From: a virus | Taxonomy: Duplodnaviria > Heunggongvirae > Uroviricota > Caudoviricetes | IMG/VR virus record: IMGVR_UViG_2648501802_000003 | DNA length: 47,423 nucleotides | Reading direction: 5' to 3' (one strand) | Shown: positions 1-47,423 of the stretch, in pieces | Numbering within the stretch: position 1 is the stretch's first letter | Layout of the letters: each line of letters starts with the position of its first letter | Made by a program: the position numbers and the translations under genes | The notes under the pieces: generated by a model | The model's database searches: none | Told to the model about the DNA's origin: nothing | Seen by the model: only the letters and a program-made list of their open reading frames with translations

Positions 1-750
1 TCAGTCAATTGTTTTGTTTATTCCATCTGTGACGCCGATTATTTTCTCAAAATAATGAGATGGCGTGACACCATAATAATCTTTAAATGCACATATGAAA
101 TATGAAGTACTGTTATAGCCACATTTCTGGGCTACGACATTGATAGAATAAGAGTTTGAAGTTATGAGTTTTTTTGCATACCTCATCCTAGTATCTCTCA
201 ATATTTCAGTAAATGACGTTCCTTCATCCCTTAATCTTTTTTTTATTAAACTTTCACTCGTATAAATCAATTCCGCAATATCTTTTAAATGCCATTGCCG
301 CTCAATATTAAAACTGATTATTCCAGTAATTTTACAGGTAAATGTATTTATATTTGTTAGTATAAATGAATTTACACTTTCGCGTTTTTTGAACATGGCA
401 AGTAAGGATATACATAGTCTTTCTTTTAACCAAAGGGAGTGTGAGTCTGCTATTTTAATCCCTTCAAACAGAGAAAAAACAAGCGATAATGGAGGTTCCT
501 CTTCAGCAATATAGCCATTCTTATCAAGAGTAAATTTGCCAGGCAGCTCATTATTCACGTCGATAAAAAAGGATAAACATGTTTTCTTATCTATATCAAC
601 AATTCTTAGTTTAGAGGGGCATACTGGTAACTCCCTTCTAATTTTGTCGCTTACAATAAACAATGAATTTTTTTTGAACGAGATAACTCTCCTGTTTATA
701 ATTAAATCAAATGATTGACAGATGAAAACTACGGAGCAAACATAATCCAT
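1..750 (-). CDS. appY: AraC-family transcriptional regulator AppY
   Basis: 249-aa ORF from the track; sequence ([21 protein letters not shown]...) matches my recollection of E. coli AppY with a C-terminal AraC-type HTH; followed by a long AT-rich upstream region (751-1320). Confidence 0.85.
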
Positions 751-1425
751 CTTGCACCTATCATAAAATTAAAACAAGTTGATAGCAGTCAAATAACAAC
801 CAATTAAATACACAATCATAATCAGGATGATGTGCATTTATATTTTTATACACAAAATTATAGTTTGCAAATTTTAATAAATTTCATTTAAGATTAAATT
901 ATTATATGTATATTGTTTTTTATTCTAACGTATTTCAAAGTTACATTTTTCAACGCTTACTATACTTTTTATTAACATAAACTCACTACAACGCACCTGA
1001 AACCTCTTGCTATATATATGTCAACCGTTTGAATTTAAAATAAAAAGAGTATCATTTTTACTTGCATTTCTTATCAAGTCACATTCAACAACAGTAAAAA
1101 AACATTATTAGAACCATTCAATTAACAAAAAACCAACATCCAGCTTGCTTAATTTTTCTTTATTAAACGACATTGAAAATCAATTGATAAAATACATCTA
1201 AACAACCTTTTGGGGCGCAAAAGCATAACATCAAACAAACAAATAACACACCGAAAAAACTCACAATTAATAACCTATGATATACATACTGTTTATTATG
1301 GTTGAATAAGCCACTCGATATCTGGTGCTACGGAAGTGTCCACACGGTTTAGCAGCACCCGATACTTTTTCCAGGCTTCCAGCAACGAGTTTTCTTCCTC
1401 CGTTGCATATACAGCTCACCTTTTT

Positions 1426-1719
1426 TCACCCACGATTAACCAACAGCCAGACCAGCAGACACGCCACCACCGGCACAGCAAAATCCATCAGGCTTGCCAC
1501 ATCCCACGCGCGCGGATCAAAACCGCCCCACCACGGCATATTCATTCGCTTGCCATGCCCGAACATTTCGATCCAGCGATATTCTGCCTGGGTGTGTTCA
1601 CGCGCAATGAAGAACGTACAACCGGCTATCGCCCCGTAAGCCCAGTTTCCGGTAAAAAGACCAACCAGTACCTGCGCAGCCACAGCACAAAGTGCATGAA
1701 GGAAAGGTGTTATATCCAT
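1426..1719 (-). CDS. Hypothetical small membrane protein (about 3 predicted TM segments)
   Basis: 97-aa ORF with strong RBS (AAGGAGGA 5 nt upstream of ATG at 1719); hydrophobic stretches at N-terminus, middle and C-terminus; no family recognised. Confidence 0.5.
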   Translation of the reverse strand: MDITPFLHALCAVAAQVLVGLFTGNWAYGAIAGCTFFIAREHTQAEYRWIEMFGHGKRMNMPWWGGFDPRAWDVASLMDFAVPVVACLLVWLLVNRG

Positions 1720-1729
1720 TATTCCTCCT

Positions 1730-2413
1730 TTATCCGATATCGCTTCGGGAAGTTAATAACAACTTTAATTCTGACTCAAGTTCATCAACTCTTTCTGTCA
1801 GCTTCTGGATATGGTGAATCAGTGGAACAACCAGACGTTCGTACATTACACCTTCGGCAACAAGGCCATTGCTGGAAATAGCTTCAGGAGCATCATCTTC
1901 GTTAGCTGGTCGCCAGTGTACAAACTGAGGGGCAATTTCTCCTACTTCCTCGGCAATCAATCCGTAGAACCCCCAGTCACGCCTGTCATTTTCGCATTGC
2001 GACCTGTACCACACAGGGCGCATCCTGAAAATGACATCGGCGTGCTCTGAATCTATCGTCTCTACTGAATGTTTATAGCGGATAGACGATGTTGACCGCA
2101 GTACAGACGAAATTGCAGGGTCAGGATTAAGATAAAGGTTTGCCGCCGCAGTAGTCGTGCCCACCCCCCATAAATAAAACGCTTCGCGGCCAGTCAGCGG
2201 GTAAAAATCTCCACCATAATTACCGCTTTCGAGAGCATTCACTTCCAGTTTGTTTTTCAGCTTATTATCAACTTCAGTTTTTGTGTATCTGGAGCTGATA
2301 TCCTGCTTTGCACTGGTCATCTCAGTCTGAAGCGTTGATACTTTTCCGTTAATTGAGGAAATATCTCCCTTTAGCGTGGTGATGTCTCCCGGAATTACTG
2401 TTTTTGTAACCAT
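1730..2413 (-). CDS. Tail-fibre-like protein with C-terminal intramolecular chaperone (peptidase S74-like) domain
   Basis: 227-aa ORF; C-terminal half (SSIRYKHSVETID...DWGFYGLIAEEVGEIAPQFVH...LVAEGVMYERLVVPLIHHIQKLTERVDELESELKLL) has the pattern I associate with tail-fibre/tailspike auto-chaperone domains; RBS GGAG upstream of start. Confidence 0.55.
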   Translation of the reverse strand: MVTKTVIPGDITTLKGDISSINGKVSTLQTEMTSAKQDISSRYTKTEVDNKLKNKLEVNALESGNYGGDFYPLTGREAFYLWGVGTTTAAANLYLNPDPAISSVLRSTSSIRYKHSVETIDSEHADVIFRMRPVWYRSQCENDRRDWGFYGLIAEEVGEIAPQFVHWRPANEDDAPEAISSNGLVAEGVMYERLVVPLIHHIQKLTERVDELESELKLLLTSRSDIG

Positions 2414-2425
2414 TGTCTTACTCCA

Positions 2426-2695
2426 TTAAGCCCATGTCCTTACATGCTGATCTGTCGTAATGAAAGGCATTAAAGAAGATATGTTTTTACTGCCATCAAC
2501 AATCCTCATGTTTACGAAAAAACCACCGCGATCAATGCCTGTACATCTTTCGTTTTCTGGCTCCTCGTAATCGATAATGCAGCCAATAACATCAACAAGA
2601 ACCCCATTTTCTTCTTCAAGACTGAACAGGCCACTGTCATATACAATTGCGTTAAACTGTTCTCTGTTATCGAATCGTAATGTTATATCCCGCAT
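2426..2695 (-). CDS. Hypothetical protein translationally coupled to stf
   Basis: 89-aa ORF whose ATG overlaps the stf stop (TAATG); acidic; no family recognised. Confidence 0.45.
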   Translation of the reverse strand: MRDITLRFDNREQFNAIVYDSGLFSLEEENGVLVDVIGCIIDYEEPENERCTGIDRGGFFVNMRIVDGSKNISSLMPFITTDQHVRTWA

Positions 2696-5058
2696 TATAC
2701 GTATTCCTTAAGCTGCGTATCTGACAATGCTCTGTTCCAGAAACGGAGGTTTTTTATATGACCATTAAGGTGTCGTAATCCTGTCGTCGTTTGCCCCCCG
2801 ATACGAATCACGGCAGCTTCACGAATATATTTCCATACTGTTTTTGTTTCTGTGCTTATATGCTTATTTGCAAATGAGCATGTCATGCCGTCAGCCTTAA
2901 CCCTGAATCCCATAACGAGATCTCTTACTCCGCATGACTCATATACACGTCGGTTAGCCCCGCCTATATCGCAATACGAATAACCGTCCTGACTAATAGT
3001 TCCAGAAGAACCAAACCCCATAATAAATGGGCCCCCGGACTGGTGATTTTCTGAATCAATGACACGCGGTGCAGCATTATGAGAAATAAACCAGTTTTTA
3101 TGGACTTCCACCATGAACGTAAAAGGCATGGTATACATATTTTTCATCAGCGGAAATTTACATAAATCTGATGCACGAGTAGCTGGCTCTGTTGTCGTTA
3201 TGATAAAGGATGTTGCACAAGCACCATACTCAAATTGCGGGGTGGTTACTTCTATCCAGTCACCTGTTGCAAAAGACCCCACAGCTCTGTCGGCTGCAAT
3301 TTGCAACTGCGTACCAACCATTCCCCATTCTGGCAGACATTTCAGGGTTGCCTGAAAATATATCCATCCACTACCTGGATCGATTTCAAAGTTTGCTGTT
3401 AATAGCTGGGCATTACCACCCGTAATTTGTAGTTCATGGGTCTGTAATGACAAATAGGCGTCACAAAGGAAAGTGTATCCTTCCGAGTTATACCGTTCAA
3501 AACGGATACGTGCGCGAACATTGAGATCACTTCTTACCCTGAACGACGCGGTAACATACGGACCTTTACTGTACTGATCATCGCCAGTCACATCTATGCC
3601 TTTATTACCAGCAACTGTGCATATATTTCTCCCTGTTGTCGTTCCTGCTATGTCGCTTCCTACTGTGAAACGTCCATATTTAAACTCAAATTCATCTGTT
3701 GATGATGTTACAGATATACCACCGCTTTTATTCCAGGCATCAGGATTAAAACTATTTACGAACATGTTTGTTCGCTGATTCTCTATCAGCAAACCATATT
3801 TTTCAAAACGAGGAACGTTATTCCCTGCCACGGTAATATGCCCGGACTTATCAATATACGTTGCAGATGAAGCCCGGCTAAATTGGCATATGCCATTAAC
3901 AGGCATTGTTATTTCATCACTGCCGATGGTTATTGTTTTATAGCCCGGGGCATACCCTGTTATCGCTTCCAGAGAATCATTCAAGGGTAGCCAGATATCA
4001 GGAAGCGGAGGGACAGAAGCAGGATCAGCGGCATCTTCTGCAATCCGGGCTGCATTCTCTGCTCTTGTTGCGGCTGACGTTGCTTCTGTCTCGCTAGCTG
4101 CTGCTTTTGTTTCACTCGTCTTTGCGTTAGTTTCACTGGCTTTTGCAGCTTTTTGGCTATTAGCTGCCGCTGTTGCAGAACCAGCTGCAGCACTCTCGCT
4201 TTCGGCTGCTGCATCCTGACTGCTTTTCGCTGCAGTTTCGCTGGCTTTGGCATTCGTTTCGCTGGTCTTCGCTGCCGTCTGGCTGGACTTTGCGTTAGTT
4301 TCACTCGTCTTCGCTGCTTTCTGACTGTTAGCCGCAGCAGTTGCTGATCCGGCTGCTGAAGTCGCAGAACCGGCCGCCGCGCTCTCGCTTTCAGCTGCTG
4401 CAGCCTGGCTGTTTTTCGCCGCAGTTTCACTGGCTTTGGCATTCGTTTCGCTGGTTTTCGCTGCCGTCTGGCTGGACTTTGCGTTGGTTTCGCTCGTCTT
4501 TGCGGCTGTCTCGCTGTTTTTCGCGTTGGTTTCTGATTTTTTGGCTGCTGTCGCGGAGTTTGCCGATGCAGTCTGTGAGGTCGCTGCCGCCTGTGCGCTG
4601 TTAGCTGCATTCGTTTCTGAGGTTTTCGCCGCGTTCTTCGATGATGCCGCTGCAGTTTCGGATTTCTTTGCCACCGCTGCGCTCTGAGAGGCGGCTTCGG
4701 CGTTGCGTGCCGCTTCTTCCACCATTGCCTCAAAACGACGCAATGCCTCTGGCATGACATCATCTTCCGTCATGGCACCGAGAAAATCATTCAGCGTACC
4801 TGGTCTGGAACCTTCATAGACGGTAATGGTTCCGGCATGTGAAGGCGGAAAACCTTCAACCAGCAGGGTGACGCTGTACTGGCCATACTCAACATCCATG
4901 CTGTAACGCCCGGCTTCATCCGGATTTTCAGAGGCCACCGTGTTCACCAGTACCGTGGTGCTGTTACGCTTTGCCTTCAGTTGAATAGTGCAGTTCTGTA
5001 TTGGTTTTCCCGCACCATCTTTCAGCACACCTGAGATTTTTACTGCTGCCATATCCAC
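2695..5058 (-). CDS. stf: Side tail fibre protein Stf-like with divergent C-terminal domain
   Basis: 787-aa ORF; N-terminal ~120 aa (AVKISGVLKDGAGKPIQNCTIQLKAKRNSTTV...) resembles lambda Stf as I recall it; central Ala/Ser/Thr-rich repeats; C-terminal ~450 aa unlike lambda Stf. Confidence 0.8.
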   Translation of the reverse strand: MDMAAVKISGVLKDGAGKPIQNCTIQLKAKRNSTTVLVNTVASENPDEAGRYSMDVEYGQYSVTLLVEGFPPSHAGTITVYEGSRPGTLNDFLGAMTEDDVMPEALRRFEAMVEEAARNAEAASQSAAVAKKSETAAASSKNAAKTSETNAANSAQAAATSQTASANSATAAKKSETNAKNSETAAKTSETNAKSSQTAAKTSETNAKASETAAKNSQAAAAESESAAAGSATSAAGSATAAANSQKAAKTSETNAKSSQTAAKTSETNAKASETAAKSSQDAAAESESAAAGSATAAANSQKAAKASETNAKTSETKAAASETEATSAATRAENAARIAEDAADPASVPPLPDIWLPLNDSLEAITGYAPGYKTITIGSDEITMPVNGICQFSRASSATYIDKSGHITVAGNNVPRFEKYGLLIENQRTNMFVNSFNPDAWNKSGGISVTSSTDEFEFKYGRFTVGSDIAGTTTGRNICTVAGNKGIDVTGDDQYSKGPYVTASFRVRSDLNVRARIRFERYNSEGYTFLCDAYLSLQTHELQITGGNAQLLTANFEIDPGSGWIYFQATLKCLPEWGMVGTQLQIAADRAVGSFATGDWIEVTTPQFEYGACATSFIITTTEPATRASDLCKFPLMKNMYTMPFTFMVEVHKNWFISHNAAPRVIDSENHQSGGPFIMGFGSSGTISQDGYSYCDIGGANRRVYESCGVRDLVMGFRVKADGMTCSFANKHISTETKTVWKYIREAAVIRIGGQTTTGLRHLNGHIKNLRFWNRALSDTQLKEYV
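4100..4640 (-). repeat. In-frame tandem repeats inside stf encoding Ala/Ser/Thr-rich shaft (KTSETNAK...AAAESESAAAGSAT unit, two long copies plus shorter units)
   Basis: Protein segment KTSETNAKSSQTAAKTSETNAKASETAAK(N/S)SQ...ESESAAAGSAT occurs twice; many antisense and off-frame ORFs in the track across this DNA reflect the repetition. Confidence 0.55.
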
Positions 5059-5116
5059 TCCACAAAAAAGCCCGCCTGAACCGGCGGGCTGTCATAACAC
5101 TGTGTTACCTGGCTAA

Positions 5117-5716
5117 TCAGAATTTATAACCGACACCCACGATGAAACCGTCAGTGCGCCAGTCGCCACTGCCGGAGCCTTCATAAGCAATATCAATGGC
5201 CACGGATTCGGTCGGGTTAAACTGCACGCCAGCTCCCCACGCCAGAGACGTGTTGCTGTGGCGATCGTCATCACTTCCGGTCAGCACATCGTGCGTTTTC
5301 CCCTTGTTGTCAGTTACGCGGAGATAATCCCCGGAGAACGTCGAAACACGGCTGTAAGCCACACCTGCCATCGCATAAGCACTGAACCATTCATTCACGC
5401 GTACAGATGGCCCCGCCATCATGCTGAACCAGCGGTTACGCACTGAATCTTCATGCCAGCGGGTATCGCTGTAATGCGTTTTTTGCTCATCTTTGGCATT
5501 GGCATAACTGAATGACGTCACCAGCCCCAGCGTGTCCGTAAATTCATAACGGTATTTCACGTTAATGCCCTTCAGGTCATCACTGCCTGGCATATCAGTA
5601 TGGGTCTGAAGATACCCGGCGCTTAGTGTGGACTGATGCTCTGCTGCGCTCGCTGGCGTACCAGCGGCAACCAGCCAGACTACTGCGGACAGAATAACAG
5701 CACATAATTTACGCAT
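5117..5716 (-). CDS. lom: Lom/Ail-family outer membrane protein
   Basis: 199-aa ORF with signal peptide and C-terminus ...IAYEGSGSGDWRTDGFIVGVGYKF matching recalled lambda Lom; position immediately distal to J as in lambda. Confidence 0.8.
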   Translation of the reverse strand: MRKLCAVILSAVVWLVAAGTPASAAEHQSTLSAGYLQTHTDMPGSDDLKGINVKYRYEFTDTLGLVTSFSYANAKDEQKTHYSDTRWHEDSVRNRWFSMMAGPSVRVNEWFSAYAMAGVAYSRVSTFSGDYLRVTDNKGKTHDVLTGSDDDRHSNTSLAWGAGVQFNPTESVAIDIAYEGSGSGDWRTDGFIVGVGYKF

Positions 5717-6358
5717 AATTACCTCTCGCTTTTCTGCAATAAAAAAGGCGTCATTTCTGACGCCCGTATTGGGGTTATAAAATTCAGCTGATACTGATGC
5801 CTGCGGTGGCTTTCTTCATCACCACAACCAGCAAATCGCTGATACTTGCTGTGGGATACCCGCCATTTACCAGCCATGCCGATACAGAAAATTCCAGTGT
5901 CATGACACCACTGCCTGCAGGCATATCAATAACACCCGTATATATCAGCGTATTATCCAGAGCCGTTCGGTTATAAATTTCAGCACCGTTTTTTCGTACT
6001 ATCAGACGGCATGAGGAGTAGATATCAGTATGATCTTGCTCATGTTTAGCGCCACTGAATGCCACCGCCGGGATAACAATTTGCCGGTCAAACGGCTGAT
6101 CGTCATAAACCCTGACGGTAATGGTTCCTGATGGCCACCGCTCCGGTGCACGGGAGTCCCGGGGGAAAGCTTTGCCCACTGTTTTAACGAGATCGCCTTC
6201 AATCTGGTTCGCGGACAGTTTTCCCAGAACCCGGCAGTTCTCGTTAATCGTGACGTTGTTGAGCGTCCCGGAGTTCGCATTCACGTTACCGCTGATATCG
6301 GCATTTTTCGCCGTCAGCCGCCCGTCCGGTGTCAGGGAAAATGCCGGAGGATTACCGC

Positions 6359-9221
6359 CGCTGGTAATGGTGGGAGCCGTCAGATATTTCAGGAACACTT
6401 CGTTCATGAATATCTGATCGCCCTGACCAACAAACATCGGCTTTGTGTTGCCATTCGCAGGATTAACCATCGCAATCCTGTCCGCCGCCAGCAGCACCTG
6501 ACTCTGCATGCCGTCAGGGGTGTTCTCAATACCGGCACCAATACCCGCGATATAAAGGCGTCCGTCCTGCATCTGCTGCAGCTTCACAGCCCACATGCTG
6601 TTCAGGTTATTATTTGTATCAACCTGAACCTTCTGTATCTGCTGGATCGCCGCACTCTGGTCTTCCAGTTTCTTATTGACAGTCTGCGTGATTTCATTGC
6701 TGACATCCGTAATGGACGTCCTGATTTCAGCCAGGTCAGGCGCAAGCTGACCGTTATCAATCTGCGTCCACAGCTCCTGAGCCAGATGTGTTTTCCCTAT
6801 CTCTCCTTTGAAAAAATCCAGGTAACCTTCCGCATCATCGCTCGCCCGACCGATAGCCTCCACGAATGCCGATTTGCCAACAGTATTCACACTGCGGATA
6901 TAAAAGTAATAATCATGGCCCGGTTTGATATTGATACTGGCAGCTATCCAGTACAGCGCCGTGCCAAGATAGCGGGCTGTGGTTTCAACCTGCCTGATAT
7001 CCGCAATCCGCTTTTCCGAGAACCAGAACTCAAACTGTACCGTCGGATCATAAACGGCAAGATGCGGCGTGGCGGTTATCTGAAAATAGCCCGGCGTCAG
7101 CTCAATCCGCGACGGCGCTGCCGGTGCGGCAATCCGGAACGATACCGACGCCGGATCGCCCTGCTGCCCCCACGCATTTACTGCCCGGACTGTCAGCCTG
7201 TAGTTCCCCAGCGCCAGTTGTGTGAAGCGGTAAGTGGTTTCCGTCGTCCGGGCCGTGCTGACCAGCCGCTCACTGCCGTCATCCGCTGCCACGGTCAGGC
7301 GAAGCAGGAAGCTCACGCCCTTCACCACCTTCGGCGTATCCCAGCGCGCCAGCACCTGGTATTCCCCGCTGTCTGCGGTGACTTCGGCAGTCAGGTGCTG
7401 CACTGCTGGCGGCGTGACACCATTCACCGTGCCGCTCTGGTCACCGTCAAAGTGCGCCCCGTTATCCACGATGGCTTCTTTCTCCGGTACATGCTGCACG
7501 GCAGTGATGGCATACGTACCGTCATCGTTCTCACGGATACTCACGCAGCGGAACAGGCGCTGGCGCAGCGTCGGCAGCTTCAGCCCCCACACGCTGTATT
7601 CAGCAACACCGTCAGGAACACGGCTCACTTTTACCTTCACGCCGTCGGTGACGGACTGAACCTCCACGCTGACCGGATTGCCACTTCCGTCAACCAGGCT
7701 TATCAGCGTGGTACCGGAGGATGGCAGCGTGATTTCACGGTCGAGCGTCAGCGTCCGGGTCTGGCTGTTCACCGCCAGCACGCGACCACCGGTGCTGATA
7801 CCGACATAGTCATCATCGCAGATTTCAATGACATCGCCCGGTACATGGCGAAGCCCTTCAGCACCCACGCTGAAATCCACGGTCTGCGTCTCCAGCAGTT
7901 CCGTTTTAATCAGCCACAGCCCGGCGCGGTGTGCCTGCCCCCGGCTGGTACAGCCAAAGGCATCCATCTTCGTGACATTACGACCGTAACGGGCAATGGC
8001 CTGCGTATCTTCAACAAGCTCTGTCGCCGTCTCCCAGCCGTTGTCCGGGTCAATCCAGTTCACCTCAACGGCATTATGGCGGTCCTTCAGGGCGCTGAAG
8101 CTGTAGCGGAACGGCGCGCCATCATCCGGCATCACCACATTACTGCGGTTATAGGTCCACGCCTTATCCGACGGTCGGTCCTGCACGAACGTCAGCGTCT
8201 GCCCGTTCCATACCGGCATACAGCGCATCGCCGAGCAGAAATCACTGAGCACATCCCACGCCTTGCGCTGTGTGGTCAGGTACGCATTACAGGTGATGCG
8301 CGGCTCCGTGCCGCCAAAGCCGTCCGGCACTGACTGGTCGCAGTACTGGCCGATGACATACAGCGCCCATTTGTCCACATCCGCCGCACCAAGACGTTTC
8401 CCCATGCCGTAGCGCGGATGGGTCAGCATATCCCACAGACACCAGGCCATGTTGTTGCTGTATGCTGGCTTAAACGTTCCGTCCCAGATACCGCTGTATT
8501 GTCGAGTCTGCGGGTTATAGTTCGACGGCACCTGCAGAATACGCCCGCGCAGATGATAATTACGGCTCACCTGCTGGCTGCCGAACTGCTCCGAAATCCA
8601 CCTGTACGCCGACCAGTGCCGTGTTCGGGTAGCACTGTTTCACATCGATGATTTCGGTGTATGACGACCAGAGCGTTTTGTTCTGCAGCTGGTCTGGTGT
8701 GCTGTCCGGCGTCATCCTGCGCATCCGGATATTGAACGGGCGCGGCGGCAGGTTATCCACCACCACCGAGGCCAGATACTGCGAGGTGGTTTTGCCCTTA
8801 ATGGTGATGTCTTTTTCCGTCACCCAGCCACCATTACGCTGTATCTGAACCAGCAGGCGGACTTCCGACGGATTCCGGTCCCCCTTTGAGGTGGTTTCCA
8901 CCAGTGCCTGTACACCGAAGGTAAAGCGCAGACGGTCGATGTTTGCCGACGTGATGGTCCGGGTGATCGGCGTGTCATATTTCACTTCCGTACCCAGCAC
9001 CGTCTCGGAGCCGGAGGATTCAAATCCCTCCGGCGGTGACTGCTCCTGCTCACCGGTCCGGAACACCACCGTGACGCCGGAGATATTGGTATTCCCCTCA
9101 CTGTCCAGCACCGGCGTACTGTTCAGCAGCACGCTTTTTAATCCGTCCACCGGACCTTCAACCGGCCCTTCGCTGATGGCATCGATCACACTCAGCAGCT
9201 GCGTGGACTTCAGGTTGTCCT
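6359..9221. repeat. Tandem direct repeat copy 1 within J (one frameshift near 8593)
   Basis: Near-identical to 9222-12078; e.g. plus-frame ORFs 8891..9280 and 8648..8848 translate the same as 11748..12137 and 11505..11705. Confidence 0.8.
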
Positions 9222-12078
<2,857 letters not shown>

Positions 12079-12181
12079 TCGCTTCGCGCGGGGTATGCCC
12101 CTTACTGCTGCCTTTACCCATTCCTCACGCTCCATAAACGACAAAACCGCCCGCAGGCGGTTTCACATAAAACATTTTGCA

Positions 12182-12854
12182 TCAGCGACCAATCACCACA
12201 ACCTGACCACCATCCCCTTCGTCTGCCGTGCTGATCTCCTGAGAAACCACGCGTGACCCCACGCGCATTTCACCGTACAGAACAGGCAGAACATTGCCCT
12301 GGGCAACCATGTTATCCAGTGAGGAGAAATAGGTGTTCTGTTTGCCGTTATCCGTTGTCTGTGTACGGGGAGTTTCTGGCTTTCGGTGCCAGCATCTGCG
12401 CCACACCACCGAGCACCATACTGGCACCGAGAGAAAACAGGATGCCGGTCATACCACCGGCCCCAATGGCTGCCCCCCATGCTGCAAGGGTGGCTCCGGC
12501 AGTAAAGAATGATCCGGCAATGGCGGCTGCTCCCAGGACAATCTGGAATACGCCACCTGACTTGGCCCCGGCGACTCTGGGAACAATATGAATCACAGCG
12601 CCATCAGGCAGAGTCTCATGTAACTGCGCCGTTAACCCGGACGTGCTGACGTCCCGCCCGGCAATCCGTACCTGATACCAGCCGTCGCTCAGTTTCTGAC
12701 GAAACGCCGGGAGCTGTGTGGCCAGTGCGCGGATGGCTTCAGCCCCCGTTTTCACACGAAGGTCGATGCGGCGGCCAAATCGTTGCAAATCCCCGTAAAG
12801 GCAGATGCGCGCCATGCCCGGTGACGCCAGAGGGAGTGTGTGCGTCGCTGCCAT
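12182..12854 (-). pseudogene. I: Tail assembly protein I, frameshifted
   Basis: ORF 12348..12854 matches recalled lambda I N-terminus and stops at ...APKARNSPYTDNG; the I C-terminus (TQTTDNGKQNTYFSSLDNMVAQGNVLPVLYGEMRVGSRVVSQEISTADEGDGGQVVVIGR) continues in another frame (ORF 12182..12427); extra T in a T-run near 12372-12374. Confidence 0.7.
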
Positions 12855-13495
12855 TTGTCGGTATACCTCTCTCGTTTGCTCAGTTGTTCAGGAATATGGT
12901 GCAGCAGCTCGCCATCACCACAGTAAATGGCGGCATGATTCGGCACCGATGAACCAAAACAGCACAGCAGCACATCGTCCGGTTGTGCTGATGACAACGG
13001 CACCTGATACAGCCCTGTGGCCTCCAGATTATCCAGATAGAGATTCTGACCGTGACGCCACCAGTCATCCCCGCGATGAAAATCCGGCATCTCAATCCCC
13101 GCCAGATGATAAGCATCCCGGAACAGCGTGTAACAGTCCGTCACCCCGTGCTCAAAGCGCCGTCCGGTGAGATGCGGCACACAGCGGAACTTATGAATCG
13201 CCCCCCGGCAGACCAGCCACCACGGCAAATCACTCTGCACCTGCAGCCGCCGGTCAGTCTCACTCAGCCAGGGCAGACCACCGGGGTGGCTGTGGACCAG
13301 CGCCACAATCTCACCCTGCATTTCTGCCTGCAGCCAGTCCTCCGGCGACATCCGGAAATACGCCTCCGGCTCACCGGAGATATTCACGCAGGGGAAATAT
13401 CTTTCCCCCTCCGGCGTGCTTACCACGAAGCCGCACGACTCCGCTGGCGCACATCGCCGGGCGTGCGCCAGAATCGCTGATTCTGTCTGTGTCAT
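12752..13495 (-). CDS. K: Tail assembly protein K
   Basis: 247-aa ORF, MTQTESAILAHARRCAPAESCGFVV... matches recalled lambda K; lambda gene order. Confidence 0.85.
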   Translation of the reverse strand: MTQTESAILAHARRCAPAESCGFVVSTPEGERYFPCVNISGEPEAYFRMSPEDWLQAEMQGEIVALVHSHPGGLPWLSETDRRLQVQSDLPWWLVCRGAIHKFRCVPHLTGRRFEHGVTDCYTLFRDAYHLAGIEMPDFHRGDDWWRHGQNLYLDNLEATGLYQVPLSSAQPDDVLLCCFGSSVPNHAAIYCGDGELLHHIPEQLSKRERYTDKWQRRTHSLWRHRAWRASAFTGICNDLAAASTFV

Positions 13496-13500
13496 GGGAT

Positions 13501-14199
13501 TTACTGCGAAAGTTTGTTAATGGAAAGGAAGCCGCCAAAGTTGCCGACGTTATTGCGAAACTTACAGCCACTCAGGCATTTGCTGCATTTATCCTTCGTG
13601 ATATCGGACGTTGTCTGGTCATATTCATCCGCGACCGCCGGACCGTGATAACCGCACTCATCGCCGCGATAGGTCCAGGTGCAGGTGTTGGCCAGCATGA
13701 TACGTCCCGGAAAAACAGCGCCATCTGTTTCCGTCGGCGTGGACAGTACAAAGGAGGCACTCACCGCGCTCAGTTCGCTGCACTGCTCGATGCGCCAGCG
13801 GCTGATCACCTCCTGCTCCGGATCGGCGTCACTGTTTCCGTTAACGAAGTTCACCGCATCCAGAAAACGGGCGTAAACCTTACGCCGGACCACCGTTCCG
13901 CCGACCAGACTCTGCAGATCTTCCGCCATCCCGGTGACCATACCGTACAGGTTAGAAACCGTCAGCGTGGGGCGCGTACTGGTGCCTTTGCCATTCAGTT
14001 CAAAACCACTCCCCTGAATGGGATACGGCTGATACTGTCGCCCCTGCCAGGTGACCGGCTCACCTTTTTCGTTCAGCTCATTACAGAAAAAATAACGTTC
14101 TCCACCGACCTCTGTCAGGTCGATTTCCCAGAGCACCACGCTGGCCGACTGCTCCGCACGGGTGCATTCATTCAGTGTTTCCTGCCGGATATCCTGCAT
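13501..14199 (-). CDS. L: Minor tail protein L
   Basis: 232-aa ORF, length and position as lambda L. Confidence 0.85.
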   Translation of the reverse strand: MQDIRQETLNECTRAEQSASVVLWEIDLTEVGGERYFFCNELNEKGEPVTWQGRQYQPYPIQGSGFELNGKGTSTRPTLTVSNLYGMVTGMAEDLQSLVGGTVVRRKVYARFLDAVNFVNGNSDADPEQEVISRWRIEQCSELSAVSASFVLSTPTETDGAVFPGRIMLANTCTWTYRGDECGYHGPAVADEYDQTTSDITKDKCSKCLSGCKFRNNVGNFGGFLSINKLSQ

Positions 14200-14528
14200 C
14201 AGTTCACCACCTGTTCAAACTCTGCGCTGAACTCAACACGCAGCATACTGACCCGCGACGACCATTTTGCGCAGGTCACCTTTATCTGCCGCCACTCATA
14301 AGGCGGCGTCCACAGAAAGGCTTTCCAGCCCCCGTGCTCTTCCAGAAACGACTCCAGTACCGTGGCCTCCTCACGGGGGACAGAAAGCGTCACGCTGTAC
14401 GTTTTCAGGTTGGCATTCAGCCCGGCAGGCGCTCGCTGGGAATAGCCATCACCAAAGCGCACCTTTCTTACAGAAGGGGCCGAAGCCACATCCATACCGG
14501 GTTTCACTTTCCAGCGGAAGGTTTTCAT
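14199..14528 (-). CDS. M: Minor tail protein M
   Basis: 109-aa ORF, position and length as lambda M; start overlaps H stop. Confidence 0.85.
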   Translation of the reverse strand: MKTFRWKVKPGMDVASAPSVRKVRFGDGYSQRAPAGLNANLKTYSVTLSVPREEATVLESFLEEHGGWKAFLWTPPYEWRQIKVTCAKWSSRVSMLRVEFSAEFEQVVN

Positions 14529-17086
14529 CGTCCACCTCCGGAGAACAGGCCACCATCACGCATCTGTGTCTGAATTTCATCACGGGCACCCTTGCGGGCC
14601 ATGTCATACACTGCCTTCATCATCTGTGGACCTGGCAGACCATTCGTACCGTCGTTCTGAATCACCACGTGATTGTTCTGATTAAAATTAATGCCTTCAG
14701 CCCGCCGCATCTGCGCCGGACTTCCGGCACCGCCCACATAACCACCTTCCGCATAGCCCCGCATCAGGCGGTACAGGTTGCCGACACCAATCCGGCTGGT
14801 TGCCTCCTTCGTGAAGACAAATTCACCACGGTGAACAATCCCCGCTGGCTCATATTTGCCGCCGGTTCCCGTAAATCCCCCGGTCGCAAAATGGAATTTC
14901 GCCGCAGCGGCCTGAATGGCTGTACCGCCTGACGCGGATGCTCCACCACTGGCAGCACCGCCAATGGCGCTGCCGATACTCCCGACAATCCCCACCATTG
15001 CCTGCTTAAGCAGAATTTCTGTCATCATGGACAGCACGGAACGGGTGAAGCTGCGCCAGTTCTGCTCACTGCCGGTCAGCATCGCCGCCATATTCTGTGC
15101 AATACCATCAAAGGTCTGCGTGGCTGCACTTTTAACCTGCGACATACTGTCCGTGGCGCTCTCTTCCCACTCACTCCAGCCGGACTTCAGGCCTGCCATC
15201 CAGTTCCCGCGAAGCTGGTCTTCAGCCGCCCAGGTCTTTTTCTGCTCTGACATGACGTTATTCAGCGCCAGCGGATTATCGCCATACTGTTCCTTCAGGC
15301 GCTGTTCCGTGGCTTCCCGTTCTGCCTGCCGGTCAGTCAGCCCCCGGCTTTTCGCATCAATGGCGGCCCGTTTTGCCCGTTGCTGCTGTGCGAATTTATC
15401 CGCCTGCTGCGCCAGCGCGTTCAGGCGCTCCTGATACGTAACCTTGTCGCCAAGTGCAGCCAGCTGGCGTTTGTACTCCAGCGTCTCATCTTTATGCGCC
15501 AGCAGGGATTTCTCCTGTGCAGACAGCTGGCGACGTTGCGCCGCCTCCTCCAGTACCGCGAACTGGCTCTCCGCCTTCCACAAATCCCGGCGCTGCTGGC
15601 TGATTTTCTCATTTGCTCCGGCATGCTTCTCCAGCGTCCGGAGTTCTGCCTGAAGCGTCAGCAGGGCAGCATGAGCACTGTCTTCCCGACGATCGCCCGC
15701 AGACACCTTCACGCCGGACTGTTTCGGCTTTTTCAGCGTCGCTTCATAATCCTTTTTCGCCGCCGCCATCAGCGTGTTGTAATCCGCCTGCAGGATTTTC
15801 CCGTCTTTCAGTGCCTTGTTCAGTTCTTCCTGACGGGCGGTATATTTCTCCAGCGGCGTCTGCAGCCGTTCGTAAGCCTTCTGCGCCTCTTCGGTATATT
15901 TCAGCCGTGACGCTTCGGTATCGCTCTGCTGCTGCGCATTTTTGTCCTGTTGACTCTGCTGCTCAGCCTTCTTTCGGGCGGCTTCAAGCGCAAGACGGGC
16001 CTTTTCACGATCATCCCAGTAACGCGCCCGCGCTTCATCGTTAACAAAATAATCATCCTTGCGCAGATTCCAGATATCGTCCGCTTTCTTAAACGCGGCC
16101 TCTGCCTTAATCAGCATCTCCTGCGCGGTATCAGGACGACCAATATCCAGCACCGCATCCCACATGGATTTGAATGCCCGTGCTGTCCTGTCTGCCCAGG
16201 TTTCCAGCGTGCCCATGTTCTCTTTCAGGCGTCGGGTCTGGTCATCAAACCCTTTCGTTGCGGCCTCGTTCGCCGCCTGCAATGCCCCGGCTTCATCGCC
16301 GGAACGCTGCAACTGAGCAACATACGCAATCTGCTCCGCCGTCACGTTATGGAACTGGCGCGCCATCGCCGTCAGCCCCGACGTCGGGTCAGTGGTCAGC
16401 TTCCCGAAGGCTTCAGCGACCTTGTCCACCTCCACGCCGGATGCAGAGGAGAAACGCGCCACACTCTGGCTGATGGACGCAATCTGAGCCTCACCGCTTA
16501 CCCCCGCCTTAACCAGTGCGCTGAGTGACTCGCTGGTCTGGTTAAACGTCAGCCCTGCCGCCTGCCCGGCTCTGGACAGGACCAGCATACGATCTGCCGT
16601 CAGTCCCGCCTGATTGCCGGAAAGGACCAGCGTTTTGTTGAAATCGGACAGGGTTGAGTTGCCCTGATACCAGGCATACGCCAGCGCTCCGGTCGCCACC
16701 GCCAGCGAGGTAGCCCCCACCATCGGCAGGGTGATCGCACCGGCAAGCCCCCGGAACATGGGGATCATCCCGCCGAAGGAGTCCTTCACCTGACCCCCCT
16801 GTTGCAGCAGGATCAGCCACGGACTTTGCCCGCCTGCAAGCTGCGTGGCCACGTCAGTGAACTGCGCAGGCAGCATACGCATGGCGGCTTTATACTGCCC
16901 GACGGAAATTCCCGCTTTCTGTGCAGCCAGCGCCTGCCGGTTCATCGACTGTTCAACGACTGCCGCTGTTTTTTTCGCATCACTTTCCGTACCGGAAAAA
17001 TGACGCCTGACTCTGGCCATCTGCTCGTCAAATCTGGCCGCATCCAGACTCAAATCAACGACCAGATCGCCTACCGGTTCAGCCAT
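14525..17086 (-). CDS. H: Tail tape measure protein H
   Basis: 853-aa ORF (same length as lambda H), coiled-coil-rich, Gly-rich C-terminal region. Confidence 0.9.
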   Translation of the reverse strand: MAEPVGDLVVDLSLDAARFDEQMARVRRHFSGTESDAKKTAAVVEQSMNRQALAAQKAGISVGQYKAAMRMLPAQFTDVATQLAGGQSPWLILLQQGGQVKDSFGGMIPMFRGLAGAITLPMVGATSLAVATGALAYAWYQGNSTLSDFNKTLVLSGNQAGLTADRMLVLSRAGQAAGLTFNQTSESLSALVKAGVSGEAQIASISQSVARFSSASGVEVDKVAEAFGKLTTDPTSGLTAMARQFHNVTAEQIAYVAQLQRSGDEAGALQAANEAATKGFDDQTRRLKENMGTLETWADRTARAFKSMWDAVLDIGRPDTAQEMLIKAEAAFKKADDIWNLRKDDYFVNDEARARYWDDREKARLALEAARKKAEQQSQQDKNAQQQSDTEASRLKYTEEAQKAYERLQTPLEKYTARQEELNKALKDGKILQADYNTLMAAAKKDYEATLKKPKQSGVKVSAGDRREDSAHAALLTLQAELRTLEKHAGANEKISQQRRDLWKAESQFAVLEEAAQRRQLSAQEKSLLAHKDETLEYKRQLAALGDKVTYQERLNALAQQADKFAQQQRAKRAAIDAKSRGLTDRQAEREATEQRLKEQYGDNPLALNNVMSEQKKTWAAEDQLRGNWMAGLKSGWSEWEESATDSMSQVKSAATQTFDGIAQNMAAMLTGSEQNWRSFTRSVLSMMTEILLKQAMVGIVGSIGSAIGGAASGGASASGGTAIQAAAAKFHFATGGFTGTGGKYEPAGIVHRGEFVFTKEATSRIGVGNLYRLMRGYAEGGYVGGAGSPAQMRRAEGINFNQNNHVVIQNDGTNGLPGPQMMKAVYDMARKGARDEIQTQMRDGGLFSGGGR

Positions 17087-17917
17087 ACCGGACTCCTCCT
17101 GCGATCCCTTCTGATACTGTCATCAGCATTACGTCATCCTCCGTCATGTCCGCCACATCCGGGGAAGCGGGGATAACTTCATTCCCGTCCGGACCAAAGC
17201 GGACGCCTCCGGCAAGCCCTGCCGCTTTCTGCATCAGCACATCATCTTCAGGCTCTTCGTCAGCCTCGCGCCGGTTCAGCAGACTGAAATCCAGCGGATG
17301 CATATCCGGATCGCTGAAAAACAGGCTGAGTACGGTGTACGTCAGCCCGGAAAAGTGCATATCCAGCAGAACATCATGAAAATAATGGGTACTGTAAAAG
17401 CGGTGCCAGTCGGCATACTCCGTGGATGACATCCCGGCAAGCATGGCGCGCCAGTCGGGTCGCCCCATCTCACGCGCCAGTTTCAGGGCAAAACTCAGCT
17501 CACCGTCGAACACTTTCCCGCAGAAACAGGCTCTGCTGGCCCGGCGTCATCTGCCTGTTCAGGTGCATCATTCACCACAAACTCAGACATACCGGACAGA
17601 CGCATTACCACATTTTCAGCCTGAGCAATTGCCTCTGTGGGCCAGGTGGTAAGCACTTCCTGCTCAATTTGTTTAACGGCTTCATTCATGGACGGCATCT
17701 TTGTCTTCTGCGGATGGCTATGCCACAGGGACATCGCCACCAGAAAAGCACCGGTTCTGACGAGATCTTCCACGCTCACCTGTCGATTGAGACTGGATCC
17801 CGCCTGTTCTGCCTGTCGTTTCAGCAGGGCGAGATGCTCAATTCGCTGCAGGGCTGACAGTTCAGAAAGCGTGACGCTCACACCGTTATATTCAAATGAT
17901 TCGGTTTTCAGGAACAT
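17079..17917 (-). CDS. G-T: Tail assembly chaperone G-T fusion made by programmed -1 ribosomal frameshift
   Basis: G frame (17495..17917) and T frame (17079..17513) overlap; slippery heptamer GGGAAAG present on the coding strand at 17513-17519, as in lambda. Confidence 0.7.
17495..17917 (-). CDS. G: Tail assembly chaperone G
   Basis: 140-aa ORF MFLKTESFEYNGVSVTLSELSALQRIEHLAL... matching recalled lambda G. Confidence 0.85.
   Translation of the reverse strand: MFLKTESFEYNGVSVTLSELSALQRIEHLALLKRQAEQAGSSLNRQVSVEDLVRTGAFLVAMSLWHSHPQKTKMPSMNEAVKQIEQEVLTTWPTEAIAQAENVVMRLSGMSEFVVNDAPEQADDAGPAEPVSAGKCSTVS
17513..17519 (-). promoter_or_regulatory. G-T -1 frameshift slippery site (GGGAAAG)
   Basis: Plus strand CTTTCCC at 17513-17519; in G frame read as G GGA AAG, 7 codons before the G stop. 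Confidence 0.7.
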
Positions 17918-17932
17918 CGCTGACTCTCCGGA

Positions 17933-18673
17933 TTAACTGTCGGTGACGGTGATTTCTGCAACCACAGCAAGTTCACCATTACCGGATACAACCGGAATGT
18001 TGACCTTGCCTGCAGCAACACCTTTCACGGTGATGGTCATACCACTGACCGACACGGTGGCTTTTGTTTTATCCGCAGACACCGCACGGAAGCTCTTGTC
18101 GGTTGCGCCTTCCGGCTGGAATGCCACGGTCAGCGTGGTGCTCTGCCCTTTCACCACCGAAGTGCTGGCAGGCGTCACGGTCATGCCGGTTGCCGCTGTT
18201 ACCGTGCTGCGATCTTCTGCCATCGACGGACGTCCCACGTTGGTGACTTTCACCGTGCGGGTGATCACTTCCTTCGCCGTCACCGCCTTACCGATACTGC
18301 TGACCCAGCCGCGGAACACATCGACCGTGCCGTTCGGGAAGCGGATTTTATAGGCACGGGTATCCCCTTCATTAAACCACGCCAGCAGCGCCTGCTGCCC
18401 CTGCTCTCCGGGCATCCACGCCAGCGTGAAGCTGGTATCTCCGGCAGATTTCTGCCCCTGCCCGGTCGCAGTCCAGTCCGCATCTTCATCATCGAGATAG
18501 CTGTCGTCATAGGACTCAGCGGTCAGTTCGCCGGGCGTCAGGTCTTTAACTTTAGCCAGACGCGACCAGTCAACGTCTGAAAGCGGGTTCGCATAAGGGT
18601 CACCGTTCCCCTTATAAACCCACAGTGTGGTCCCGGCCCCTTTCACCGGCATTACTGGATTTGGTACAGACAT
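17933..18673 (-). CDS. V: Major tail protein V
   Basis: Track ORF 17933..18703; likely start at internal ATG 18673 ([22 protein letters not shown]...) by comparison with recalled lambda V. Confidence 0.9.
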
Positions 18674-18680
18674 ATCGTCC

Positions 18681-19076
18681 TCACATTTCATAGGTAATGA
18701 CATAAGTCAGATCGGCTGAACTCCACAGGCCCGCATCATCGTCGCGCCGGTAGTCATAGCCACTGGCCACCATACTGGTGATCAAATCTGACAGTGCCGG
18801 GACATCGCTCATCACCGGATAAATCCGGGACTCCATCCACGAATCCAGCTCTGAATCCGGCACCTGAGCAGGCAGGAAAACTTCAATATGCAGCTCCGCC
18901 TGCCAGGTATCACTGTCCAGCTCTTCGCCCGTGTATTCAGCGCCGGTGAGATAAACGGCAATTGCCGGAAAATCCGCCTCATCAAAAACAGCGGGGCGAC
19001 CATCAAAAAGCGTCGCCCCGGTGTCATGCTTCTCCAGTGCATCCAGTACGGCTGCACGGAGTTCAGTATGTTTCAT
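18681..19076 (-). CDS. U: Tail terminator protein U
   Basis: 131-aa [25 protein letters not shown]... as lambda U. Confidence 0.85.
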
Positions 19077-19651
19077 CGCTTTATTACCATTCTCAGTTGA
19101 TGCTGCAGCGCATAGCCCAGCTCTTTCGGAAGACGTTCACGCCGTATCCGTTCAATATTCTGTTTAAACGCCGTGGTCAGCGGCACCGCCATCGGGATTT
19201 TCACCACATCAATGGGGTAACGGTTTTTCCCGGCCACACGCTGCATGACATGCCACCGGCCATTTTTCAGTTGCTGAATAAACGCGCCGGGAATACGACG
19301 GTTTCCCACCACAAGCACGCTGCCGCCACCTTTCAGGGATGAACGCTGCCCCTTTTTACGACGTCTGCGGCGGGAAAGGACAACCCGCGCGTTACCCAGC
19401 TTGATTACGGGCAAATCCCCCCGGTTAACCCTGATTCTGGCCTGCGGATTTTTGACCGTGGCCCTTTTCAGCCTGGCCCTTTCCTTTACCAGTTTCCGGC
19501 GTACCTTTGTCTCACGGGCAACCTGTGACGCAGACTGCGATATCGCGGATGACGCAACGCGGTTAATGGCCATTGCGGCGGCACCAGGCACCGCCGTTTT
19601 GCTGATACGGCTGAGGTTTTCAACGGCCTGCTCAAGACCTTTTATGGCCAT
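19073..19651 (-). CDS. Z: Tail completion protein Z
   Basis: 192-aa ORF, lambda order and length. Confidence 0.85.
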   Translation of the reverse strand: MAIKGLEQAVENLSRISKTAVPGAAAMAINRVASSAISQSASQVARETKVRRKLVKERARLKRATVKNPQARIRVNRGDLPVIKLGNARVVLSRRRRRKKGQRSSLKGGGSVLVVGNRRIPGAFIQQLKNGRWHVMQRVAGKNRYPIDVVKIPMAVPLTTAFKQNIERIRRERLPKELGYALQHQLRMVIKR

Positions 19652-19662
19652 ACATCCCCCTT

Positions 19663-20016
19663 TCAGCGGCGACGGTTAACGGCAGGCGGCACGCCACGCC
19701 CAAGCCAGAGATGACAGCTTCCGCCATCATCCGGCGAAATCCGGTCCACCCAGAAGTTTTCCTCGCCGATGGTCAGTGTGTCTCCACGCCGCAGCTGCCG
19801 CACATCATCAGTCCGGACAAACAGGGACGGGCTGGAGCCTTCAACGCGCACCCCCTGTCCGGCATAGCTGATATTTTCAGGGTCATCAAAAACACCACGT
19901 ATCACAGCACCGGACAGCTCACCGGATGTCATGGTGGCTGACGTTCCCATGTACCCGCGTATCGTTTCATCGGCGCGGGCAATGGCAGCATCGAACAGGT
20001 TATCGGAATCAGCCAC
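19663..20016 (-). CDS. FII: Head-tail joining protein FII
   Basis: 117-aa ORF, lambda order and length. Confidence 0.85.
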   Translation of the reverse strand: MADSDNLFDAAIARADETIRGYMGTSATMTSGELSGAVIRGVFDDPENISYAGQGVRVEGSSPSLFVRTDDVRQLRRGDTLTIGEENFWVDRISPDDGGSCHLWLGRGVPPAVNRRR

Positions 20017-20027
20017 AGCGCCTCCCG

Positions 20028-20423
20028 TTATTGCATTCTGGCCAGGCCATGTTCTGTCATTTCGGCTGCCACACCGGCAGAGACACGAAACGCCGTTCCC
20101 GGCAGCACAAATGCCACAGGCTCATCCCGCGTGGCGTGAAGTGCATCAGTATGCAGCGTCACCAGTGCCACGACCGTGACCAGAGCAGCCGTATCAGTCA
20201 CGGTATCCGGCTGCGCTGATACCACCTCATTTTCATGTCCGGTCAGCGCATTTTCCGGGCTGACAGATGTGTCCTGACCGGCAGCGTCATCCGTGTCATC
20301 AAGCTCCTCTTCCAGCTCTGCCACACGGAGCACCAGTTCTTCTTTCGTCCCCGTCAGGCTGACATCACGGTTCAGTTGCTCACCCAGCACCTGAAGACGG
20401 GCAATCAGTTCATCTTTCGTCAT
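20028..20423 (-). CDS. FI: DNA packaging protein FI
   Basis: Track ORF 20028..20462; probable start at ATG 20423 (MTKDELIARL...) matching recalled lambda FI. Confidence 0.8.
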   Translation of the reverse strand: MTKDELIARLQVLGEQLNRDVSLTGTKEELVLRVAELEEELDDTDDAAGQDTSVSPENALTGHENEVVSAQPDTVTDTAALVTVVALVTLHTDALHATRDEPVAFVLPGTAFRVSAGVAAEMTEHGLARMQ

Positions 20424-20464
20424 GGACTCCTCCACAGAGAGAAAATGGCCCCGAAGGGCCATGA

Positions 20465-21490
20465 TTACGCCAGTTGTACGGACACGAACGCATCAGGATC
20501 AGCCAGCAGCATCAGCGGTGCTGACTGAATCATGGTGAACTCACGCGCCGGATCGCCGGTGGTCACCCAGTTTTTCGGGTAGCGGGCAGAGGCGTTAATA
20601 CCTTCGCGCTGTGCGTCCGCATCCTGAATGCAGCCATAGGTGCGCAGACCGCGTGCCTGAGTGTTCCCCAGCACCATCGTGTTGTCCGGCAGGAAGTTCT
20701 TTTTGACGTCGTTTTCCACGTACTGTCCGGAATACACGACGATCGCCGTATCGCCATACATCCCCTTATAGGACACCGCTTCGCCCAGGTCTTTTACCGC
20801 TGTCTCCAGCTCGGAATGAGAGCCGCGACGGGTATCCAGCTTCTCCTTGACGGCTTTGAAGGAACGGAACAGCGCCCAGCCTTTCGGATCAAACACGATG
20901 ATATTCACCACGCCGCTGGCGTTCAGCGCATAGGCTTCGATATCGTCGGTCGGGTCATACGTGGACTTGTCACGCTTGCTCCACTCCGTACCACCGGACT
21001 GTGTGATGTTGTTCGCCGCACTGCGGCCCATATCCACCTCAACCGGATCGAAGGCTTCACCGGTCATGGTGTATTTGCCCTTAAGCACAGCAGAAACTGC
21101 CTGCATCTCTTCGACCTGAGCAATGGCCAGCTCTTCGTCTCGCATGTTCTGCATGATGATGCGACGGCGGCGGTAAGCCGGGTCCGCCAGATTCTGCGGA
21201 TCTTCATCCGGCAGGCGACGCAGGGTCATCTGCGGATTCACCTCATGCTTGGGTTTGACATATCCCGGCGTAAATTCAGAGGTGGAGCCGCCACGGGAAC
21301 GGATAACCTCACCGGAAACAATCGGCGAAACGTACAGCGCCATGTTTACCAGTCCCGGAATTTGTGAGAGATAGACTTTCTCCGTGGTGAAGGGATAGCT
21401 CTCACGGAAAAAGAGACGCAGAAACAGCGGATCAAACTTAAATTTCTGCTCATTTGCCGCCAGCAGCTGGGCGGTTGTGTACATCGACAT
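20465..21490 (-). CDS. E: Major capsid protein E
   Basis: Track ORF 20465..21517; start at ATG 21490 (MSMYTTAQLLAANEQKFKFDPLFLRLFF...) matching recalled lambda E. Confidence 0.9.
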   Translation of the reverse strand: MSMYTTAQLLAANEQKFKFDPLFLRLFFRESYPFTTEKVYLSQIPGLVNMALYVSPIVSGEVIRSRGGSTSEFTPGYVKPKHEVNPQMTLRRLPDEDPQNLADPAYRRRRIIMQNMRDEELAIAQVEEMQAVSAVLKGKYTMTGEAFDPVEVDMGRSAANNITQSGGTEWSKRDKSTYDPTDDIEAYALNASGVVNIIVFDPKGWALFRSFKAVKEKLDTRRGSHSELETAVKDLGEAVSYKGMYGDTAIVVYSGQYVENDVKKNFLPDNTMVLGNTQARGLRTYGCIQDADAQREGINASARYPKNWVTTGDPAREFTMIQSAPLMLLADPDAFVSVQLA

Positions 21491-21545
21491 AAAAAAATCC
21501 CGTAAAAAAAGCCGCACAGGCGGCCTTTAGTGATGAAGGGTAAGG

Positions 21546-21878
21546 TTAAACGATGCTGATTGCCGTTCCGGCAAACGCGGTCCGTTTTTTCGTCTCGTCG
21601 CTGGCAGCCTCCGGCCAGAGCACATCCTCATAACGGAACGTGCCGGACTTGTAGAACGTCAGCGTGGTGCTGGTCTGGTCAGCATCAACCGCCAGAATGC
21701 CAACGGCAGTACCGTCGGTGGTGCCATCCCACGCAACCAGCTTACGGGTGGAGGTGTCCAGCATCAGCGGGGTCATTGCAGGCGCTTTCGCACTCAATCC
21801 GCCGGGCGCGGTTGCCGTATGTGCCGGGTCACTGTTGCCCAGCGGCTGGTAATGGGTAAAGGTTTCTTTGCTCGTCAT
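21546..21878 (-). CDS. D: Capsid decoration protein D
   Basis: Track ORF 21546..21884; start at ATG 21878 ([43 protein letters not shown]...). Confidence 0.9.
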
Positions 21879-21887
21879 AAACATCCC

Positions 21888-23207
21888 TTACACTGGTGTG
21901 TTCAGCAAATCGTTAACGGCATCAGATGCCGGGTTACCTGCAGCCAGTGGTGCCGGTGCCCCCTGCATCAGACGATCCAGCGCAGTGTCACTGCGCGCCT
22001 GTGCACTCTGTGGTGCAGCTGCCAGAATGCGGCGGGCCGTTTCCACGGTCATACCGGGGGTTTCGGCCAGCACACGTGCCTGTTCTTCGCGTCCGTGAGC
22101 TTCCTCACAGTTGAGGATCCCCATAATGCGGCTGTTTTCTGCCGCAACCGCAGCGGTGATCTGCGCGTTCACGTCCGGCTGCGCCGCGCTGGCGTTTTCG
22201 CCCTCCGTCGCTTGCACCACGTCAGTAACGTCAGCCTGCGAAGCAGTGGCTGAAACAGTTGTTGATTGAGTCTCTTTGGTCATTCGCCCTCCTGAGAGAC
22301 GGGATTTACGTGCATCCAGTGCATCACGCATAACGGTGATCGCATCGGTGCTGTTGACAAGTTCATCAGCCAGTCCGGCATCAATGGCCTCCTGACCGCT
22401 GTACACTGCAGCCTCGGTATCCAGCACAGCCTGCACGGACAGGCCGGTATATGCCGACACCTTCTGCGCAAACATCCGGCGGGTTGCATCCATCCGGGAC
22501 TGCAGTGTCTCCCGGACATCACCCGGTAGATGGCTGTAGGGGTTGCCATCCACCTTATGGCTGCCGCTGTAAATCAGCGTGATTTCCACGCCCTGTTTCT
22601 CCAGCGCAGCGCCGTAATTACTGTGAGCCATCATGACGCCGATGGAGCCTGTCCGGGCGGTCTGCGTGACCAGACGCCGGGAGGCGGCGCTGGCAAGCAG
22701 CTGACCTGCACTGCAGTTCATGTCGTTGGCCAGCGCCCATACCGGCTTTATGTCACGCACACGGGCGATGATGTCAGCACAGTCAAATGCTCCCGCCACC
22801 ATCCCGCCCGGTGTGTCCATATCGAGCAGAATGCCGTCCACCATCGGATCGCTGGCAGCCTGTTGCAGACGGGCGATAATGCCGTTGTAACCGGTCATTC
22901 CCGAATACGGCTGCAGCGCCCGCGTCCGGCTGACCAGCGTACCGGACACCGGCAGCACGGCGATGCCGTTCATGACCTGATAACTGCGGGCCTGTCGTGG
23001 TCCGTCATCATCACCGGATAACGCCAGCGCCGCGGGTGCCTCTCCGGCAGTCAGGCTGTCGCCGGATACTGCATCCGTCAGGCGACTGATCCCAAGCTGG
23101 CCTGCAAGCGCACAAAAGAAAACCCGCGCATAGGCGGGTTCAAGCATCAGCGGCTCATTAAAAGCCATGCTGGCAATATGCGGGAGATTACGCAGCTCTG
23201 CTGTCAC
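21888..23207 (-). CDS. C: Capsid assembly protease C (scaffold Nu3 expected in-frame within its 3' part)
   Basis: Track ORF 21888..23342 overlaps B; lambda-like N-terminus (M)TAELRNLPHIASMAFNEPLMLEPAYARVFF begins at GTG 23207. Confidence 0.75.
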   Translation of the reverse strand: MTAELRNLPHIASMAFNEPLMLEPAYARVFFCALAGQLGISRLTDAVSGDSLTAGEAPAALALSGDDDGPRQARSYQVMNGIAVLPVSGTLVSRTRALQPYSGMTGYNGIIARLQQAASDPMVDGILLDMDTPGGMVAGAFDCADIIARVRDIKPVWALANDMNCSAGQLLASAASRRLVTQTARTGSIGVMMAHSNYGAALEKQGVEITLIYSGSHKVDGNPYSHLPGDVRETLQSRMDATRRMFAQKVSAYTGLSVQAVLDTEAAVYSGQEAIDAGLADELVNSTDAITVMRDALDARKSRLSGGRMTKETQSTTVSATASQADVTDVVQATEGENASAAQPDVNAQITAAVAAENSRIMGILNCEEAHGREEQARVLAETPGMTVETARRILAAAPQSAQARSDTALDRLMQGAPAPLAAGNPASDAVNDLLNTPV

Positions 23208-24747
23208 TCTTCTCCTCCTCTGTTGATTGTCGCAGTCCGGATTCAAATGCCGCAGCCGCCCAGGCGGGCGGTTTAAGACCGGCTGCACGGCGCTCCATCG
23301 TTTCACGGACCTGCTGGGCAAAAATTTCCTGATAGTCGTCACCGCGTTTTGCGCACTCTTTCTCGTAGGTACTCAGTCCGGCTTCTATCAGCATCACCGC
23401 TTCCTGTACTTCTTTCAGACCATCGATGGCCATACGACCGGAGCCTATCCAGTCACAGTTCCCCCAGGCGCTGCGGGCTTCCTGAAAGCTGAAACGCGCT
23501 TTTGAAGGTAACGTCACCACGCGGCGAACGATGGCCTCTTCCAGCCAGCACAGAAACATCTGGCTCGCCTGACGGGATGCGACGAATTTTCGCCGCCCCA
23601 TAAAGTACGCCCACGACTCGTTCGCACTGGCCCGTGCCGTGGAGTAGCTCATCTGGGCGTAATTCCGGGAAAGCTGCTCATACGAGACACCCAGCCCGGC
23701 AGCGATATACCGCAACAGTGACTGTTCAAACACGGAGTAGCCGTTATCCGTGTCCTGAGCCGTCTGCAGGTTCAGTGAGTCCCCCGGCATCAGGTGCGGC
23801 ACTTTTGCGCCTCCCAGACGGACCGGTGCTGCGGCGTAATACGCGGCAATTTCACCAATCCAGCCGGTCAGCCTTTCCCGCTGCTCCTGACTGTTCGCGC
23901 CCAGAATAAAATCCATCGCTGACTGCGTATCCAGCTCACTCTCAATGGTGGCGGCATACATCGCCTTCACAATGGCGCTCTGCAGCTGCGTGTTCTGCAG
24001 CGTGTCGAGCATCTTCATCTGCTCCATCACGCTGTAAAACACATTTGCACCGCGAGTCTGCCCGTCCTCCACGGGTTCAAAAACGTGAATGAACGAGGCG
24101 CGCCCGCCGGGTAACTCACGGGGTATCCATGTCCATTTCTGCGGCATCCAGCCAGGATACCCGTCCTCGCTGACGTAATATCCCAGCGCCGCACCGCTGT
24201 CATTAATCTGCACACCGGCACGGCAGTTCCGGCTGTCGCCGGTATTGTTCGGGTTGCTGATGCGCTTCGGGCTGATCATCCGGAACTGTGTCCGGAAAAG
24301 CCGCGACGAACTGGTATCCCAGGTGGCCTGAACGAACAGTTCACCGTTAAAGGCGTGCATGGCCACACCTTCCCGAATCATCATGGTAAACGTGCGTTTT
24401 CGCTCAACGTCAATGCAGCAGCAGTCATCCTCGGCAAACTCTTTCCATGCCGCTTCAACCTCGCGGGAAAAGGCACGGGCTTCTTCCTCCCCGATGCCCA
24501 GATAGCGCCAGCTTGGGCGATGACTGAGCCGGAAAAAAGACCCGACGATATGATCCTGATGCAGCTGGATGGCGTTGGCGGCATAGCCGTTATTGCGTAC
24601 CAGATCGTCTGCGCGGGCATTGCCACGGGTAAAGTTGGGCAACAGGGCTGCATCCACACTTTCACTCGGTGGGTTCCACGACCGCAACTGCCCTCCAAAT
24701 CCGCTGCCACCGCCGTGATAACCGGCATATTCGCGCAGCGATGTCAT
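23188..24747 (-). CDS. B: Portal protein B (5' end frameshifted relative to lambda; in-frame ORF begins at internal ATG 24747)
   Basis: 519-aa ORF starting MTSLREYAGYHGGGSGFGGQLRSWNPP...; upstream ATG at 24790 overlaps the W stop and encodes [10 protein letters not shown] but goes out of frame at a C-run (24757-24761). Confidence 0.8.
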   Translation of the reverse strand: MTSLREYAGYHGGGSGFGGQLRSWNPPSESVDAALLPNFTRGNARADDLVRNNGYAANAIQLHQDHIVGSFFRLSHRPSWRYLGIGEEEARAFSREVEAAWKEFAEDDCCCIDVERKRTFTMMIREGVAMHAFNGELFVQATWDTSSSRLFRTQFRMISPKRISNPNNTGDSRNCRAGVQINDSGAALGYYVSEDGYPGWMPQKWTWIPRELPGGRASFIHVFEPVEDGQTRGANVFYSVMEQMKMLDTLQNTQLQSAIVKAMYAATIESELDTQSAMDFILGANSQEQRERLTGWIGEIAAYYAAAPVRLGGAKVPHLMPGDSLNLQTAQDTDNGYSVFEQSLLRYIAAGLGVSYEQLSRNYAQMSYSTARASANESWAYFMGRRKFVASRQASQMFLCWLEEAIVRRVVTLPSKARFSFQEARSAWGNCDWIGSGRMAIDGLKEVQEAVMLIEAGLSTYEKECAKRGDDYQEIFAQQVRETMERRAAGLKPPAWAAAAFESGLRQSTEEEKSDSRAA

Positions 24748-24786
24748 GCCGTCCGGCCCCCAGAAGGGTGGGAATGGTGGGCGTTT

Positions 24787-26889
<2,103 letters not shown>

Positions 26890-26915
<26 letters not shown>

Positions 26916-27435
26916 TCAGCAACCCCGGTATCAGTTCATCCAGCGCGGCTGCTTTGTTCATGGCTTTGATGATATCCCGTTTCAGGAAATCAACATGTCG
27001 GTTTTCCAGTTCCGGAAAACGCCGCTGCACCGACAGGGGGAGCCCGTCGAGAATACTGGCAATTTCACCTGCGATCCGCGACAACACGAAAGTACAGAAT
27101 GCGGTTTCCACCACTTCAGCGGAGTCTCTGGCATTCTTCAGTTCCTGTGCGTCGGCCTGCGCACGCGTAAGTCGATGGCGTTCGTACTCAATAGTTCCTG
27201 GCTGGAGATCTGCCTCGCTGGCCTGCCGCAGTTCTTCAACCTCCCGGCGCAGCTTTTCGTTCTCAATTTCAGCATCCCTTTCGGCATACCATTTTATGAC
27301 GGCGGCAGAGTCATAAAGCACCTCATTACCCTTGCCACCGCCTCGCAGAACGGGCATTCCCTGTTCCTGCCAGTTCTGAATGGTACGGATACTCGCACCG
27401 AAAATGTCAGCCAGCTGCTTTTTGTTGACTTCCAT
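26890..27435 (-). CDS. nu1: Terminase small subunit Nu1
   Basis: 181-aa ORF MEVNKKQLADIFGASIRTIQNWQEQGMPVLRGGGKGNEVLYDSAAVIKWYAERDAEIENEKLRREVEEL... as lambda Nu1. Confidence 0.9.
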
Positions 27436-27612
27436 TGCTCATTCCACGGCCAAAAACAGAGAAAGGAAACGACAAAGGCCCAAAAGTTCGTTTTCAGCAC
27501 CTGTCGTTTCCTTTCTTTTCAGGGGGTATTTTAAATAAAAACATTAAGTTACGACGAAGAAGAACGGAAACGCCTTAAACCGGAAAATTTTCATAAATAG
27601 CGAAAACCCGCG

Positions 27613-27624
27613 AGGTCGCCGCCC
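27613..27624 (-). other. cosN cohesive-end site (12-nt GGGCGGCGACCT on the packaging strand); cosB/cosQ flank it across roughly 27440-27720
   Basis: Plus strand AGGTCGCCGCCC at 27613-27624; surrounding sequence matches my recollection of the lambda cos region upstream of Nu1. Confidence 0.75.
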
Positions 27625-27823
27625 CGTAACCTGTCGGATCGCCGGAAAGGACCCGCAAAATGATAATGATTATCATCTACATATCACAACGTGCATCTAC
27701 GCCATCAAACCACGTCAAATAATCAATTATGACGCAGGTATCGTATTAATTGATCTGCATCAACTTAACGTAAAAACAACTTCAGACAATACAAATCAGT
27801 GACACTGAATACAGGGCAACCTC

Positions 27824-28057
27824 ATGTCAACGAAGAACAGAACCCGCAGAACAACAACCCGCAACATCCGCTTTCCTAACCCAATGATTGAACAAATTAA
27901 CATCGCTCTTGATCAAAAAGGGTCTGGGAATTTCTCAGCCTGGGTCATTGAAGCCTGCCGCCGAAGACTGTGCTCAGAAAAAAGAGTTTCGCCTGAAGCA
28001 AACAAAGAAAAGAGTGACATTACTGAATTGCTCAGAAAGCAGGTCAGACCAGATTGA
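27824..28057 (+). CDS. Small RHH-like DNA-binding protein (YlcI/DUF3950-like)
   Basis: 77-aa ORF MSTKNRTRRTTTRNIRFPNPMIEQINIALDQKGSGNFSAWVIEACRRRL...; pattern typical of ribbon-helix-helix proteins; same position as the right-end ORF of lambda. Confidence 0.6.
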   Translation: MSTKNRTRRTTTRNIRFPNPMIEQINIALDQKGSGNFSAWVIEACRRRLCSEKRVSPEANKEKSDITELLRKQVRPD

Positions 28058-28114
28058 AGCAATTTAGATAATCGTGCAGACTAGGTACCTTCATATCACA
28101 TGGAAGGTACTACA

Positions 28115-28525
28115 ATGGCTCAGGTTGCCATTTTTAAACAAATATTCGATAAAGTGCGAAATAATTTAAACTATCACTGGTTTTATTCTGAACTAAAACG
28201 TCACAATGTCTCACATTACATTTACTATTTAGCCACAGAGAATATTCATCTTGTTCTTGAAAACGATAATACGGTTTTAATAAAAGGACAGAGTAAGGTT
28301 GTAAATGTAAGATTTTCAAAAAATAAATGCCTTATAGAAGCCACCTTAAAAGGATTCAAATCAGGAGAGTTATCATTTTACGAATACAGGAAAAATCTTG
28401 CTACAGCAGGGGTTTTCAGATGGATTACAAATATCCACGAAAACAAAAGGTATTACTATACCTTTGATAATTCATTACTCTTTACTGAGAACATTCAGAA
28501 CACTACACAAATATTTCCGCACTAA
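28115..28525 (+). CDS. ybcV: YbcV-like protein (DUF1398 family), unknown function
   Basis: Track ORF 28100..28525; likely start at ATG 28115 ([17 protein letters not shown]...) with RBS GGAAGG; resembles recalled K-12 YbcV; AT-rich codon usage. Confidence 0.6.
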
Positions 28526-28570
28526 ATCATAACGTCCGGTTTCTTCCGTGCCAGAACCGGACTCGCTGGC

Positions 28571-28735
28571 ATGATGAAATATGTGTACCCGGTAACCCCG
28601 GTGTGCATCGTTTTTGATTATTCCCGCACACTCGCGCAGAAGGAGTTCCCCGTCGGGCTACGGTCTCTGTTAATACGGGAATACGGCGACGATACAGCGC
28701 ATGATGTGTCAGGCTTGAATACCTTTATCCTTTAA
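28571..28735 (+). CDS. Small hypothetical protein (YbcW-like), 54 aa
   Basis: Hand-translated ORF MMKYVYPVTPVCIVFDYSRTLAQKEFPVGLRSLLIREYGDDTAHDVSGLNTFIL, below the track length cutoff; coordinates approximate. Confidence 0.35.
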   Translation: MMKYVYPVTPVCIVFDYSRTLAQKEFPVGLRSLLIREYGDDTAHDVSGLNTFIL

Positions 28736-28781
28736 AAGGGATATCAGTTAAGTTATCCCGTGTAGGGTATAAGCCATTATC

Positions 28782-28808
28782 AAAGCCACTCTGTAGGAAG
28801 TGGCTTTT
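28782..28808 (+). terminator. Rho-independent terminator candidate downstream of the ybcV/ybcW-like genes
   Basis: Perfect 9-bp inverted repeat AAAGCCACT / AGTGGCTTT with 8-nt loop, followed by TTTT on the plus strand. Confidence 0.5.
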
Positions 28809-29016
28809 GTAATGGCAATAAAAAGCCCCGCGAATGCGAGGCTAAATCCTGGTATTTGTAATGACTGGCTCTTATCTCAACGCAGCCCCTTACCGCGCGC
28901 AAAATGCTCAATATCAAGCATCAGCAATGAGATGTTTAATCTGGATTCACTCCAGAAGTGAGCACCACCCTGTCTACAGAGCCAGATGTGAAGGATGATG
29001 AGTAAAATTATCGCTA

Positions 29017-29484
29017 TCATCGAAGGCATTGCGTCCTGATGTATTCCTGAAGCGTTCTCAGTGCTGTTTGGTCGCGGATAATTCCGTCCCGGATACCGAG
29101 AACGTTTCGTCCAGCAACTGGAGAGAGTTCGACGGTGGCATCATTGCCCATGCCGGAGGCGCTGGAGGTTTCGGCTGAGGATGGCACAGGGCATTTTCCT
29201 TTGACGAGCACCCGACCACCATTATCAAGCTTGCGCCGAAGAGCATCATTTTCAGCTTTCGCATCAGCTAACTCCTTCGTGTATTTATCATCGAGTGCAT
29301 CAGCATCACGCTGGCGCTGCTGCATGTCAGTAATGGTGGCGTTCGCCTTCTCCAGTTCACTGGCCTTGTTATCGCGCTGTTCTTTGTAGGCGATTGCATT
29401 ATCACGGTAATGATTAACAGCCCATGACAGGCAGACGATGATGCAGATAACCAGAGCGGAGATAATCGCGGTTACTCTGCTCAT
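29017..29484 (-). CDS. Rz: Spanin inner-membrane subunit Rz (i-spanin)
   Basis: Track ORF 29017..29496; [39 protein letters not shown]... with N-terminal TM and coiled coil; follows endolysin. Confidence 0.8.
29058..29264 (-). CDS. Rz1: Spanin outer-membrane lipoprotein Rz1 (o-spanin), embedded in the +1 frame of Rz
   Basis: ORF inside Rz in another frame; lipobox-like VVGC and proline-rich stretch [11 protein letters not shown] typical of Rz1. Confidence 0.6.
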
Positions 29485-29978
29485 TGTTTCCCCCACAAAC
29501 AGACTTCACGCTCAATCTCACGGCGAGTCATCAGTCCTTTCCATTGATTACCGCCAGCGTATGTCCAGCGCCGTAGCTGATCACATGCGCCTTTAATATC
29601 ACCCTGGTTTATTTTGCGAAGAAGCGTCGATGTTCTGAAATTGCCAGCACCCACGTTGTAGACGAACGAGTAAAGAGCGCCGCGCGTTGTTTCCGGTATA
29701 TCGACTTTGATGTACCGGTTAATTTGTCTGGCGACAGTGGCAAGGTCTTTATTCAGGAGGGCTTTGCACTCTGCTTCGGTATACGTTTTACCGGGAATGA
29801 TGTCTTTTCCTGTATGCCCGTAACATACAGTCCATACACCAACTATGTCTTTGTAAGGATTATGTCTCACACCTTCCAGACCATCGTTACCACTTGGGCC
29901 AGTGATTAACACAGATGCTATAGCAATAGCCCCGCCACCAATAGCAGCAGCAACAGCTTTTCGTAATGATGGAGGCAT
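29481..29978 (-). CDS. R: SAR endolysin R (phage-21 type lysozyme with N-terminal signal-anchor-release domain)
   Basis: 165-aa [40 protein letters not shown]... matches recalled R21 / K-12 RrrD. Confidence 0.9.
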
Positions 29979-30193
29979 TATTCACCTCTCGCAGCCTTGC
30001 GCTTATCTTCTTTAATCTTGAAATAAAGGTTTGTCAGGTACGTCAGCAGGCCAAATACCAGGCTACCCAGCACACCTATTGCTGCCCACTGTGAGGGCGT
30101 GACTTTATCGAGCAGCTGTAAAAACCAGTACCCGGCACTACCTGCTGAGGTGCCATAGGCGACACCCGTTGTTAACTTATCCATGGATTTCAT
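29978..30193 (-). CDS. S: Pinholin S (phage-21 type), dual-start motif
   Basis: 71-aa [29 protein letters not shown]...[35 protein letters not shown]; Met1 and Met4 give the antiholin/holin pair. Confidence 0.85.
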
Positions 30194-30300
30194 AACCCCA
30201 CCTCGCAGACAAAGCGGGTGTAAATTGAGGGAATACTACGAAACGTAACAGACTCGGAGTCAGTGAATAACTCAGGTATTGGGTTATCAGCTAATATCGA

Positions 30301-30340
30301 GACTCAAAAAATGGAAAAACCCGCTCGACGGCGGGTTTAA
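30301..30340 (-). terminator. Rho-independent terminator candidate in the late-operon path between the porin gene and S
   Basis: Hairpin AACCCGC-TCGACG-GCGGGTT; on the minus strand it is followed by TTTTTCCATTTTTT. Confidence 0.45.
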
Positions 30341-30766
30341 GCTGTGTGACGAAGTAACCACTCTTAACAGCATAACCAATTTTTTACGTACGTAAACCAC
30401 TAAATGATATTTGCGAGAATGCTACCGAGTATTGAAAACACCACTACAAATACATAAGCAAATCTCAACAAATAACCAACAAATAATTTCCAGCGTTATT
30501 TTTAGCCAATTTAAATTGAACCTTCAAATTATAGAGCACTTATAAATAACAGCCATTAATATAAATTGGCTAATAGATTTATTTTTATTCAGCCAAGAGC
30601 CATGAATAGGATTCGATAGAAAAAAGTTCAGATAAAAATAGAGATCTACTTCACAAATTAAACGAGAAACCAAAACTTACATCTTGAAATAATCACATTG
30701 ATTAGATGAATATTTATCGCGCAGTGACATCATTTTTTAATAATAGTTCAAAAAAAAGGGCTCACG

Positions 30767-31849
30767 ATGAAAAAATTAACAGTGGCAATTTCTGCTGTAG
30801 CTGCATCAGTACTGATGGCGATGTCTGCTCAGGCAGCTGAAATTTATAATAAAGACAGTAACAAGCTGGATCTGTACGGGAAAGTTAATGCTAAGCACTA
30901 CTTCTCCTCTAATGATGCAGATGATGGTGATACTACTTATGCCCGTCTTGGCTTCAAAGGTGAAACCCAAATCAACGATCAACTGACTGGTTTCGGTCAG
31001 TGGGAATATGAATTCAAAGGCAACCGCGCTGAATCTCAAGGTTCCTCCAAAGATAAAACCCGTCTTGCCTTCGCTGGCCTGAAATTCGGTGACTACGGCT
31101 CCATCGATTACGGCCGTAACTACGGTGTAGCATACGACATCGGTGCGTGGACTGACGTTCTGCCAGAATTCGGTGGTGATACCTGGACCCAAACAGATGT
31201 GTTCATGACTGGTCGCACTACTGGTGTTGCAACTTATCGTAACAGCGACTTCTTTGGTCTGGTCGATGGCCTGAACTTTGCTGCTCAGTATCAGGGTAAA
31301 AATGACCGCACTGACGTAACTGAAGCCAATGGTGATGGTTTCGGTTTCTCCACTACTTATGAGTATGAAGGATTCGGCGTGGGTGCAACCTATGCTAAAT
31401 CAGATCGCACTGACGGTCAGGTCGCCTATGGTAAGAGCAAATTCAATGCCTCCGGCAAAAATGCGGAAGTATGGGCTGCAGGCCTGAAATATGATGCGAA
31501 CAATATCTATCTGGCTACCACATATTCTGAAACTCAGAATATGACCGTTTTTGGTAATAACCATATTGCAAACAAAGCACAAAACTTTGAAGCAGTAGCA
31601 CAATATCAGTTTGACTTCGGTCTGCGCCCATCTGTTGCTTACCTTCAGTCAAAAGGTAAAGACCTTGGTGTTCATGGTGACCGAGACTTAGTCAAGTATG
31701 TCGATGTCGGTGCTACTTACTACTTTAATAAAAACATGTCCACTTTTGTTGATTACAAAATCAACTTAATTGACGATAGTAAGTTTACCAAAACAGCTGG
31801 TATTGATACTGATGACATCGTTGCTGTAGGTCTGGTTTACCAGTTCTAA
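30767..31849 (+). CDS. nmpC: Outer membrane porin NmpC/Lc-type (OmpC family), uninterrupted
   Basis: 360-aa ORF with signal peptide [23 protein letters not shown], porin-like sequence ending ...VGLVYQF; located between Q and S on the opposite strand as in DLP12 and phage PA-2. Confidence 0.85.
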
Positions 31850-31855
31850 TCTGAT

Positions 31856-31898
31856 TACGAAAAAGATATGTTGCGGGAGGCTTTGCCTCCCCAACATA
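31856..31898 (-). terminator. Hairpin terminator candidate downstream of the Q-proximal late promoter (tR'-like); may also end nmpC transcripts from the other strand
   Basis: 13-bp stem TATGTTGCGGGAGG / CCTCCCCAACATA (one mismatch) with 5-nt loop; on the minus strand followed by TCTTTTTCG. Confidence 0.4.
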
Positions 31899-31986
31899 TA
31901 AGTGGCTCCCTCAAGCCACTTCCTTTAGGAGCACAACCTTGCTTCTAACTATATAAACCTTCTGTTATATATTACCCTTTATTTTT

Positions 31987-32010
31987 GGGGGCGTTGCAAC
32001 GCCCCATTTT
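31987..32010 (+). terminator. GC-rich hairpin followed by T-run (plus-strand terminator candidate; also a stem-loop within the putative short late leader RNA)
   Basis: Perfect palindrome GGGGCGTTGCAACGCCCC followed by ATTTTTAATAATTTTT. Confidence 0.4.
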
Positions 32011-32038
32011 TAATAATTTTTAGTAAACAATTGGCATA

Positions 32039-32437
32039 TTAATTAGAGTTATTAACAACGATATCCATCTCTAACCGGATATCTAATGCCATTAACATCC
32101 CTTCAATTATGCCCTCAGCCTTCTGTAACCTTTTCCCGATATAACCATCAGAGCAGCAATGCTTACCTGCCAGTGACATGAATGTCATACCGACTACATA
32201 ATAATCTACTAATAAATCGTGCAAATCGCTGTTGTTCTTTTTCAGACGGCCCATGCACCCGCAAATGATCATCGCGTCATCGTCACAACATTGCGGGCGA
32301 GATTTTACTTTTGAAGGAATTAATCCCTTAAAACCGGCGGCAATGGACGACCAGGTCACATCTTCATGATTATTAGCCGCCCACGCTCCCCAACGCTCAA
32401 GAACCATCTGAATATCACGCATCAACTTACTCCACAA
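32039..32437 (-). CDS. Q: Late gene antiterminator Q (phage-82/DLP12 QuuD-like)
   Basis: 132-aa ORF with Cys-rich motif ([14 protein letters not shown]); position between the nin region and the lysis cassette; resembles recalled QuuD. Confidence 0.75.
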
Positions 32438-32507
32438 AAATCAGACCAGAACGCCAATTACAAGCAAAAATCAACAAAACAGTATTAGTTGATTGTTATC
32501 TCTGACT

Positions 32508-32648
32508 TCATACTCCTGCTCCTGTCAGGGTTTTGGCGTAATTCTTCAGTATTCGGTAATCGGTCAAAACAGAACCGGGGAAACGATATAAGCGCAGACG
32601 CCCCCAGCGGTGGCGAAGAAGTTCTGCTATATTAAACTCAAACATCAT
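32508..32648 (-). CDS. ylcG: Small protein YlcG-like (46 aa)
   Basis: Hand-translated [46 protein letters not shown]; start overlaps rusA stop; coordinates +/-2 bp. Confidence 0.5.
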
Positions 32649-33007
32649 TCATTCCCCATTTCGGTGATGGTCAGTTCCAGCCTCCCACCTTTGGTAACAG
32701 GCATCTTCACAACGCGGTAATCAACGACCTGAGCATCATCCAGCCAGAAACCTGCTTTAGTGAGTGCGTCAAAAGCGGCTTTTTGCAGATTATCCAGGTC
32801 ACGGCGACGGCGATCCGGCATGTGGCACTCAATGCGGATTTTCACAGGCATAGCCAGGCCGATATCCAGCATTGCGCTTTTAATGATTCGGGCGACGTTA
32901 TCGCGGTATGCCTGCCCCTCTGCACTGACGTGCGTGCGCCCGCGATTATGGCGGTAATAGCGATTATTGCTCGGAGGCCAGGGTAATGTGATACTGTAGG
33001 TATTCAC
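32645..33007 (-). CDS. rusA: Holliday junction resolvase RusA
   Basis: 120-aa [45 protein letters not shown]...; GTG start; matches recalled RusA. Confidence 0.9.
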
Positions 33008-33294
33008 GCCTTAATAACCCCCTCTTTCAGCCAGATAACCTGTGTTCTCGCCATACCTTCCAGCGCGCATTCTTTTGCATATGCAGCATCGACAAAATGT
33101 GTGCGGCGGTCGATTTCGTCGTGGCAGGCAGAACATGCAATGGTGGCAATCAGGTCTGGCGGTTTGATACCGGTACCGCACAATCCAGCCAGCCGGATAT
33201 GTGCCAGTACAGACGTTTCAGAATTGCCATTACATACGCCAGGGATTCTTACCTGGCATTCCCGACCACGCGCTGCTTTTCTCAAATCAGCCAT
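33004..33294 (-). CDS. ybcO: YbcO-like putative nuclease (DUF1364)
   Basis: Track ORF 33004..33333; likely start at ATG 33294 ([23 protein letters not shown]...), Cys-rich. Confidence 0.7.
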
Positions 33295-33457
33295 GATTCC
33301 TCCTTGCTGCCAGTCGCAACCATTTTTTATCAACCAGGCTAGCGGTATATCCGAGCAGTGTTGGTATTTCGGATGGCTTCAGCTCAGGCTTACGCTTACG
33401 ACGATTTGATACTCTGTAGATGTGTCCGTTCATGACACGAATAAGCGGTGTAGCCAT
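33287..33457 (-). CDS. ninE: NinE-like protein (56 aa)
   Basis: Hand-translated [56 protein letters not shown]; ATG overlaps ybcN stop (TAATG); coordinates +/-2 bp. Confidence 0.6.
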   Translation of the reverse strand: MATPLIRVMNGHIYRVSNRRKRKPELKPSEIPTLLGYTASLVDKKWLRLAARRNHG

Positions 33458-33912
33458 TACGCCTCCTGCTTGTCGCGGAGCAGCTGGAACTCGCAGCTCT
33501 GCGGAATAGTCAGGTGGCAGCCAATATTCACCGCCCAGGCTTCAACCTTACACAGGAAGACATACATCTCTCCGGTATCAAGATCGGAGGTATGGCGTAA
33601 CGACTGGATAGTGGTGATATCACCGGTTACGACATCAACCAGGTCTTTGGTTTCATAACCGAGATATGTGTGTTTGAGAGCATCTTTTACCCAAGCTGGA
33701 GTGGCGAACGTTTTACCCCTGCTGATGAGGTATTCACTGATTTCGCTGTACCACATGTGGCTGAGTGCATTCTGGGAAAGACTGCGTTTCTCACGCCACG
33801 GTTTAAGCACCATGCGAAAGCATTTGCCCTCCTCCAGATAAGGCTGGATCTGCCGACCGATAGCGGTGAAGTTGCCGCGATGTAATTTGATGCCGTCTTG
33901 TGAGAGGTTCAC
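33457..33912 (-). CDS. ybcN: YbcN / NinB-family protein
   Basis: 151-aa [33 protein letters not shown]...[16 protein letters not shown]...; resembles recalled K-12 YbcN; nin-region position. Confidence 0.7.
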
Positions 33913-34010
33913 GCTTCACCTCCGCAGAGGTCAAACGCTAGATGCAAAGAATTGCAGGTGCATTTCTGCATCTGTGAAGGGAGAAGAGAGTTTGGATTGT
34001 ATGTGCGCAT
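33909..34010 (-). CDS. ylcH: Small protein YlcH-like (33 aa)
   Basis: Hand-translated [33 protein letters not shown]; stop overlaps ybcN GTG start. Confidence 0.4.
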
Positions 34011-34126
34011 AAACGTCCCCGTTTAGCGCAGAAGTCACCGGAGTTGTTCAGGCTCCGGTGACATAATTATGCCGTGTTGATTTCCCAAAATCAAAATCGA
34101 TAGAATTGCTCCTTCTTAAAACACTT

Positions 34127-34924
34127 TTACTCTCTGGAAGCTTTTCTTATCTCTCTTGGTGTTATATTAAAACGATTATGAAATCTTTCTGTAAAACGAG
34201 AAGGACACTTATAACCATTTTCTCTGGCAATCTCGCTTATAGGTTTTACCGTCGTTTGTATAGCAGACAACGCATTATTTAACCTCACATCGTCCAGTAT
34301 ACTTTGGAAACTTACCCCCTCGCTTGCTAGACGGCGATGTAATGTAGAAACAGAAATGTAGAGATATCGAGCAACCTTGTTTGCTGTCCATTTTGTGCCG
34401 GGTTCGGATAGCAGCAGGTTATAACAACGACTTATCAATGATTGTTTACTATATGATAAAAGTAAATGATTAACATGATTCACTCCTAACGAAAGTAGAA
34501 CGCCCATTGCTAAGTGCTCCTGAATTTTAGTTGAGAAGCCTCGGGAAACAGATGTTTTTAGTTGCTCCCAACAATATATTAACTCAGGATTCTGAGGTAA
34601 AAAGAAACTTGTTTTGTTACGTATTTGATCAGTTACCGTATAAAGTTTTTGGAAACTCTCAATTAAATCAATGGGTAAGTAAAGCATTTCTGCAAGATAA
34701 AGCCCTGCTTCAGGATAATTCTCAATATAAAATTCATAACCACAAGGAAATAATATTATTTGATTATTATCAACAGTTAAAGTATGCGTCTCCCAATTGA
34801 TAACTTTCTTTCCCTGACGGATACGACACAAAGCTGGCATAAGAGGCTTAACCCTATGAATCTCATGATGTTTATGCATCCGTATTTCTTCGATCTTTAA
34901 GTTAGTCTTACCTCTTGCCAGCAT
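34127..34924 (-). CDS. ybcM: AraC-family transcriptional regulator (YbcM-like)
   Basis: 265-aa ORF with C-terminal AraC-type HTH (...[33 protein letters not shown]...[26 protein letters not shown]); AT-rich. Confidence 0.8.
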
Positions 34925-34933
34925 ACTCTCACC

Positions 34934-35485
34934 CTACTTTATCTCATAAACTGGTGTTATCTCAGCGGTTGCGATTTTATTAGCATTAAGCATATAACCA
35001 ACTAACGCTCCGCTGGAGTTAGAATCTACAGGAATCTTTTCAGTTTTTAGAGCCCATACTTTAAACTGGTAATGATGTGGTTTATCTCCTTTAGGAGGAC
35101 ATGCGCCACCAAACCCAGCATAGCCAAAATCATTTCGGCCTTGAACAGCACCAGTCGGCAGTTTTGTTCCATCACGTCTCCCTGCATCAACGGGCAAATA
35201 TGTTATTGTTGCTGGAATATTAACAACAGTCCAATGCCACCAACCACTGCCTGTAGGTGCATCTGGATCATATACAGTTACGGCAAAGCTTTTGGTACCT
35301 TCAGGAACACCAGACCAGGTTAATGAGGGCGATGTATTACCACCTTCACACCCAAATCCAGAAAAGACATGAGACGTTGTAAGTTGCTCTCCTGTTTTTA
35401 TTTCATTACTAGTGACCTGAAATGCTGCAGCCTGCGCAGAAAATGTTATGAATGCCAATACAGTTGAAACGATAAGTGTTTTCAT
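34934..35485 (-). CDS. ybcL: Periplasmic PEBP/RKIP-family protein (YbcL/YbhB-like)
   Basis: 183-aa ORF with signal peptide MKTLIVSTVLAFITFSAQAAA and motifs ...VYDPDAPTGSGWWHW...GACPPKGDKPHHYQFKVWAL. Confidence 0.8.
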   Translation of the reverse strand: MKTLIVSTVLAFITFSAQAAAFQVTSNEIKTGEQLTTSHVFSGFGCEGGNTSPSLTWSGVPEGTKSFAVTVYDPDAPTGSGWWHWTVVNIPATITYLPVDAGRRDGTKLPTGAVQGRNDFGYAGFGGACPPKGDKPHHYQFKVWALKTEKIPVDSNSSGALVGYMLNANKIATAEITPVYEIK

Positions 35486-35949
35486 AAAAACCTCTTTGTT
35501 ATGACCTATCGTTATTTTATTTGATATTCCTTTATCTCATTATGCATAAAGGCGCAATGTTTATGCAAAAGCAATCACAATTGTACCCCCAACCCAATTA
35601 TTTGCCACAATATACACAAAGCACATTGATACTATCTAAAAACTCTGCTTTATTATTAGTAATACCTACGAAAGTCGGTGTTATTTTTTAACCTACCATT
35701 CAAAATACGTGACATACACCATTTTGCTCATAATAATTTGTCACGTATTTTCAGTATTTGAATCTGCGACCAAGAGTTCTCACCTAACAAATGATTAAGA
35801 TTGTATAGCTCATTTACTACCCCAATACAGCCGTACAAAACTCGCTTGTGGGAGCAAACAAAGTAATTACCCATTAAGTTTCGTCAAAGATAATTAATTC
35901 TGTCTTGCACTTTATCACCATAGCATAACTTAAAATCCGAGATCATTAT

Positions 35950-37476
35950 TTAGAAATAAATCTCACCATCAACCATATATTTGAGAGCACTTATCGCCTG
36001 CTGGGCGGATATTACTTTCATTAAAGGATAGTGTTTAAAAACAATGCCATTCATAAAATAGATATCACAGGTTTTATTATCCGTATTAATTATGATTTTT
36101 TCGAATGTTTTATAGGCAAGTGTACGGCATAACTCTCGTCCATTTTTACTGGTTAAGTCAATAGCATAAAAATCACTGAATGAATTTACACCTTTACTCT
36201 TCAAAGTTTTCAATGATACCGAAGCCCTTCGTAATTCCTTATCTAATAGTCTTATTTTCTCTGCTATAGCGGTAACTTCAGGCGCGACAGACAATGCAAC
36301 GATTAAATTATTAATTTTCATCTGAAGCTCAATAATTTTTAACTCTAAAGTTTCATTAGCATCTTTCTTGTTTTCAACTGGTTGAATTTTGCTACAATTA
36401 AAAAGCAATTCATTAATGATATTATAATCAACCAAATCTCTTTTTATTGATGGCCTGTCACATCGATGTAATCTTCTCATCGGACAAACATAATAGCCAT
36501 GCAAACTTCCAGATACCGCATGAACAATCATGGTATTACCACAAGCCTCACACTTCATAACTGTTCGAAGTAGATTTATTAGCATAGGATTCTTGCTACT
36601 ATTGCTAATACCAAAAGGTGCCAACCGAATTTCCTGTACAGCGTAAAACAAATCATCTGATATAACTCTGGGATAATAGCCAGCGATTTCACTTATCCCT
36701 TTCCCTCTTGCACGATATGAAGGTACGCATATACCTATCAGAGCTTTATTCGCTAATAATTTTTCAATTACAGAAGGTCCCCATGCACTTTCTTTTCCTG
36801 AGAAATTCTTTACAGCATGATCATTTAAATACTTGGCTATTGCATTCAATGAGCGCCTTTCCATCCTGAGTTTAAAAATTAGCTCAATAGTTTTCACCCT
36901 GTCGGGGTCTGGAACAAAAGCCGTTCTTTTGTCATCTAAGGAGAGCCATCTCGGACAAGACGCCGTCATAATCGTACCTGATTCCATTGCATCCTGCCGT
37001 TTTTTCTTCCATGATAATTTAACCCGACTTGACTTTATCTCGCTTTCTTCATTTGCCCTTTGTGCTATAAGTATGGCTTTTATTAATGAATATGGCTCAT
37101 TCAAAGAGTCAATATTATAGACTGTATTGTCGCAAAGAGTTATAACATCAATACCGTGATTCAAAATCAATTTCAGACGTTCAATCGCTTCACCGACTTT
37201 TTCTCTTGAAAGTCTGTCCAGACTTTCAACTAACAATGTAGTTCCTGGCAATATATAACCATGCTCTATAGCATCTAAAAATTCCGAAAAAGCTCCTGAT
37301 TGTGCATGCTTTCCTTTGAATGCACTTAATCCTAAATCTTCATATGTTATGGTATCAAGATAATAATCACTATTTACCTTTAACCATTCAGCAATAAGTC
37401 TTCTCTGTCGGTTTAATGAGTCACCAGACATCTGACCTGGTGATGAAAATCGCATATATGCTATGGCTTTTTTCAT
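35950..37476 (-). CDS. ybcK: Large serine recombinase (YbcK-like)
   Basis: 508-aa ORF; N-terminal resolvase-type catalytic region (AIAYMRFSSPGQ...), central recombinase domain and Cys-cluster zinc ribbon (CPRWLS...CEACGNT...YYVCPMRRLHRCDRP). Confidence 0.8.
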   Translation of the reverse strand: MKKAIAYMRFSSPGQMSGDSLNRQRRLIAEWLKVNSDYYLDTITYEDLGLSAFKGKHAQSGAFSEFLDAIEHGYILPGTTLLVESLDRLSREKVGEAIERLKLILNHGIDVITLCDNTVYNIDSLNEPYSLIKAILIAQRANEESEIKSSRVKLSWKKKRQDAMESGTIMTASCPRWLSLDDKRTAFVPDPDRVKTIELIFKLRMERRSLNAIAKYLNDHAVKNFSGKESAWGPSVIEKLLANKALIGICVPSYRARGKGISEIAGYYPRVISDDLFYAVQEIRLAPFGISNSSKNPMLINLLRTVMKCEACGNTMIVHAVSGSLHGYYVCPMRRLHRCDRPSIKRDLVDYNIINELLFNCSKIQPVENKKDANETLELKIIELQMKINNLIVALSVAPEVTAIAEKIRLLDKELRRASVSLKTLKSKGVNSFSDFYAIDLTSKNGRELCRTLAYKTFEKIIINTDNKTCDIYFMNGIVFKHYPLMKVISAQQAISALKYMVDGEIYF

Positions 37477-37730
37477 GGTGACACCTGCTAACGTATGCTT
37501 TTATAAACCTTAGTGGTGGGATATAATTTTTGTTTAATTTTTATTTAAAAAGACAATTAAGGTCACATTATCTTGAATATACAACAATAATCGTATTGCA
37601 ATTTTCTTACGCCATAATCTTGAAAGCACAAAAGAATACATAAAAAATAAAGACATTAACAAAAAGCATAAAACGAGGCTCATATAAATATAAGAGCCTC
37701 CATATTTTAGTCGTTTAGAAACAAATTATT

Positions 37731-38063
37731 TTAATGTGGTGTGCTTCGTGACAATAAATTAATAACCAACACACCGGCACAAATCAACATCATGCCTATA
37801 ATGGCTGGCAGGTCCAGCCGTTGGCCGAAAAATCCCCATGACAGTAAACTAATCAGGACAATACCGACTCCTGACCAGATAGCATAAGCAATCCCTGTAG
37901 GAATATAAGCCAGCGTCTGAGCTAATAACCAGAATGATGCACAATAACAAATAATTGTACCAACAGATGGCCATAACCGTGTAAAACCTTCTGAAAACTT
38001 CATTAAGGTTGTACCAATGACCTCTGCAAGTATTGCACCACCAAGATAAATATAAGGGTTCAT
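37731..38063 (-). CDS. emrE: Small multidrug resistance efflux transporter EmrE
   Basis: Track ORF 37731..38117; from ATG 38063 the 110-aa product MNPYIYLGGAILAEVIGTTLMKFSEGFTRLWPSVGTIICYCASFWLLAQTLAYIPTGIAYAIWSGVGIVLISLLSWGFFGQRLDLPAIIGMMLICAGVLVINLLSRSTPH matches recalled E. coli EmrE. Confidence 0.9.
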   Translation of the reverse strand: MNPYIYLGGAILAEVIGTTLMKFSEGFTRLWPSVGTIICYCASFWLLAQTLAYIPTGIAYAIWSGVGIVLISLLSWGFFGQRLDLPAIIGMMLICAGVLVINLLSRSTPH

Positions 38064-38130
38064 AGCATATTCTTTCCTGTTCAAACTGGAGAGAATTGTA
38101 CTACAGTTTGAACTCAACTCACCTGTTTCA

Positions 38131-38433
38131 TCATTGTGTTCCCATTGATGTTCTTTTATATACCCTCAATACCCGTTTCATCGCGACACTCTGGCGACAC
38201 TCCTTAAAAATCAGATTCGTGCTCACCTTTCCTTCCCGTTCTTCTCTGGTAGCGAACCGGTAATACACCGTTCGCCAGACCTTACCATCAACGACCAGGA
38301 TTCCTGCCCGCGCCATTTTAGCCGCAGCCTGATTTATGCTGGTTACGGTTGCGCCTGTTACCGCGGCAACGTCCTGTGCACAGAAGCTCTTATGCGTCCC
38401 CAGGTAATGAATAATTGCCTCTTTGCCCGTCAT
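38131..38433 (-). CDS. ren: Ren protein (Rex exclusion escape)
   Basis: 100-aa ORF MTGKEAIIHYLGTHKSFCAQDVAAVTGATVTSINQAAAKMARAGILVVDGKVWRTVYYRFATREEREGK... matches recalled lambda Ren. Confidence 0.8.
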   Translation of the reverse strand: MTGKEAIIHYLGTHKSFCAQDVAAVTGATVTSINQAAAKMARAGILVVDGKVWRTVYYRFATREEREGKVSTNLIFKECRQSVAMKRVLRVYKRTSMGTQ

Positions 38434-39131
38434 ACACTTGCTCCTTTCAGTCCGAATTTAGCTTTAATTTCTGCGATCTTCGCCAGAGCCTGTGCACGAT
38501 TTAGAGGTCTACCGCCCATAACAGGAAGTTGTTTTACTGGTTCAGGTATCGTCTCACCACGGTTAATTCGCGCTGTCATACAGGTCAGTTCATCGGCAGC
38601 CTTGCGCCGTAATTCCGCGTCAGTCAGCGCATTGGCCCGCATGTTCTGGTACAAGTTGGTAACCAACCAGTAATGCGCGTTCGATTTCCACGGATAAGAC
38701 TCTGCATCCGGATACAGGCCACGCTTCCGGCAATACTCGTAAACCATATCAACCAGCTCGCTGACGTTTGGCAGCCCGGCGTTAACAGATGCTTCTTCCC
38801 GGCACCAGGCGACAAACTGCCCGGGTGATGGCAGGAATGGTCGATTCTGCCGACGGGCTACGCGCATTCCAGCGTTAACCTGTTCCATTGTGGTGATCCC
38901 GTTTTCCCGGAAAGCCAGAACCCACTGGCGGCGGATTTCGTTCAGTTCATTCTGGTCACGGTTAGCCAGGCTCGCCGGGAAAGTTGCCAGTAACTGGCTT
39001 AACACACCGTTGATGATCTGCGCTACCTGCTGTACCTGTGGCTTTTCGTCGTACTGTTCCGGCATGTTGTTGGCGATCCGGCGCATCTGCTCACAGTCAA
39101 AGTTAACCATCTGTGCGGCGATGTTTTTCAT
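38430..39131 (-). CDS. P: Replication protein P (DnaB helicase loader)
   Basis: 233-aa ORF MKNIAAQMVNFDCEQMRRIANNMPEQYDEKPQVQQVAQIINGV... nearly identical to recalled lambda P. Confidence 0.9.
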   Translation of the reverse strand: MKNIAAQMVNFDCEQMRRIANNMPEQYDEKPQVQQVAQIINGVLSQLLATFPASLANRDQNELNEIRRQWVLAFRENGITTMEQVNAGMRVARRQNRPFLPSPGQFVAWCREEASVNAGLPNVSELVDMVYEYCRKRGLYPDAESYPWKSNAHYWLVTNLYQNMRANALTDAELRRKAADELTCMTARINRGETIPEPVKQLPVMGGRPLNRAQALAKIAEIKAKFGLKGASV

Positions 39132-40057
39132 AGCTCCACCCCGTAAATCCAGTCAGTGTTCGTCAGGTCGAGTTTTGGTTTGCCGGCTGTCACGCCAGCC
39201 TGTTGCTTGTTTCGGTTGATTTCGAGCTGGGTCCACTTGTCGCGGAGTTTGGCCGGACTTAGCACGTTACCGGACCAGAAGTTGTCCTGGCATGCCCAGC
39301 GGAACAGCACGCACATGTCGCGGTGGTTACGTCCGTCACGTTCACGCATCAGGCGGATATCGTTAGCCCACCCTGCAAAATTCGGTTTTCTGGCTGATGG
39401 CGCGATGGTCTTCACCATGTCAAACATCCACTCTGCGGCGGTCAGGTCTTCTGCTGTCCCCCACTTGCTGCCGCTCTGAATTGCAGCATCCGGTTTCACC
39501 ACAGGAAGATCGTTTTCTGGTTGGTCAGAGGATTCGCCAGAATTCTCGGACGAAAAAGGTTTTATATTGTCTTTTGTTAGTTTGTCTTTTGTGTTTACCT
39601 GATTCGGGTAAACGCCTTTACCTGATTTGGGTAAACTTTTTTTACCTGATTCAGGTAAATTTACCTCTTTCAGGTAAACTTTATTTTTCTTACCTGATTC
39701 GGGTAATGTTGACCATTCACTGACCACATTATTAATGCCGGTATTCCGCCCGCTCTGAATAAAAATCCCACGCTTTACCAGAACACTTTTTGCAGCAGAA
39801 CACTTGTGCGGCAATATCCCGGTTAATTCGGAAAGTTGCTCGTTGCTAACCCAATCCAGTTTTTTATTAAAGCCATATGTTTTGCGCATGACAGCCAGAA
39901 AGACCAGAAGCTGGTGCTGTGTTAATCCGGCCAGCATCACAGCTTCCAGCAACTCATTTGCAATGCGCGTATAACCATCATCGAGATCTGCCACGCGCGG
40001 CTCCTTTTGTGCCGCATCCGGCACTGGAAAATTGAATATCTCAGCAGTGTTTGCCAT
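39128..40057 (-). CDS. O: Replication initiator O (iteron-binding)
   Basis: Track ORF 39128..40147; probable start ATG 40057 with RBS GGGAGGA (MANTAEIFNFPVPDAAQKEPRVADLDDGY...); lambda-O-like N-terminal domain; ori iterons lie inside the gene. Confidence 0.8.
   Translation of the reverse strand: MANTAEIFNFPVPDAAQKEPRVADLDDGYTRIANELLEAVMLAGLTQHQLLVFLAVMRKTYGFNKKLDWVSNEQLSELTGILPHKCSAAKSVLVKRGIFIQSGRNTGINNVVSEWSTLPESGKKNKVYLKEVNLPESGKKSLPKSGKGVYPNQVNTKDKLTKDNIKPFSSENSGESSDQPENDLPVVKPDAAIQSGSKWGTAEDLTAAEWMFDMVKTIAPSARKPNFAGWANDIRLMRERDGRNHRDMCVLFRWACQDNFWSGNVLSPAKLRDKWTQLEINRNKQQAGVTAGKPKLDLTNTDWIYGVEL
39595..39708. repeat. Origin of replication iterons (about five ~19-20 bp direct repeats, consensus TTACCTGATTYGGGTAAAC) within O
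   Basis: Repeats seen at about 39595, 39617, 39642, 39661 and 39690, with an adjacent AT-rich stretch; they encode the repeated LPESGKK peptide in O. Confidence 0.65.
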
Positions 40058-40143
40058 AATTCCTCCCGCAATGAGTGTGTTACGATTTGCACCTGAAAGT
40101 CGGTTCTGTTCCAGCAGACCGGCTTTCGCCATTTCTGAACCTG

Positions 40144-40683
40144 TCATATCGCCCCCAGCATGGTAGTAACCATCGCCATCAATGGACCAGCCAGATCTGG
40201 GTCCACACGAAACATCGACACAATACCTTCACTAATTTCCTTCAGTTTCTGGTGGCGTGGTGCGTTGAGAATGACAGCCTGTTTTGCCTCACTGAGTTCC
40301 TTTTCCATTTCAGCCAACCTAGCCATGAAGCTATCCTGCTCAACCAGGTAACCGCGATATTCCAGCGGTAGTACCGCCAGAATTGCCGGGGTCAGTTCAC
40401 GCACGTTATTTCGGTATTTTTCAGAATCGAATTTGTTATCGAGGAAGCGGAACAGCTTCTGGCGTGCACGGCTGACATCATCAGGGAAATCGATGGTGCC
40501 GCCGCCCTGCTCCCGATACTCATTCACAATGAGTGTGGCAACGACATCCTGATTATCTACAGCCGACCAGGCGCGGACGGCATCACGGATTTTTTCGTGG
40601 CCTGGCACCTGTTTTGTTTGAGAACGATTTATCACCGCAGTCGGGCTAAATCCGCTAGTCTGTTGGTATGTAAGTGGTTGCAT
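40144..40683 (-). CDS. CII-position regulatory protein (possibly CP76/CII-like family), 179 aa
   Basis: ORF between cro and O where lambda has cII; family assignment is from vague recollection only. Confidence 0.45.
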   Translation of the reverse strand: MQPLTYQQTSGFSPTAVINRSQTKQVPGHEKIRDAVRAWSAVDNQDVVATLIVNEYREQGGGTIDFPDDVSRARQKLFRFLDNKFDSEKYRNNVRELTPAILAVLPLEYRGYLVEQDSFMARLAEMEKELSEAKQAVILNAPRHQKLKEISEGIVSMFRVDPDLAGPLMAMVTTMLGAI

Positions 40684-40728
40684 AATTGCTCCTTTAGTTT
40701 GAATTGACTGTTAAGTTGATTGCTTATT

Positions 40729-40739
40729 GTTAAAGAGCG
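40729..40739 (-). promoter_or_regulatory. boxA-like element (CGCTCTTTAAC on the minus strand) at the nutR position
   Basis: Plus strand GTTAAAGAGCG between cro stop and the CII-like start; matches the boxA consensus CGCTCTT(T)A; no lambda-like boxB hairpin seen nearby. Confidence 0.4.
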
Positions 40740-40751
40740 TGAAATGGAAAT

Positions 40752-40982
40752 TTAAGCTGCGTTCTTTTCGGTGTGTGGAAACAACTTCGGAAGATCCGGG
40801 CGAATCTGGTATGCCTTCACTACTCCACCAGTAGCCGTAACAATGCTGCCGACATGTTCAGGGGATACCTTTGCTTTGTTGTGAAGCCACTTATAGACGG
40901 CCTGCTGTGAAACTTCGCAAGCAGCGCCCAGTTTCTTTTGTGAACCAACGATATTGATCGCTGTTTTGATAGCTGGGTTCAT
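40752..40982 (-). CDS. cro: Cro-like HTH repressor
   Basis: 76-aa ORF with HTH (SQKKLGAACEVSQQAVYKWL); RBS GGAGG; divergent from cI across an operator-containing intergenic region. Confidence 0.75.
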   Translation of the reverse strand: MNPAIKTAINIVGSQKKLGAACEVSQQAVYKWLHNKAKVSPEHVGSIVTATGGVVKAYQIRPDLPKLFPHTEKNAA

Positions 40983-41086
40983 AACAACCTCCGTGGTTAA
41001 TTTGAATCAAGATTAAAACTATGGTTGTTTTTAGTCAACAACCATTTTCGTTTGATGGAATAAAACCTTGGTTGTACATTTGGACT
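40983..41086. promoter_or_regulatory. oR-like operator/promoter region (divergent pR and pRM equivalents)
   Basis: Inverted repeat ATGGTTGTT-N7-AACAACCAT at 41021-41045 plus further AACAAC/GTTGTT motifs between divergent cro and cI. Confidence 0.55.
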
Positions 41087-41776
41087 ATGAAAACAACACT
41101 CTCAGAAAGACTTAAAGAAGCCAGATTAGCGCGAGGCCTTACACAAAAGGCGCTTGGGGATTTGGTCGGGGTTAGCCAGGCTGCTATTCAGAAAATCGAA
41201 ACAGGGAAAGCTAATCAAACAACTAAAATCGTGGAGATCGCGAACGCTTTGGGTGTGCGCGCAGAATGGTTATCTTCTGGCGTTGGAAATATGTCAGACA
41301 GTACAGTGCAACCAATACAATCAACTGTCAGCCATTCCAAATACTTCAAGATTGACGTTCTTGATATAGAAGTCAGTGCTGGGCCGGGAGTCATCAACCG
41401 TGAGTTTGTAGAAGTTCTACGCTCGGTTGAGTACTCGTTTGACGATGCTCGTCACATGTTCGATGGTAGGAAGGCGGAAAATATCCGCATCATTAACGTG
41501 CGTGGTGACAGCATGTCAGGAACGATCGAACCAGGTGATCTGCTGTTCGTTGATATCACAGTTAAATCTTTCGACGGTGATGGTATCTATGCGTTTCTGT
41601 ACGACGACACAGCCCATGTAAAGCGCCTGCAAATGATGAAGGATAAGCTGCTGGTCATCTCTGATAACAAAAGCTACTCACCGTGGGACCCGATCGAGAA
41701 AGACGAGATGAACCGGGTGTTCATCTTCGGTAAGGTTATTGGGAGCATGCCGCAGACATATAGGAAGCATGGGTAG
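41087..41776 (+). CDS. cI: CI-type prophage repressor (HTH plus S24 LexA-like autocleavage domain)
   Basis: Track ORF 41021..41776; likely start ATG 41087 (MKTTLSERLKEARLARGLTQKALGDLVGVSQAAIQKIETGK...); C-terminal part has the GDSM motif; no SD before 41087, consistent with a leaderless pRM-type transcript. Confidence 0.8.
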   Translation: MKTTLSERLKEARLARGLTQKALGDLVGVSQAAIQKIETGKANQTTKIVEIANALGVRAEWLSSGVGNMSDSTVQPIQSTVSHSKYFKIDVLDIEVSAGPGVINREFVEVLRSVEYSFDDARHMFDGRKAENIRIINVRGDSMSGTIEPGDLLFVDITVKSFDGDGIYAFLYDDTAHVKRLQMMKDKLLVISDNKSYSPWDPIEKDEMNRVFIFGKVIGSMPQTYRKHG

Positions 41777-41897
41777 TACCAATTAAAAATTATCAACTGG
41801 GCATTGTGCTCATTCAGTAAAGAACTAATTCCTATCTTTGCTCTAGGTAGTAATATTAAGCCACCGCAATAATATCTTTACCTAACGGCGTAAGAAT

Positions 41898-41925
41898 CCC
41901 GGTCACCGTGCCGGGTTTTCTTTTG
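41898..41925 (+). terminator. Rho-independent terminator candidate after cI
   Basis: Stem CCCGG / CCGGG with 8-nt loop followed by TTTTCTTTTG. Confidence 0.5.
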
Positions 41926-42051
41926 CCCTCCCCTCATCACACACACCGTTAAAAAAACCACCATAACCTCGCTTCAGTTATCGCTATGCGATTCAAGTCA
42001 CAAAATAAATCCATCCTAAATACAACCAGTTATATCTAAAGCAACCAATAA

Positions 42052-42094
42052 AACAACTTTTGTTGTTGACGATAAAACAACTATAGTTTTAAAT
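42052..42094 (+). promoter_or_regulatory. pL-like promoter with operator repeats (candidate -35 TTGACG 42066-42071, -10 TTAAAT 42089-42094)
   Basis: Palindrome AACAACTTTTGTTGTT at 42052-42067 overlapping the -35; additional AACAAC copies at 42076-42081 and about 42107-42112. Confidence 0.45.
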
Positions 42095-42287
42095 AAGTTC
42101 ATCGCAACAACACAACGATACGGCAACTACCTGATTCACCGTTGCGATGACCGCTTAGATCCGCAGTTTGAATTTCAGCAGGCTTCGGGGAGTGCGAGGG
42201 GTGAAACGGACGCGTGAACGTCGGTGTGACCAGCTGAAATTAACTCAACATTTCATACCTTAGTCGCTTCAACGAGGCGGCTTAGTT

Positions 42288-42578
42288 ATGACAACCGGCG
42301 GCCATCCACCGCCTGAATACGCGCAGAAGTCTCTATATGTTCAGCAGCCCAGCTTACGGGCAGGAGTTTTTATGGTTCATCAACATTATGGAACGCAGAC
42401 CGTTAATCGAGGTGCGGTCATGCCAGGAATGCTGGTCAAACACAAAGATGGTACCTGGACTGCATCAGCTAATTTACGCGGACGGCTTTATCTGCATCGC
42501 GGCATCGAGCGCACTTATACCCGTGATTTGCTCGTGGAAGTTTTTCTCGACGGACGCGGTAACGGCCTGAATCACTAA
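42288..42578 (+). CDS. Hypothetical protein at the N/kil position of the pL operon (alternative start ATG 42372 with strong RBS gives 68 aa)
   Basis: 96-aa ORF; no arginine-rich motif, so not a recognisable N; the internal ATG 42372 has AGGAG 5 nt upstream. Confidence 0.4.
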
Positions 42579-42653
42579 TCCCCTTTCCTGTTTTCCTAAT
42601 CAGCCTGGCATTTCGCGGGCGATATTTTCACAGCCATTTTCAGGAGGTCAGCC

Positions 42654-42950
42654 ATGAACGCTTATTACATTCAGGATCGTCTTGAGGCTCAGAGCTGGGC
42701 GCGTCACTACCAGCAGATCGCCCGTGAAGAGAAAGAGGCAGAACTGGCAGACGACATGGAAAAAGGCCTGCCCCAGCACCTGTTTGAATCGCTATGCATC
42801 GATCATTTGCAACGCCACGGGGCCAGCAAAAAAGCCATTACCCGTGCGTTTGATGACGATGTTGAGTTTCAGGAGCGCATGGCAGAACACATCCAGTACA
42901 TGGTTGAAACCATTGCTCACCACCAGGTTGATATTGATTCAGAGGTATAA
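42654..42950 (+). CDS. gam: Gam (RecBCD inhibitor), short isoform
   Basis: 98-aa [63 protein letters not shown]... matches recalled lambda GamS; RBS GGAGG. Confidence 0.9.
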
Positions 42951-42955
42951 AACGG

Positions 42956-43741
42956 ATGAGTACAGCACTCGCAACGCTGGCAGGGAAGCTGGCTGAACGT
43001 GTCGGCATGGATTCTGTCGACCCACAGGAACTGATCACCACTCTTCGCCAGACGGCATTTAAAGGTGATGCCAGCGATGCGCAGTTCATCGCATTGTTGA
43101 TCGTCGCCAACCAGTACGGCCTTAATCCGTGGACGAAAGAAATTTACGCCTTCCCTGATAAGCAGAACGGCATCGTTCCGGTGGTGGGCGTTGATGGCTG
43201 GTCCCGCATCATCAATGAAAACCAGCAGTTTGATGGCATGGACTTTGAGCAGGACAATGAATCCTGTACATGCCGGATTTACCGCAAGGACCGTAATCAT
43301 CCGATCTGCGTTACCGAATGGATGGATGAATGCCGCCGCGAACCATTCAAAACTCGCGAAGGCAGAGAAATCACGGGGCCGTGGCAGTCGCATCCCAAAC
43401 GGATGTTACGGCATAAAGCCATGATTCAGTGTGCCCGTCTGGCCTTCGGATTTGCTGGTATCTATGACAAGGATGAAGCCGAGCGCATTGTCGAAAATAC
43501 TGCATACACTGCAGAACGTCAGCCAGAACGCGACATCACTCCGGTTAACGATGAAACCATGCAGGAGATTAACACTCTGCTGATCGCCCTGGATAAAACA
43601 TGGGATGACGACTTATTGCCGCTCTGTTCCCAGATATTTCGCCGCGACATTCGCGCATCGTCAGAACTGACACAGGCCGAAGCAGTGAAAGCTCTTGGAT
43701 TCCTGAAACAGAAAGCCACTGAGCAGAAGGTGGCAGCATGA
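42956..43741 (+). CDS. bet: Bet (Red-beta single-strand annealing recombinase)
   Basis: 261-aa [69 protein letters not shown]... matches recalled lambda Bet. Confidence 0.95.
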
Positions 43742-44418
43742 CACCGGACATTATCCTGCAGCGTACCGGGATCGACGTGAGAGCTGTCGAACAGGGGGAT
43801 GATGCATGGCACAAATTACGGCTCGGCGTCATCACCGCTTCAGAAGTTCACAACGTGATAGCAAAGCCCCGCTCAGGAAAGAAGTGGCCTGACATGAAAA
43901 TGTCCTACTTCCACACCCTGCTGGCTGAGGTTTGCACCGGTGTGGCTCCGGAAGTTAATGCTAAGGCGCTGGCCTGGGGAAAACAGTACGAGAACGACGC
44001 CAGAACCCTGTTTGAATTCACTTCCGGCGTGAATGTTACTGAATCCCCGATCATCTATCGCGACGAAAGTATGCGCACCGCCTGCTCTCCCGATGGTTTA
44101 TGCAGTGACGGCAACGGCCTTGAACTGAAATGCCCGTTTACCTCCCGGGATTTCATGAAGTTCCGGCTCGGTGGTTTCGAGGCCATAAAATCGGCTTACA
44201 TGGCCCAGGTGCAGTACAGCATGTGGGTGACGCGAAAAGATGCCTGGTACTTTGCCAACTATGACCCGCGTATGAAGCGTGAAGGCCTGCATTATGTCGT
44301 GATTGAGCGGAATGAAAAGTACATGGCGAATTTTGACGAGATGGTGCCGGAGTTCATCGAAAAAATGGACGTGGCACTGGCTGAAATTGGTTTTGTATTT
44401 GGGGAGCAATGGCGATGA
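43738..44418 (+). CDS. exo: Exo (lambda exonuclease, Red-alpha)
   Basis: 226-aa [68 protein letters not shown]... matches recalled lambda Exo. Confidence 0.95.
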
Positions 44419-44576
44419 AGCATCCTCACGATAATATCCGGGTAGGCGCGATCACTTTCATCTACTCCGTTACAAAGCGAGGCTGGGTATTTCCCGGCCT
44501 TTCTGTTATCAGAAATCCACTGAAAGCACAGCGGCTGGCTGAGGCGATAAATAATAAACGGGGGCTGTATGACTGA
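44415..44576 (+). CDS. Small hypothetical protein (53 aa), translationally coupled to exo
   Basis: Hand-translated [53 protein letters not shown]; ATG overlaps exo stop (ATGA); RBS GGGGAG. Confidence 0.35.
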
Positions 44577-45126
44577 TTTCACCGGAAGCAATACTCCTGC
44601 CGAACATCGCGACAGCTGGCGCACACCACCAGAGATTTTTGCTGCGCTTAATGCAGAGTTCGTTTTTCAACTTGATGCTGCCGCCAGCGAAAAAAACCGA
44701 CTATGTCGGCTTTTTATCTCACAGGAGCAGAACACATTAACCACTTCATGGCCTGAAGCAATGGGATATGCCTCTGGTTATGTCTGGTTGAATCCACCAT
44801 ACAGCAATATTTCCCCTTTTGTGAAAAAGGCAGCCACTGAAAACAAATTCAGTAGTGTGGGATGTGTAATGTTATTGCCTGCTGACACATCTGTCGGATG
44901 GTTTCATGAAGCGATACAAACCGCCAGTGAGGTCAGATTCATCACGGCAGGACGACTGGCATTTATTAACCCACTCACTGAGAAACCCGTCAGTGGAAAT
45001 AATAAAGGCTCGATGCTCATTATCTGGCACCCATACCCCCGTACACACTGCCACTTTACGACCGTTGATCGTGGAGAGTTGATGGCGTTCGGCTCAAGGA
45101 TTCTTGCCCGTCGGGAGGCTGCATGA
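44569..45126 (+). CDS. Orphan DNA N6-adenine methyltransferase (phage Dam-like)
   Basis: 185-aa ORF with catalytic NPPY motif (YVWLNPPYSNISPF); no adjacent restriction endonuclease gene. Confidence 0.75.
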   Translation: MTDFTGSNTPAEHRDSWRTPPEIFAALNAEFVFQLDAAASEKNRLCRLFISQEQNTLTTSWPEAMGYASGYVWLNPPYSNISPFVKKAATENKFSSVGCVMLLPADTSVGWFHEAIQTASEVRFITAGRLAFINPLTEKPVSGNNKGSMLIIWHPYPRTHCHFTTVDRGELMAFGSRILARREAA

Positions 45127-45202
45127 CAACCACGGAATGCATTTTTCTGGCAGCGGGCTTCATATTCTGTGTGCTTATGCTTGCCGATATGGGACTTGTT
45201 CA

Positions 45203-45418
45203 ATGACACCTCAGCAGGAAAACGCCCTTCGCAGCATTGCCCGTCAGGCTAATTCTGAAATCAAAAAAGCCAGACAGCAGTTTCCGGATAAAAACGTCGA
45301 TGACATTTGCCGTAGCGTACTTAAGAAGCACCGCGAAACGGTAACGCTGATGGGATTCACACCGACTCATTTAAGCCTGGCGATCGGCATGTTAAACGGC
45401 GTCTTTAAGGAACGGTGA
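45203..45418 (+). CDS. Hypothetical protein (71 aa)
   Basis: Internal start of track ORF 45104..45418 (MTPQQENALRSIARQANSEIKKARQQ...); preceded by a possible 27-aa hydrophobic micro-ORF at 45124..45207 with a strong RBS. Confidence 0.4.
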   Translation: MTPQQENALRSIARQANSEIKKARQQFPDKNVDDICRSVLKKHRETVTLMGFTPTHLSLAIGMLNGVFKER

Positions 45419-45516
45419 ACATGAAAAGCAAAATCATCAGGGAGCTACAGGCTCCTTTTTTATTGTTCGCATTCATCCTCAAGCGTATTAACCAACAATT
45501 CAGGGATTAATGGAAG

Positions 45517-45735
45517 ATGGCAGACATCATTGATTCAGCATCAGAAATCGAAGAATTACAGCGCAATACAGCAATAAAAATGCGTCGTCAGAACTACCAG
45601 ACTGTATCCGCAACTCATTGTTGTGAGTGTGGCGATCCGATAGATGAGCGAAGACGCCTGGCTGTTCAGGGTTGTCGGACTTGTGCAAGTTGCCAGGAGG
45701 AGATCGAACTTAAGAACAAACAATGGGGACTGTGA
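45517..45735 (+). CDS. TraR/DksA-family C4 zinc-finger protein
   Basis: 72-aa ORF with CxxC...CxxC (CCECGDPIDERRRLAVQGCRTCASC), characteristic of TraR-like RNAP-binding proteins of plasmids and lambdoid phages. Confidence 0.7.
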   Translation: MADIIDSASEIEELQRNTAIKMRRQNYQTVSATHCCECGDPIDERRRLAVQGCRTCASCQEEIELKNKQWGL

Positions 45736-45782
45736 TGGCCTCAAAGCAGCAAATTTCAACATCGTCCAACTGAGGTGTAAAA

Positions 45783-46061
45783 ATGTTCAGAATCATTTTT
45801 CCTAACACCTGGTACGTCGACCACCACGGCACTCCCTGCAAAATCCTGCGTTCTACCCACAACAAAGTTCACTACATCCGAAAAGGCAGAACATGTATCG
45901 CCAGCATGTTCCGCTTTAATCATGACTTTGAACCTGTGAATAAAGCTGATGCAGATCGGATAGCAGAAGAGATCGAAACGGCAGAACACATTAAGAAGTT
46001 ACGTGACATGCGTTCAAAAAGCAGAGGTAACCATGGAATCATACAGCCTCACACTCGATGA
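45783..46061 (+). CDS. Hypothetical protein (92 aa)
   Basis: ORF with RBS GAGGTG 6 nt upstream; no family recognised. Confidence 0.5.
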   Translation: MFRIIFPNTWYVDHHGTPCKILRSTHNKVHYIRKGRTCIASMFRFNHDFEPVNKADADRIAEEIETAEHIKKLRDMRSKSRGNHGIIQPHTR

Positions 46062-46404
46062 GGCCTGTCAGTTTCTTAAGATATCCAGACCAACCGCCAC
46101 CAACTGGATACGAACAGGCCGCCTACAGGCAACACGTAAAGATCCAACCAAGCCAAAATCTCCTTACCTCACAACACGGCAAGCCTGCATTGCGGCGCTT
46201 CAGTCTCCGCTGCATACTGTCCAGGTGAGCGCGGGTGATGGCATAACAGAGGAAAGAAAATGTCACTCTTCCGCAGAAATGAAATATGGTATGCCTCGTA
46301 TTCGCTCCCGGGCGGGAAACGAATTAAGGAATCTCTTGGCACAAAGGACAAGCGGCAAGCTCAGGAGTTGCACGACAAGCGAAAAGCAGAACTCTGGCGA
46401 GTAG
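46033..46404 (+). CDS. xis: Excisionase-like HTH protein; unusually long reading frame overlapping int start
   Basis: From ATG 46033 ([36 protein letters not shown]...) with RBS GAGG; HTH typical of excisionases; the frame runs 145 nt into int. Confidence 0.5.
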
Positions 46405-47423
46405 AAAAGCTAGGGGATTTACCTGATGTCACTTTTGAAGAGGCCTGCCTAAGATGGCTTGAGGAAAAAGCTGATAAAAAATCTCTCGATTCAGATAAAA
46501 GCCGGATTGAGTTCTGGCTTGAACATTTTGAGGGTATAAGGCTTAAAGATATCTCGGAGGCAAAGATTTACTCTGCTGTAAGCAGAATGCATAACAGAAA
46601 GACGAAAGAAATATGGAAACAGAAAGTTCAGGCCGCCATCAGGAAAGGTAAAGAACTGCCTGTTTATGAACCAAAGCCAGTATCAACTCAGACAAAGGCA
46701 AAGCATCTTGCCATGATAAAGGCCATTCTCCGTGCTGCAGAACGCGACTGGAAGTGGCTGGAAAAAGCGCCTGTCATCAAGATACCAGCGGTCAGAAACA
46801 AGCGAGTCAGATGGCTGGAAAAGGAGGAAGCAAAACGCCTTATTGATGAGTGCCCCGAACCACTGAAATCTGTCGTCAAGTTTGCGCTGGCAACTGGTCT
46901 GAGAAAGTCGAACATCATAAATCTGGAATGGCAACAAATCGACATGCAGCGACGAGTTGCCTGGGTGAATCCAGAAGAGAGCAAATCAAACCGCGCCATT
47001 GGTGTGGCGCTGAACGATACCGCCTGTAAAGTGTTGCGTGATCAAATAGGCAAGCATCACAAATGGGTGTTTGTACATACCAAGGCGGCTAAGCGAGCAG
47101 ATGGAACATCAACGCCTGCGGTCAGGAAGATGCGCATCGACAGCAAGACATCATGGCTATCAGCTTGTCGTCGTGCAGGAATTGAAGATTTCCGTTTCCA
47201 TGACCTCAGACACACCTGGGCAAGCTGGCTGATTCAGTCAGGCGTCCCATTATCAGTGCTTCAGGAAATGGGCGGATGGGAGTCCATAGAAATGGTTCGT
47301 AGGTATGCTCACCTTGCGCCTAATCATTTGACAGAGCATGCGAGGAAAATAGACGACATTTTTGGTGATAATGTCCCAAATATGTCCCACTCTGGAATTA
47401 TGGAGGATATAAAGAAGGCGTAA
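46260..47423 (+). CDS. int: Tyrosine integrase (IntD-like)
   Basis: 387-aa [53 protein letters not shown]... with C-terminal catalytic motifs ([10 protein letters not shown]...VRRYAHL); matches recalled K-12 IntD. Confidence 0.9.

Follow-up and report, generated by a model that had tools for sequence, protein, structure and literature searches.

What takes the place of the lambda stf–tfa pair in this prophage, and do the small genes that follow the side tail fiber gene contribute to the fiber? To address this, we analyzed a 47,423-nt window (the whole of the DNA stretch in IMG/VR record IMGVR_UViG_2648501802_000003), in which the genes of interest belong to an E. coli lambda-like prophage. 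The initial annotation had described a fiber gene with a lambda-like 5' part and an unrelated 3' part, two small genes coupled to it, and a gene for a membrane protein that might act in superinfection exclusion or receptor masking. The results computed here concern domains, homology, gene order, conservation and selection; docking and autocleavage, like the role of the 89-aa protein and any function of the 97-aa protein, are what we infer. Literature searches with the RefSeq accessions gave no matches, and passages on PhiR phages, lambda morons and phage 9g were uninformative for the module genes. Overall, the region likely encodes a two-component side tail fiber together with one accessory membrane protein.

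Gene organization of the module

The features of the locus are as follows.

2695..5058, minus strand: proximal side tail fiber Stf, 787 aa (phage_tail_N, fiber homology)
2426..2695, minus strand: acidic accessory protein, 89 aa (TAATG overlap with stf; phrog_1361)
1730..2413, minus strand: short distal fiber protein, 227 aa (Peptidase_S74; N-terminal motif MVTKTVIPGDITTLK)
1426..1719, minus strand: membrane protein, 97 aa (RBS AGGAGG; helices in the AlphaFold model)
1296..1406, minus strand: tfa remnant, pseudogene, last 36 codons (Caudo_TAP match)
5117..5716, minus strand: lom, outer-membrane protein gene, given for context (Pfam Ail_Lom, E 2e-127)

All four ORFs of the module lie on the minus strand, where the initial annotation had placed them. 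As in lambda, lom sits between J and stf; terminator-like hairpins flank it on each side. J itself shows an apparent frameshift near position 8596. The stop codon of stf and the start codon of the 89-aa gene overlap in GTATAATGCGG, i.e. TAATG, the arrangement on which translational coupling had been proposed, and the 89-aa protein would be made by coupled translation. The 227-aa gene has its own ATG and its own RBS, GGAG, 7 nt upstream. The strong RBS ascribed to the 97-aa gene is also present (AGGAGG, 4 nt upstream); this gene would be transcribed together with the late operon, as its last gene. Most relatives keep the three small genes intact (dN/dS 0.03–0.5), and the 89-aa and 227-aa ORFs can be regarded as real, conserved genes under purifying selection. 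The same four genes are carried by plaque-forming phages such as PhiR55_1.

A lambda-type anchor joined to a ConA-like fiber

Residues 5–134 of Stf correspond to Pfam phage_tail_N (PF08400, E 3e-66), and the N-terminus matches a tail fiber fragment in the PDB (9e7m, E 7e-49). The N-terminus is lambda-like, as originally described; the remainder is not lambda Stf. Residues ~135–345 form a shaft of Ala/Ser/Glu-rich repeats of 7/14 residues, and tandem repeats of 21, 42 and 189 nt are found in the gene. Further on, residues 424–629 match the 'head spike fibre' domain (NCBIfam GTA_spike_fiber, E 2e-12). The C-terminal domain is ConA/galectin-like, with a Laminin_G_3 match on the last 49 aa that fell below threshold (E 7e-4). 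From residue ~240 to 787, Stf is 43–45% identical to the lateral tail fibers of the T5-like phage IrisVonRoten and the Seuratvirus VogelGryff, and residues 133–787 are 45% identical to L010 Gp22. Stf and Gp22-type fibers have a C-terminal motif in common, RHL.GH[IV][KR]N[LF]R.W. Thus, domain searches returned a GTA-spike/ConA-like C-terminus and not the Tfa-dependent type of lambda or T4 gp37. With no intact Tfa present either, this agrees with the earlier view that the distal module differs from lambda stf–tfa. The 787-aa protein would be built as an anchor, a repeat shaft and a ConA/galectin-like end, with the lambda-type N-terminus holding the fiber at the tail tip.

No Tfa-like protein had been recognized in the initial annotation. 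Profile searches for an intact Tfa indeed gave no match, but a 36-codon remnant of tfa at 1296–1406 had been missed. This 3' remnant matches positions 95–130 of 131 of Pfam Caudo_TAP (E 3e-15), is preceded by an in-frame stop codon, and has three other genes between it and stf. PGAP calls a pseudogene at this place in NZ_CP141767. The remnant is the tfaX relic known from K-12, and positions 751–1406 of the window are 98.8% identical to K-12 derivatives. It marks a recombination scar, and the stretch in common with the K-12 DLP12 region stops there.

The 227-aa protein carries an S74-type domain

Pfam Peptidase_S74 (PF13884) matches residues 109–165 of the 227-aa protein over profile positions 1–57 of 58. 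The score, 26.8 bits, exceeds the curated cut-off of 22, in line with the chaperone domain suspected earlier in the C-terminal half. Both catalytic residues, Ser109 and Lys114, are conserved: in an alignment with ten homologs and 8hqz, the stretch TSSIRYK lines up with SDRDLK, SDSRLK, DERLKK and TSGIEYK. Using phmmer, we found that the protein also matches the region of the DT57C LtfA chaperone domain (E 1.7e-5) and the MYRF ICA domain. Like the endosialidase/T5 pb1-type chaperones (MEROPS, Pfam Peptidase_S74), it has the serine, a lysine five residues later and a C-terminal helix. It departs from them in the second residue of the motif, which is Ser here and usually Asp (TSSIRYK vs SDxxxK).

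From its N-terminus, the protein is ordered as a presumptive docking motif (MVTKTVIPGDITTLK), a coiled-coil-like segment with a weak match to the P22 gp26 needle, a small tip, and the S74 domain, which begins at Ser109 and is C-terminal. The N-terminal motif is common to distal fibers of 231–586 aa with variable bodies. It heads an ORF in 178/178 cases and is never internal; nine of its positions are invariant across eight divergent distal fibers. These data support the assignment of the 227-aa product as a fiber protein with a predicted S74-type intramolecular chaperone domain. The first 15 residues would dock onto the proximal fiber, an attachment proposed by analogy with a complex that was predicted, not solved, elsewhere. 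The S74 domain would drive trimer folding, after which self-cleavage by the Ser109/Lys114 dyad would cut that domain off at Ser109 and leave a tip of ~108 residues.

A role for the S74 protein as a trans-acting chaperone of Stf was also considered, and was rejected because, in homologs, a receptor-binding body separates the dock from the chaperone domain. PhiR47_1 forms plaques despite a disrupted distal-fiber gene; therefore, the distal fiber is dispensable on at least one host.

A proposed Tfa-like role for the 89-aa protein

As had been stated, the 89-aa protein is acidic, with a pI of 4.4 and 16 D+E vs 8 K+R. It belongs to phrog_1361, which PHROG annotates as function unknown. Searches of Pfam, NCBIfam and PADLOC gave no match, and a PDB sequence search gave nothing usable. 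The AlphaFold model has a pLDDT of 66, from a shallow alignment, and yields generic fold matches only. Homologs were gathered by an alignment query (a single-sequence search gave 4 matches). They are 28–37% identical, lie directly after the fiber gene in T5-like and Seuratvirus phages, and are always 3' of a ConA-ended fiber. Because there is no match to a Tfa, Caudo_TAP or DUF4376 profile, we propose that the protein works like Tfa, not that it is a Tfa. In place of Tfa, it would most likely act on the C-terminal domain of Stf, either as an assembly factor or as a bound partner.

Two other readings of these small genes were weighed. In T4, gp35 and gp36 join the two half-fibers, and the 89-aa protein might similarly be structural, a hinge or adaptor between the distal and the proximal fiber, rather than a chaperone. 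Its gene lies between both fiber genes in three phage lineages, its IrisVonRoten counterpart Gp23 is annotated as 'tail fiber protein', and its top fold match, a weak one, is to an adaptor-type small alpha/beta domain. Pairwise divergence is also slightly better correlated with the distal fiber (rho 0.36) than with the proximal fiber (rho 0.33), yet these values are about equal and simple physical linkage can account for them. Moreover, the 89-aa gene is kept in 35/197 loci that have no distal fiber gene, including Lambda_2E9-type phages and prophages in which the integrase gene comes next. We therefore regard the hinge as doubtful. For the 227-aa ORF, the question is whether it could be what recombination left of the 3' end of an older and longer fiber gene, dead and without function. 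It aligns with the last ~240 of the 1385 positions of fiber family phrog_3299, mosaicism is visible at the locus, which also has the tfa scar, and a related gene is broken in PhiR47_1. But the ORF has an RBS and ATG of its own, is intact at 227–234 aa in 50 loci with dN/dS of 0.13–0.39, and retains the catalytic dyad. In T5-like and Seuratvirus phages, which are unrelated, its N-terminal motif stands at the start of separate ORFs, without exception among the 178. The selection, RBS and motif data rule against a dead gene fragment, leaving this reading very improbable. The interpretation that we favor remains a distal fiber protein encoded next to a factor with a proposed Tfa-like role.

Relation to known fiber systems

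IrisVonRoten (Bas32), a T5-like phage, has a two-component lateral tail fiber, described in 2025, that consists of the proximal Gp22, the small Gp23 and Gp24, which is distal and T-shaped (Humolli et al., BASEL-2, bioRxiv 10.1101/2024.09.12.612763). In that work, AlphaFold-Multimer was used to model Gp24 as a distal fiber on Gp22 with its C-terminal galectin-like domain (bioRxiv 10.1101/2024.09.12.612763). The order of fiber gene, gene for a ~90-aa protein and second fiber gene is identical in our prophage, in IrisVonRoten and in VogelGryff. In IrisVonRoten, the proximal body with its galectin/ConA-like C-terminus is 45% identical to ours over ~650 residues. The ~90-aa protein comes next, with overlapping stop and start codons and 33% identity. 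The distal fiber begins with MVTKTVIPxDIxxLK (MVTKTVIPGDITTLK here vs MVTKTVIPTDITKLK in Gp24) and has a T5-like chaperone domain at its end. Three differences are evident: the anchor here is the N-terminal domain of lambda Stf and not the T5 LtfA/LtfC attachment; the distal fiber is only 227 aa and without a Gp12-like receptor-binding domain; and the 97-aa membrane gene that follows here is absent from IrisVonRoten. Judged by homology and gene order, the module is a lambdoid version of the T5-like/Seuratvirus two-component lateral fiber, grafted onto a lambda Stf anchor. As T5-like phages already display this fiber design and the genes are common in E. coli, the module is mostly ordinary. The proximal/distal arrangement had gone unrecognized when the sequence was first read.

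DT57C and DT571/2 offer a second comparison. Their branched LtfA/LtfB fibers likewise have a second fiber protein attached via the first (PMC4728585, PMC10713586), and C-terminal intramolecular chaperone domains with a Ser-Lys dyad are also found there. Against PDB 8hqz, the 227-aa protein aligns with the chaperone domain of LtfA. In DT57C, however, the S74-type chaperone domain is carried by LtfA itself, and neither a ~90-aa accessory protein nor a ConA-like end was seen here. The attachment point in DT57C was inferred genetically, LtfB not being resolved in the cryo-EM map (PMC4728585, PMC10713586).

With lambda Stf-Tfa, our locus shares its position after J and lom, a nearly identical N-terminal anchor domain (E 7e-49 to 9e7m) and the persisting scar of tfa. 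It differs in that the ConA-like fiber, the 89-aa protein and the distal fiber replace the C-terminal receptor-binding part and Tfa.

The 97-aa membrane protein

The AlphaFold model of the 97-aa protein (pLDDT 93.8) has helices at residues 4–23, 26–53 and 74–96. Three transmembrane helices had been predicted from the sequence. The model supports three helices, but only segments 5–23 and 76–95 are strongly hydrophobic, the middle one (26–39) being marginal. The ORF is intact in ~111/117 relatives, and dN/dS is 0.03–0.27. Across the family, the C-terminal tails are positively charged, which suggests an N-out/C-in orientation. Searches of Pfam, NCBIfam, PADLOC and PDB sequences gave no usable match, and Pfam scans of ten distant relatives were empty. 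Profile searches also gave no match to the Cor family. A protein of Cor/Llp type is not indicated, as there is no lipobox (the protein starts MDITPFLHALCAV, with helices predicted from residue 4).

The family to which the protein belongs is large (583 clusters; 431 representatives at 50% identity, all lacking Pfam domains) and has a near-invariant 35-residue loop, REHTQAEYRW...NMPWWGGFD. In siphoviruses, myoviruses and podoviruses, its genes adjoin receptor-binding genes within structural gene clusters. Family members are also chromosomal and non-phage, in Aeromonas, sphingomonads, Desulfovibrio and others. These chromosomal relatives are 55–60% identical; several Aeromonas have pirin as the upstream neighbor, and elsewhere this place is taken by LigA, DAHP synthase or cytidine deaminase. 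The product would be a small inner-membrane protein from a wider bacterial family, and we consider its gene to be accessory rather than one for a fiber component. The position at the prophage edge was examined as a possible clue and set aside: other phages have the gene at internal sites, so that position is incidental.

What might such a protein do? Exclusion and conversion genes are found behind receptor-binding genes in several phages, as with T5 llp, phi80/N15 cor, P2 Z/fun and P22 gtrABC. The 97-aa protein could likewise protect the lysogen, or the progeny phage, by superinfection exclusion or receptor masking. Its gene stands in this classic place, directly behind receptor-binding protein genes, in genomes of all three morphotypes: after the tailspike in P22-like Gally (the gtrABC site), after Tfa in phiHAP-1 (the Z/fun site), and after S74 fibers in Aeromonas and Leclercia prophages. 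Its small size, membrane character and purifying selection would also fit. However, the protein resembles none of the llp, cor, Z/fun or gtrABC products in sequence or fold; unlike the llp/cor type, the protein is not a lipoprotein and its family has chromosomal non-phage members. The existence of these chromosomal copies, in stable contexts and 55–60% identical, weakens an exclusion role. So do the missing PADLOC match, the lack of a promoter-like site upstream of a gene packed tightly behind late genes, and the near-invariant loop, which looks like a conserved biochemical site and not a fast-evolving exclusion interface. We consider exclusion, as first suggested, unlikely. Greater weight, if short of an even chance, can be given to a host-derived membrane protein that serves the envelope or membrane in a general way, with the same activity in phage and chromosome copies, and that phages would have acquired and carry at a moron hot spot behind fiber genes. 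The family spans Gamma-, Beta- and Alphaproteobacteria and Desulfovibrio with the same core motif, many copies have housekeeping neighbors, and 35% of complete E. coli genomes have DNA similar to at least part of the three-gene region (median two places per genome). Set against this are the absence of Pfam/NCBIfam matches and of informative structural neighbors, and the repeated tight coupling to fiber and tailspike genes (overlapping stop/start), which exceeds what random insertion would lead one to expect. A more speculative proposal, to which we assign a low probability, is that the protein represents an undescribed family (RE.TQAEYRW...NMPWWGG.D) recruited from chromosomes by all three morphotypes to act with receptor-binding proteins. 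If so, it might alter an envelope component, such that lysogens or lysing cells stop binding or trapping particles with the neighboring fiber, and it would constitute a new, general mechanism of exclusion or progeny protection.

Distribution and implications

The module genes are common in E. coli. The partial matches listed for the complete genomes cover the 97-aa gene, either by itself or together with the 227-aa gene. Distal tips range from 227 to 363 aa in those lambdoid prophage loci that we examined.

Side tail fibers decide which E. coli strains can be reached by a lambdoid phage or by a lambda-based delivery particle. The homologies found here suggest that many E. coli prophages use a proximal/distal fiber whose distal tips are exchangeable via one conserved 15-residue N-terminus. 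This shared N-terminus would offer a practical way to annotate such 'hypothetical' genes and to swap specificities. The proteins of 89 and 97 aa, both very common and conserved, are cheap and well-defined targets for experiments.

Gene layout and the boundary with appY

The lambdoid prophage's late end runs from about window position 1407 onwards, and an AT-rich spacer (GC 0.24–0.31) lies beside appY.

Features from appY to J
1–750, minus strand: appY, at the start of the window
1296–1406: tfa remnant, last 36 codons (Pfam Caudo_TAP positions 95–130 of 131, E 3e-15)
1426–1719, minus strand: 97-aa ORF
1730–2413, minus strand: 227-aa ORF
2426–2695, minus strand: 89-aa ORF
2695–5058, minus strand: 787-aa fibre gene (stf)
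5117–5716, minus strand: lom
from 5784, minus strand: J

The initial annotation recognized no Tfa-like protein and missed the 3′ remnant of tfa, which is preceded by an in-frame stop codon and is called a pseudogene by PGAP in the near-identical strain T-HYM1. K-12 derivatives match window 751–1406 at 98.8% identity, up to exactly 1406; the remnant is therefore a relic of tfaX adjoining appY. The junction of the recombined module lies between 1407 and 1425.

Translational coupling of stf to the 89-aa gene, proposed earlier, is evident in the sequence, where stop and start overlap as TAATG. The strong ribosome binding site ascribed to the 97-aa gene is likewise present (AGGAGG, 4 nt upstream), and a GGAG box precedes the 227-aa gene by 7 nt. 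No promoter-like site was found upstream of the 97-aa gene, which is thus probably expressed from the late transcript. Strong terminator-like hairpins on the minus strand, GC-rich and with T runs (5069–5090 and 5746–5765), bracket lom and separate it from both J and stf. J itself is split into two ORFs (5784–8570 and 8560–9459) by a one-base insertion within 8560–8640 (GGATTTCGGAG here versus GGATTCGGAG in otherwise near-identical T-HYM1), which reflects either a broken tail-tip gene in the prophage or a sequencing error. The window (1–47423) contains no tRNA genes and no Rfam families at gathering score.

A probable two-component lateral tail fibre on a lambda anchor

The 787-aa fibre indeed begins like lambda Stf: residues 5–134 form the Stf anchor (Pfam phage_tail_N, E 3e-66), which also matches a solved 94-residue tail fibre fragment (9e7m, E 7e-49). 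The shaft is rich in Ala, Ser and Glu and is encoded by repeat units of 21, 42 and 189 nt. Residues 424–629 correspond to a 'head spike fibre' domain (NCBIfam, E 2e-12), and the C-terminus gives a sub-threshold match (E 7e-4) to the last part of the ConA-like Laminin_G_3 profile. The ORF is uninterrupted, with no internal stop in the window or in T-HYM1 (NZ_CP141767). In the T-HYM1 locus (5695–8052, equivalent to window 2695–5058), RefSeq/PGAP splits it into an N-terminal piece called a pseudogene and a separate 403-aa 'phage head spike fiber domain' CDS, leaving the repeat shaft unannotated.

From about residue 240 to 787, the protein is 43–45% identical to lateral tail fibre proteins of two virulent siphoviruses, the T5-like IrisVonRoten (Bas32) and the Seuratvirus VogelGryff (Bas25). 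In both phages, the fibre gene overlaps a gene for a 91–92-aa homologue of the 89-aa protein (30–33% identity), and a second fibre-like gene comes next, the same order as in the window. In IrisVonRoten, the product of this second gene, Gp24, is a distal fibre that carries a T5-like receptor-binding domain together with an intramolecular chaperone and is predicted to be attached to the proximal Gp22, whose C-terminus is a protruding galectin-like domain; the small protein Gp23 is not discussed (BASEL-2 paper, bioRxiv 10.1101/2024.09.12.612763). We conclude that the window carries the lambdoid counterpart of this module, in which a proximal fibre of the IrisVonRoten type is joined to a lambda anchor. 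Two-component lateral tail fibres with an intramolecular-chaperone distal tip are already known, and the fibre part of the window is another case.

The 227-aa protein, a probable distal fibre

The 227-aa protein was first described as resembling an intramolecular chaperone in its C-terminal half, and the S74 assignment holds. Residues 109–165 match Pfam Peptidase_S74 (26.8 bits, curated threshold 22), and the protein can be aligned to the LtfA chaperone domain of DT57C (8hqz) and to the ICA domain of MYRF. Ser109 and Lys114 (TSSIRYK) occupy the same alignment columns as the catalytic Ser and Lys of ten homologues. Residues ∼5–58 look like the repeats of trimeric coiled coils and fibres and weakly match the P22 gp26 needle and LtfA repeats. 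Residues 1–15 read MVTKTVIPGDITTLK, a motif with nine invariant positions. It heads distal fibres ranging in length from 227 to 586 aa, in genomes of the lambdoid, T5-like and Seuratvirus groups. Among the fetched loci, it stands at the very start of the ORF in all 178 occurrences and is never internal. A putative cut at Ser109 would leave a mature tip of ∼108 residues, the shortest distal fibre form among those seen.

The protein aligns with a long PHROG fibre family at that family's C-terminal end, but we ruled out a decaying fragment: 50 loci have an intact gene (227–234 aa), and dN/dS is 0.13–0.39. In phage PhiR47_1 (locus positions 1504–2544), a related distal fibre gene is disrupted within its chaperone domain, giving ORFs of 294 and 37 aa versus 346 aa when intact. 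Yet this phage propagates, forming plaques, on ECOR13, so the distal fibre can be dispensable.

The 89-aa accessory protein

The 89-aa protein is acidic, as first noted (pI 4.4). It has no match in Pfam, NCBIfam, PADLOC or PDB, and its sole match is phrog_1361, annotated without function. A profile search returned 367 proteins, mostly 'hypothetical' proteins of E. coli prophages. Its AlphaFold model is of modest confidence (pLDDT 66), with a beta-alpha-beta-beta-alpha order and generic fold matches. In 59 IMG/VR loci, the recognized fibre ORFs upstream of the family have a ConA-like end in all but a few cases, the exceptions being fibres without the motif used to detect that domain; downstream lies the distal fibre gene, the 97-aa gene directly, or an integrase gene.

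What the protein does can be read in two main ways. We favour, at about an even chance, that it acts on the ConA-like fibre end in the manner of Tfa, as an assembly factor or partner. A structural adaptor is the main rival and seems less probable. Co-variation with the two possible partners is similar (rho 0.33 and 0.36 for the proximal and distal fibre, respectively). Of the 197 loci with the 89-aa family and a scorable fibre, 35 lack the distal fibre gene, which speaks against a pure hinge and ties the protein to the proximal fibre.

The 97-aa membrane protein family

Of the three transmembrane segments initially assigned to the 97-aa protein, AlphaFold gives all three as helices (4–23, 26–53 and 74–96; pLDDT 93.8), whereas hydropathy supports two strongly and the third marginally. 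Clustering the family at 90% identity gives 583 clusters, and at 50% there are 431 representatives; lengths are about 95–105 aa throughout, and no Pfam domain occurs in any of them. A near-invariant stretch, (A/G)RE.TQAEYRWI..G.G.R.NMPWWGG.D...W....D...P, is shared by homologues as distant as those of E. coli phages, Sphingomonas and Desulfovibrio. C-terminal tails are positively charged across the family, which hints at a cytoplasmic C-terminus; the conserved Trp-rich loop would then be periplasmic. About 111 of 117 loci retain the full-length ORF, and dN/dS is 0.03–0.27.

Phage copies adjoin receptor-binding genes in all three morphotypes. The gene follows this fibre module in lambdoids (79/80 IMG/VR loci also have the 89-aa gene), the tailspike gene in P22-like Gally and J in Comamonas; it overlaps the Tfa gene in myovirus phiHAP-1 and abuts S74 fibres in HP1/P2-like prophages of Aeromonas and Leclercia. 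On a Salmonella enterica contig (locus positions 3398–8777), a homologue sits between two pectate-lyase-type tailspike genes of a multi-tailspike cluster. In one-genome-per-species data, many copies have a same-strand housekeeping gene upstream (e.g. LigA, DAHP synthase, pirin, cytidine deaminase), and tail-fibre-domain neighbours are few (Peptidase_S74, 3/53; DUF4376, 2/53). Several Aeromonas species share one chromosomal context with pirin upstream.

The family is thus not phage-specific. Given these neighbourhoods, the prophage-edge position, to which the initial annotation had attached meaning, is incidental, and the protein is less likely than was supposed there to be a dedicated exclusion factor. 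An outside possibility is that it serves as a general membrane factor tied to receptor-binding proteins.

Homologues with 55–57% identity lie in non-phage chromosomal surroundings in five Aeromonas loci (L007, 7001–7309; L240, L242, L244 and L247, near 5001), with pirin upstream in L007 and, by Pfam, in two of the genome loci. In phage Lambda_2E9 (locus positions 1–2484), the 97-aa gene is followed directly by the sitBCD manganese/iron transporter genes, which marks the site behind it as a cargo insertion spot.

Prevalence and significance

DNA similar to at least part of 1426–2695 occurs in 1,908 of 5,426 complete E. coli genomes (35%), at a median of two places per genome. The partial matches listed cover the 97-aa gene, either by itself or together with the 227/234-aa gene. 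All three genes in this exact combination are found in 43 genomes and the module together with the appY flank in 54; the four-gene set also occurs in functional phages, e.g. PhiR55_1, PhiR49_1 and IdasGreatGrand. The 89-aa protein and, above all, the 97-aa family are strongly conserved and widespread, and the fibre module, itself unsurprising, is useful for annotation and fibre engineering.

Follow-up and report, generated by a model that had tools for sequence, protein, structure and literature searches.

Real duplications mediated by microhomology share a short sequence at the join, and this is also the case for the repeat described here, in which two copies of most of a phage tail gene lie head to tail with four bases in common at their junction. 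A different point of comparison is provided by contigs assembled with HGAP, whose ends are of low quality, often form near-identical overlaps, and arise from breaks at repeats (PMC4699355, the Circlator paper). The third is the gene itself, which encodes a relative of the lambda tip attachment (host specificity) protein gpJ: where lambda has gpJ, the deposited record has a 6.3-kb pseudogene. The repeat lies in a window of 47,423 bp (i.e., the whole stretch of DNA that was analysed), which is the reverse complement of NZ_CP007393.1:1246693-1294115, from the 4,998,910-bp chromosome of E. coli strain ST2747, and which contains the whole of a lambdoid prophage at the DLP12 site (intD to appY). RefSeq annotates positions 5784-12121 of the window as a single 'frameshifted' gpJ pseudogene of 6,338 bp. 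Our analysis indicates that the J duplication in NZ_CP007393.1 is almost certainly an assembly artefact, in which the overlapping ends of PacBio contigs were written twice, and that J in the real prophage is very probably a single intact gene of 3,480 bp.

A repeat search and a gapped alignment place the two copies exactly where a prior inspection of the bare sequence (hereafter, the sequence-only reading) had put them, with 6359-9221 repeated at 9222-12078 at an offset of 2857-2863 bp. The repeat search resolves the duplication into nine collinear blocks of 99-100% identity, whose start-to-start spacing steps from 2863 to 2857 bp, and found no inverted repeats or hairpin-type chimeras within 5000-13000. 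Along the window, the features are as follows:

5784-12121, minus strand: the gpJ pseudogene region of RefSeq, in which one J is written about 1.8 times and the fragments have gpJ Pfam domains.
6359-9221: copy 1, from the gapped alignment, interpreted as the terminal part of the contig that comes from the lom/tail-fibre side.
9222-12078: copy 2, from the gapped alignment, interpreted as the terminal part of the contig that comes from the gpI/tail side.
9217-9226: the junction, CCT/CGCT, where J, at codon ~1,000, runs directly into codon ~15; present only in NZ_CP007393.1.
8161-8698: the inner error zone of copy 1, with four paralog-derived transitions, an extra A and a GT/TG swap.
9652-10813: the inner error zone of copy 2, with six one-base deletions, one insertion and no substitutions.
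5784-8160, minus strand: the clean outer part of copy 1 together with the unique 3' end of J, identical to J of the parent, CP007392.
10814-12121, minus strand: the clean outer part of copy 2 together with the unique 5' end of J, likewise identical to J of CP007392.

On the minus strand, J starts at 12121 (beginning MGKGSSKGHTPREAKDNLKSTQLL), and past the join the translation continues EDNLKSTQLLSVID, with the four bases CGCT common to both sides; the start at 12121 and the direct join to EDNLKSTQLL at a CGCT, as described in the sequence-only reading, can be seen in both the sequence and its translation. The open reading frames that it cited are present, whether on the strand of J (5784..8570 and 8560..9459, along with a further one at 10769..12121) or as the plus-strand pairs 8891..9280/11748..12137 and 8648..8848/11505..11705, and its statement that no intact J frame exists in the sequence as written agrees with the list of open reading frames and with the 'frameshifted' annotation in RefSeq. 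By gapped alignment, the copies differ from each other by eight one-base indels and six substituted bases. Copy 2 is missing one base at each of 9652, 9712, 10045, 10317, 10714 and 10813 and contains one surplus C, at 10608, with six of these seven indels situated in runs of C. In copy 1 there is one additional A, at 8594, together with substitutions at 8161, 8415, 8454 and 8502 and the GT/TG swap at 8697-8698. The indel positions given earlier were accurate to within 1-2 bases of the aligned ones.

The deposited genomes of this strain allow each copy to be compared with its recent progenitor: CP007392 is a nitrofurantoin-sensitive stool isolate, and CP007393 and CP007394 are resistant derivatives thereof, whose resistance was raised in vitro through three stepwise platings (PMC3983296). 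In the parent, CP007392, J is single and intact, with a length of 3,480 bp (WP_025211043.1), and the sister derivative, CP007394, is single-copy at the site of the CP007393 junction. When each side of the junction is aligned to CP007392, positions 1-8160 of the window show zero differences, all seven deviations of copy 1 lie within 8161-8698, and the seven of copy 2 within 9652-10813. The final 36.6 kb of the window, which begins at 10814, contains three differences, each of which is a one-base homopolymer insertion (at 12373, 24757 and 31987). As such, 14 of the 17 differences between the window and the parent are packed into the 2.65 kb straddling the junction (8161-10813), a density some 80 times that of the background (Poisson P about 3e-22), and the other 44.7 kb contains the remaining three, with no substitution among them. 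Moreover, splicing the clean outer halves of the two copies yields the J of CP007392, base for base.

Comparison with other single-copy J genes, which had been suggested as a check, also favors the parental sequence. Two unrelated and recently sequenced strains, T-HYM1 (a duck isolate from China) and E700025 (a human stool isolate from Pakistan), have an intact 3,480-bp J that is one base off that of CP007392, and both side with the parent at 14 of 14 sites. The locus is single-copy in about 4,100 E. coli genomes. A 201-bp probe across position 9222 is fully covered in only one of 5,426 complete E. coli genomes, that being NZ_CP007393.1 itself, and the 34-mer at the junction is absent from a species-representative genome collection, from JGI metagenome contigs, and from IMG/VR. 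Absence from such collections is a weak negative for a derivative made in the laboratory, yet it is consistent with an artefact.

The manner in which these genomes were assembled offers a likely explanation for the pattern. Each ST2747 genome was sequenced on one PacBio RS II SMRT cell with C2 chemistry and assembled by HGAP (SMRT Analysis 2.0) at ~28x coverage into ~14 scaffolds; these were then arranged, using MapSolver, against an in silico map of ATCC 8739, giving a "gapless chromosome" (PMC3983296). This ordering of scaffolds is documented as the means of closing the chromosome, and the merging of overlapping ends is not mentioned (PMC3983296). The J paralogs in other prophages of ST2747 are about 96% identical. 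With J present in multiple copies at this level of identity, the HGAP assembly of ~28x C2 reads would have broken there, such that two contigs ended within J and overlapped by ~2.86 kb; when the scaffolds were ordered and closed, the two ends would have been abutted without being merged, and the overlap thereby written twice. During polishing, reads reaching the unique lom flank would align best to copy 1 and those reaching the gpI flank to copy 2, and the inner halves, starved of true reads, would then have kept their indel errors, mostly in homopolymer runs. Reads of a paralogous J would also have contributed their alleles to the inner half of copy 1. We infer, then, that the 9221/9222 join is a contig boundary and that low true-read coverage is the cause of the errors in the inner halves.

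This arrangement is like that of the unmerged HGAP/PacBio contig ends already described (PMC4699355) in that a near-identical overlap appears twice, the ends are of low quality, and the break occurs at a repeat (here, a prophage J), and the cases also share an assembler (HGAP) and an era. It is unlike the circularisation problem treated in that paper, in that two internal contigs, ordered on a restriction-map scaffold, would have been involved, at a boundary that we infer and that the record leaves undocumented. One feature of the sequence runs counter to an artefact: the 430-520 bases on each side of the junction are free of errors, save for a possible missing T at 9221. If the quality of the contigs simply decayed toward their ends, we would expect most errors to be at the junction itself, and the flanks are clean there.

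Further evidence comes from the sister derivative. CP007394 has a tandem duplication of its own, 4,782 bp in length, in the same tail region (encompassing the J C-terminus, lom, and tail-fibre genes), and its junction, at L005 position 8409, differs from that of CP007393. In the left arm of this duplication there are two homopolymer insertions in J followed by five within the final 1.1 kb up to the junction, the rest being clean; in the right arm, 15 differences (among them 13 indels and one dinucleotide swap) occupy the first 1.75 kb past the junction, after which the sequence is again clean. The 4,782-bp duplication in CP007394 is false, and it represents an independent replicate of the same inner-edge error pattern. 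That two derivatives bear different duplications at the same repeat-rich locus, each with the same inner-edge error signature, implicates the pipeline and not biology. There is also a structural disagreement between CP007393 and the parent in the J/lom region of a second prophage (L007/L008), with the differences clustered beside the breakpoint; this J locus was checked for a contig-end duplication, and no clean tandem duplication was found.

The substitutions in copy 1 had been viewed in the sequence-only reading as favoring real divergence, but this argument fails once their source is considered. All four transitions (G8161, C8415, G8454 and T8502) are the alleles of a paralogous J located at CP007392:2127167-2130645, in another prophage about 850 kb away, and a 108-bp probe covering three of these variants has as its best match in the sister genomes the paralogous, not the orthologous, J. 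These alleles are mixed with those of the ortholog, which are retained at the diagnostic sites 8250, 8253 and 8505, between and just after the transitions; over copy 1 as a whole, only 4 of the 138 sites that distinguish ortholog from paralog are of the paralog type. The site-by-site mosaic has the look expected of a mixed-read consensus over a thinly covered stretch. Neither the orthologous nor the paralogous J has the extra A at 8594 or the GT/TG swap, both of which are indel-type consensus errors.

Two other origins for this haplotype were considered and rejected. Gene conversion would not leave paralog-type sites interleaved with ortholog-type sites and no contiguous tract, and the haplotype occurs in no J of the 5,426 genomes. 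Nor is copy 1 a natural allele of J: the 581-bp stretch containing the substitutions has no match of at least 99% in the other genomes among the 5,426 complete E. coli, and its closest non-self matches are the canonical sequence or very near to it, at 6-7 differences.

The alternative that best survives these observations is that the 2.86-kb tandem duplication is real and recent, having arisen in the derivative by illegitimate recombination at the CGCT microhomology, with the differences between copies attributable to consensus errors and paralog reads. Tandem duplications in bacteria are known to be common and spontaneous, the junction does show 4 bases of microhomology (by a rough estimate, the chance of at least four at a random junction is a few per cent), and a derivative selected on a mutagenic drug may differ from its parent. 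Nitrofurantoin is both a mutagen and an inducer of the SOS response, and it is therefore conceivable a priori that a real rearrangement took place in the derivative. However, a real duplication should have received equal coverage and polishing throughout, yet the errors are confined to the two inner halves; and whereas genuine duplications of this type share its head-to-tail arrangement and short homology, the copies here differ only by errors at their inner edges, neither the parent nor the sister has this duplication, and the sister assembly has a differently placed one with the same signature at the same locus. It would also leave aside the discordance between assemblies at the J/lom region of the second prophage, and a published account that records the ordering of scaffolds with no merging of overlapping ends (PMC3983296). 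We consider a real recent duplication of this kind very improbable, and its more specific form, in which the duplication arose in an SOS-induced prophage under in vitro nitrofurantoin selection and the copy differences are noise, strikes us as equally improbable. Even if the duplication were real, the apparent decay of J would still be sequencing noise.

Still harder to sustain is an older, genuine duplication of J that has been decaying by frameshifts and substitutions in a tail-defective prophage. There is, to be sure, no intact J frame in the sequence as written, and the substitutions superficially resemble divergence. But because the parent, only three platings away, has one intact J, a decaying duplicated gene is essentially excluded. 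It would, in addition, need 14 mutations in 2.65 kb against zero substitutions in the other 44.7 kb, with the deviations present only beside the junction and not across both copies, transitions that coincide with paralog alleles in a mosaic, and a junction found in no other genome searched; we regard it as having next to no chance of being correct. Of the two alternatives raised in the sequence-only reading, then, that of an artefact is strongly supported, and that of a genuine decaying J is unsupported. We can give just as little credit to the idea that all three ST2747 isolates truly carry the duplication and that it was lost by collapse when CP007392 and CP007394 were assembled: tandem repeats can indeed be collapsed by assemblers, but many reads of 3-10 kb libraries are longer than this 2.86-kb repeat, the parent's single J is intact (that of CP007394 having two homopolymer insertions) and matches the J of independently sequenced, unrelated strains at all but one base, and about 4,100 genomes are single-copy at the locus.

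An assembly artefact is thus the reading to which the several features of this locus converge. What is found is a duplication missing from the other assemblies of the same strain, errors on the inner side of each copy, an intact J restored by merging the overlap, several contigs joined with no documented merging, a break in a repeat, and a similar artefact in CP007394. What would be anticipated from a genuine duplication is not found, in that the differences are not spread at the rate of the flanks and the junction is not in the independent data searched.

With the false duplication removed, the gene is unremarkable. The rebuilt J encodes 1,159 aa and contains, in order, the Pfam domains FNIII-A_GpJ, Phage-tail_3, Ig_J, Ig_J_second, Phage_Tail_Tip and Ig_GpJ_C (all with E<1e-31), making it an ordinary member of the family of the lambda tip attachment protein, from which it shows no difference of kind. 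Within a lambdoid tail module, it is flanked by gpI and lom. Homopolymer frameshifts in the window also break gpI and the portal gene. As for the suggestion that the prophage is tail-defective, there is no sign of such a defect, because the clean halves rebuild the intact J of the parent exactly.

The J duplication holds no biological novelty, and belongs to a well-known class, the unmerged contig-end overlaps of early PacBio assemblies. The combination of clean outer halves with inner halves full of errors can itself serve as a flag, recognizable from sequence alone, for unmerged contig ends in early long-read assemblies. The finding is of value to curation: NZ_CP007393.1 and NZ_CP007394.1, both of which are labeled 'complete genome', hold false kilobase-scale tandem duplications along with homopolymer frameshifts in prophage tail genes, and these could be mistaken for gene duplication or pseudogenisation, for defective prophages, or for structural variation between strains. 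The same assemblies underlie the published comparison between isolates sensitive and resistant to nitrofurantoin. For this strain, NZ_CP007393.1 and NZ_CP007394.1 are unsuitable for inferring the defectiveness of its prophages or structural variation between sensitive and resistant isolates.

The window (1-47423) is a lambdoid prophage of full length, located at the DLP12 site, with the following ends:

46260-47423, intD, one end of the prophage
1-750, appY, the other end, with tRNA-Arg just beyond

The DLP12 element of K-12 is a mere remnant; its cargo genes (emrE, ybcK-ybcO, rusA, quuD, the nmpC-like porin, essD and rrrD) are common to the prophage studied here, which also carries complete head and tail modules. 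One of its genes is divided by PGAP:

2695-5058, minus strand, continuous 787-aa open reading frame, split in two by PGAP
about 4175-4329 and 4364-4518, internal repeats of this gene, 155 bp each

PGAP labels one part a pseudogene ('partial tail fiber N-terminal domain') and the other a protein ('head spike fiber domain'). This division recurs in unrelated strains, and the two repeats show 88% identity at a spacing of about 190 bp.

Within the doubled J gene, the false junction at 9217-9226 reads through in frame as deposited (TITS-EDNLKS), but only because the AAG codon at the join lacks one base; the precise position of the join within CGCT is ambiguous. The sister derivative carries a duplication that is independent of the one in the window:

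NZ_CP007394.1:1281000-1303000 (L005), junction at locus position 8409, tandem duplication of 4,782 bp

This duplication spans the J C-terminus, lom and the tail-fibre genes, with five homopolymer insertions in the 1.1 kb ahead of the junction and 13 indels and a swap in the 1.75 kb past it. The second copy of lom is annotated as three fragments, and J is present in a single copy with two homopolymer insertions.

We also compared a second lambdoid prophage between the derivative (L007, NZ_CP007393.1:2126649-2145045) and its parent (L008, NZ_CP007392.1:2119426-2138026), and found that the structure of its J/lom region differs: about 1 kb of lom and tail-fibre N-terminus in the derivative stands in place of about 2.4 kb of parental sequence, and a cluster of 11 differences (L007 7301-7464) adjoins the breakpoint. 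The genes for the C40 peptidase and tail tube, and lom, show additional frameshifts. The structural difference could be another misassembly, or could reflect real recombination between prophages.

Outside the zone around the false junction (8161-10813), the window differs from the parent by three single-base insertions, affecting or lying near these genes:

12182-12755, minus strand, gpI tail assembly gene, 'frameshifted' in PGAP, extra base at 12373
23188-24790, minus strand, portal gene, 'frameshifted' in PGAP, extra base at 24757
30767-31849, prophage-borne OmpC/NmpC-like porin gene

The last insertion, at 31987 (G4 to G5), is intergenic, between quuD and the porin gene. At 12373, one T more than in the parent (TT to TTT) puts gpI out of frame; gpI is intact (573 bp, WP_000847666.1) in the parent and in both unrelated strains, T-HYM1 and E700025. 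A homopolymer error of PacBio sequencing is the most likely source of the extra T. The portal reading frame is broken at 24757, where a run of four C in the parent has become five (C4 to C5); this too is most likely an error of the consensus. Taken at face value, this frameshift would give the prophage a head-defective appearance too.

Follow-up and report, generated by a model that had tools for sequence, protein, structure and literature searches.

The ynfO–ydfO genes between the lysis cassette and cos of an Escherichia coli lambdoid prophage: ordinary accessory cargo, not a toxin-antitoxin pair

Do the plus-strand open reading frames that lie between the minus-strand packaging and lysis genes of a lambdoid prophage form one dedicated module, or are they separate pieces of cargo? 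A first-pass annotation of the DNA studied here described three such ORFs, whose coordinates were borne out when the sequence was read again, and likened their layout to that of toxin-antitoxin or exclusion modules. The window, that is the whole stretch of 47,423 nucleotides analysed, is an E. coli lambdoid prophage, and across the region concerned (27824–28812) it is 100% identical to strain ST2747. The PGAP annotation of that identical genome has exactly two plus-strand genes here, coding for a DUF3950 and a DUF1398 protein. Both genes are genuine, are of known families, and are gained and lost independently among related prophages. On balance, the slot between the lysis cassette and cos is probably an accessory ("moron") site of lambdoid phages, occupied by Qin-type cargo of two separable genes, with the 54-aa ORF being non-coding.

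The features of the slot and its neighbors are collected in Table 1. The packaging side is marked by cosN, which reads as the reverse complement of the lambda sequence GGGCGGCGACCT, and around it the sequence and the right end of lambda/HK630 are near-identical. As had been noticed in the first reading, bor is missing: tblastn over the whole window found none, and ybcW is also absent in the window. The 50-aa ORF that overlaps the start of Rz, which PGAP labels as a hypothetical protein, is a neighbor situated outside the plus-strand genes.

Table 1. Features in and around the slot between Rz and cos (positions are those of the window).
Feature	Position	Strand	Basis or remark
Nu1	26890–27435	minus	cos-side neighbor of the slot
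cosN 12-nt cohesive end, AGGTCGCCGCCC	27613–27624		by inspection of the sequence
Imperfect inverted repeat, ATCAATTATGACG / CGTATTAATTGAT	27722–27754		candidate operator only
ynfO-like gene, 77-aa DUF3950 protein (YlcI/YnfO family)	27824–28057	plus	Pfam, NCBIfam, PHROG 949, PGAP
PdhR-box-like palindrome, AGCAGGTCAGACCAGAT	28037–28053		motif search; 9 of 14 to consensus
Candidate -10 hexamer, GATAAT	28067–28072	plus	hexamer scan; putative independent ydfO promoter
ydfO/ybcV-like gene, 136-aa DUF1398 protein	28115–28525	plus	Pfam, PDB 2HH8, PGAP coordinates
Conserved non-coding block	28534–28860		Rz-proximal end of the slot; many lambdoid prophages
54-aa ORF, probably not a gene	28571–28735	plus	frame open; no family
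Perfect 9-bp hairpin, AAAGCCACT/AGTGGCTTT, 8-nt loop	28782–28808		RNA fold
Terminator-like hairpin, AGCCTCGC/GCGGGGCT, then UUUUUAUU	28824–28843	minus	terminator scan
50-aa ORF overlapping the Rz start	28877–29029	minus (late strand)	PHROG 11822, E = 1.8e-36
Rz	29017–29496	minus	lysis-side neighbor of the slot

Profile searches for DUF3950 and DUF1398, the check that the first-pass annotation had named, returned both families. The product of the first gene matched Pfam DUF3950 (PF13132; E = 5e-21, 74.6 bits against a cutoff of 25), the NCBIfam model YlcI_YnfO_N (NF041551; 32.1 bits against a cutoff of 30) and its PHROG family (E = 6e-33), and it is 96% identical to YnfO of K-12 and 70% to YlcI. 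The product of the second covered all of Pfam DUF1398 (PF07166; E = 6.5e-43, profile positions 1–119 of 119) and matched the YdfO structure PDB 2HH8 (E = 1e-69 over residues 1–140), in agreement with the YbcV-like assignment proposed earlier; identities were 75% to YdfO, 77% to YbcV and 42% to YcgX. PGAP places the start of this gene behind a GAAGG Shine-Dalgarno sequence, and an alternative start at 28100 would give 141 aa. The gene has a GC content of 31%, against 50–56% in the flanks and about 50% in the window; the AT-richness that had been claimed for both this gene and the 54-aa ORF therefore holds for the former and not for the latter, which has 49% GC.

Read from its sequence, the DUF1398 protein has neither a signal peptide nor a hydrophobic segment and appears soluble (GRAVY -0.41). 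Its AlphaFold model reached a pLDDT of 50.6 with an alignment of 24 sequences, in which all homologues are at least 65% identical. Lambda can do without its own homologue in lytic growth, as lambdap78 was found to be non-essential by CRISPRi (PMC10695390), and lambda vir swaps the slot region with Qin yet is viable (bioRxiv 10.64898/2026.09.04.749371). The labels "head protein" in PHROG and "putative envelope protein" in GenBank were discarded, as no support for them was found, the protein having no signal peptide and its lambda homologue being non-essential.

The ynfO–ydfO pair is already catalogued in E. coli lambda-like prophages, including Qin of K-12, and in a variant form in lambda. In Qin, ynfO and ydfO (b4533 and b1549) agree with the window in order and spacing, in the length of both genes (77 aa and 136 aa) and in how they are oriented relative to nohA/cos, and the PdhR-like box differs by one base. 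Qin differs in what follows ydfO: gnsB, ynfN and cspI stand before the lysis genes, whereas in the window the conserved block and the 50-aa ORF lead to Rz. The slot and the orientation are also those of lambda (an unannotated ylcI-like ORF, lambdap79, lambdap78 and bor) and of DLP12 (ylcI-ybcW-ybcV-bor), and the cos-proximal 400 bp and the region downstream from p78 are near-identical between lambda and the window. Lambda differs by the opposed p79/ybcW in between, a 64-aa YlcI with another C terminus, and bor after the block, all of which are absent in the window. It has been reported that p79 is the trigger of the Vulcan NADase and that escapers drop p79 by recombination with Qin (bioRxiv 10.64898/2026.09.04.749371), which results in a layout as in the window. 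The identity with the Qin pair and the homologous genes in lambda itself had been missed in the first reading.

Several traits of a moron were observed, as the cargo of the Rz–cos slot is variable among related prophages and the base composition of the DUF1398 gene is deviant. With regard to a promoter and a terminator of its own, a terminator-like hairpin is seen, and the plus-strand promoters are only weak candidates below threshold. The bor/iss moron of lambda and of ColV-type plasmids occupies the same slot and strand, and its upstream sequence is homologous to the region of the 54-aa ORF, but the bor/iss coding sequence is absent in the window.

The first gene had been described as ribbon-helix-helix (RHH)-like with a basic N terminus. 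The latter is evident, since the first 20 residues contain six K/R and no D/E, and the pI is 10.6. As for the former, the predicted structure and the register of the motifs suggest that the DUF3950 protein probably has an Arc/Mnt-like RHH DNA-binding domain at residues ~13–52, followed by a variable C-terminal tail. In the AF2 model (monomer, pLDDT 65) an extended segment is followed by two helices, and NLRWP of Arc and NFRMP of Mnt fall in register with NIRFP of the DUF3950 protein, with R16, P18 and V41 invariant; the conserved R16, N36 and S38 are compatible with DNA contacts. Like Arc and Mnt of phage P22, the protein is small and has the N-x-R-x-P strand motif, then two helices with a G/S-x-N/S turn. 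In P22, a temperate phage, the arc/mnt immI region is surrounded by late DNA but encoded on the other strand from the late genes, and the DUF3950 gene is likewise on the anti-late strand inside the late region. It differs from Arc/Mnt in having no significant sequence or structure score, and no antirepressor gene adjacent to it in the window.

In hhalign, DUF3950 aligned to Arc and Mnt with probabilities of 2.3% and 0.5%, respectively, in the register expected. No RHH family of Pfam was found at E ≤ 1, so that significant sequence similarity to RHH proteins was not seen, and a sequence search of the PDB gave no match. The closest neighbors in a fold search with the model included many RHH antitoxins (ParD, RelB, MazE, TacA and KacA), with scores below significance, and in PHROG there was a weak match to a HicB-like family. 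These antitoxins, the commonest structural neighbors of the model, have an RHH-like N-terminal domain and an extended variable tail, as does, by its model, the DUF3950 protein, which in turn has no conserved downstream toxin partner. Hence the topology and the Arc/Mnt register make the RHH call plausible, while every score is below statistical significance.

An exhaustive homologue search returned only 105 DUF3950 representatives, and two word-indexed searches gave only close E. coli relatives together with many error-ridden lambda control reads. The neighbors of DUF3950 genes include AlpA (15), integrase (12) and primase (7), and at ~28 of 38 loci the first ORF upstream runs in the other direction; in the satellite of E. 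coli 90-3040, for example, the DUF3950 gene is divergent from an Icd-primase operon. YlcI/YnfO genes have also been reported in cf-PICIs (PMC13612085). In PICI/P4-like satellites the homologues are divergent from the replication operon, where a maintenance repressor is usually encoded. The DUF3950 protein may be a small, dimeric Arc/Mnt-type RHH repressor or autoregulator in the quiescent prophage, its gene in lambdoid phages being placed divergent from the packaging genes. A candidate operator is the imperfect inverted repeat 70–100 bp upstream of the gene (13-nt arms, 85% complementarity), which is kept in lambda/HK630. A match to a "transcriptional repressor" of Pasteurella phage Pmp7 was on the strand opposite to that gene (E = 2e-4) and was dismissed as chance.

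No sigma-70 promoter for either gene was found above threshold on the plus strand by the consensus scan, and the hexamer scan gave weak candidates. One of them, the putative -10 hexamer in front of the ydfO-like gene, is below the threshold of the consensus scan and has a poor -35 that overlaps the PdhR-like box, so a pyruvate-sensing host regulator would set the expression of this gene if the promoter is used. The box is homologous to K-12 sites upstream of ydfO and ybcV and is kept in lambda/HK630. PdhR SELEX peaks have been found at both of these K-12 sites, and the ybcV mRNA is 10-fold lower in a pdhR mutant (PMC7660256). In addition, ydfO is stress-inducible (PMC4077768), and it also responds to DicC. 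The published data thus favor independent control of ybcV and ydfO in K-12. A hairpin at 28085–28110 that could sequester the Shine-Dalgarno sequence was rejected, as it is not kept in lambda or Kati. The AT-rich DUF1398 gene would then be a separate, horizontally acquired piece of cargo with its own weak, activator-dependent promoter. Because there is no terminator between them, the ynfO-like and ydfO-like genes may be co-transcribed without any mutual need. Late antiterminated transcription from the opposite strand would silence both in lytic growth.

The third member of the supposed three-gene module, the 54-aa ORF, did not withstand comparison. It has no family in the four libraries searched (Pfam, NCBIfam, PHROG and PADLOC) and is absent from the PGAP annotation of the identical genome. 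Its frame is shifted in lambda and carries a stop codon in an O157 copy, the in-frame ATG is missing in about half of 78 haplotypes, and the N- and C-terminal ends are replaced or missing in about half. The ratio of synonymous to non-synonymous changes (12:20) does not set this frame apart from the five others. Neither an intact frame with a start, nor purifying selection, nor a family match was thus seen. That the ORF is nevertheless a genuine small-protein gene, and the module one of three genes, is distinctly unlikely, although most haplotypes keep the frame open through the conserved core, one genome has a 58-aa homologue in its PGAP annotation, and a 53-aa ORF is annotated at this position in phage Kati. 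In other elements this stretch is what precedes bor/iss, and the ORF is, judged from sequence comparison, most likely non-coding and a remnant of the bor upstream sequence.

The 54-aa ORF is included in a larger conserved block, which also contains a 5' hairpin (28534–28562), the counterpart of the bor/iss promoter region, and both terminator-like hairpins. The block is present in 4772 of 5426 E. coli genomes, and also upstream of iss on plasmids. It aligns to the lambda p78–bor intergenic region, with a promoter annotated in the HK630 record; the homology to lambda stops at about 28701, and beyond this point there is a different conserved 3' part with the two hairpins. The block is kept with or without ynfO, ydfO or bor, and in most E. 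coli lambdoid prophages it stands at the Rz end of the slot even when all of these are missing. Here bor would have been lost, and the block that elsewhere is the bor/iss promoter block retained. The 3' 230 bp are near-invariant over 16 haplotypes, which leaves a covariation test without power. Rfam returned nothing at the gathering threshold over the whole window, and the sub-threshold matches to mir-458 and STnc560 reflect the hairpins only.

The perfect hairpin folds with -20.2 kcal/mol on the plus strand (z = -5.2; 0 of 200 shuffles fold as well) and -20.7 kcal/mol on the minus strand (z = -6.1), and is conserved except for its loop. The consensus terminator scan did not flag it; with the three terminal A-U pairs included, the tail reads UUUUGUAAU. 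It is plausible that this hairpin is a bidirectional intrinsic terminator that closes plus-strand transcription. The first-pass annotation had assigned the module its own terminator: the perfect 9-bp stem is real, but it is also kept in prophages without either gene and is therefore not specifically theirs. The second hairpin (-14.1 kcal/mol, z = -3.6) is convergent with the first, and the back-to-back hairpins would insulate convergent plus- and minus-strand transcription from each other. It is conceivable, if distinctly unlikely, that the block is a functional non-coding element or that the DUF3950 RHH protein is a repressor in satellites and a regulator by cos. The block could give rise to a lysogen-expressed RNA of roughly 100 nt, running from the bor-type promoter to the perfect hairpin; alternatively, it could act in cis on the late transcript. 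The DUF3950 protein, for its part, could keep satellites repressed in the quiescent state and, in lambdoid phages, serve beside cos as a roadblock or regulator.

The accessory-cargo reading has to be weighed against three others, in which the two genes work together or the first one works in packaging. In a type II toxin-antitoxin or abortive-infection pair, the tail of the RHH antitoxin would neutralize a DUF1398 toxin. This is suggested by an RHH gene followed on the same strand by a small gene, 42–57 bp downstream and with no terminator between, by the many RHH antitoxins among the structural neighbors of the model, and by the C-terminal tail, since the YnfO type, which adjoins DUF1398, is unlike the YlcI and Stx-phage types. 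We consider it highly improbable, as the genes assort independently in phages, prophages, satellites and the chromosome, and a toxin-antitoxin or two-part module is not supported. DUF3950 was found in 155 phage records and DUF1398 in 43, with DUF3950 standing without DUF1398 in 112 of the 155; in 62 sampled prophage loci, 13 had both genes and 18 had DUF3950 only (18 of 31 DUF3950-bearing loci); and DUF1398 was within 6 kb at none of 39 divergent Enterobacterales DUF3950 loci. Conversely, YcgX is a DUF1398 protein standing alone on the K-12 chromosome. In an Stx phage the DUF3950 gene is beside HNH-TerS with no DUF1398, and in lambda and DLP12 the two genes are split by an oppositely oriented one. 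Two apparent DUF3950–DUF1398 "fusions" (P0133 and P0134) are a gene-calling artefact, in which a TGA stop is read through as tryptophan, and imply no functional link. A conserved adjacent, co-transcribed pair, as in type II systems, was thus not seen. Neither protein had a match to a known family of toxins, the search covering Pfam, NCBIfam and PADLOC for the DUF1398 protein, and the PADLOC-DB 2.0 defence models gave only a noise-level match (Csx23; E = 0.02, 12.9 bits). Moreover, YdfO was overproduced alone for its NMR structure (the 149-residue tagged chain of PDB 2HH8), which would argue against strong toxicity, and the lambdap78 knock-down had no phenotype. The ynfO-like and ydfO-like genes are not an obligate pair. 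The close spacing with no terminator between them does leave room for a functional link, and a regulator-effector operon, in which YnfO controls ydfO for lysogenic conversion, superinfection exclusion or an undescribed defence and YdfO targets either the host or an incoming phage, is unlikely rather than far-fetched. The anti-late-strand slot holds bor in lambda, the cargo is AT-rich, ydfO responds to stress and DicC, and p79 of lambda is sensed by a defence system, which implies that the slot takes part in phage-host conflict. The closely spaced co-directional genes are also kept in 80 of 80 near-identical IMG/VR loci, but these are 99–100% identical and hence essentially one lineage. There is, again, no defence-family match and no joint inheritance, and no phenotype of ybcV, ydfO or ycgX in K-12 was found in the literature searched. 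The sole phenotype claimed, oxidative-stress resistance upon over-expression of YdfO (PMC4077768), is a mis-citation, as the source cited there concerns YfdO of CPS-53.

The remaining possibility, that DUF3950 is a DNA-binding factor for cos or packaging (for example in terminase access or packaging specificity) and not a transcription regulator, is very unlikely. The gene adjoins the packaging genes in two kinds of phages whose terminase systems are unrelated: in lambda-type phages cosN is 200 bp away, and in HK97-type Stx phages the HNH gene is 42 bp away. Satellites that hijack packaging also have homologues, and in some ORFs a DUF3950 domain is fused to the DNA-binding N-terminal part of a small terminase subunit. 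To PGAP, however, these fusion ORFs are pseudogene fragments, and many homologues have int/alpA/primase or chromosomal cyd genes as neighbors and are not close to any packaging genes. The gene is transcribed against the late operon and would therefore be poorly expressed during packaging, and for the packaging of lambda DNA in vitro, terminase, IHF and proheads suffice.

The ynfO–ydfO genes are, then, ordinary accessory cargo and not a toxin-antitoxin pair. Their discovery value is small, since both families are catalogued, most E. coli genomes have them, as do K-12 and lambda, and one structure has been solved. What is gained are corrections, in that there is no three-gene module and no toxin-antitoxin pair and the 54-aa ORF should not be annotated, as well as a clearer map of the Rz–cos slot, at which cargo is exchanged by recombination. 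Some minor value is left in the cheap hypothesis of an RHH regulator beside cos, common to lambdoid phages and PICI/P4-like satellites; if true, it would add an unrecognised regulator to lambda, where the ORF is unannotated.

The window is an E. coli lambdoid prophage with its late genes on the minus strand, and the 1.55 kb around the locus are 100% identical to strain ST2747 and matched in 4908 of the 5426 complete E. coli genomes. On the plus strand, from cos to Rz, are the three ORFs that the first-pass annotation had listed as a module. Two of them were upheld as genes and had been placed in the right families. The 77-aa product of ORF1 matches Pfam DUF3950 (E = 5e-21), NCBIfam YlcI_YnfO_N, and PHROG 949, and is 96% identical to K-12 YnfO. 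ORF2 covers the whole DUF1398 profile (E = 6.5e-43) and matches the NMR structure of YdfO (PDB 2HH8; E = 1e-69), its product sharing 75%, 77%, and 42% identity with YdfO, YbcV, and YcgX, respectively. PGAP starts ORF2 behind a GAAGG Shine-Dalgarno sequence (136 aa), and the 141-aa form (start 28100) corresponds to the construct of the YdfO structure. ORF2 has a GC content of 31%, compared with 50% in the window as a whole.

Features of the Rz–cos interval and its surroundings (window coordinates)
Feature	Coordinates	Strand	Remark
Terminase A	24990–26915	−	
Nu1	26890–27435	−	
Lambda cohesive-end sequence (cos)	27613–27624		read in sequence
ORF1, ynfO-like (DUF3950)	27824–28057	+	
Palindrome AGCAGGTCAGACCAGAT	28037–28053		
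Best ydfO candidate −10, GATAAT	28067–28072	+	
ORF2, ydfO/ybcV-like (DUF1398)	28115–28525	+	PGAP start
Conserved block	~28534–28860		
54-aa ORF	28571–28735	+	
First hairpin	28782–28808		9-bp stem
Second terminator-like hairpin	28843–28824	−	terminator scan and fold
50-aa ORF overlapping Rz start	28877–29029	−	PGAP-annotated; PHROG 11822 match
Rz	29017–29496	−	
Lysozyme	29481–29978	−	
Holin	29978–30193	−	
OmpC/NmpC-like porin gene	30767–31849	+	between Q antiterminator region and holin gene

The locus is the already known Qin-type ynfO–ydfO cargo of the lambdoid Rz–cos moron slot. In the K-12 prophage Qin, nohA, ynfO, and ydfO follow one another in exactly the order and spacing of the window, while the variant of DLP12 and phage lambda reads nohD/cos–ylcI–ybcW (opposite strand)–ybcV–bor–Rz, ybcW and ybcV being lambdap79 and lambdap78 in lambda. 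In an alignment with HK630, the window is near-identical over the first ~400 bp, counted from cos and taking in the N-terminal 50 codons of the DUF3950 gene; lambda then has a stretch of ~560 bp containing p79, and homology restarts at AGGTCAGACCAGATTGAA, a short way ahead of the DUF1398 gene, and reaches ~28701. Neither bor nor p79 was found by tblastn in the whole window. Lambda vir is reported to escape the Vulcan NADase defence when lambdap79 is deleted via recombination with Qin (bioRxiv 10.64898/2026.09.04.749371), a deletion that gives the layout seen here. The ylcI-like DUF3950 ORF of lambda (J02459, 48139–48303, complement) lies 200 bp from cos; the reference record carries no annotation at the match, and the CRISPRi essentiality table, which lists 67 of the 73 annotated lambda genes, has no entry corresponding to this ORF.

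Other cargo was also observed. The porin gene, positioned as in DLP12, is further opposite-strand cargo of this prophage, and the 50-aa ORF was found in only 20 of 62 related prophage loci. In three other E. coli prophages, the late strand of the slot carries Rha-type or KilA-N/ORF11CD3 antirepressor-like genes that are convergent with the DUF3950 gene; they recall the Mnt/Arc–Ant region of P22, although the orientation differs.

A toxin–antitoxin or exclusion module, as had been proposed, finds no support, since the two genes are not obligately paired, as the gene-neighbourhood evidence says, and neither product matched PADLOC models or toxin families. DUF1398 occurs in 43 of 50,697 phage records, all lambda-like, and DUF3950 in 155, Stx phages among them; in Stx2a phage WGPS8, the DUF3950 gene is 42 bp from the HNH–TerS–TerL packaging module, divergent and without DUF1398. 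Sampling via the conserved block further downstream gave 62 IMG/VR prophage loci, of which 13 carry both genes, 18 DUF3950 only, and 24 neither gene nor lambda-type Nu1. A scan of one genome per species recovered 39 divergent DUF3950 homologues (36–56% identity) across Enterobacterales, none with a DUF1398 relative within 6 kb, and the K-12 DUF1398 gene ycgX has no DUF3950 neighbour. Lambda plating is unaffected by lambdap78 knock-down (PMC10695390). Apparent DUF3950–DUF1398 fusions (P0133 and P0134; 761 member sequences) were rejected as a gene-calling artefact of genetic code 4, in which the ynfO TGA stop is read as tryptophan.

The commonest neighbours of the divergent DUF3950 genes were AlpA (15), integrase (12), and primase domains (7), a combination characteristic of P4-like/PICI satellites, in agreement with the YlcI/YnfO genes reported in Enterobacter cf-PICIs (PMC13612085). 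In about 28 of 38 of these loci, the closest ORF upstream runs on the other strand. In the E. coli 90-3040 satellite, the DUF3950 gene is divergent from the Icd–primase operon, where a maintenance repressor usually sits. This PICI-like element (NZ_CP027459.1, 3712785–3721883; int, HTH, YlcI/YnfO, Icd-like, DUF4222, primase, TerS, and capsid) is inserted in an HK97-type lambdoid prophage, whose large-terminase gene it interrupts, leaving two pseudogene fragments; a 120-aa ORF there, two pseudogene pieces according to PGAP, combines a DUF3950 domain with the initial ~50 residues of a Terminase_2 small subunit. Five homologues in Rouxiella and Pantoea lie in chromosomal contexts far from phage genes, immediately following genes for cytochrome bd oxidase subunits or cydDC-like ABC transporters (neighbours Cyt_bd_oxida_II, ABC_tran, and DUF2474). 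Contigs of ~3.5 kb in dozens of "genomes" of unrelated taxa, such as Streptomyces, Cohnella, Flavobacterium, Staphylococcus, and others (L019–L050, L071, and L086; proteins P0020–P0120) are 93% identical in the DUF3950 part to the lambda right end. They look like sequencing-control DNA contamination and make the host range of both families seem wider than it is, and error-laden reads have generated many spurious protein clusters.

That the ORF1 product is a ribbon-helix-helix (RHH) protein is plausible and, in our judgment, likely. Residues 1–20 include six K/R and no acidic residue. An AF2 monomer model of modest confidence (16-sequence alignment; pLDDT 65, core 70–79) has residues 14–18 extended and helices at 19–32 and 37–54. 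Foldseek against PDB gave nothing below E = 2, yet the matches listed are RHH proteins: StnY, ParD2, Arc, MazE9, KacA, MatP, and TCP domains. With very low probability, hhalign set NIRFP of ORF1 on NLRWP of Arc and NFRMP of Mnt, and MAFFT kept Arc and Mnt in register across the whole domain, with R16, P18, and V41 invariant. No Pfam RHH family was matched, and by score the product falls outside the RHH families.

The 54-aa ORF is probably not a gene: it matched no family in Pfam, NCBIfam, PHROG, or PADLOC, is not annotated by PGAP in the identical ST2747 genome, and, with a GC content of 49%, is not AT-rich as had been stated. Its DNA is homologous to the lambda p78–bor intergenic region, where a promoter upstream of bor is annotated in HK630, and to the sequence that precedes iss on plasmids. 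The frame is broken by indels in lambda and stopped early in an O157 copy; about half of 78 haplotypes have no in-frame ATG ahead of the conserved core, and C-termini differ among haplotypes. Distinct variants (12 synonymous vs. 20 non-synonymous) make this frame the same as or worse than the other five.

The ORF falls inside a block found at the Rz end of the slot with or without ynfO, ydfO, and bor. Of 5426 E. coli genomes, 4772 contain this non-coding block, which always adjoins the lysis cassette at its Rz end and is not followed by bor in 48 of the 62 sampled loci. It comprises a 5′ hairpin with one compensatory change (GTCCGGTT/AACCGGAC vs. GTCCTGT/ACAGGAC), the bor/iss-promoter counterpart, and two terminal hairpins; an sRNA, a promoter remnant, and a recombination joint are candidates for it. 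The first terminal hairpin, noted in the first-pass annotation, was confirmed: its stem has 9 perfect pairs (−20.2 kcal/mol, z −5.2), and the minus strand folds just as well. Its U-tract is no more than fair, and the consensus terminator scan missed it. The two terminal hairpins look like convergent terminators, and both belong to the block rather than to the ynfO-like and ydfO-like genes. A sub-threshold Rfam match over them (28754–28945, minus strand) to the Salmonella Hfq-binding sRNA STnc560 (19.9 bits vs. gathering 55) probably reflects only the tandem-hairpin architecture.

No plus-strand sigma-70 promoter was detected at the scan threshold, and a separate hexamer scan gave weak candidates only, the best for ydfO having a poor −35 that overlaps AGCAGGTCAGACCAGAT. 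This palindrome is one base off its Qin counterpart and similar to that of DLP12; PdhR bound both of these counterparts in genomic SELEX, and ybcV mRNA was down 10-fold in a pdhR mutant (PMC7660256). Ionic liquid strongly induces ydfO (PMC4077768), and DicC over-expression alters it. A published claim that over-expressed YdfO confers protection from oxidative stress (PMC4077768) was set aside: its source (PMC3105296) covers YfdK, YfdO, and YfdS of prophage CPS-53, never ydfO, and the name appears to have been mixed up with YfdO.

Taken as a whole, the reading towards which we lean is that the DUF3950 gene would encode an Arc/Mnt-like repressor and the DUF1398 gene would be an independent, host-regulated, AT-rich accessory gene, both presumably silent in lytic growth, while the region of the 54-aa ORF would be a non-coding remnant of bor-upstream DNA.

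Follow-up and report, generated by a model that had tools for sequence, protein, structure and literature searches.

The accessory island between ren and ybcN

The window analysed here, the whole stretch of 47,423 nucleotides, carries a DLP12-type lambdoid prophage, in which five genes, emrE, ylcJ, ybcK, ybcL and ybcM, all on the minus strand, fill the slot between ren and the NinB-like ybcN (Table 1). The GC content of the island is 36.2% vs 51.6% in the rest of the window, and the island is the lowest-GC 4-kb stretch of the latter; in the intergenic regions 35486-35949 and 37477-37730 it falls to 32.8% and 27.2%, respectively. A sequence-only reading had placed four of these genes between ren and the nin region, in AT-rich surroundings that include both intergenic regions, and had named a large serine recombinase, a PEBP-family protein, an AraC regulator and an efflux pump; positions, composition and identities (Pfam Resolvase/Recombinase/Zn_ribbon_recom, PBP/PEBP, HTH_18/AraC and Multi_Drug_Res) are all confirmed. 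ylcJ, a RefSeq-annotated ORF of 49 aa, was absent from that reading.

The match to K-12 DLP12 given in that reading also proved right. The genes emrE-ylcJ-ybcK-ybcL-ybcM have the same order, orientation and RefSeq names in K-12, where the island genes are b0543-b0546. The 5.1-kb region is 99.6% identical in DNA to DLP12 of MG1655, with the match split in two by IS3, and 100% identical to E. coli ST2747 (NZ_CP007394.1); the window is the ST2747 version, without the IS3 interruption of K-12. The nmpC-like porin is an intact ORF of 360 aa in the window, and K-12 nmpC is broken by IS5. Hence, the island is a known DLP12-type accessory block, already annotated, and mostly an ordinary finding. The K-12 annotation of these genes is decades old, EmrE and YbcL are well studied, and as found the block matters little.

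Table 1. Positions of the island, its parts and its neighbours in the window
Feature	Position	Strand	Basis or remark
ybcN, NinB-like neighbour	33457-33912		
Boundary palindrome TTGATT-N6-AATCAA	34077..34094	.	Conserved; nin-side edge of the variable slot
Whole AT-rich accessory island, ren-to-ybcN slot	34097..38166	-	GC; backbone breakpoints
ybcM, AraC-family regulator, 265 aa	34127..34924	-	Pfam HTH_18/HTH_AraC; RefSeq ybcM
ybcL, PEBP/Raf-kinase-inhibitor-like, 183 aa	34934..35485	-	Pfam PBP E = 7e-42; NCBIfam equivalog PRK09818
ybcL upstream region, common to the fliE-locus copy	35486..35640	-	blastn match 33910-35640 to L007/L002 stops at 35640
268-bp segment between ybcL upstream region and ybcK 3' flank	35641..35908	.	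DLP12-type configuration only
13-bp perfect inverted repeat AAAATACGTGACA-N24-TGTCACGTATTTT	35702..35751	.	Only perfect repeat of its kind in the island
ybcK, large serine recombinase (serine-integrase architecture), 508 aa	35950..37476	-	Pfam; family alignment; PHROG 95 'integrase'
ybcK leader, 27% GC, with ylcJ and the Rho/NusG-dependent terminator region of K-12	37477..37730	-	
ylcJ, hydrophobic ORF of 49 aa, always with ybcK	37534..37683	-	Pfam YlcJ E = 2e-35
Intrinsic-terminator hairpin 3' of emrE, GAGGCUC...GAGCCUC and U-rich tail	37675..37700	-	12-nt-arm palindrome
Junction zone: last two emrE codons and 3'UTR core (AAATTATTTTAATG in the window)	37703..37740	.	Right-hand indel end in both comparisons
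emrE, SMR multidrug efflux pump, 110 aa	37731..38063	-	Pfam Multi_Drug_Res; NCBIfam EmrE; PHROG category 'moron'
ren, last backbone gene before the island	38131..38433	-	PHROG 142 Ren-like exclusion protein; RefSeq annotation in relatives

The backbone breakpoints, 34096 and 38167, were defined from a prophage with unrelated cargo in the slot (L004). On the nin side the edge is marked by a palindrome just upstream of the 33-aa ORF that precedes ybcN. Both TTGATT/AATCAA arms are kept in seven cargo configurations, with a variable spacer and a one-base arm change in one locus, and the configurations part from one another right after AATCAA(A), at about 34096/34097. No common terminal sequence was found at the backbone junction.

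Comparison with related prophages, which the sequence-only reading had proposed, yielded these boundaries and at least seven alternative fillings of the slot, and bore out the view of the genes as accessory cargo, since other genes occupy the slot there. The block ren-emrE-ylcJ-ybcK is constant and occurs in 1397 of 5426 complete E. coli genomes, P-ren-emrE-ylcJ-ybcK is constant in 80/80 IMG/VR loci, nearly all of which have ylcJ, and the island is also present in the infectious phages PhiR70_1 and Perceval. The alternative cargo sets, including one with the defence gene BstA, lie downstream of the constant block. A total of 673 genomes have the 268-bp segment downstream of ybcK, each as a single copy, and it was found nowhere else; in the IMG/VR loci it invariably accompanies ybcL-ybcM, and the segments that Perceval and O157 have at this position are unrelated to it. 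In 2627 of the 5426 genomes a decayed prophage beside fliE keeps porin-ybcM-ybcL-emrE and has lost ybcK. Thus, the island is a mosaic rather than one unit, in which emrE, ylcJ-ybcK and ybcL-ybcM assort separately.

Two of these modules, the pair ybcL-ybcM and emrE, the latter followed by a probable terminator of its own, we read as morons useful to the host. EmrE is reported to be an inducible moron of phage Perceval, with induction in an LF82 lysogen (PMC9928086). The terminator hairpin after emrE varies in other loci (GAGGUUC/GGGCCUC, GUGGUUC/GGGCCGC), where its pairing persists through G-U wobbles that form on the emrE-sense strand alone, and the locus L020 has a different hairpin at this position. 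The YbcL product begins with a signal-like segment. Promoter-like matches in the island are no more frequent than expected by chance. The likeness to the morons of lambdoid phages in the sense of Juhala and Hendrix, a concept reviewed in sources to which PMC9928086 refers, consists in AT-rich genes between backbone genes, a probable terminator belonging to emrE and alternative cargo in the slot. Unlike such morons, ybcK encodes a recombinase, not a host-benefit gene, and was lost from the domesticated fliE remnant.

Ordinary lambdoid mosaicism is the main rival of the interpretation that we prefer. According to it, a passenger ybcK was put beside emrE once by illegitimate recombination, spread by homologous exchange (Red/RecT or RecA) and was kept for a phage role in trans; the protein might resolve multimers or integrate the phage at an attB elsewhere, as a second integrase, and its sites would lie outside the island. 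We give this explanation a substantial, though minority, probability. In its favour, module breakpoints vary with the configuration (35640, 35909, 37703, 37724, 38139 and 38167), and emrE itself, with short flanks, occupies three different contexts. In strain HH45 the prophage and the fliE locus have undergone gene conversion that leaves ybcK out, and the phages carrying this block encode Exo, Bet and Gam. On the other hand, no E. coli prophage was seen with its ends beside ybcK, as the second-integrase role would predict.

YbcK and its relatives

The Pfam domains of YbcK are Resolvase (E = 5e-19), Recombinase PF07508 (E = 2e-14) and Zn_ribbon_recom PF13408 (E = 8e-8). In an alignment of 16 family sequences Y7, R9, S11, Q15, D87, R88 and R91, as well as the zinc-ribbon cysteines C309, C312, C331 and C339, are invariant, and YMRFSS is kept in all 50 E. 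coli alleles. Judging by its residues, YbcK is a catalytically intact recombinase, with every catalytic and zinc-ribbon residue present; the active-site serine, S11, whose loss the sequence-only reading had named as an argument against its own proposal, is retained. A search of the PDB with the single sequence gave no match, and structural similarity is detectable by the family profile only, which matches the YokA, A118 and PhiC31 integrase structures. The profile alignment spans residues 141-455 for YokA and 190-470 for A118 Int, and profile positions 370-446 match a designed coiled coil weakly (E = 0.007). The order of parts, catalytic, recombinase, zinc ribbon and then a possible coiled-coil-like stretch, is that of A118/LI Int, PhiC31 Int, the SPbeta YokA/SprA-type and TP901-1 Int, and the catalytic Ser and Arg residues are common to YbcK and the serine integrases of phages and islands. 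Unlike those genes, ybcK lies inside the early region of a phage with Xis and a tyrosine Int, and has no known attP/attB pair. The infectious phages that bear ybcK have tyrosine Int and Xis as well, which agrees with mosaicism.

The gene is intact in 79 of 80 IMG/VR copies, and its dN/dS values, mostly 0.07-0.27 and about 0.1 over 50 alleles, indicate purifying selection. Together with the full set of catalytic residues and the presence of ybcK in plaque-forming phages, this makes it very improbable that the gene is a decaying relic, captured from another phage and deprived of its function, even though it is silenced in K-12, its att pair is not recognised, and truncated and fused copies exist. 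For mosaicism the selection is no obstacle, as it demonstrates some function and not which one.

A Rho-dependent terminator, 'tybcK', lies in the untranslated region upstream of ybcK in K-12 (PMC4150792), and silencing of the gene in this strain is described in PMC4150792 and PMC10954037. In agreement with the sequence-only reading, which took the recombinase and its target sites to be uncharacterised, silencing and a stress-tolerance phenotype are all that the papers found describe, and none of them reports a recombination assay of YbcK.

A relative of 541 aa is found in four genera, with 92-96% DNA identity, at one and the same point of a T2SS-E-like ATPase gene; the junction precedes the start codon of the relative by about 60 bp, and three of the four loci have AbiTii cargo. 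Other relatives adjoin ssrA, lepA, yedK or host metabolic genes, and relatives sit at junctions of integrated elements with host DNA. Where near-identical recombinase genes are found in unrelated contexts, the common DNA comprises the gene and 60-220 bp upstream of it only. In three loci (L017, L126 and L014) the recombinase gene is flanked by diverged direct repeats of the neighbouring gene; flanking repeats are seen in 4-6 of 27 family loci vs 0/42 control windows, which speaks against mosaicism, and are absent from most of the family loci (21/27). As far as their genomic contexts tell, the relatives of YbcK behave as integrases.

The ybcK indel at the emrE stop codon

In two independent with/without comparisons ybcK and ylcJ together form a discrete indel of 2.07-2.08 kb. 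The fliE-locus copy is without positions 35641-37723 of the window (2083 bp), and L020 is without 2073 bp relative to phage Perceval. Both indels have one end in a common stretch of 15 bp that follows the emrE stop codon, with the match resuming at 37724 for the fliE locus and at about 37703 for L020, and this coincidence argues against ordinary mosaicism. In Perceval the junction stretch is duplicated as a 38-bp direct repeat, 84% identical, on both sides of the 2073-bp insert; its last 16 bases are identical (E = 9e-7, vs 0/42 control windows).

At its far end the indel lacks conservation: the window has the unique 268-bp segment there, and Perceval and O157 have a P22AR_C remnant. Matches resembling the core at this end of the DLP12 type, to which the window belongs, and of the O157 type are not significant, as 39% of control windows have equal ones. 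The search for repeats that could serve as recombinase sites, suggested with the sequence-only reading, gave no significant pair in the window; between its intergenic regions neither direct nor inverted repeats exceed chance. ybcK was found at the fliE-locus emrE in 0/5426 genomes, though the site is empty in 2627. Both the missing repeat pair and the missing hop to this second emrE are in line with mosaicism. Excised forms were found neither for the P22AR_C type nor directly at the backbone. A 4-bp microhomology, AAAC, is present at both window junctions and could explain the fliE-locus deletion without any recombinase. The nested mobile cassette of the sequence-only reading thus gains some support, short of proof: the discrete indel at the emrE stop and one 38-bp repeat stand for it, and the variable far end, the window without a repeat and the fliE-locus emrE that is never occupied stand against it. 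Ordinary lambdoid mosaicism also leaves breakpoints at gene ends and stray partial duplications.

The same reading had offered a recombinase-controlled switch, in which YbcK would invert or delete an adjacent segment and turn cargo on and off, as Hin, Gin, Cin and Pin do. YbcK shares with these invertases the serine-recombinase chemistry and the adjacency to possible substrate DNA: its gene adjoins cargo genes and long AT-rich intergenic regions, and one perfect 13-bp inverted repeat lies at 35702-35751. However, the arms of the latter are separated by only 24 bp without a gene, no pair of inverted repeats around any segment exceeds chance, and unlike the invertases, of about 190 aa, YbcK is an integrase-type protein of 508 aa with neither flanking inverted crossover sites nor orientation polymorphism. 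A single orientation is observed, colinear in 80/80 IMG/VR loci and in 666 of 673 genomes with the DLP12-type segment. The switch is close to refuted. No repeat like the 13-bp one was found beside the homologues, and it is only a lead to a candidate protein-binding site.

Proposed origin of the ylcJ-ybcK module

We suggest, with confidence that falls somewhat short of even, that ylcJ-ybcK is a serine-integrase module nested in the phage and silent in lysogens. The island would have been built up in the hypervariable ren-ybcN slot from AT-rich cargo modules, each acquired separately, and ylcJ-ybcK would be the integration module of a small element. At the emrE stop codon, some 250 bp upstream of ybcK, this element would join its target, with variable cargo downstream of ybcK, as in genomic islands with an integrase at one end.

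For the insertion, YbcK dimers would bind attP and attB and then synapse, as those of other large serine integrases. Ser11 would cut all four strands at the central dinucleotide, one half-complex would rotate, and the ends would be rejoined. The reverse reaction would need a directionality factor, and none was identified for YbcK. In this scheme YbcK itself would have made the insertion, with candidate att junctions at the emrE stop codon.

In the lysogen ybcK would be kept quiet by the emrE terminator, the Rho-dependent terminator of the leader and nucleoid silencing, and the protein would therefore be made mainly on N-antiterminated early read-through, upon infection or induction. We also suggest that the phage now passes the module on, that homologous recombination reshuffles it, and that it does not act as a switch. 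That the fliE remnant retained porin, ybcM, ybcL and emrE and lost ybcK fits a gene that serves the element, not the host.

SCCmec-type cassettes are moved by large serine recombinases of the Ccr type. The proposed element would resemble them in combining a recombinase cassette and variable cargo at the extreme 3' end of an intact conserved gene, and in the short core-containing direct repeats of the Perceval/L020 pair, where the repeat is clear in one configuration only. As in SCC, occupied and empty alleles of the same site are found, with the insertion at the emrE 3' end. Unlike in SCCmec, the target is phage-borne, there is one recombinase gene, and other copies of the target are never occupied.

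The comparison adds to the known annotation that the island consists of three or more modules. Roughly one in four complete E. coli genomes, and several infectious phages as well, have retained an intact serine integrase under purifying selection, in the early region of phages with a tyrosine integrase of their own, and about half of E. coli genomes have a domesticated remnant next to fliE with only the host-useful cargo kept.

Last, a broader and rather improbable idea may be put forward, namely that YbcK-family recombinases define very small integrative elements, made of a recombinase gene, an att-bearing leader of about 60-250 bp and optional cargo, inside other mobile elements. In E. coli such an element would be ylcJ-ybcK with the downstream cargo, site-specific for the stop codon of the phage-borne emrE, and a parasite of lambdoid phages that delivers ybcL-ybcM or BstA. 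In other Enterobacterales the family might move among host genes, plasmids, nin regions and the ends of prophages. At times it would bring along a substitute for part of the target gene, and the diverged direct repeats seen for P, DUF1367 and a pilV-like gene would be accounted for in this way. If YbcK indeed integrates a mini-element into phage-borne genes, E. coli would offer a simple recombinase with a defined short target and no need of host factors, and the island would be an example of phage-nested mobile elements shuttling defence and resistance cargo.

Island anatomy and the state of the recombinase

The prophage is of the DLP12 type, with its genes on the reverse strand of the window, and the ORF listing bears out the block of genes that the sequence-only reading had placed between ren and the nin region, here ren and ybcN. 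All of its gene assignments are confirmed by Pfam, and the AT richness is real, with 36.2% GC in the island (34097-38166) versus 51.6% in the rest of the window, of which the island is the lowest-GC 4-kb stretch. The match to the K-12 gene set also stands: the 5.1-kb region is 99.6% identical to K-12 MG1655, where IS3 splits the match, and 100% identical to E. coli ST2747. From these ORF, Pfam, GC and identity data, the island is the already known DLP12-type cargo block of K-12. An Rfam search of the island gave no RNA family, and PADLOC no match among its proteins. Elsewhere in the window, an nmpC/ompC-like porin adjoining quuD (30767-31849) is an intact 360-aa ORF whose own upstream region is AT-rich (28-32% GC at about 30400-30850).

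Coordinates of the island, its neighbours and comparison loci (positions in the window unless a locus is named)
Feature	Location	Strand	Basis or remark
ybcN, NinB-like, flanking	33457-33912	-	
TTGATT-N6-AATCAA palindrome, variable spacer	34077-34094		kept in each of the seven cargo configurations compared
ybcM	34127-34924	-	ORF listing, Pfam
ybcL	34934-35485	-	ORF listing, Pfam
Perfect 13-bp inverted repeat, 24-bp spacer	35702-35751		sole striking repeat of the island
ybcK, 508 aa	35950-37476	-	ORF listing, Pfam
ylcJ, 49-aa ORF	37534-37683	-	RefSeq annotation
Putative terminator hairpin	37675-37700	-	directly after emrE, U-rich tail follows
emrE	37731-38063	-	ORF listing, Pfam
ren, flanking	38131-38433	-	
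fliE-locus remnant	L007 2296-6153; L002 5903-8153		corresponds to window 30429-32137, 33910-35640, 37724-38139
E. coli HH45 fliE locus	L030 (NZ_CP116411.1) 2070-4223		YbcM, YbcL and EmrE proteins identical to DLP12-type alleles
BstA-family protein, 309 aa	L005 3210-4139	-	PADLOC; abortive-infection defence family; slot downstream of ybcK in some relatives
541-aa recombinase loci	L121-L124, about 9920-13600		one shared insertion point in a T2SS-E-like ATPase gene
Replication gene P duplicate ('Candidatus Pantoea alvi')	L126 9256-12859		recombinase, in opposite orientation, between full P and a partial copy of it (380 bp, 75% identical, codons 77-223)
pilV/shufflon-like gene duplicate (Citrobacter koseri plasmid-like contig)	L014 7652-7826		recombinase between two diverged pilV-like genes

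Pfam finds Resolvase, Recombinase and zinc-ribbon domains in YbcK, whose PHROGs class is integrase. A check for catalytic death found the active-site serine S11 in place together with Y7, R9, Q15, D87, R88 and R91, and an alignment that includes relatives as distant as 28% identity shows these residues and four cysteines to be invariant. A PDB search with the single YbcK sequence gave no match; the family profile alone did, and it matches the solved YokA, A118, PhiC31 and TP901-1 integrases. In E. coli 79 of 80 ybcK copies are intact, in 50 alleles, with dN/dS against the window allele mostly 0.07-0.27. The gene is also carried by plaque-forming phages: the island is complete and 100% identical in PhiR70_1, ybcK is 97% identical in Perceval, 4A7, D2 and others, and these carriers also encode a tyrosine integrase and excisionase. 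With intact alleles, low dN/dS and such carriers, ybcK is not a dead relic, a reading that we consider very improbable, and YbcK is not its phage's only integrase. The sole published ybcK phenotype found, better sabinene tolerance on over-expression (PMC7181518), is uninformative on recombination.

The hairpin at the emrE 3' end is probably an RNA terminator and not a DNA site, because a U-rich tail follows it and other alleles preserve its pairing only with G-U wobbles in the emrE-sense strand. At this position L020, a hydrolase-type prophage, has another hairpin. In published K-12 work, the untranslated region before ybcK contains a Rho/NusG-dependent terminator (PMC4150792), and Hfq binds the ybcK DNA in a polyphosphate-dependent manner (PMC10954037). 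We infer that ybcK would be silent in lysogens and made when N-antiterminated early transcription reads through.

Gene order, repeats and cargo sets

The sequence-only reading had also suggested, as one option, a recombinase-controlled switch. This finds no support and is, in our view, barely credible: a repeat search and Smith-Waterman comparison with shuffles gave no direct or inverted repeats above shuffled sequence between the four intergenic regions of the island, and no inverted variant was seen. The 80 IMG/VR loci all share one gene order and orientation. Among 5426 complete E. coli genomes, 673 hold a 268-bp DLP12-type segment, once per genome and nowhere else, and in 666 of them the region is colinear and the full island present; ybcK occurs with emrE in 1397. 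The 13-bp inverted repeat lies within this segment and encloses no gene. It was rejected as an attP-like site, with no comparable site adjoining any homologue, and the CGTGAC that it has in common with the emrE 3' end is uninformative (30 in the window versus 21 expected).

Breakpoints from blastn of the window against other E. coli loci set the nin-side limit of a slot at 34096/34097 and its ren-side limit at about 38139-38167. In prophage L004 the slot is filled with unrelated genes; O157-type and L005-type prophages keep emrE-ylcJ-ybcK and have other DNA in place of 34097-35908 (ybcL-ybcM). The order P-ren-emrE-ylcJ-ybcK is constant in the 80 IMG/VR loci, and 3' of it stand at least seven different cargo sets, one with P22AR_C and a protein matching the BstA defence family (PADLOC, E = 4e-121), another with a convergent alpha/beta hydrolase. 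By these comparisons the island is a mosaic and not one unit. Some relatives have a BstA-family gene downstream of ybcK, which makes the slot a defence-gene hotspot as well. The nin-side sequence common to all cargo types runs up to the TTGATT-N6-AATCAA palindrome and ends immediately past it; the palindrome lies about 10-30 bp upstream of a 33-aa ORF preceding ybcN and may be a module-boundary or regulatory site. It belongs to the backbone; a common terminal sequence of the cargo types at the backbone junction was not found.

The ybcK indel and the fliE-locus remnant

A second porin-ybcM-ybcL-emrE copy, about 88-92% identical to the window, lies between yedK and fliE, and its ybcL-emrE junction without ybcK is found in about half of the complete E. 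coli genomes (2627/5426). Traces of the phage backbone persist in it, from the 3' end of quuD, the 5' end of ybcN and ren (8 bp), and by blastn it lacks window 32138-33909 and 35641-37723, the latter comprising ylcJ and ybcK (2083 bp). This looks like moron domestication after the loss of every phage gene, ybcK included, and because the domesticated remnant kept emrE and ybcL-ybcM we read them as host-useful morons. In an enterobacterium (L112 8992-13291), a YbcK-like recombinase (52% identical) stands directly after yedK, followed by umuC-umuD, which is the same chromosomal neighbourhood as that of the E. coli remnant.

Past the 2083-bp gap the match with the window resumes at 37724, 7 bp past the emrE stop. 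Prophage L020 (ren-emrE-hydrolase) lacks 2073 bp relative to Perceval (ren-emrE-ylcJ-ybcK-P22AR_C remnant-hydrolase), and thus in two independent with/without comparisons one end of the indel falls within the same 15 bp. On both sides of the Perceval insert stands a 38-bp direct repeat (84% identity, last 16 bases identical), which comprises the last two emrE codons and the 3'UTR, with a different terminator hairpin before each copy; none of 42 control windows has a repeat of this strength. In our preferred but tentative reading, a small element nested in the phage inserted at the emrE stop codon, has since been inherited with the phage, and has ylcJ-ybcK as its integration module.

Nearly as likely, though also short of an even chance, is that ybcK is a passenger, a recombinase gene spread by ordinary mosaic exchange whose protein acts elsewhere. 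Several observations count against an active cassette. The other end of the indel is not conserved between configurations. For the DLP12 and O157 types, 15-mers resembling the core at the far-end junctions were rejected, since their 9/15 matching bases, which 39% of control windows also reach, are at chance level. AAAC microhomology could explain the fliE-locus deletion. Excised forms are missing for other cargo types: emrE lies within 800 bp of P22AR_C in 0/5426 genomes, and close to the backbone in only two, both internal deletions leaving a recombinase fragment. No genome of the 5426 has ybcK at the fliE-locus emrE. In strain HH45, where the ybcL-emrE spacer of the fliE locus is still fliE-type, the protein identities indicate plain gene conversion between prophage and chromosomal remnant. 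The nested cassette suggested from sequence alone has in its favour the discrete indel, its shared end at the emrE stop and the Perceval repeat; against it stand the unconserved far end, the lack of a significant repeat in the window and the absence of ybcK from the fliE-locus emrE.

YbcK relatives and their defence cargo

The YbcK family, with proteins of about 505-540 aa, is found mainly in Enterobacterales, at two types of site. One is the junction of an integrated element and host DNA: beside ssrA (Atlantibacter), lepA (Erwinia), host genes (Ewingella), yedK with umuDC (an enterobacterium) and host metabolic genes (Pantoea). The other is the replication-to-Q region of lambdoid prophages (Pantoea, Atlantibacter). 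In some prophages (L008, L012 and L018) the recombinase of this family stands at the tail-fibre end. Where near-identical recombinase genes occur in unrelated contexts, the shared DNA is confined to the gene with 60-220 bp before it and 0-60 bp after it; neither YlcJ-like ORFs nor conserved flanks adjoin distant homologues.

Flanking repeats occur at 4-6 of 27 recombinase loci (L017, L126, L014, Perceval and two weak cases) versus 0/42 control windows; in L017, L126 and L014 they are diverged direct repeats of a neighbouring gene. In L017, an Atlantibacter-like lambdoid prophage, the repeat is a diverged direct one of DUF1367 (229 bp, 82%). It was rejected as proof of targeted insertion. The recombinase-DinI-DUF1367 order recurs in L025 and L111, where the upstream fragment is missing, so that repeats of this kind can equally well be ascribed to an illegitimate crossover. 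Upstream of the L017 recombinase, the early region holds a 646-aa SIR2_2-domain gene (5755-7695), which may be another defence cargo. The intact pilV/shufflon-like gene of L014 opens with a tandem array of about 17 CTTGTTT heptamers that looks like a slipped-strand phase-variation tract.

A 541-aa branch, 39% identical to YbcK, has DNA 92-96% identical across Mixta, Serratia, Leclercia and Rahnella and is in every case inserted at one position in a T2SS-E-like ATPase gene, whose host sequence is only 44-49% identical between the four genera. The first base of the element lies about 60 bp before the recombinase ATG. This is site-specific integration with an att junction just upstream of the gene. 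Two AbiTii genes follow downstream in three of the four loci (L121, L122 and L124), and none was detected in L123. We read these loci as a defence island that a serine integrase moves and that has been spreading recently.

Follow-up and report, generated by a model that had tools for sequence, protein, structure and literature searches.

In the explanation offered here, the segment between the cI-type repressor gene and gam forms the left arm of the immunity region in an intact lambdoid prophage of the DLP12 type, which operates with no N-type antiterminator and whose pL transcript begins with a structured 5' UTR. On balance we regard this explanation as probable, if only just. Transcription of the early-left operon would simply start at pL and continue through kil to the recombination genes, with the leader acting as a structured 5' UTR. 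In this UTR the 5'-terminal stem-loop would shield the mRNA end, and the G-rich core, which is constrained in sequence, and the downstream hairpins would adjust how stable the toxic kil message is, how accessible it is to Rho or how well it is translated, rather than modify RNA polymerase.

Prophage setting and the first gene behind pL

The window, meaning the whole stretch of 47,423 nucleotides analysed here, is identified by sequence comparison as an intact lambdoid prophage of the DLP12 type. A RefSeq prophage copy was 100% identical over the 877 nt at 41777-42653, and its annotation over the full window placed genes at the same coordinates as the ORFs of the window, including intD, emrE, ybcK-ybcO (with ninE), rusA, quuD, essD/rrrD/rzpD and nohD. 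DLP12 of E. coli K-12 and the phages 4A7 and Perceval of the genus Bievrevirus have the same integrase end and the same lysis and recombination genes as the window, and the nin/moron region (emrE, ybcK-ybcO, rusA, quuD) was common to all of them. The immunity and early-left regions, both intact in the window, have presumably been lost from K-12 DLP12.

The layout resembled that of lambda, P22 and phage 21, with cI and pL on one side and pR, cro, boxA, the cII-like gene, O and P on the other (Table 1). The order after cI was a terminator, pL with its operators, an untranslated leader of approximately 270 nt, and kil-gam-bet-exo. Operator palindromes of the form AACAAC-N4-GTTGTT at 42052-42067 and 42076-42090 overlapped pL, and the same motif was detected near pR at 41021-41045. 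The distance from the cI terminator/pL region to gam, given as about 550 bp in the initial annotation, agreed with the approximately 560 bp measured from the -10 element of pL to the gam ATG (42654). No plus-strand ORF of at least 30 aa was found between cI and pL (41777-42167), and there were no moron genes at this place; rexA and rexB were therefore absent, as had been stated. Relatives have morons at the position of the cI terminator, namely GevT/GevA, SIR2, ASCH and BamE-like genes.

Table 1. Features of the immunity region and of the early-left operon in the window.
Feature	Position	Strand	Basis or remark
cII-like activator (YdaT family)	40144..40683	-	Pfam YdaT_toxin E=8.5e-30; PHROG 163 'CII-like transcriptional activator' E=4e-67
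Consensus boxA CGCTCTTTAACAA of the pR transcript, in the interval from cro to ydaT (cII-like), 44 nt before the ydaT ATG	40727..40739	-	sequence search
cro-like repressor (YdaS family)	40752..40982	-	Pfam YdaS_toxin E=4e-17, P22_Cro E=8e-5; PHROG 35
cI-type repressor (HTH and S24 peptidase)	41087..41776	+	Pfam Peptidase_S24 E=1e-18, HTH_3 E=5e-13; RefSeq annotation of identical prophage
Terminator-like hairpin 41898-41915 and T run, ending the cI transcript	41898..41925	+	terminator scan
pL: TTGACG 42066-42071, 18-nt spacer, TAAATA 42090-42095	42052..42095	+	read from sequence
5'-terminal stem-loop of the pL transcript (TCATCGCAAC / GTTGCGATGA)	42099..42150	+	10-nt perfect inverted repeat; fold -11.6 kcal/mol, z = -3.0
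Orphan 'type A' leader segment, 116 nt	42135..42250	+	holds inverted repeat 42171-42182 / 42230-42241 and core 42208-42240
Homologue of the sequence lying directly 3' of N-tL1A in phi80-like phages	42251..42315	+	blastn: phi80, HK225, HK639, others
kil, 68 aa, Kil/KilR-type FtsZ inhibitor (predicted)	42372..42578	+	PHROG 294 E=1.3e-37, residues 1-68; RefSeq annotates 42372-42578
Intrinsic-terminator-like site, upstream of the TraR/DksA-like gene, xis and int	45439..45467	+	scans; fold -10.2 kcal/mol, z = -2.6, then UUUUUUAUUGUU

The small ORF in the pL-proximal slot is a predicted Kil, a cell-division inhibitor of the FtsZ type, and not N. Both forms of the ORF described initially were present, one of 96 aa (42288-42578) from the in-frame upstream ATG 42288, which is probably not used, and the other of 68 aa from ATG 42372, which is preceded by a strong RBS (AGGAG, 5 nt upstream). 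A profile search with the 96/68-aa ORF, which had been proposed as a check, gave Kil family matches and no N-family match. In addition to PHROG 294, the product matched NCBIfam NF008465 at E=4e-17 with 61.9 bits, under the curated cutoff of 92 bits; it was 41% identical to phi80 Kil and 36% identical to Rac KilR, the latter in an alignment running M1 to M1 from ATG 42372. Of the two alternatives that had been offered for this ORF, these matches identified the kil-like gene as the correct one, and the divergent antiterminator was rejected as the ORF matched Kil families only. The protein would be expected to block division via FtsZ, a role predicted from the family annotation and the papers on Rac KilR. 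The annotation should accordingly list the predicted toxic division inhibitor Kil as the first early-left gene.

The absence of a recognisable N antiterminator from the pL-proximal slot was confirmed, and none was found elsewhere in the window. When phi80 N, HK022 Nun, lambda N and P22 gp24 were used as tblastn queries, with approximate sequences for the last two, all matches in the six frames of the window had E > 0.8. The PGAP annotation of the identical RefSeq prophage contained no N, and the PHROGs search of the small ORFs of the pL operon gave no N-family match. When compared with the lambda-type N/nut systems of lambda, P22 and phage 21, the window lacked an N gene, a boxB after boxA and a boxA on the pL transcript. 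Prophages bearing this leader should thus be annotated as having neither N nor put.

An arginine-rich frame at 42168-42263 (RLRGVRGVKRTRERRCDQ) was also considered as a mini-N peptide or as an N-terminal RNA-binding extension of Kil. The frame contains a KRTRERR motif, which we take to be similar to N-type arginine-rich motifs; the TAG at 42261 reads CAG in 48 of the 61 variants, joining the frame to kil, and a 'Kil' of 128-139 aa is annotated in some phage records. However, it has no ATG, no usable RBS and no family matches in Pfam or PHROGs, and the alignment of Rac KilR M1 to ATG 42372 argues against an N-terminal extension. The 31-aa ORF was discarded as a mini-N by its polymorphic stop codon, by 5-nt insertion variants that put it out of frame, and by near-neutral substitutions (approximately 5 of 17 synonymous). 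Either role is hardly credible.

Origin, conservation and folding of the leader

Alignment of the window at 42251-42313 placed this stretch straight after tL1A of phi80, and it also aligned with HK225 and HK639. Since 42251-42315 corresponds to sequence lying 3' of N-tL1A in phi80-like phages, the alignments show that the nutL-N-tL1A of these relatives is replaced in the window by the 116-nt orphan segment, which abuts the post-tL1A sequence directly. The early-left region of phi80 (pL-nutL-N-tL1A-tL1B-kil) was similar to that of the window in the hairpin after tL1A, in the MTTGGHPP start of a small ORF, and in the first approximately 20 nt of the transcript (CATCGNAAC...). In contrast, phi80 has an approximately 730-bp nutL boxA-N-tL1A block (L004 1834-2560) where the window has 116 nt of unrelated sequence, and the MTTGGHPP small ORF of the window is fused in frame to kil. 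The leader was rejected as a deletion remnant of a phi80-type nutL-N, since no likeness was found beyond the first approximately 20 nt and the post-tL1A segment. With this replacement the pL-proximal terminator is gone, and N would have nothing to overcome. The terminator scans, which cover intrinsic terminators, detected none between pL and kil, and no tL1-type terminator after pL. In relatives, the interval between pL and kil was occupied by a phi80-type N, a truncated put-like piece, a 'type B' hairpin, or leaders down to approximately 70 nt; kil can therefore follow pL directly, with no device in between. The lack of N and put, the predicted Kil as first early-left gene, and the exchange of nutL-N-tL1A for an orphan non-coding segment under constraint together sharpen the question of how the delayed-early genes, xis/int and Q are expressed.

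A survey of 5426 complete E. coli genomes detected the type A leader in 2208 (approximately 41%). About four in ten such genomes, among them those of ST131 and of some O157 strains, thus carry prophages with this leader, and the early gene control of these prophages has so far been assumed by analogy with lambda. The leader stands behind three different pL/operator (immunity) types, the pL/operator segment being swapped as a block with the leader unchanged. Its nucleotide diversity (pi 0.025) was about half of that at third codon positions (0.047-0.054) and was also below that of the kil-gam spacer. The G-rich core at 42208-42240, 33 nt in length, was almost invariant over 61 distinct variants, and the chance of so little variation was approximately 0.002 by a binomial estimate. 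This core is under more constraint than a passive 5' UTR needs.

All known type A copies were at least 90% identical and were from E. coli only. When IMG/VR and GTDB genomes were scanned with Kil as the anchor, no distant homologue of the leader appeared; the leaders recovered were either near-identical copies from E. coli or of other types. The type A segment had no similarity to the put, phi80, HK639 and Rac leaders. The Rfam search of 40000-43200 at E <= 10 gave only four chance-level matches (microRNA, ctRNA and sRNA models; E = 1.1-8.7), and that of the loci of two relatives likewise gave chance-level matches only. The core sequence 42208-42240 was not quoted in any of the papers searched, and nothing was found in them on DLP12 or Bievrevirus together with N absence.

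The long imperfect inverted repeat reported at 42167-42242 does exist, as AATTTCAGCAGG / CCAGCTGAAATT at 42171-42182 / 42230-42241 (92% complementary, 47 nt apart), but covariation did not support it: the stem had no double (compensatory) changes, and its outer pairs were disrupted in common variants. For a perfect core of 9 bp at such spacing in 270 nt, the chance expectation is approximately 0.1 (estimate), which is borderline, and the fold of 42165-42246 gave z = -1.9. The structured leader RNA that had been proposed was supported only in part, by the conservation and modularity of the leader; the inverted-repeat stem was not recovered as a consensus structure, RNAalifold favouring other pairings. 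Variants of the 5'-terminal stem-loop at 42099-42150 stayed paired by wobble (C-G to U-G in 32/60, A-U to G-U in 16/60). The post-tL1A segment contains a hairpin at 42262-42282 with GAGG in its 3' arm, the ATG 42288 (MTTGGHPPP), and a hairpin at 42297-42313; the two hairpins gave z = -2.8 and -2.35, respectively. The variants of the hairpin at 42262-42282 were wobble-consistent, and comparison with phi80 suggests one G-C to A-U double change in this segment. Covariation singled out no structure for 42165-42245.

Alternatively, the type A segment could be a scar with no function, left when recombination removed nutL-N-tL1A and conserved only through a young clonal prophage family. The high identity of its copies, their restriction to E. 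coli, and the lack of compensatory changes agree with a scar. It is nevertheless a rather unlikely account when set against a diversity about half of that at third codon positions and lower than in the kil-gam spacer, a 33-nt run nearly invariant in the 61 variants, and the persistence of the segment across three immunity modules.

Readings of the leader as a regulatory RNA

The phages HK022 and HK639 resemble the window in being N-less lambdoid phages with a conserved non-coding segment directly 3' of pL, and an HK022 put-like antitermination element had been one speculative reading of the leader. Terminator read-through by HK022-type put RNA needs no protein factor and depends on the zinc-binding domain of the RNA polymerase beta' subunit. 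The put covariance model R1, composed of 16 putL variants and HK022 putR (17 sequences) and run with filters off, scored 95.8 bits for HK022 putL, 49 bits for HK022 putR and 97 bits for HK639 putL. The same model found nothing in 40000-43000 of the window, the best matches (E >= 4) lying elsewhere. No sequence similarity between the leader and put was detected by blastn-short and Smith-Waterman alignment, and no second copy of the leader was present on the pR side or anywhere in the window. The put-like reading failed on these three results. Unlike putL/putR of HK022 and HK639, the leader of the window is single-copy and has no two-stem architecture supported by covariation.

The leader at 42135-42250 might also represent a new class of cis-acting antiterminator RNA, an analogue of put that binds polymerase, renders pL transcription terminator-resistant and makes N dispensable. 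It lies directly after pL, exactly where relatives have nutL-N or putL, and accompanies the operon behind three kinds of immunity region, a behaviour known for nutL from lambda-imm434 hybrids; it has the invariant 33-nt core and lowered diversity, and a terminator is present downstream before xis/int. Nevertheless, the put covariance model was negative and no sequence similarity to put was seen, a pR-side copy is missing in contrast to putL/putR, no covariation was found, the predicted fold is unstable across variants, and relatives with leaders of approximately 70 nt indicate that the operon manages without such an element. We therefore consider an antiterminator RNA of this kind very unlikely. 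Little credence is given also to a scheme in which 42135-42250 would be an unrecognised cis RNA protecting early-left transcription from termination or Rho in what is the most common family of lambdoid prophages in E. coli, and the boxA on the pR transcript would borrow the host rrn complex, giving a protein-free, N-independent arrangement unlike put. An action of the leader or the lone boxA on RNA polymerase or Rho would reveal a new way for phages to achieve antitermination; in its absence, the prophage family would be a natural example of a lambdoid phage doing without early antitermination altogether.

The kilR locus of the Rac prophage in E. coli K-12 is comparable to the window, since a KilR-family gene heads an N-less early-left operon beside a YdaS/YdaT-type immunity region and a structured non-coding leader lies upstream of kil. 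Rac kilR is subject to silencing by Rho/NusG. The leader of the window might accordingly yield a small regulatory RNA, like KilS from the 5' UTR of kilR. In K-12 Rac, the annotated 98-nt sRNA KilS is directly followed by a long hairpin and kilR, and the inverted repeat of the window resembles this hairpin by eye. In contrast to Rac, the window has an intact cI/pL in front, no KilS homology or other sequence similarity of its leader to the Rac region, and no terminator within the leader by which a small RNA could be released. The Rac/type B hairpin was also pursued with the covariance models R2 and R3 of its closing stem (18-19 bp); with filters off they gave no match at 42165-42245, while the control run of R3 found Rac at 54.9 bits. 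We consider the release of a small RNA very improbable. Homology of the inverted repeat to the Rac/type B kil-leader hairpin was rejected on the two covariance models and the sequence comparison. The likeness by eye to the Rac/type B hairpin lies in the same order of pairs and an A bulge at the same place.

Terminators and the boxA on the pR transcript

The terminator-like site at 45439-45467 was the only convincing one inside the pL operon in the intrinsic-terminator scans. No strong intrinsic terminator was found by these scans between pR and quuD; a terminator-like hairpin lies 3' of emrE on the path to quuD. Given the site before xis/int and the hairpin after emrE, some read-through mechanism may still be needed.

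The boxA-like motif noted initially 3' of cro (40729-40739, minus strand) proved stronger than claimed. It is an exact consensus boxA, matching the rrn-type consensus at 12/12 positions and fitting GYTCTTTAANA, the published gamma-proteobacterial consensus. The 12-mer GCTCTTTAACAA (40727-40738, minus strand) occurred exactly once in the 47-kb window, the calculated chance expectation being approximately 0.006 exact matches in 2 x 47 kb. Fold prediction detected no local hairpin or boxB after it, in agreement with the initial annotation, which had noted no lambda-type boxB hairpin there. The only predicted pairing of boxA (GCUCUUU) was with the Shine-Dalgarno sequence of ydaT, AAAGGAGC (-5.9 kcal/mol, z = -2.2). 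No sense boxA within 2 mismatches was found in the pL leader, and two 2-mismatch matches were located inside kil and near xis. The boxA was present only with this cro/immunity type; sister phages with other immunity types had none within 2 mismatches, and boxA therefore cannot be essential to the phage type. Like the boxA of rrn and suhB, that of the window matches the consensus perfectly, and it lies less than 50 nt from a start codon as at suhB; it differs from them in being a putative Nus site on a phage pR transcript and in being absent from the sister immunity types. For a phage consensus boxA that is accompanied by neither boxB nor N, we know of no documented role.

Under the explanation favoured here, the post-cro boxA would most likely recruit the host NusB/NusE (Nus) complex to the pR transcript, with rrn-like Rho protection or control of ydaT translation as its effect, and would be an accessory of this immunity module rather than a requirement of the phage type. 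Each of the two effects was also weighed as an explanation in its own right. As a suhB-like autoregulatory element or attenuator, boxA would lower ydaT translation, let Rho terminate and so set the lysis-lysogeny balance. Its location 44 nt upstream of the ydaT ATG has the geometry used to find suhB-type targets (within 50 nt), and the pairing with the ydaT Shine-Dalgarno sequence is consistent with such a role; the pairing is however weak, a classical nutR would lie at the same position, and comparative support is absent because only one immunity type has boxA, which together make an attenuator unlikely. In rrn operons, boxA alone is enough for anti-Rho antitermination. Loading of host NusB/E-NusA-NusG-SuhB as in rrn could confer N-independent Rho resistance over the 9-kb pR transcript to quuD. 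This is fairly unlikely: against it, sister phages with the same replication-to-Q regions and other immunity types have no boxA within 2 mismatches and the pL transcript carries none, while in its favour the boxA matches the rrn type exactly, lies on the correct strand at the nutR position and has no second exact copy in the window, N and boxB are both absent, and the path from pR to Q contains long weakly coding or moron stretches with no strong intrinsic terminator.

Identity and layout of the prophage

The window represents a complete DLP12-type lambdoid prophage. The 877 nt from the end of cI to gam (41777-42653) showed 100% identity to the RefSeq chromosome of E. coli S10, in which genes are annotated over a window-length stretch at the same coordinates as the window ORFs. 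The isolated phages PhiR34_1 and Turner shared 99-99.9% identity across this interval, and the Bievrevirus phages 4A7 and Perceval approximately 91%. pL was overlapped by palindromes AACAAC-N4-GTTGTT, which were found again beside pR.

Features of the window and of related loci
Feature	Position	Strand	Remarks
P, O		(-)	same side as cII-like gene and cro
cII-like gene, YdaT family	40144-40683	(-)	
boxA CGCTCTTTAACAA	40727-40739	(-)	between cro and cII-like gene
cro, YdaS family	40752-40982	(-)	
cI	41087-41776	(+)	
Terminator hairpin 3' of cI	41898-41915		with T run
pL	TTGACG 42066-71; TAAATA 42090-95		18 nt between; read from sequence
Order past cI terminator			pL, leader, kil, gam, bet, exo, small genes, up to xis/int
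MTTGGHPP(P) small ORF	42288-42315; L004 (phi80) 2528-2590; L005 3017-3080; L109 1669-1734		
Prophage ends, E. coli S10 annotation			intD one end, appY other end
Between intD and appY, RefSeq annotation			emrE, ybcK-ybcO including ninE, rusA, quuD, porin, essD/rrrD/rzpD, nohD
pL-kil cassette contents			phi80-type N; truncated put-like piece (L157); type B leader; only ~70 nt
Rac / type B hairpin	L303 (K-12 Rac) 4745-5003; L094-L182, e.g. L127 2395-2485	minus (L303)	~110 nt upstream of kil in L094-L182
CCACC...GCCGTCCGGGGCATACGAAGACCGGAATGAGGTGG segment	L127 ~2250-2340		same position in L121, L135, L142, others

No plus-strand ORF was present between cI and pL in the window, and rexAB and other morons are therefore absent, as had been noted for rexA/rexB. 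In relatives (L002, L006, L007, L008, L091 and L092), this gap (window 41777-42050) is a hot spot of moron insertion, occupied by GevT/GevA toxin-antitoxin, a SIR2-family or ASCH-domain protein, a BamE-like lipoprotein or transmembrane proteins. The sole sigma-70-like match from a scan of 40400-43000, at 42107-42080 (-) (TTGCGA, 16 nt, TATAGT), is directed leftward from the leader to the pL operators and overlaps the 5' stem-loop; it is probably due to chance.

The kil gene and the absence of N

The 68-aa ORF from ATG 42372, for which the initial annotation had offered either a divergent antiterminator or a kil-like gene, matched PHROG 294 over its full length (E = 1.3e-37) and NCBIfam NF008465 'FtsZ inhibitor protein' (E = 4e-17, yet under the curated cutoff), and showed 41% identity to phi80 Kil and 36% to Rac KilR. 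As the profile and pairwise matches were to Kil families instead, the ORF is, by homology, a Kil/KilR-type division inhibitor and not an antiterminator. The RefSeq annotation also starts kil at 42372, and the alignment of methionine 1 with methionine 1 of Rac KilR supports this start. A search of all frames of the window detected neither N, Nun nor phi80-type N, and no N-type gene was found among the annotated genes of the RefSeq copy or the small pL-operon proteins, in agreement with the earlier reading that no recognisable N lies near pL.

Some phage records, such as PV340567 (L002 3877-4263) and OV696612 (L092 5249-5668), annotate 'Kil' as 128-139 aa, beginning inside the non-coding leader (cf. 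window 42159-42578), because TAG 42261 reads CAG in most variants. The start was probably set wrongly, as the extension carries no coding signature. An arginine-rich frame through the leader was likewise rejected as coding, since it ends at a polymorphic stop codon, is shifted by 5-nt insertions and shows substitutions that look neutral.

The leader between pL and kil

phi80 is arranged as pL, nutL, N, tL1A, shared segment, tL1B and kil. The shared segment (window 42251-42313) was homologous to the sequence that, in phi80, HK225 and HK639, comes right after the terminator behind N or behind the put-proximal genes; it consists of a hairpin and then ATG ACA ACC GGC GGC CAT CCA CC, translated as MTTGGHPP. 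The window carries, in place of the nutL-N-tL1A block, 116 nt that resemble none of the phi80, HK225 and HK639 regions, and the MTTGGHPP ORF is joined in frame to kil. After tL1A in phi80, HK225, HK639 and relatives, this ORF has 20-21 codons and is conserved at the DNA level, and the hairpin preceding it contains its GAGG. The proline run suggests a putative stalling leader peptide ahead of tL1B, which is Rho-dependent.

The segment 42100-42262 occurred in 2208 of 5426 complete E. coli genomes, with no annotation on it there. Among 60 distinct leader variants from IMG/VR and RefSeq, the leader was found behind three different pL/operator modules, with the swap point at ~42135 in one. Nucleotide diversity (pi) was 0.025 for 42135-42250 and 0.018 for 42251-42371, while it was 0.034 for the kil-gam spacer and 0.047-0.054 for third codon positions of kil, gam and bet. 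This low diversity, together with an essentially invariant, G-rich run of 33 nt (42208-42240), indicated that the leader is under some constraint. The leader was shown to be a conserved, modular, orphan non-coding segment in place of nutL-N-tL1A. Comparison with Kil-anchored loci in other genera identifies the stretch between pL and kil as a cassette site. One of these (L157, ~2330-2400, between pL and kil) contains an HK639-like put cut down to its first half (GGGGATTCGGTGAGACGAACGCCGTC...), apparently a truncated put not scored by the put model.

Of the structure elements, the best supported was a 10-bp stem at the extreme 5' end of the pL transcript (42099-42150, z = -3.0), whose pairing is kept by wobble in variants, followed by the hairpin 42262-42282 (z = -2.8), with variants consistent with wobble and one apparent double change relative to phi80. 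Ranked last was the inverted repeat 42171-42182 / 42230-42241 reported initially. It does exist, but the fold of 42165-42246 reached only z = -1.9, the commonest variants (42241C in 48/61; also 42167C and 42185C) disrupt predicted pairs, no double compensatory change occurred among the leader variants, and RNAalifold on them favoured other pairings.

The pL transcript opens with 65 nt (42100-42164) of rut-like composition, rich in C (34%) and poor in G (18.5%), and G predominates strongly in the next 80 nt (42165-42245), reaching 45% in 42180-42232; this contrast may bear on Rho loading. The leader also holds TACCTGATTCA (42127-42138), identical to one half of the replication-origin iteron TTTACCTGATTCGGGTAA, five copies of which lie within the O gene (39590-39706). 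This single half-site may reflect chance (blast E = 1.7).

Antitermination and related RNA elements

A put covariance model, built from 16 putL variants from IMG/VR and HK022 putR and searched with filters off, scored HK022 putL at 95.8, HK022 putR at 49 and HK639 putL at 97 bits. In the window, it detected nothing in the early region, the best matches lying elsewhere at E of at least 4. The leader had no sequence similarity to put and no second copy near pR, so that the HK022 put-like element proposed in the initial annotation fails as a put-family member by model, sequence and copy number. A put-like function of the leader is a remote possibility that no positive finding supports. The boxA 12-mer GCTCTTTAACAA downstream of cro, occurring once in the window, satisfied the published consensus GYTCTTTAANA, and no hairpin followed 3' of it, confirming the motif without boxB described before; no boxA was found on the pL leader. 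In comparison with sister phages, boxA was seen with the cro type of the window only. Those that share the replication, nin and early-left regions but carry other immunity modules have a cro-cII spacer of 24-30 nt without any boxA. At the sequence level, boxA is thus a true consensus match but an attribute of one immunity module, and would recruit host Nus factors onto the pR transcript.

The inverted repeat also looks by eye like the stem of the type B kil leaders. Their 19-bp closing stem covaries (U-A / U-G / C-G) and is homologous to the hairpin before kilR in K-12 Rac, directly 3' of the annotated sRNA KilS; all 18 pairs persist, and there are five double compensatory changes. The window repeat went undetected by covariance models, whether built from type B alone or from type B plus Rac, and sequence comparison of the window leader with Rac stayed at chance level; homology is therefore not claimed. 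The Rac / type B hairpin also occurs in phages with phi80-type N (L109, L111), and therefore belongs to kil, not antitermination.

No intrinsic terminator was found between pL and kil, and the pL operon had one convincing candidate, which at 45439-45467 precedes the TraR-like gene and xis/int. From pR to quuD, just a modest hairpin after emrE and no strong intrinsic terminator was found; a strong one sits after quuD, as expected for a Q target. These scans cover intrinsic terminators only; in Rac, NusG/Rho is known to silence kilR. Early-left transcription would reach kil-gam-bet-exo without a dedicated antiterminator, and the leader would act as a structured 5' UTR, shielding the transcript end and controlling a toxic message. 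The initial observation was correct as described: the searches show a phage with neither N nor put. It joins the N-less lambdoid phages already known, and a new mechanism is not demonstrated.

The Rac / type B hairpin, which is long (18-19 bp closing stem), lies immediately 5' of the kil ribosome-binding site and is conserved in K-12 Rac and in Citrobacter, Kluyvera, Enterobacter and other prophages; no Rfam family covers it. Within the 3' arm of the type B stem (e.g. L127 ~2462-2475, CACCACCAGCG), just ahead of the recombination genes, lies CCACCAGC, which is complementary to the Chi sequence GCTGGTGG. Many type B relatives carry an extra ~85-nt GC-rich segment (CCACC...GCCGTCCGGGGCATACGAAGACCGGAATGAGGTGG) straight after pL, to which the put model gave no match. 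With apparent compensatory changes between variants (TCCGG/CCGGA vs GCCGAC/GTCGGA), this segment may represent a further pL-proximal RNA element, so far uncharacterised.
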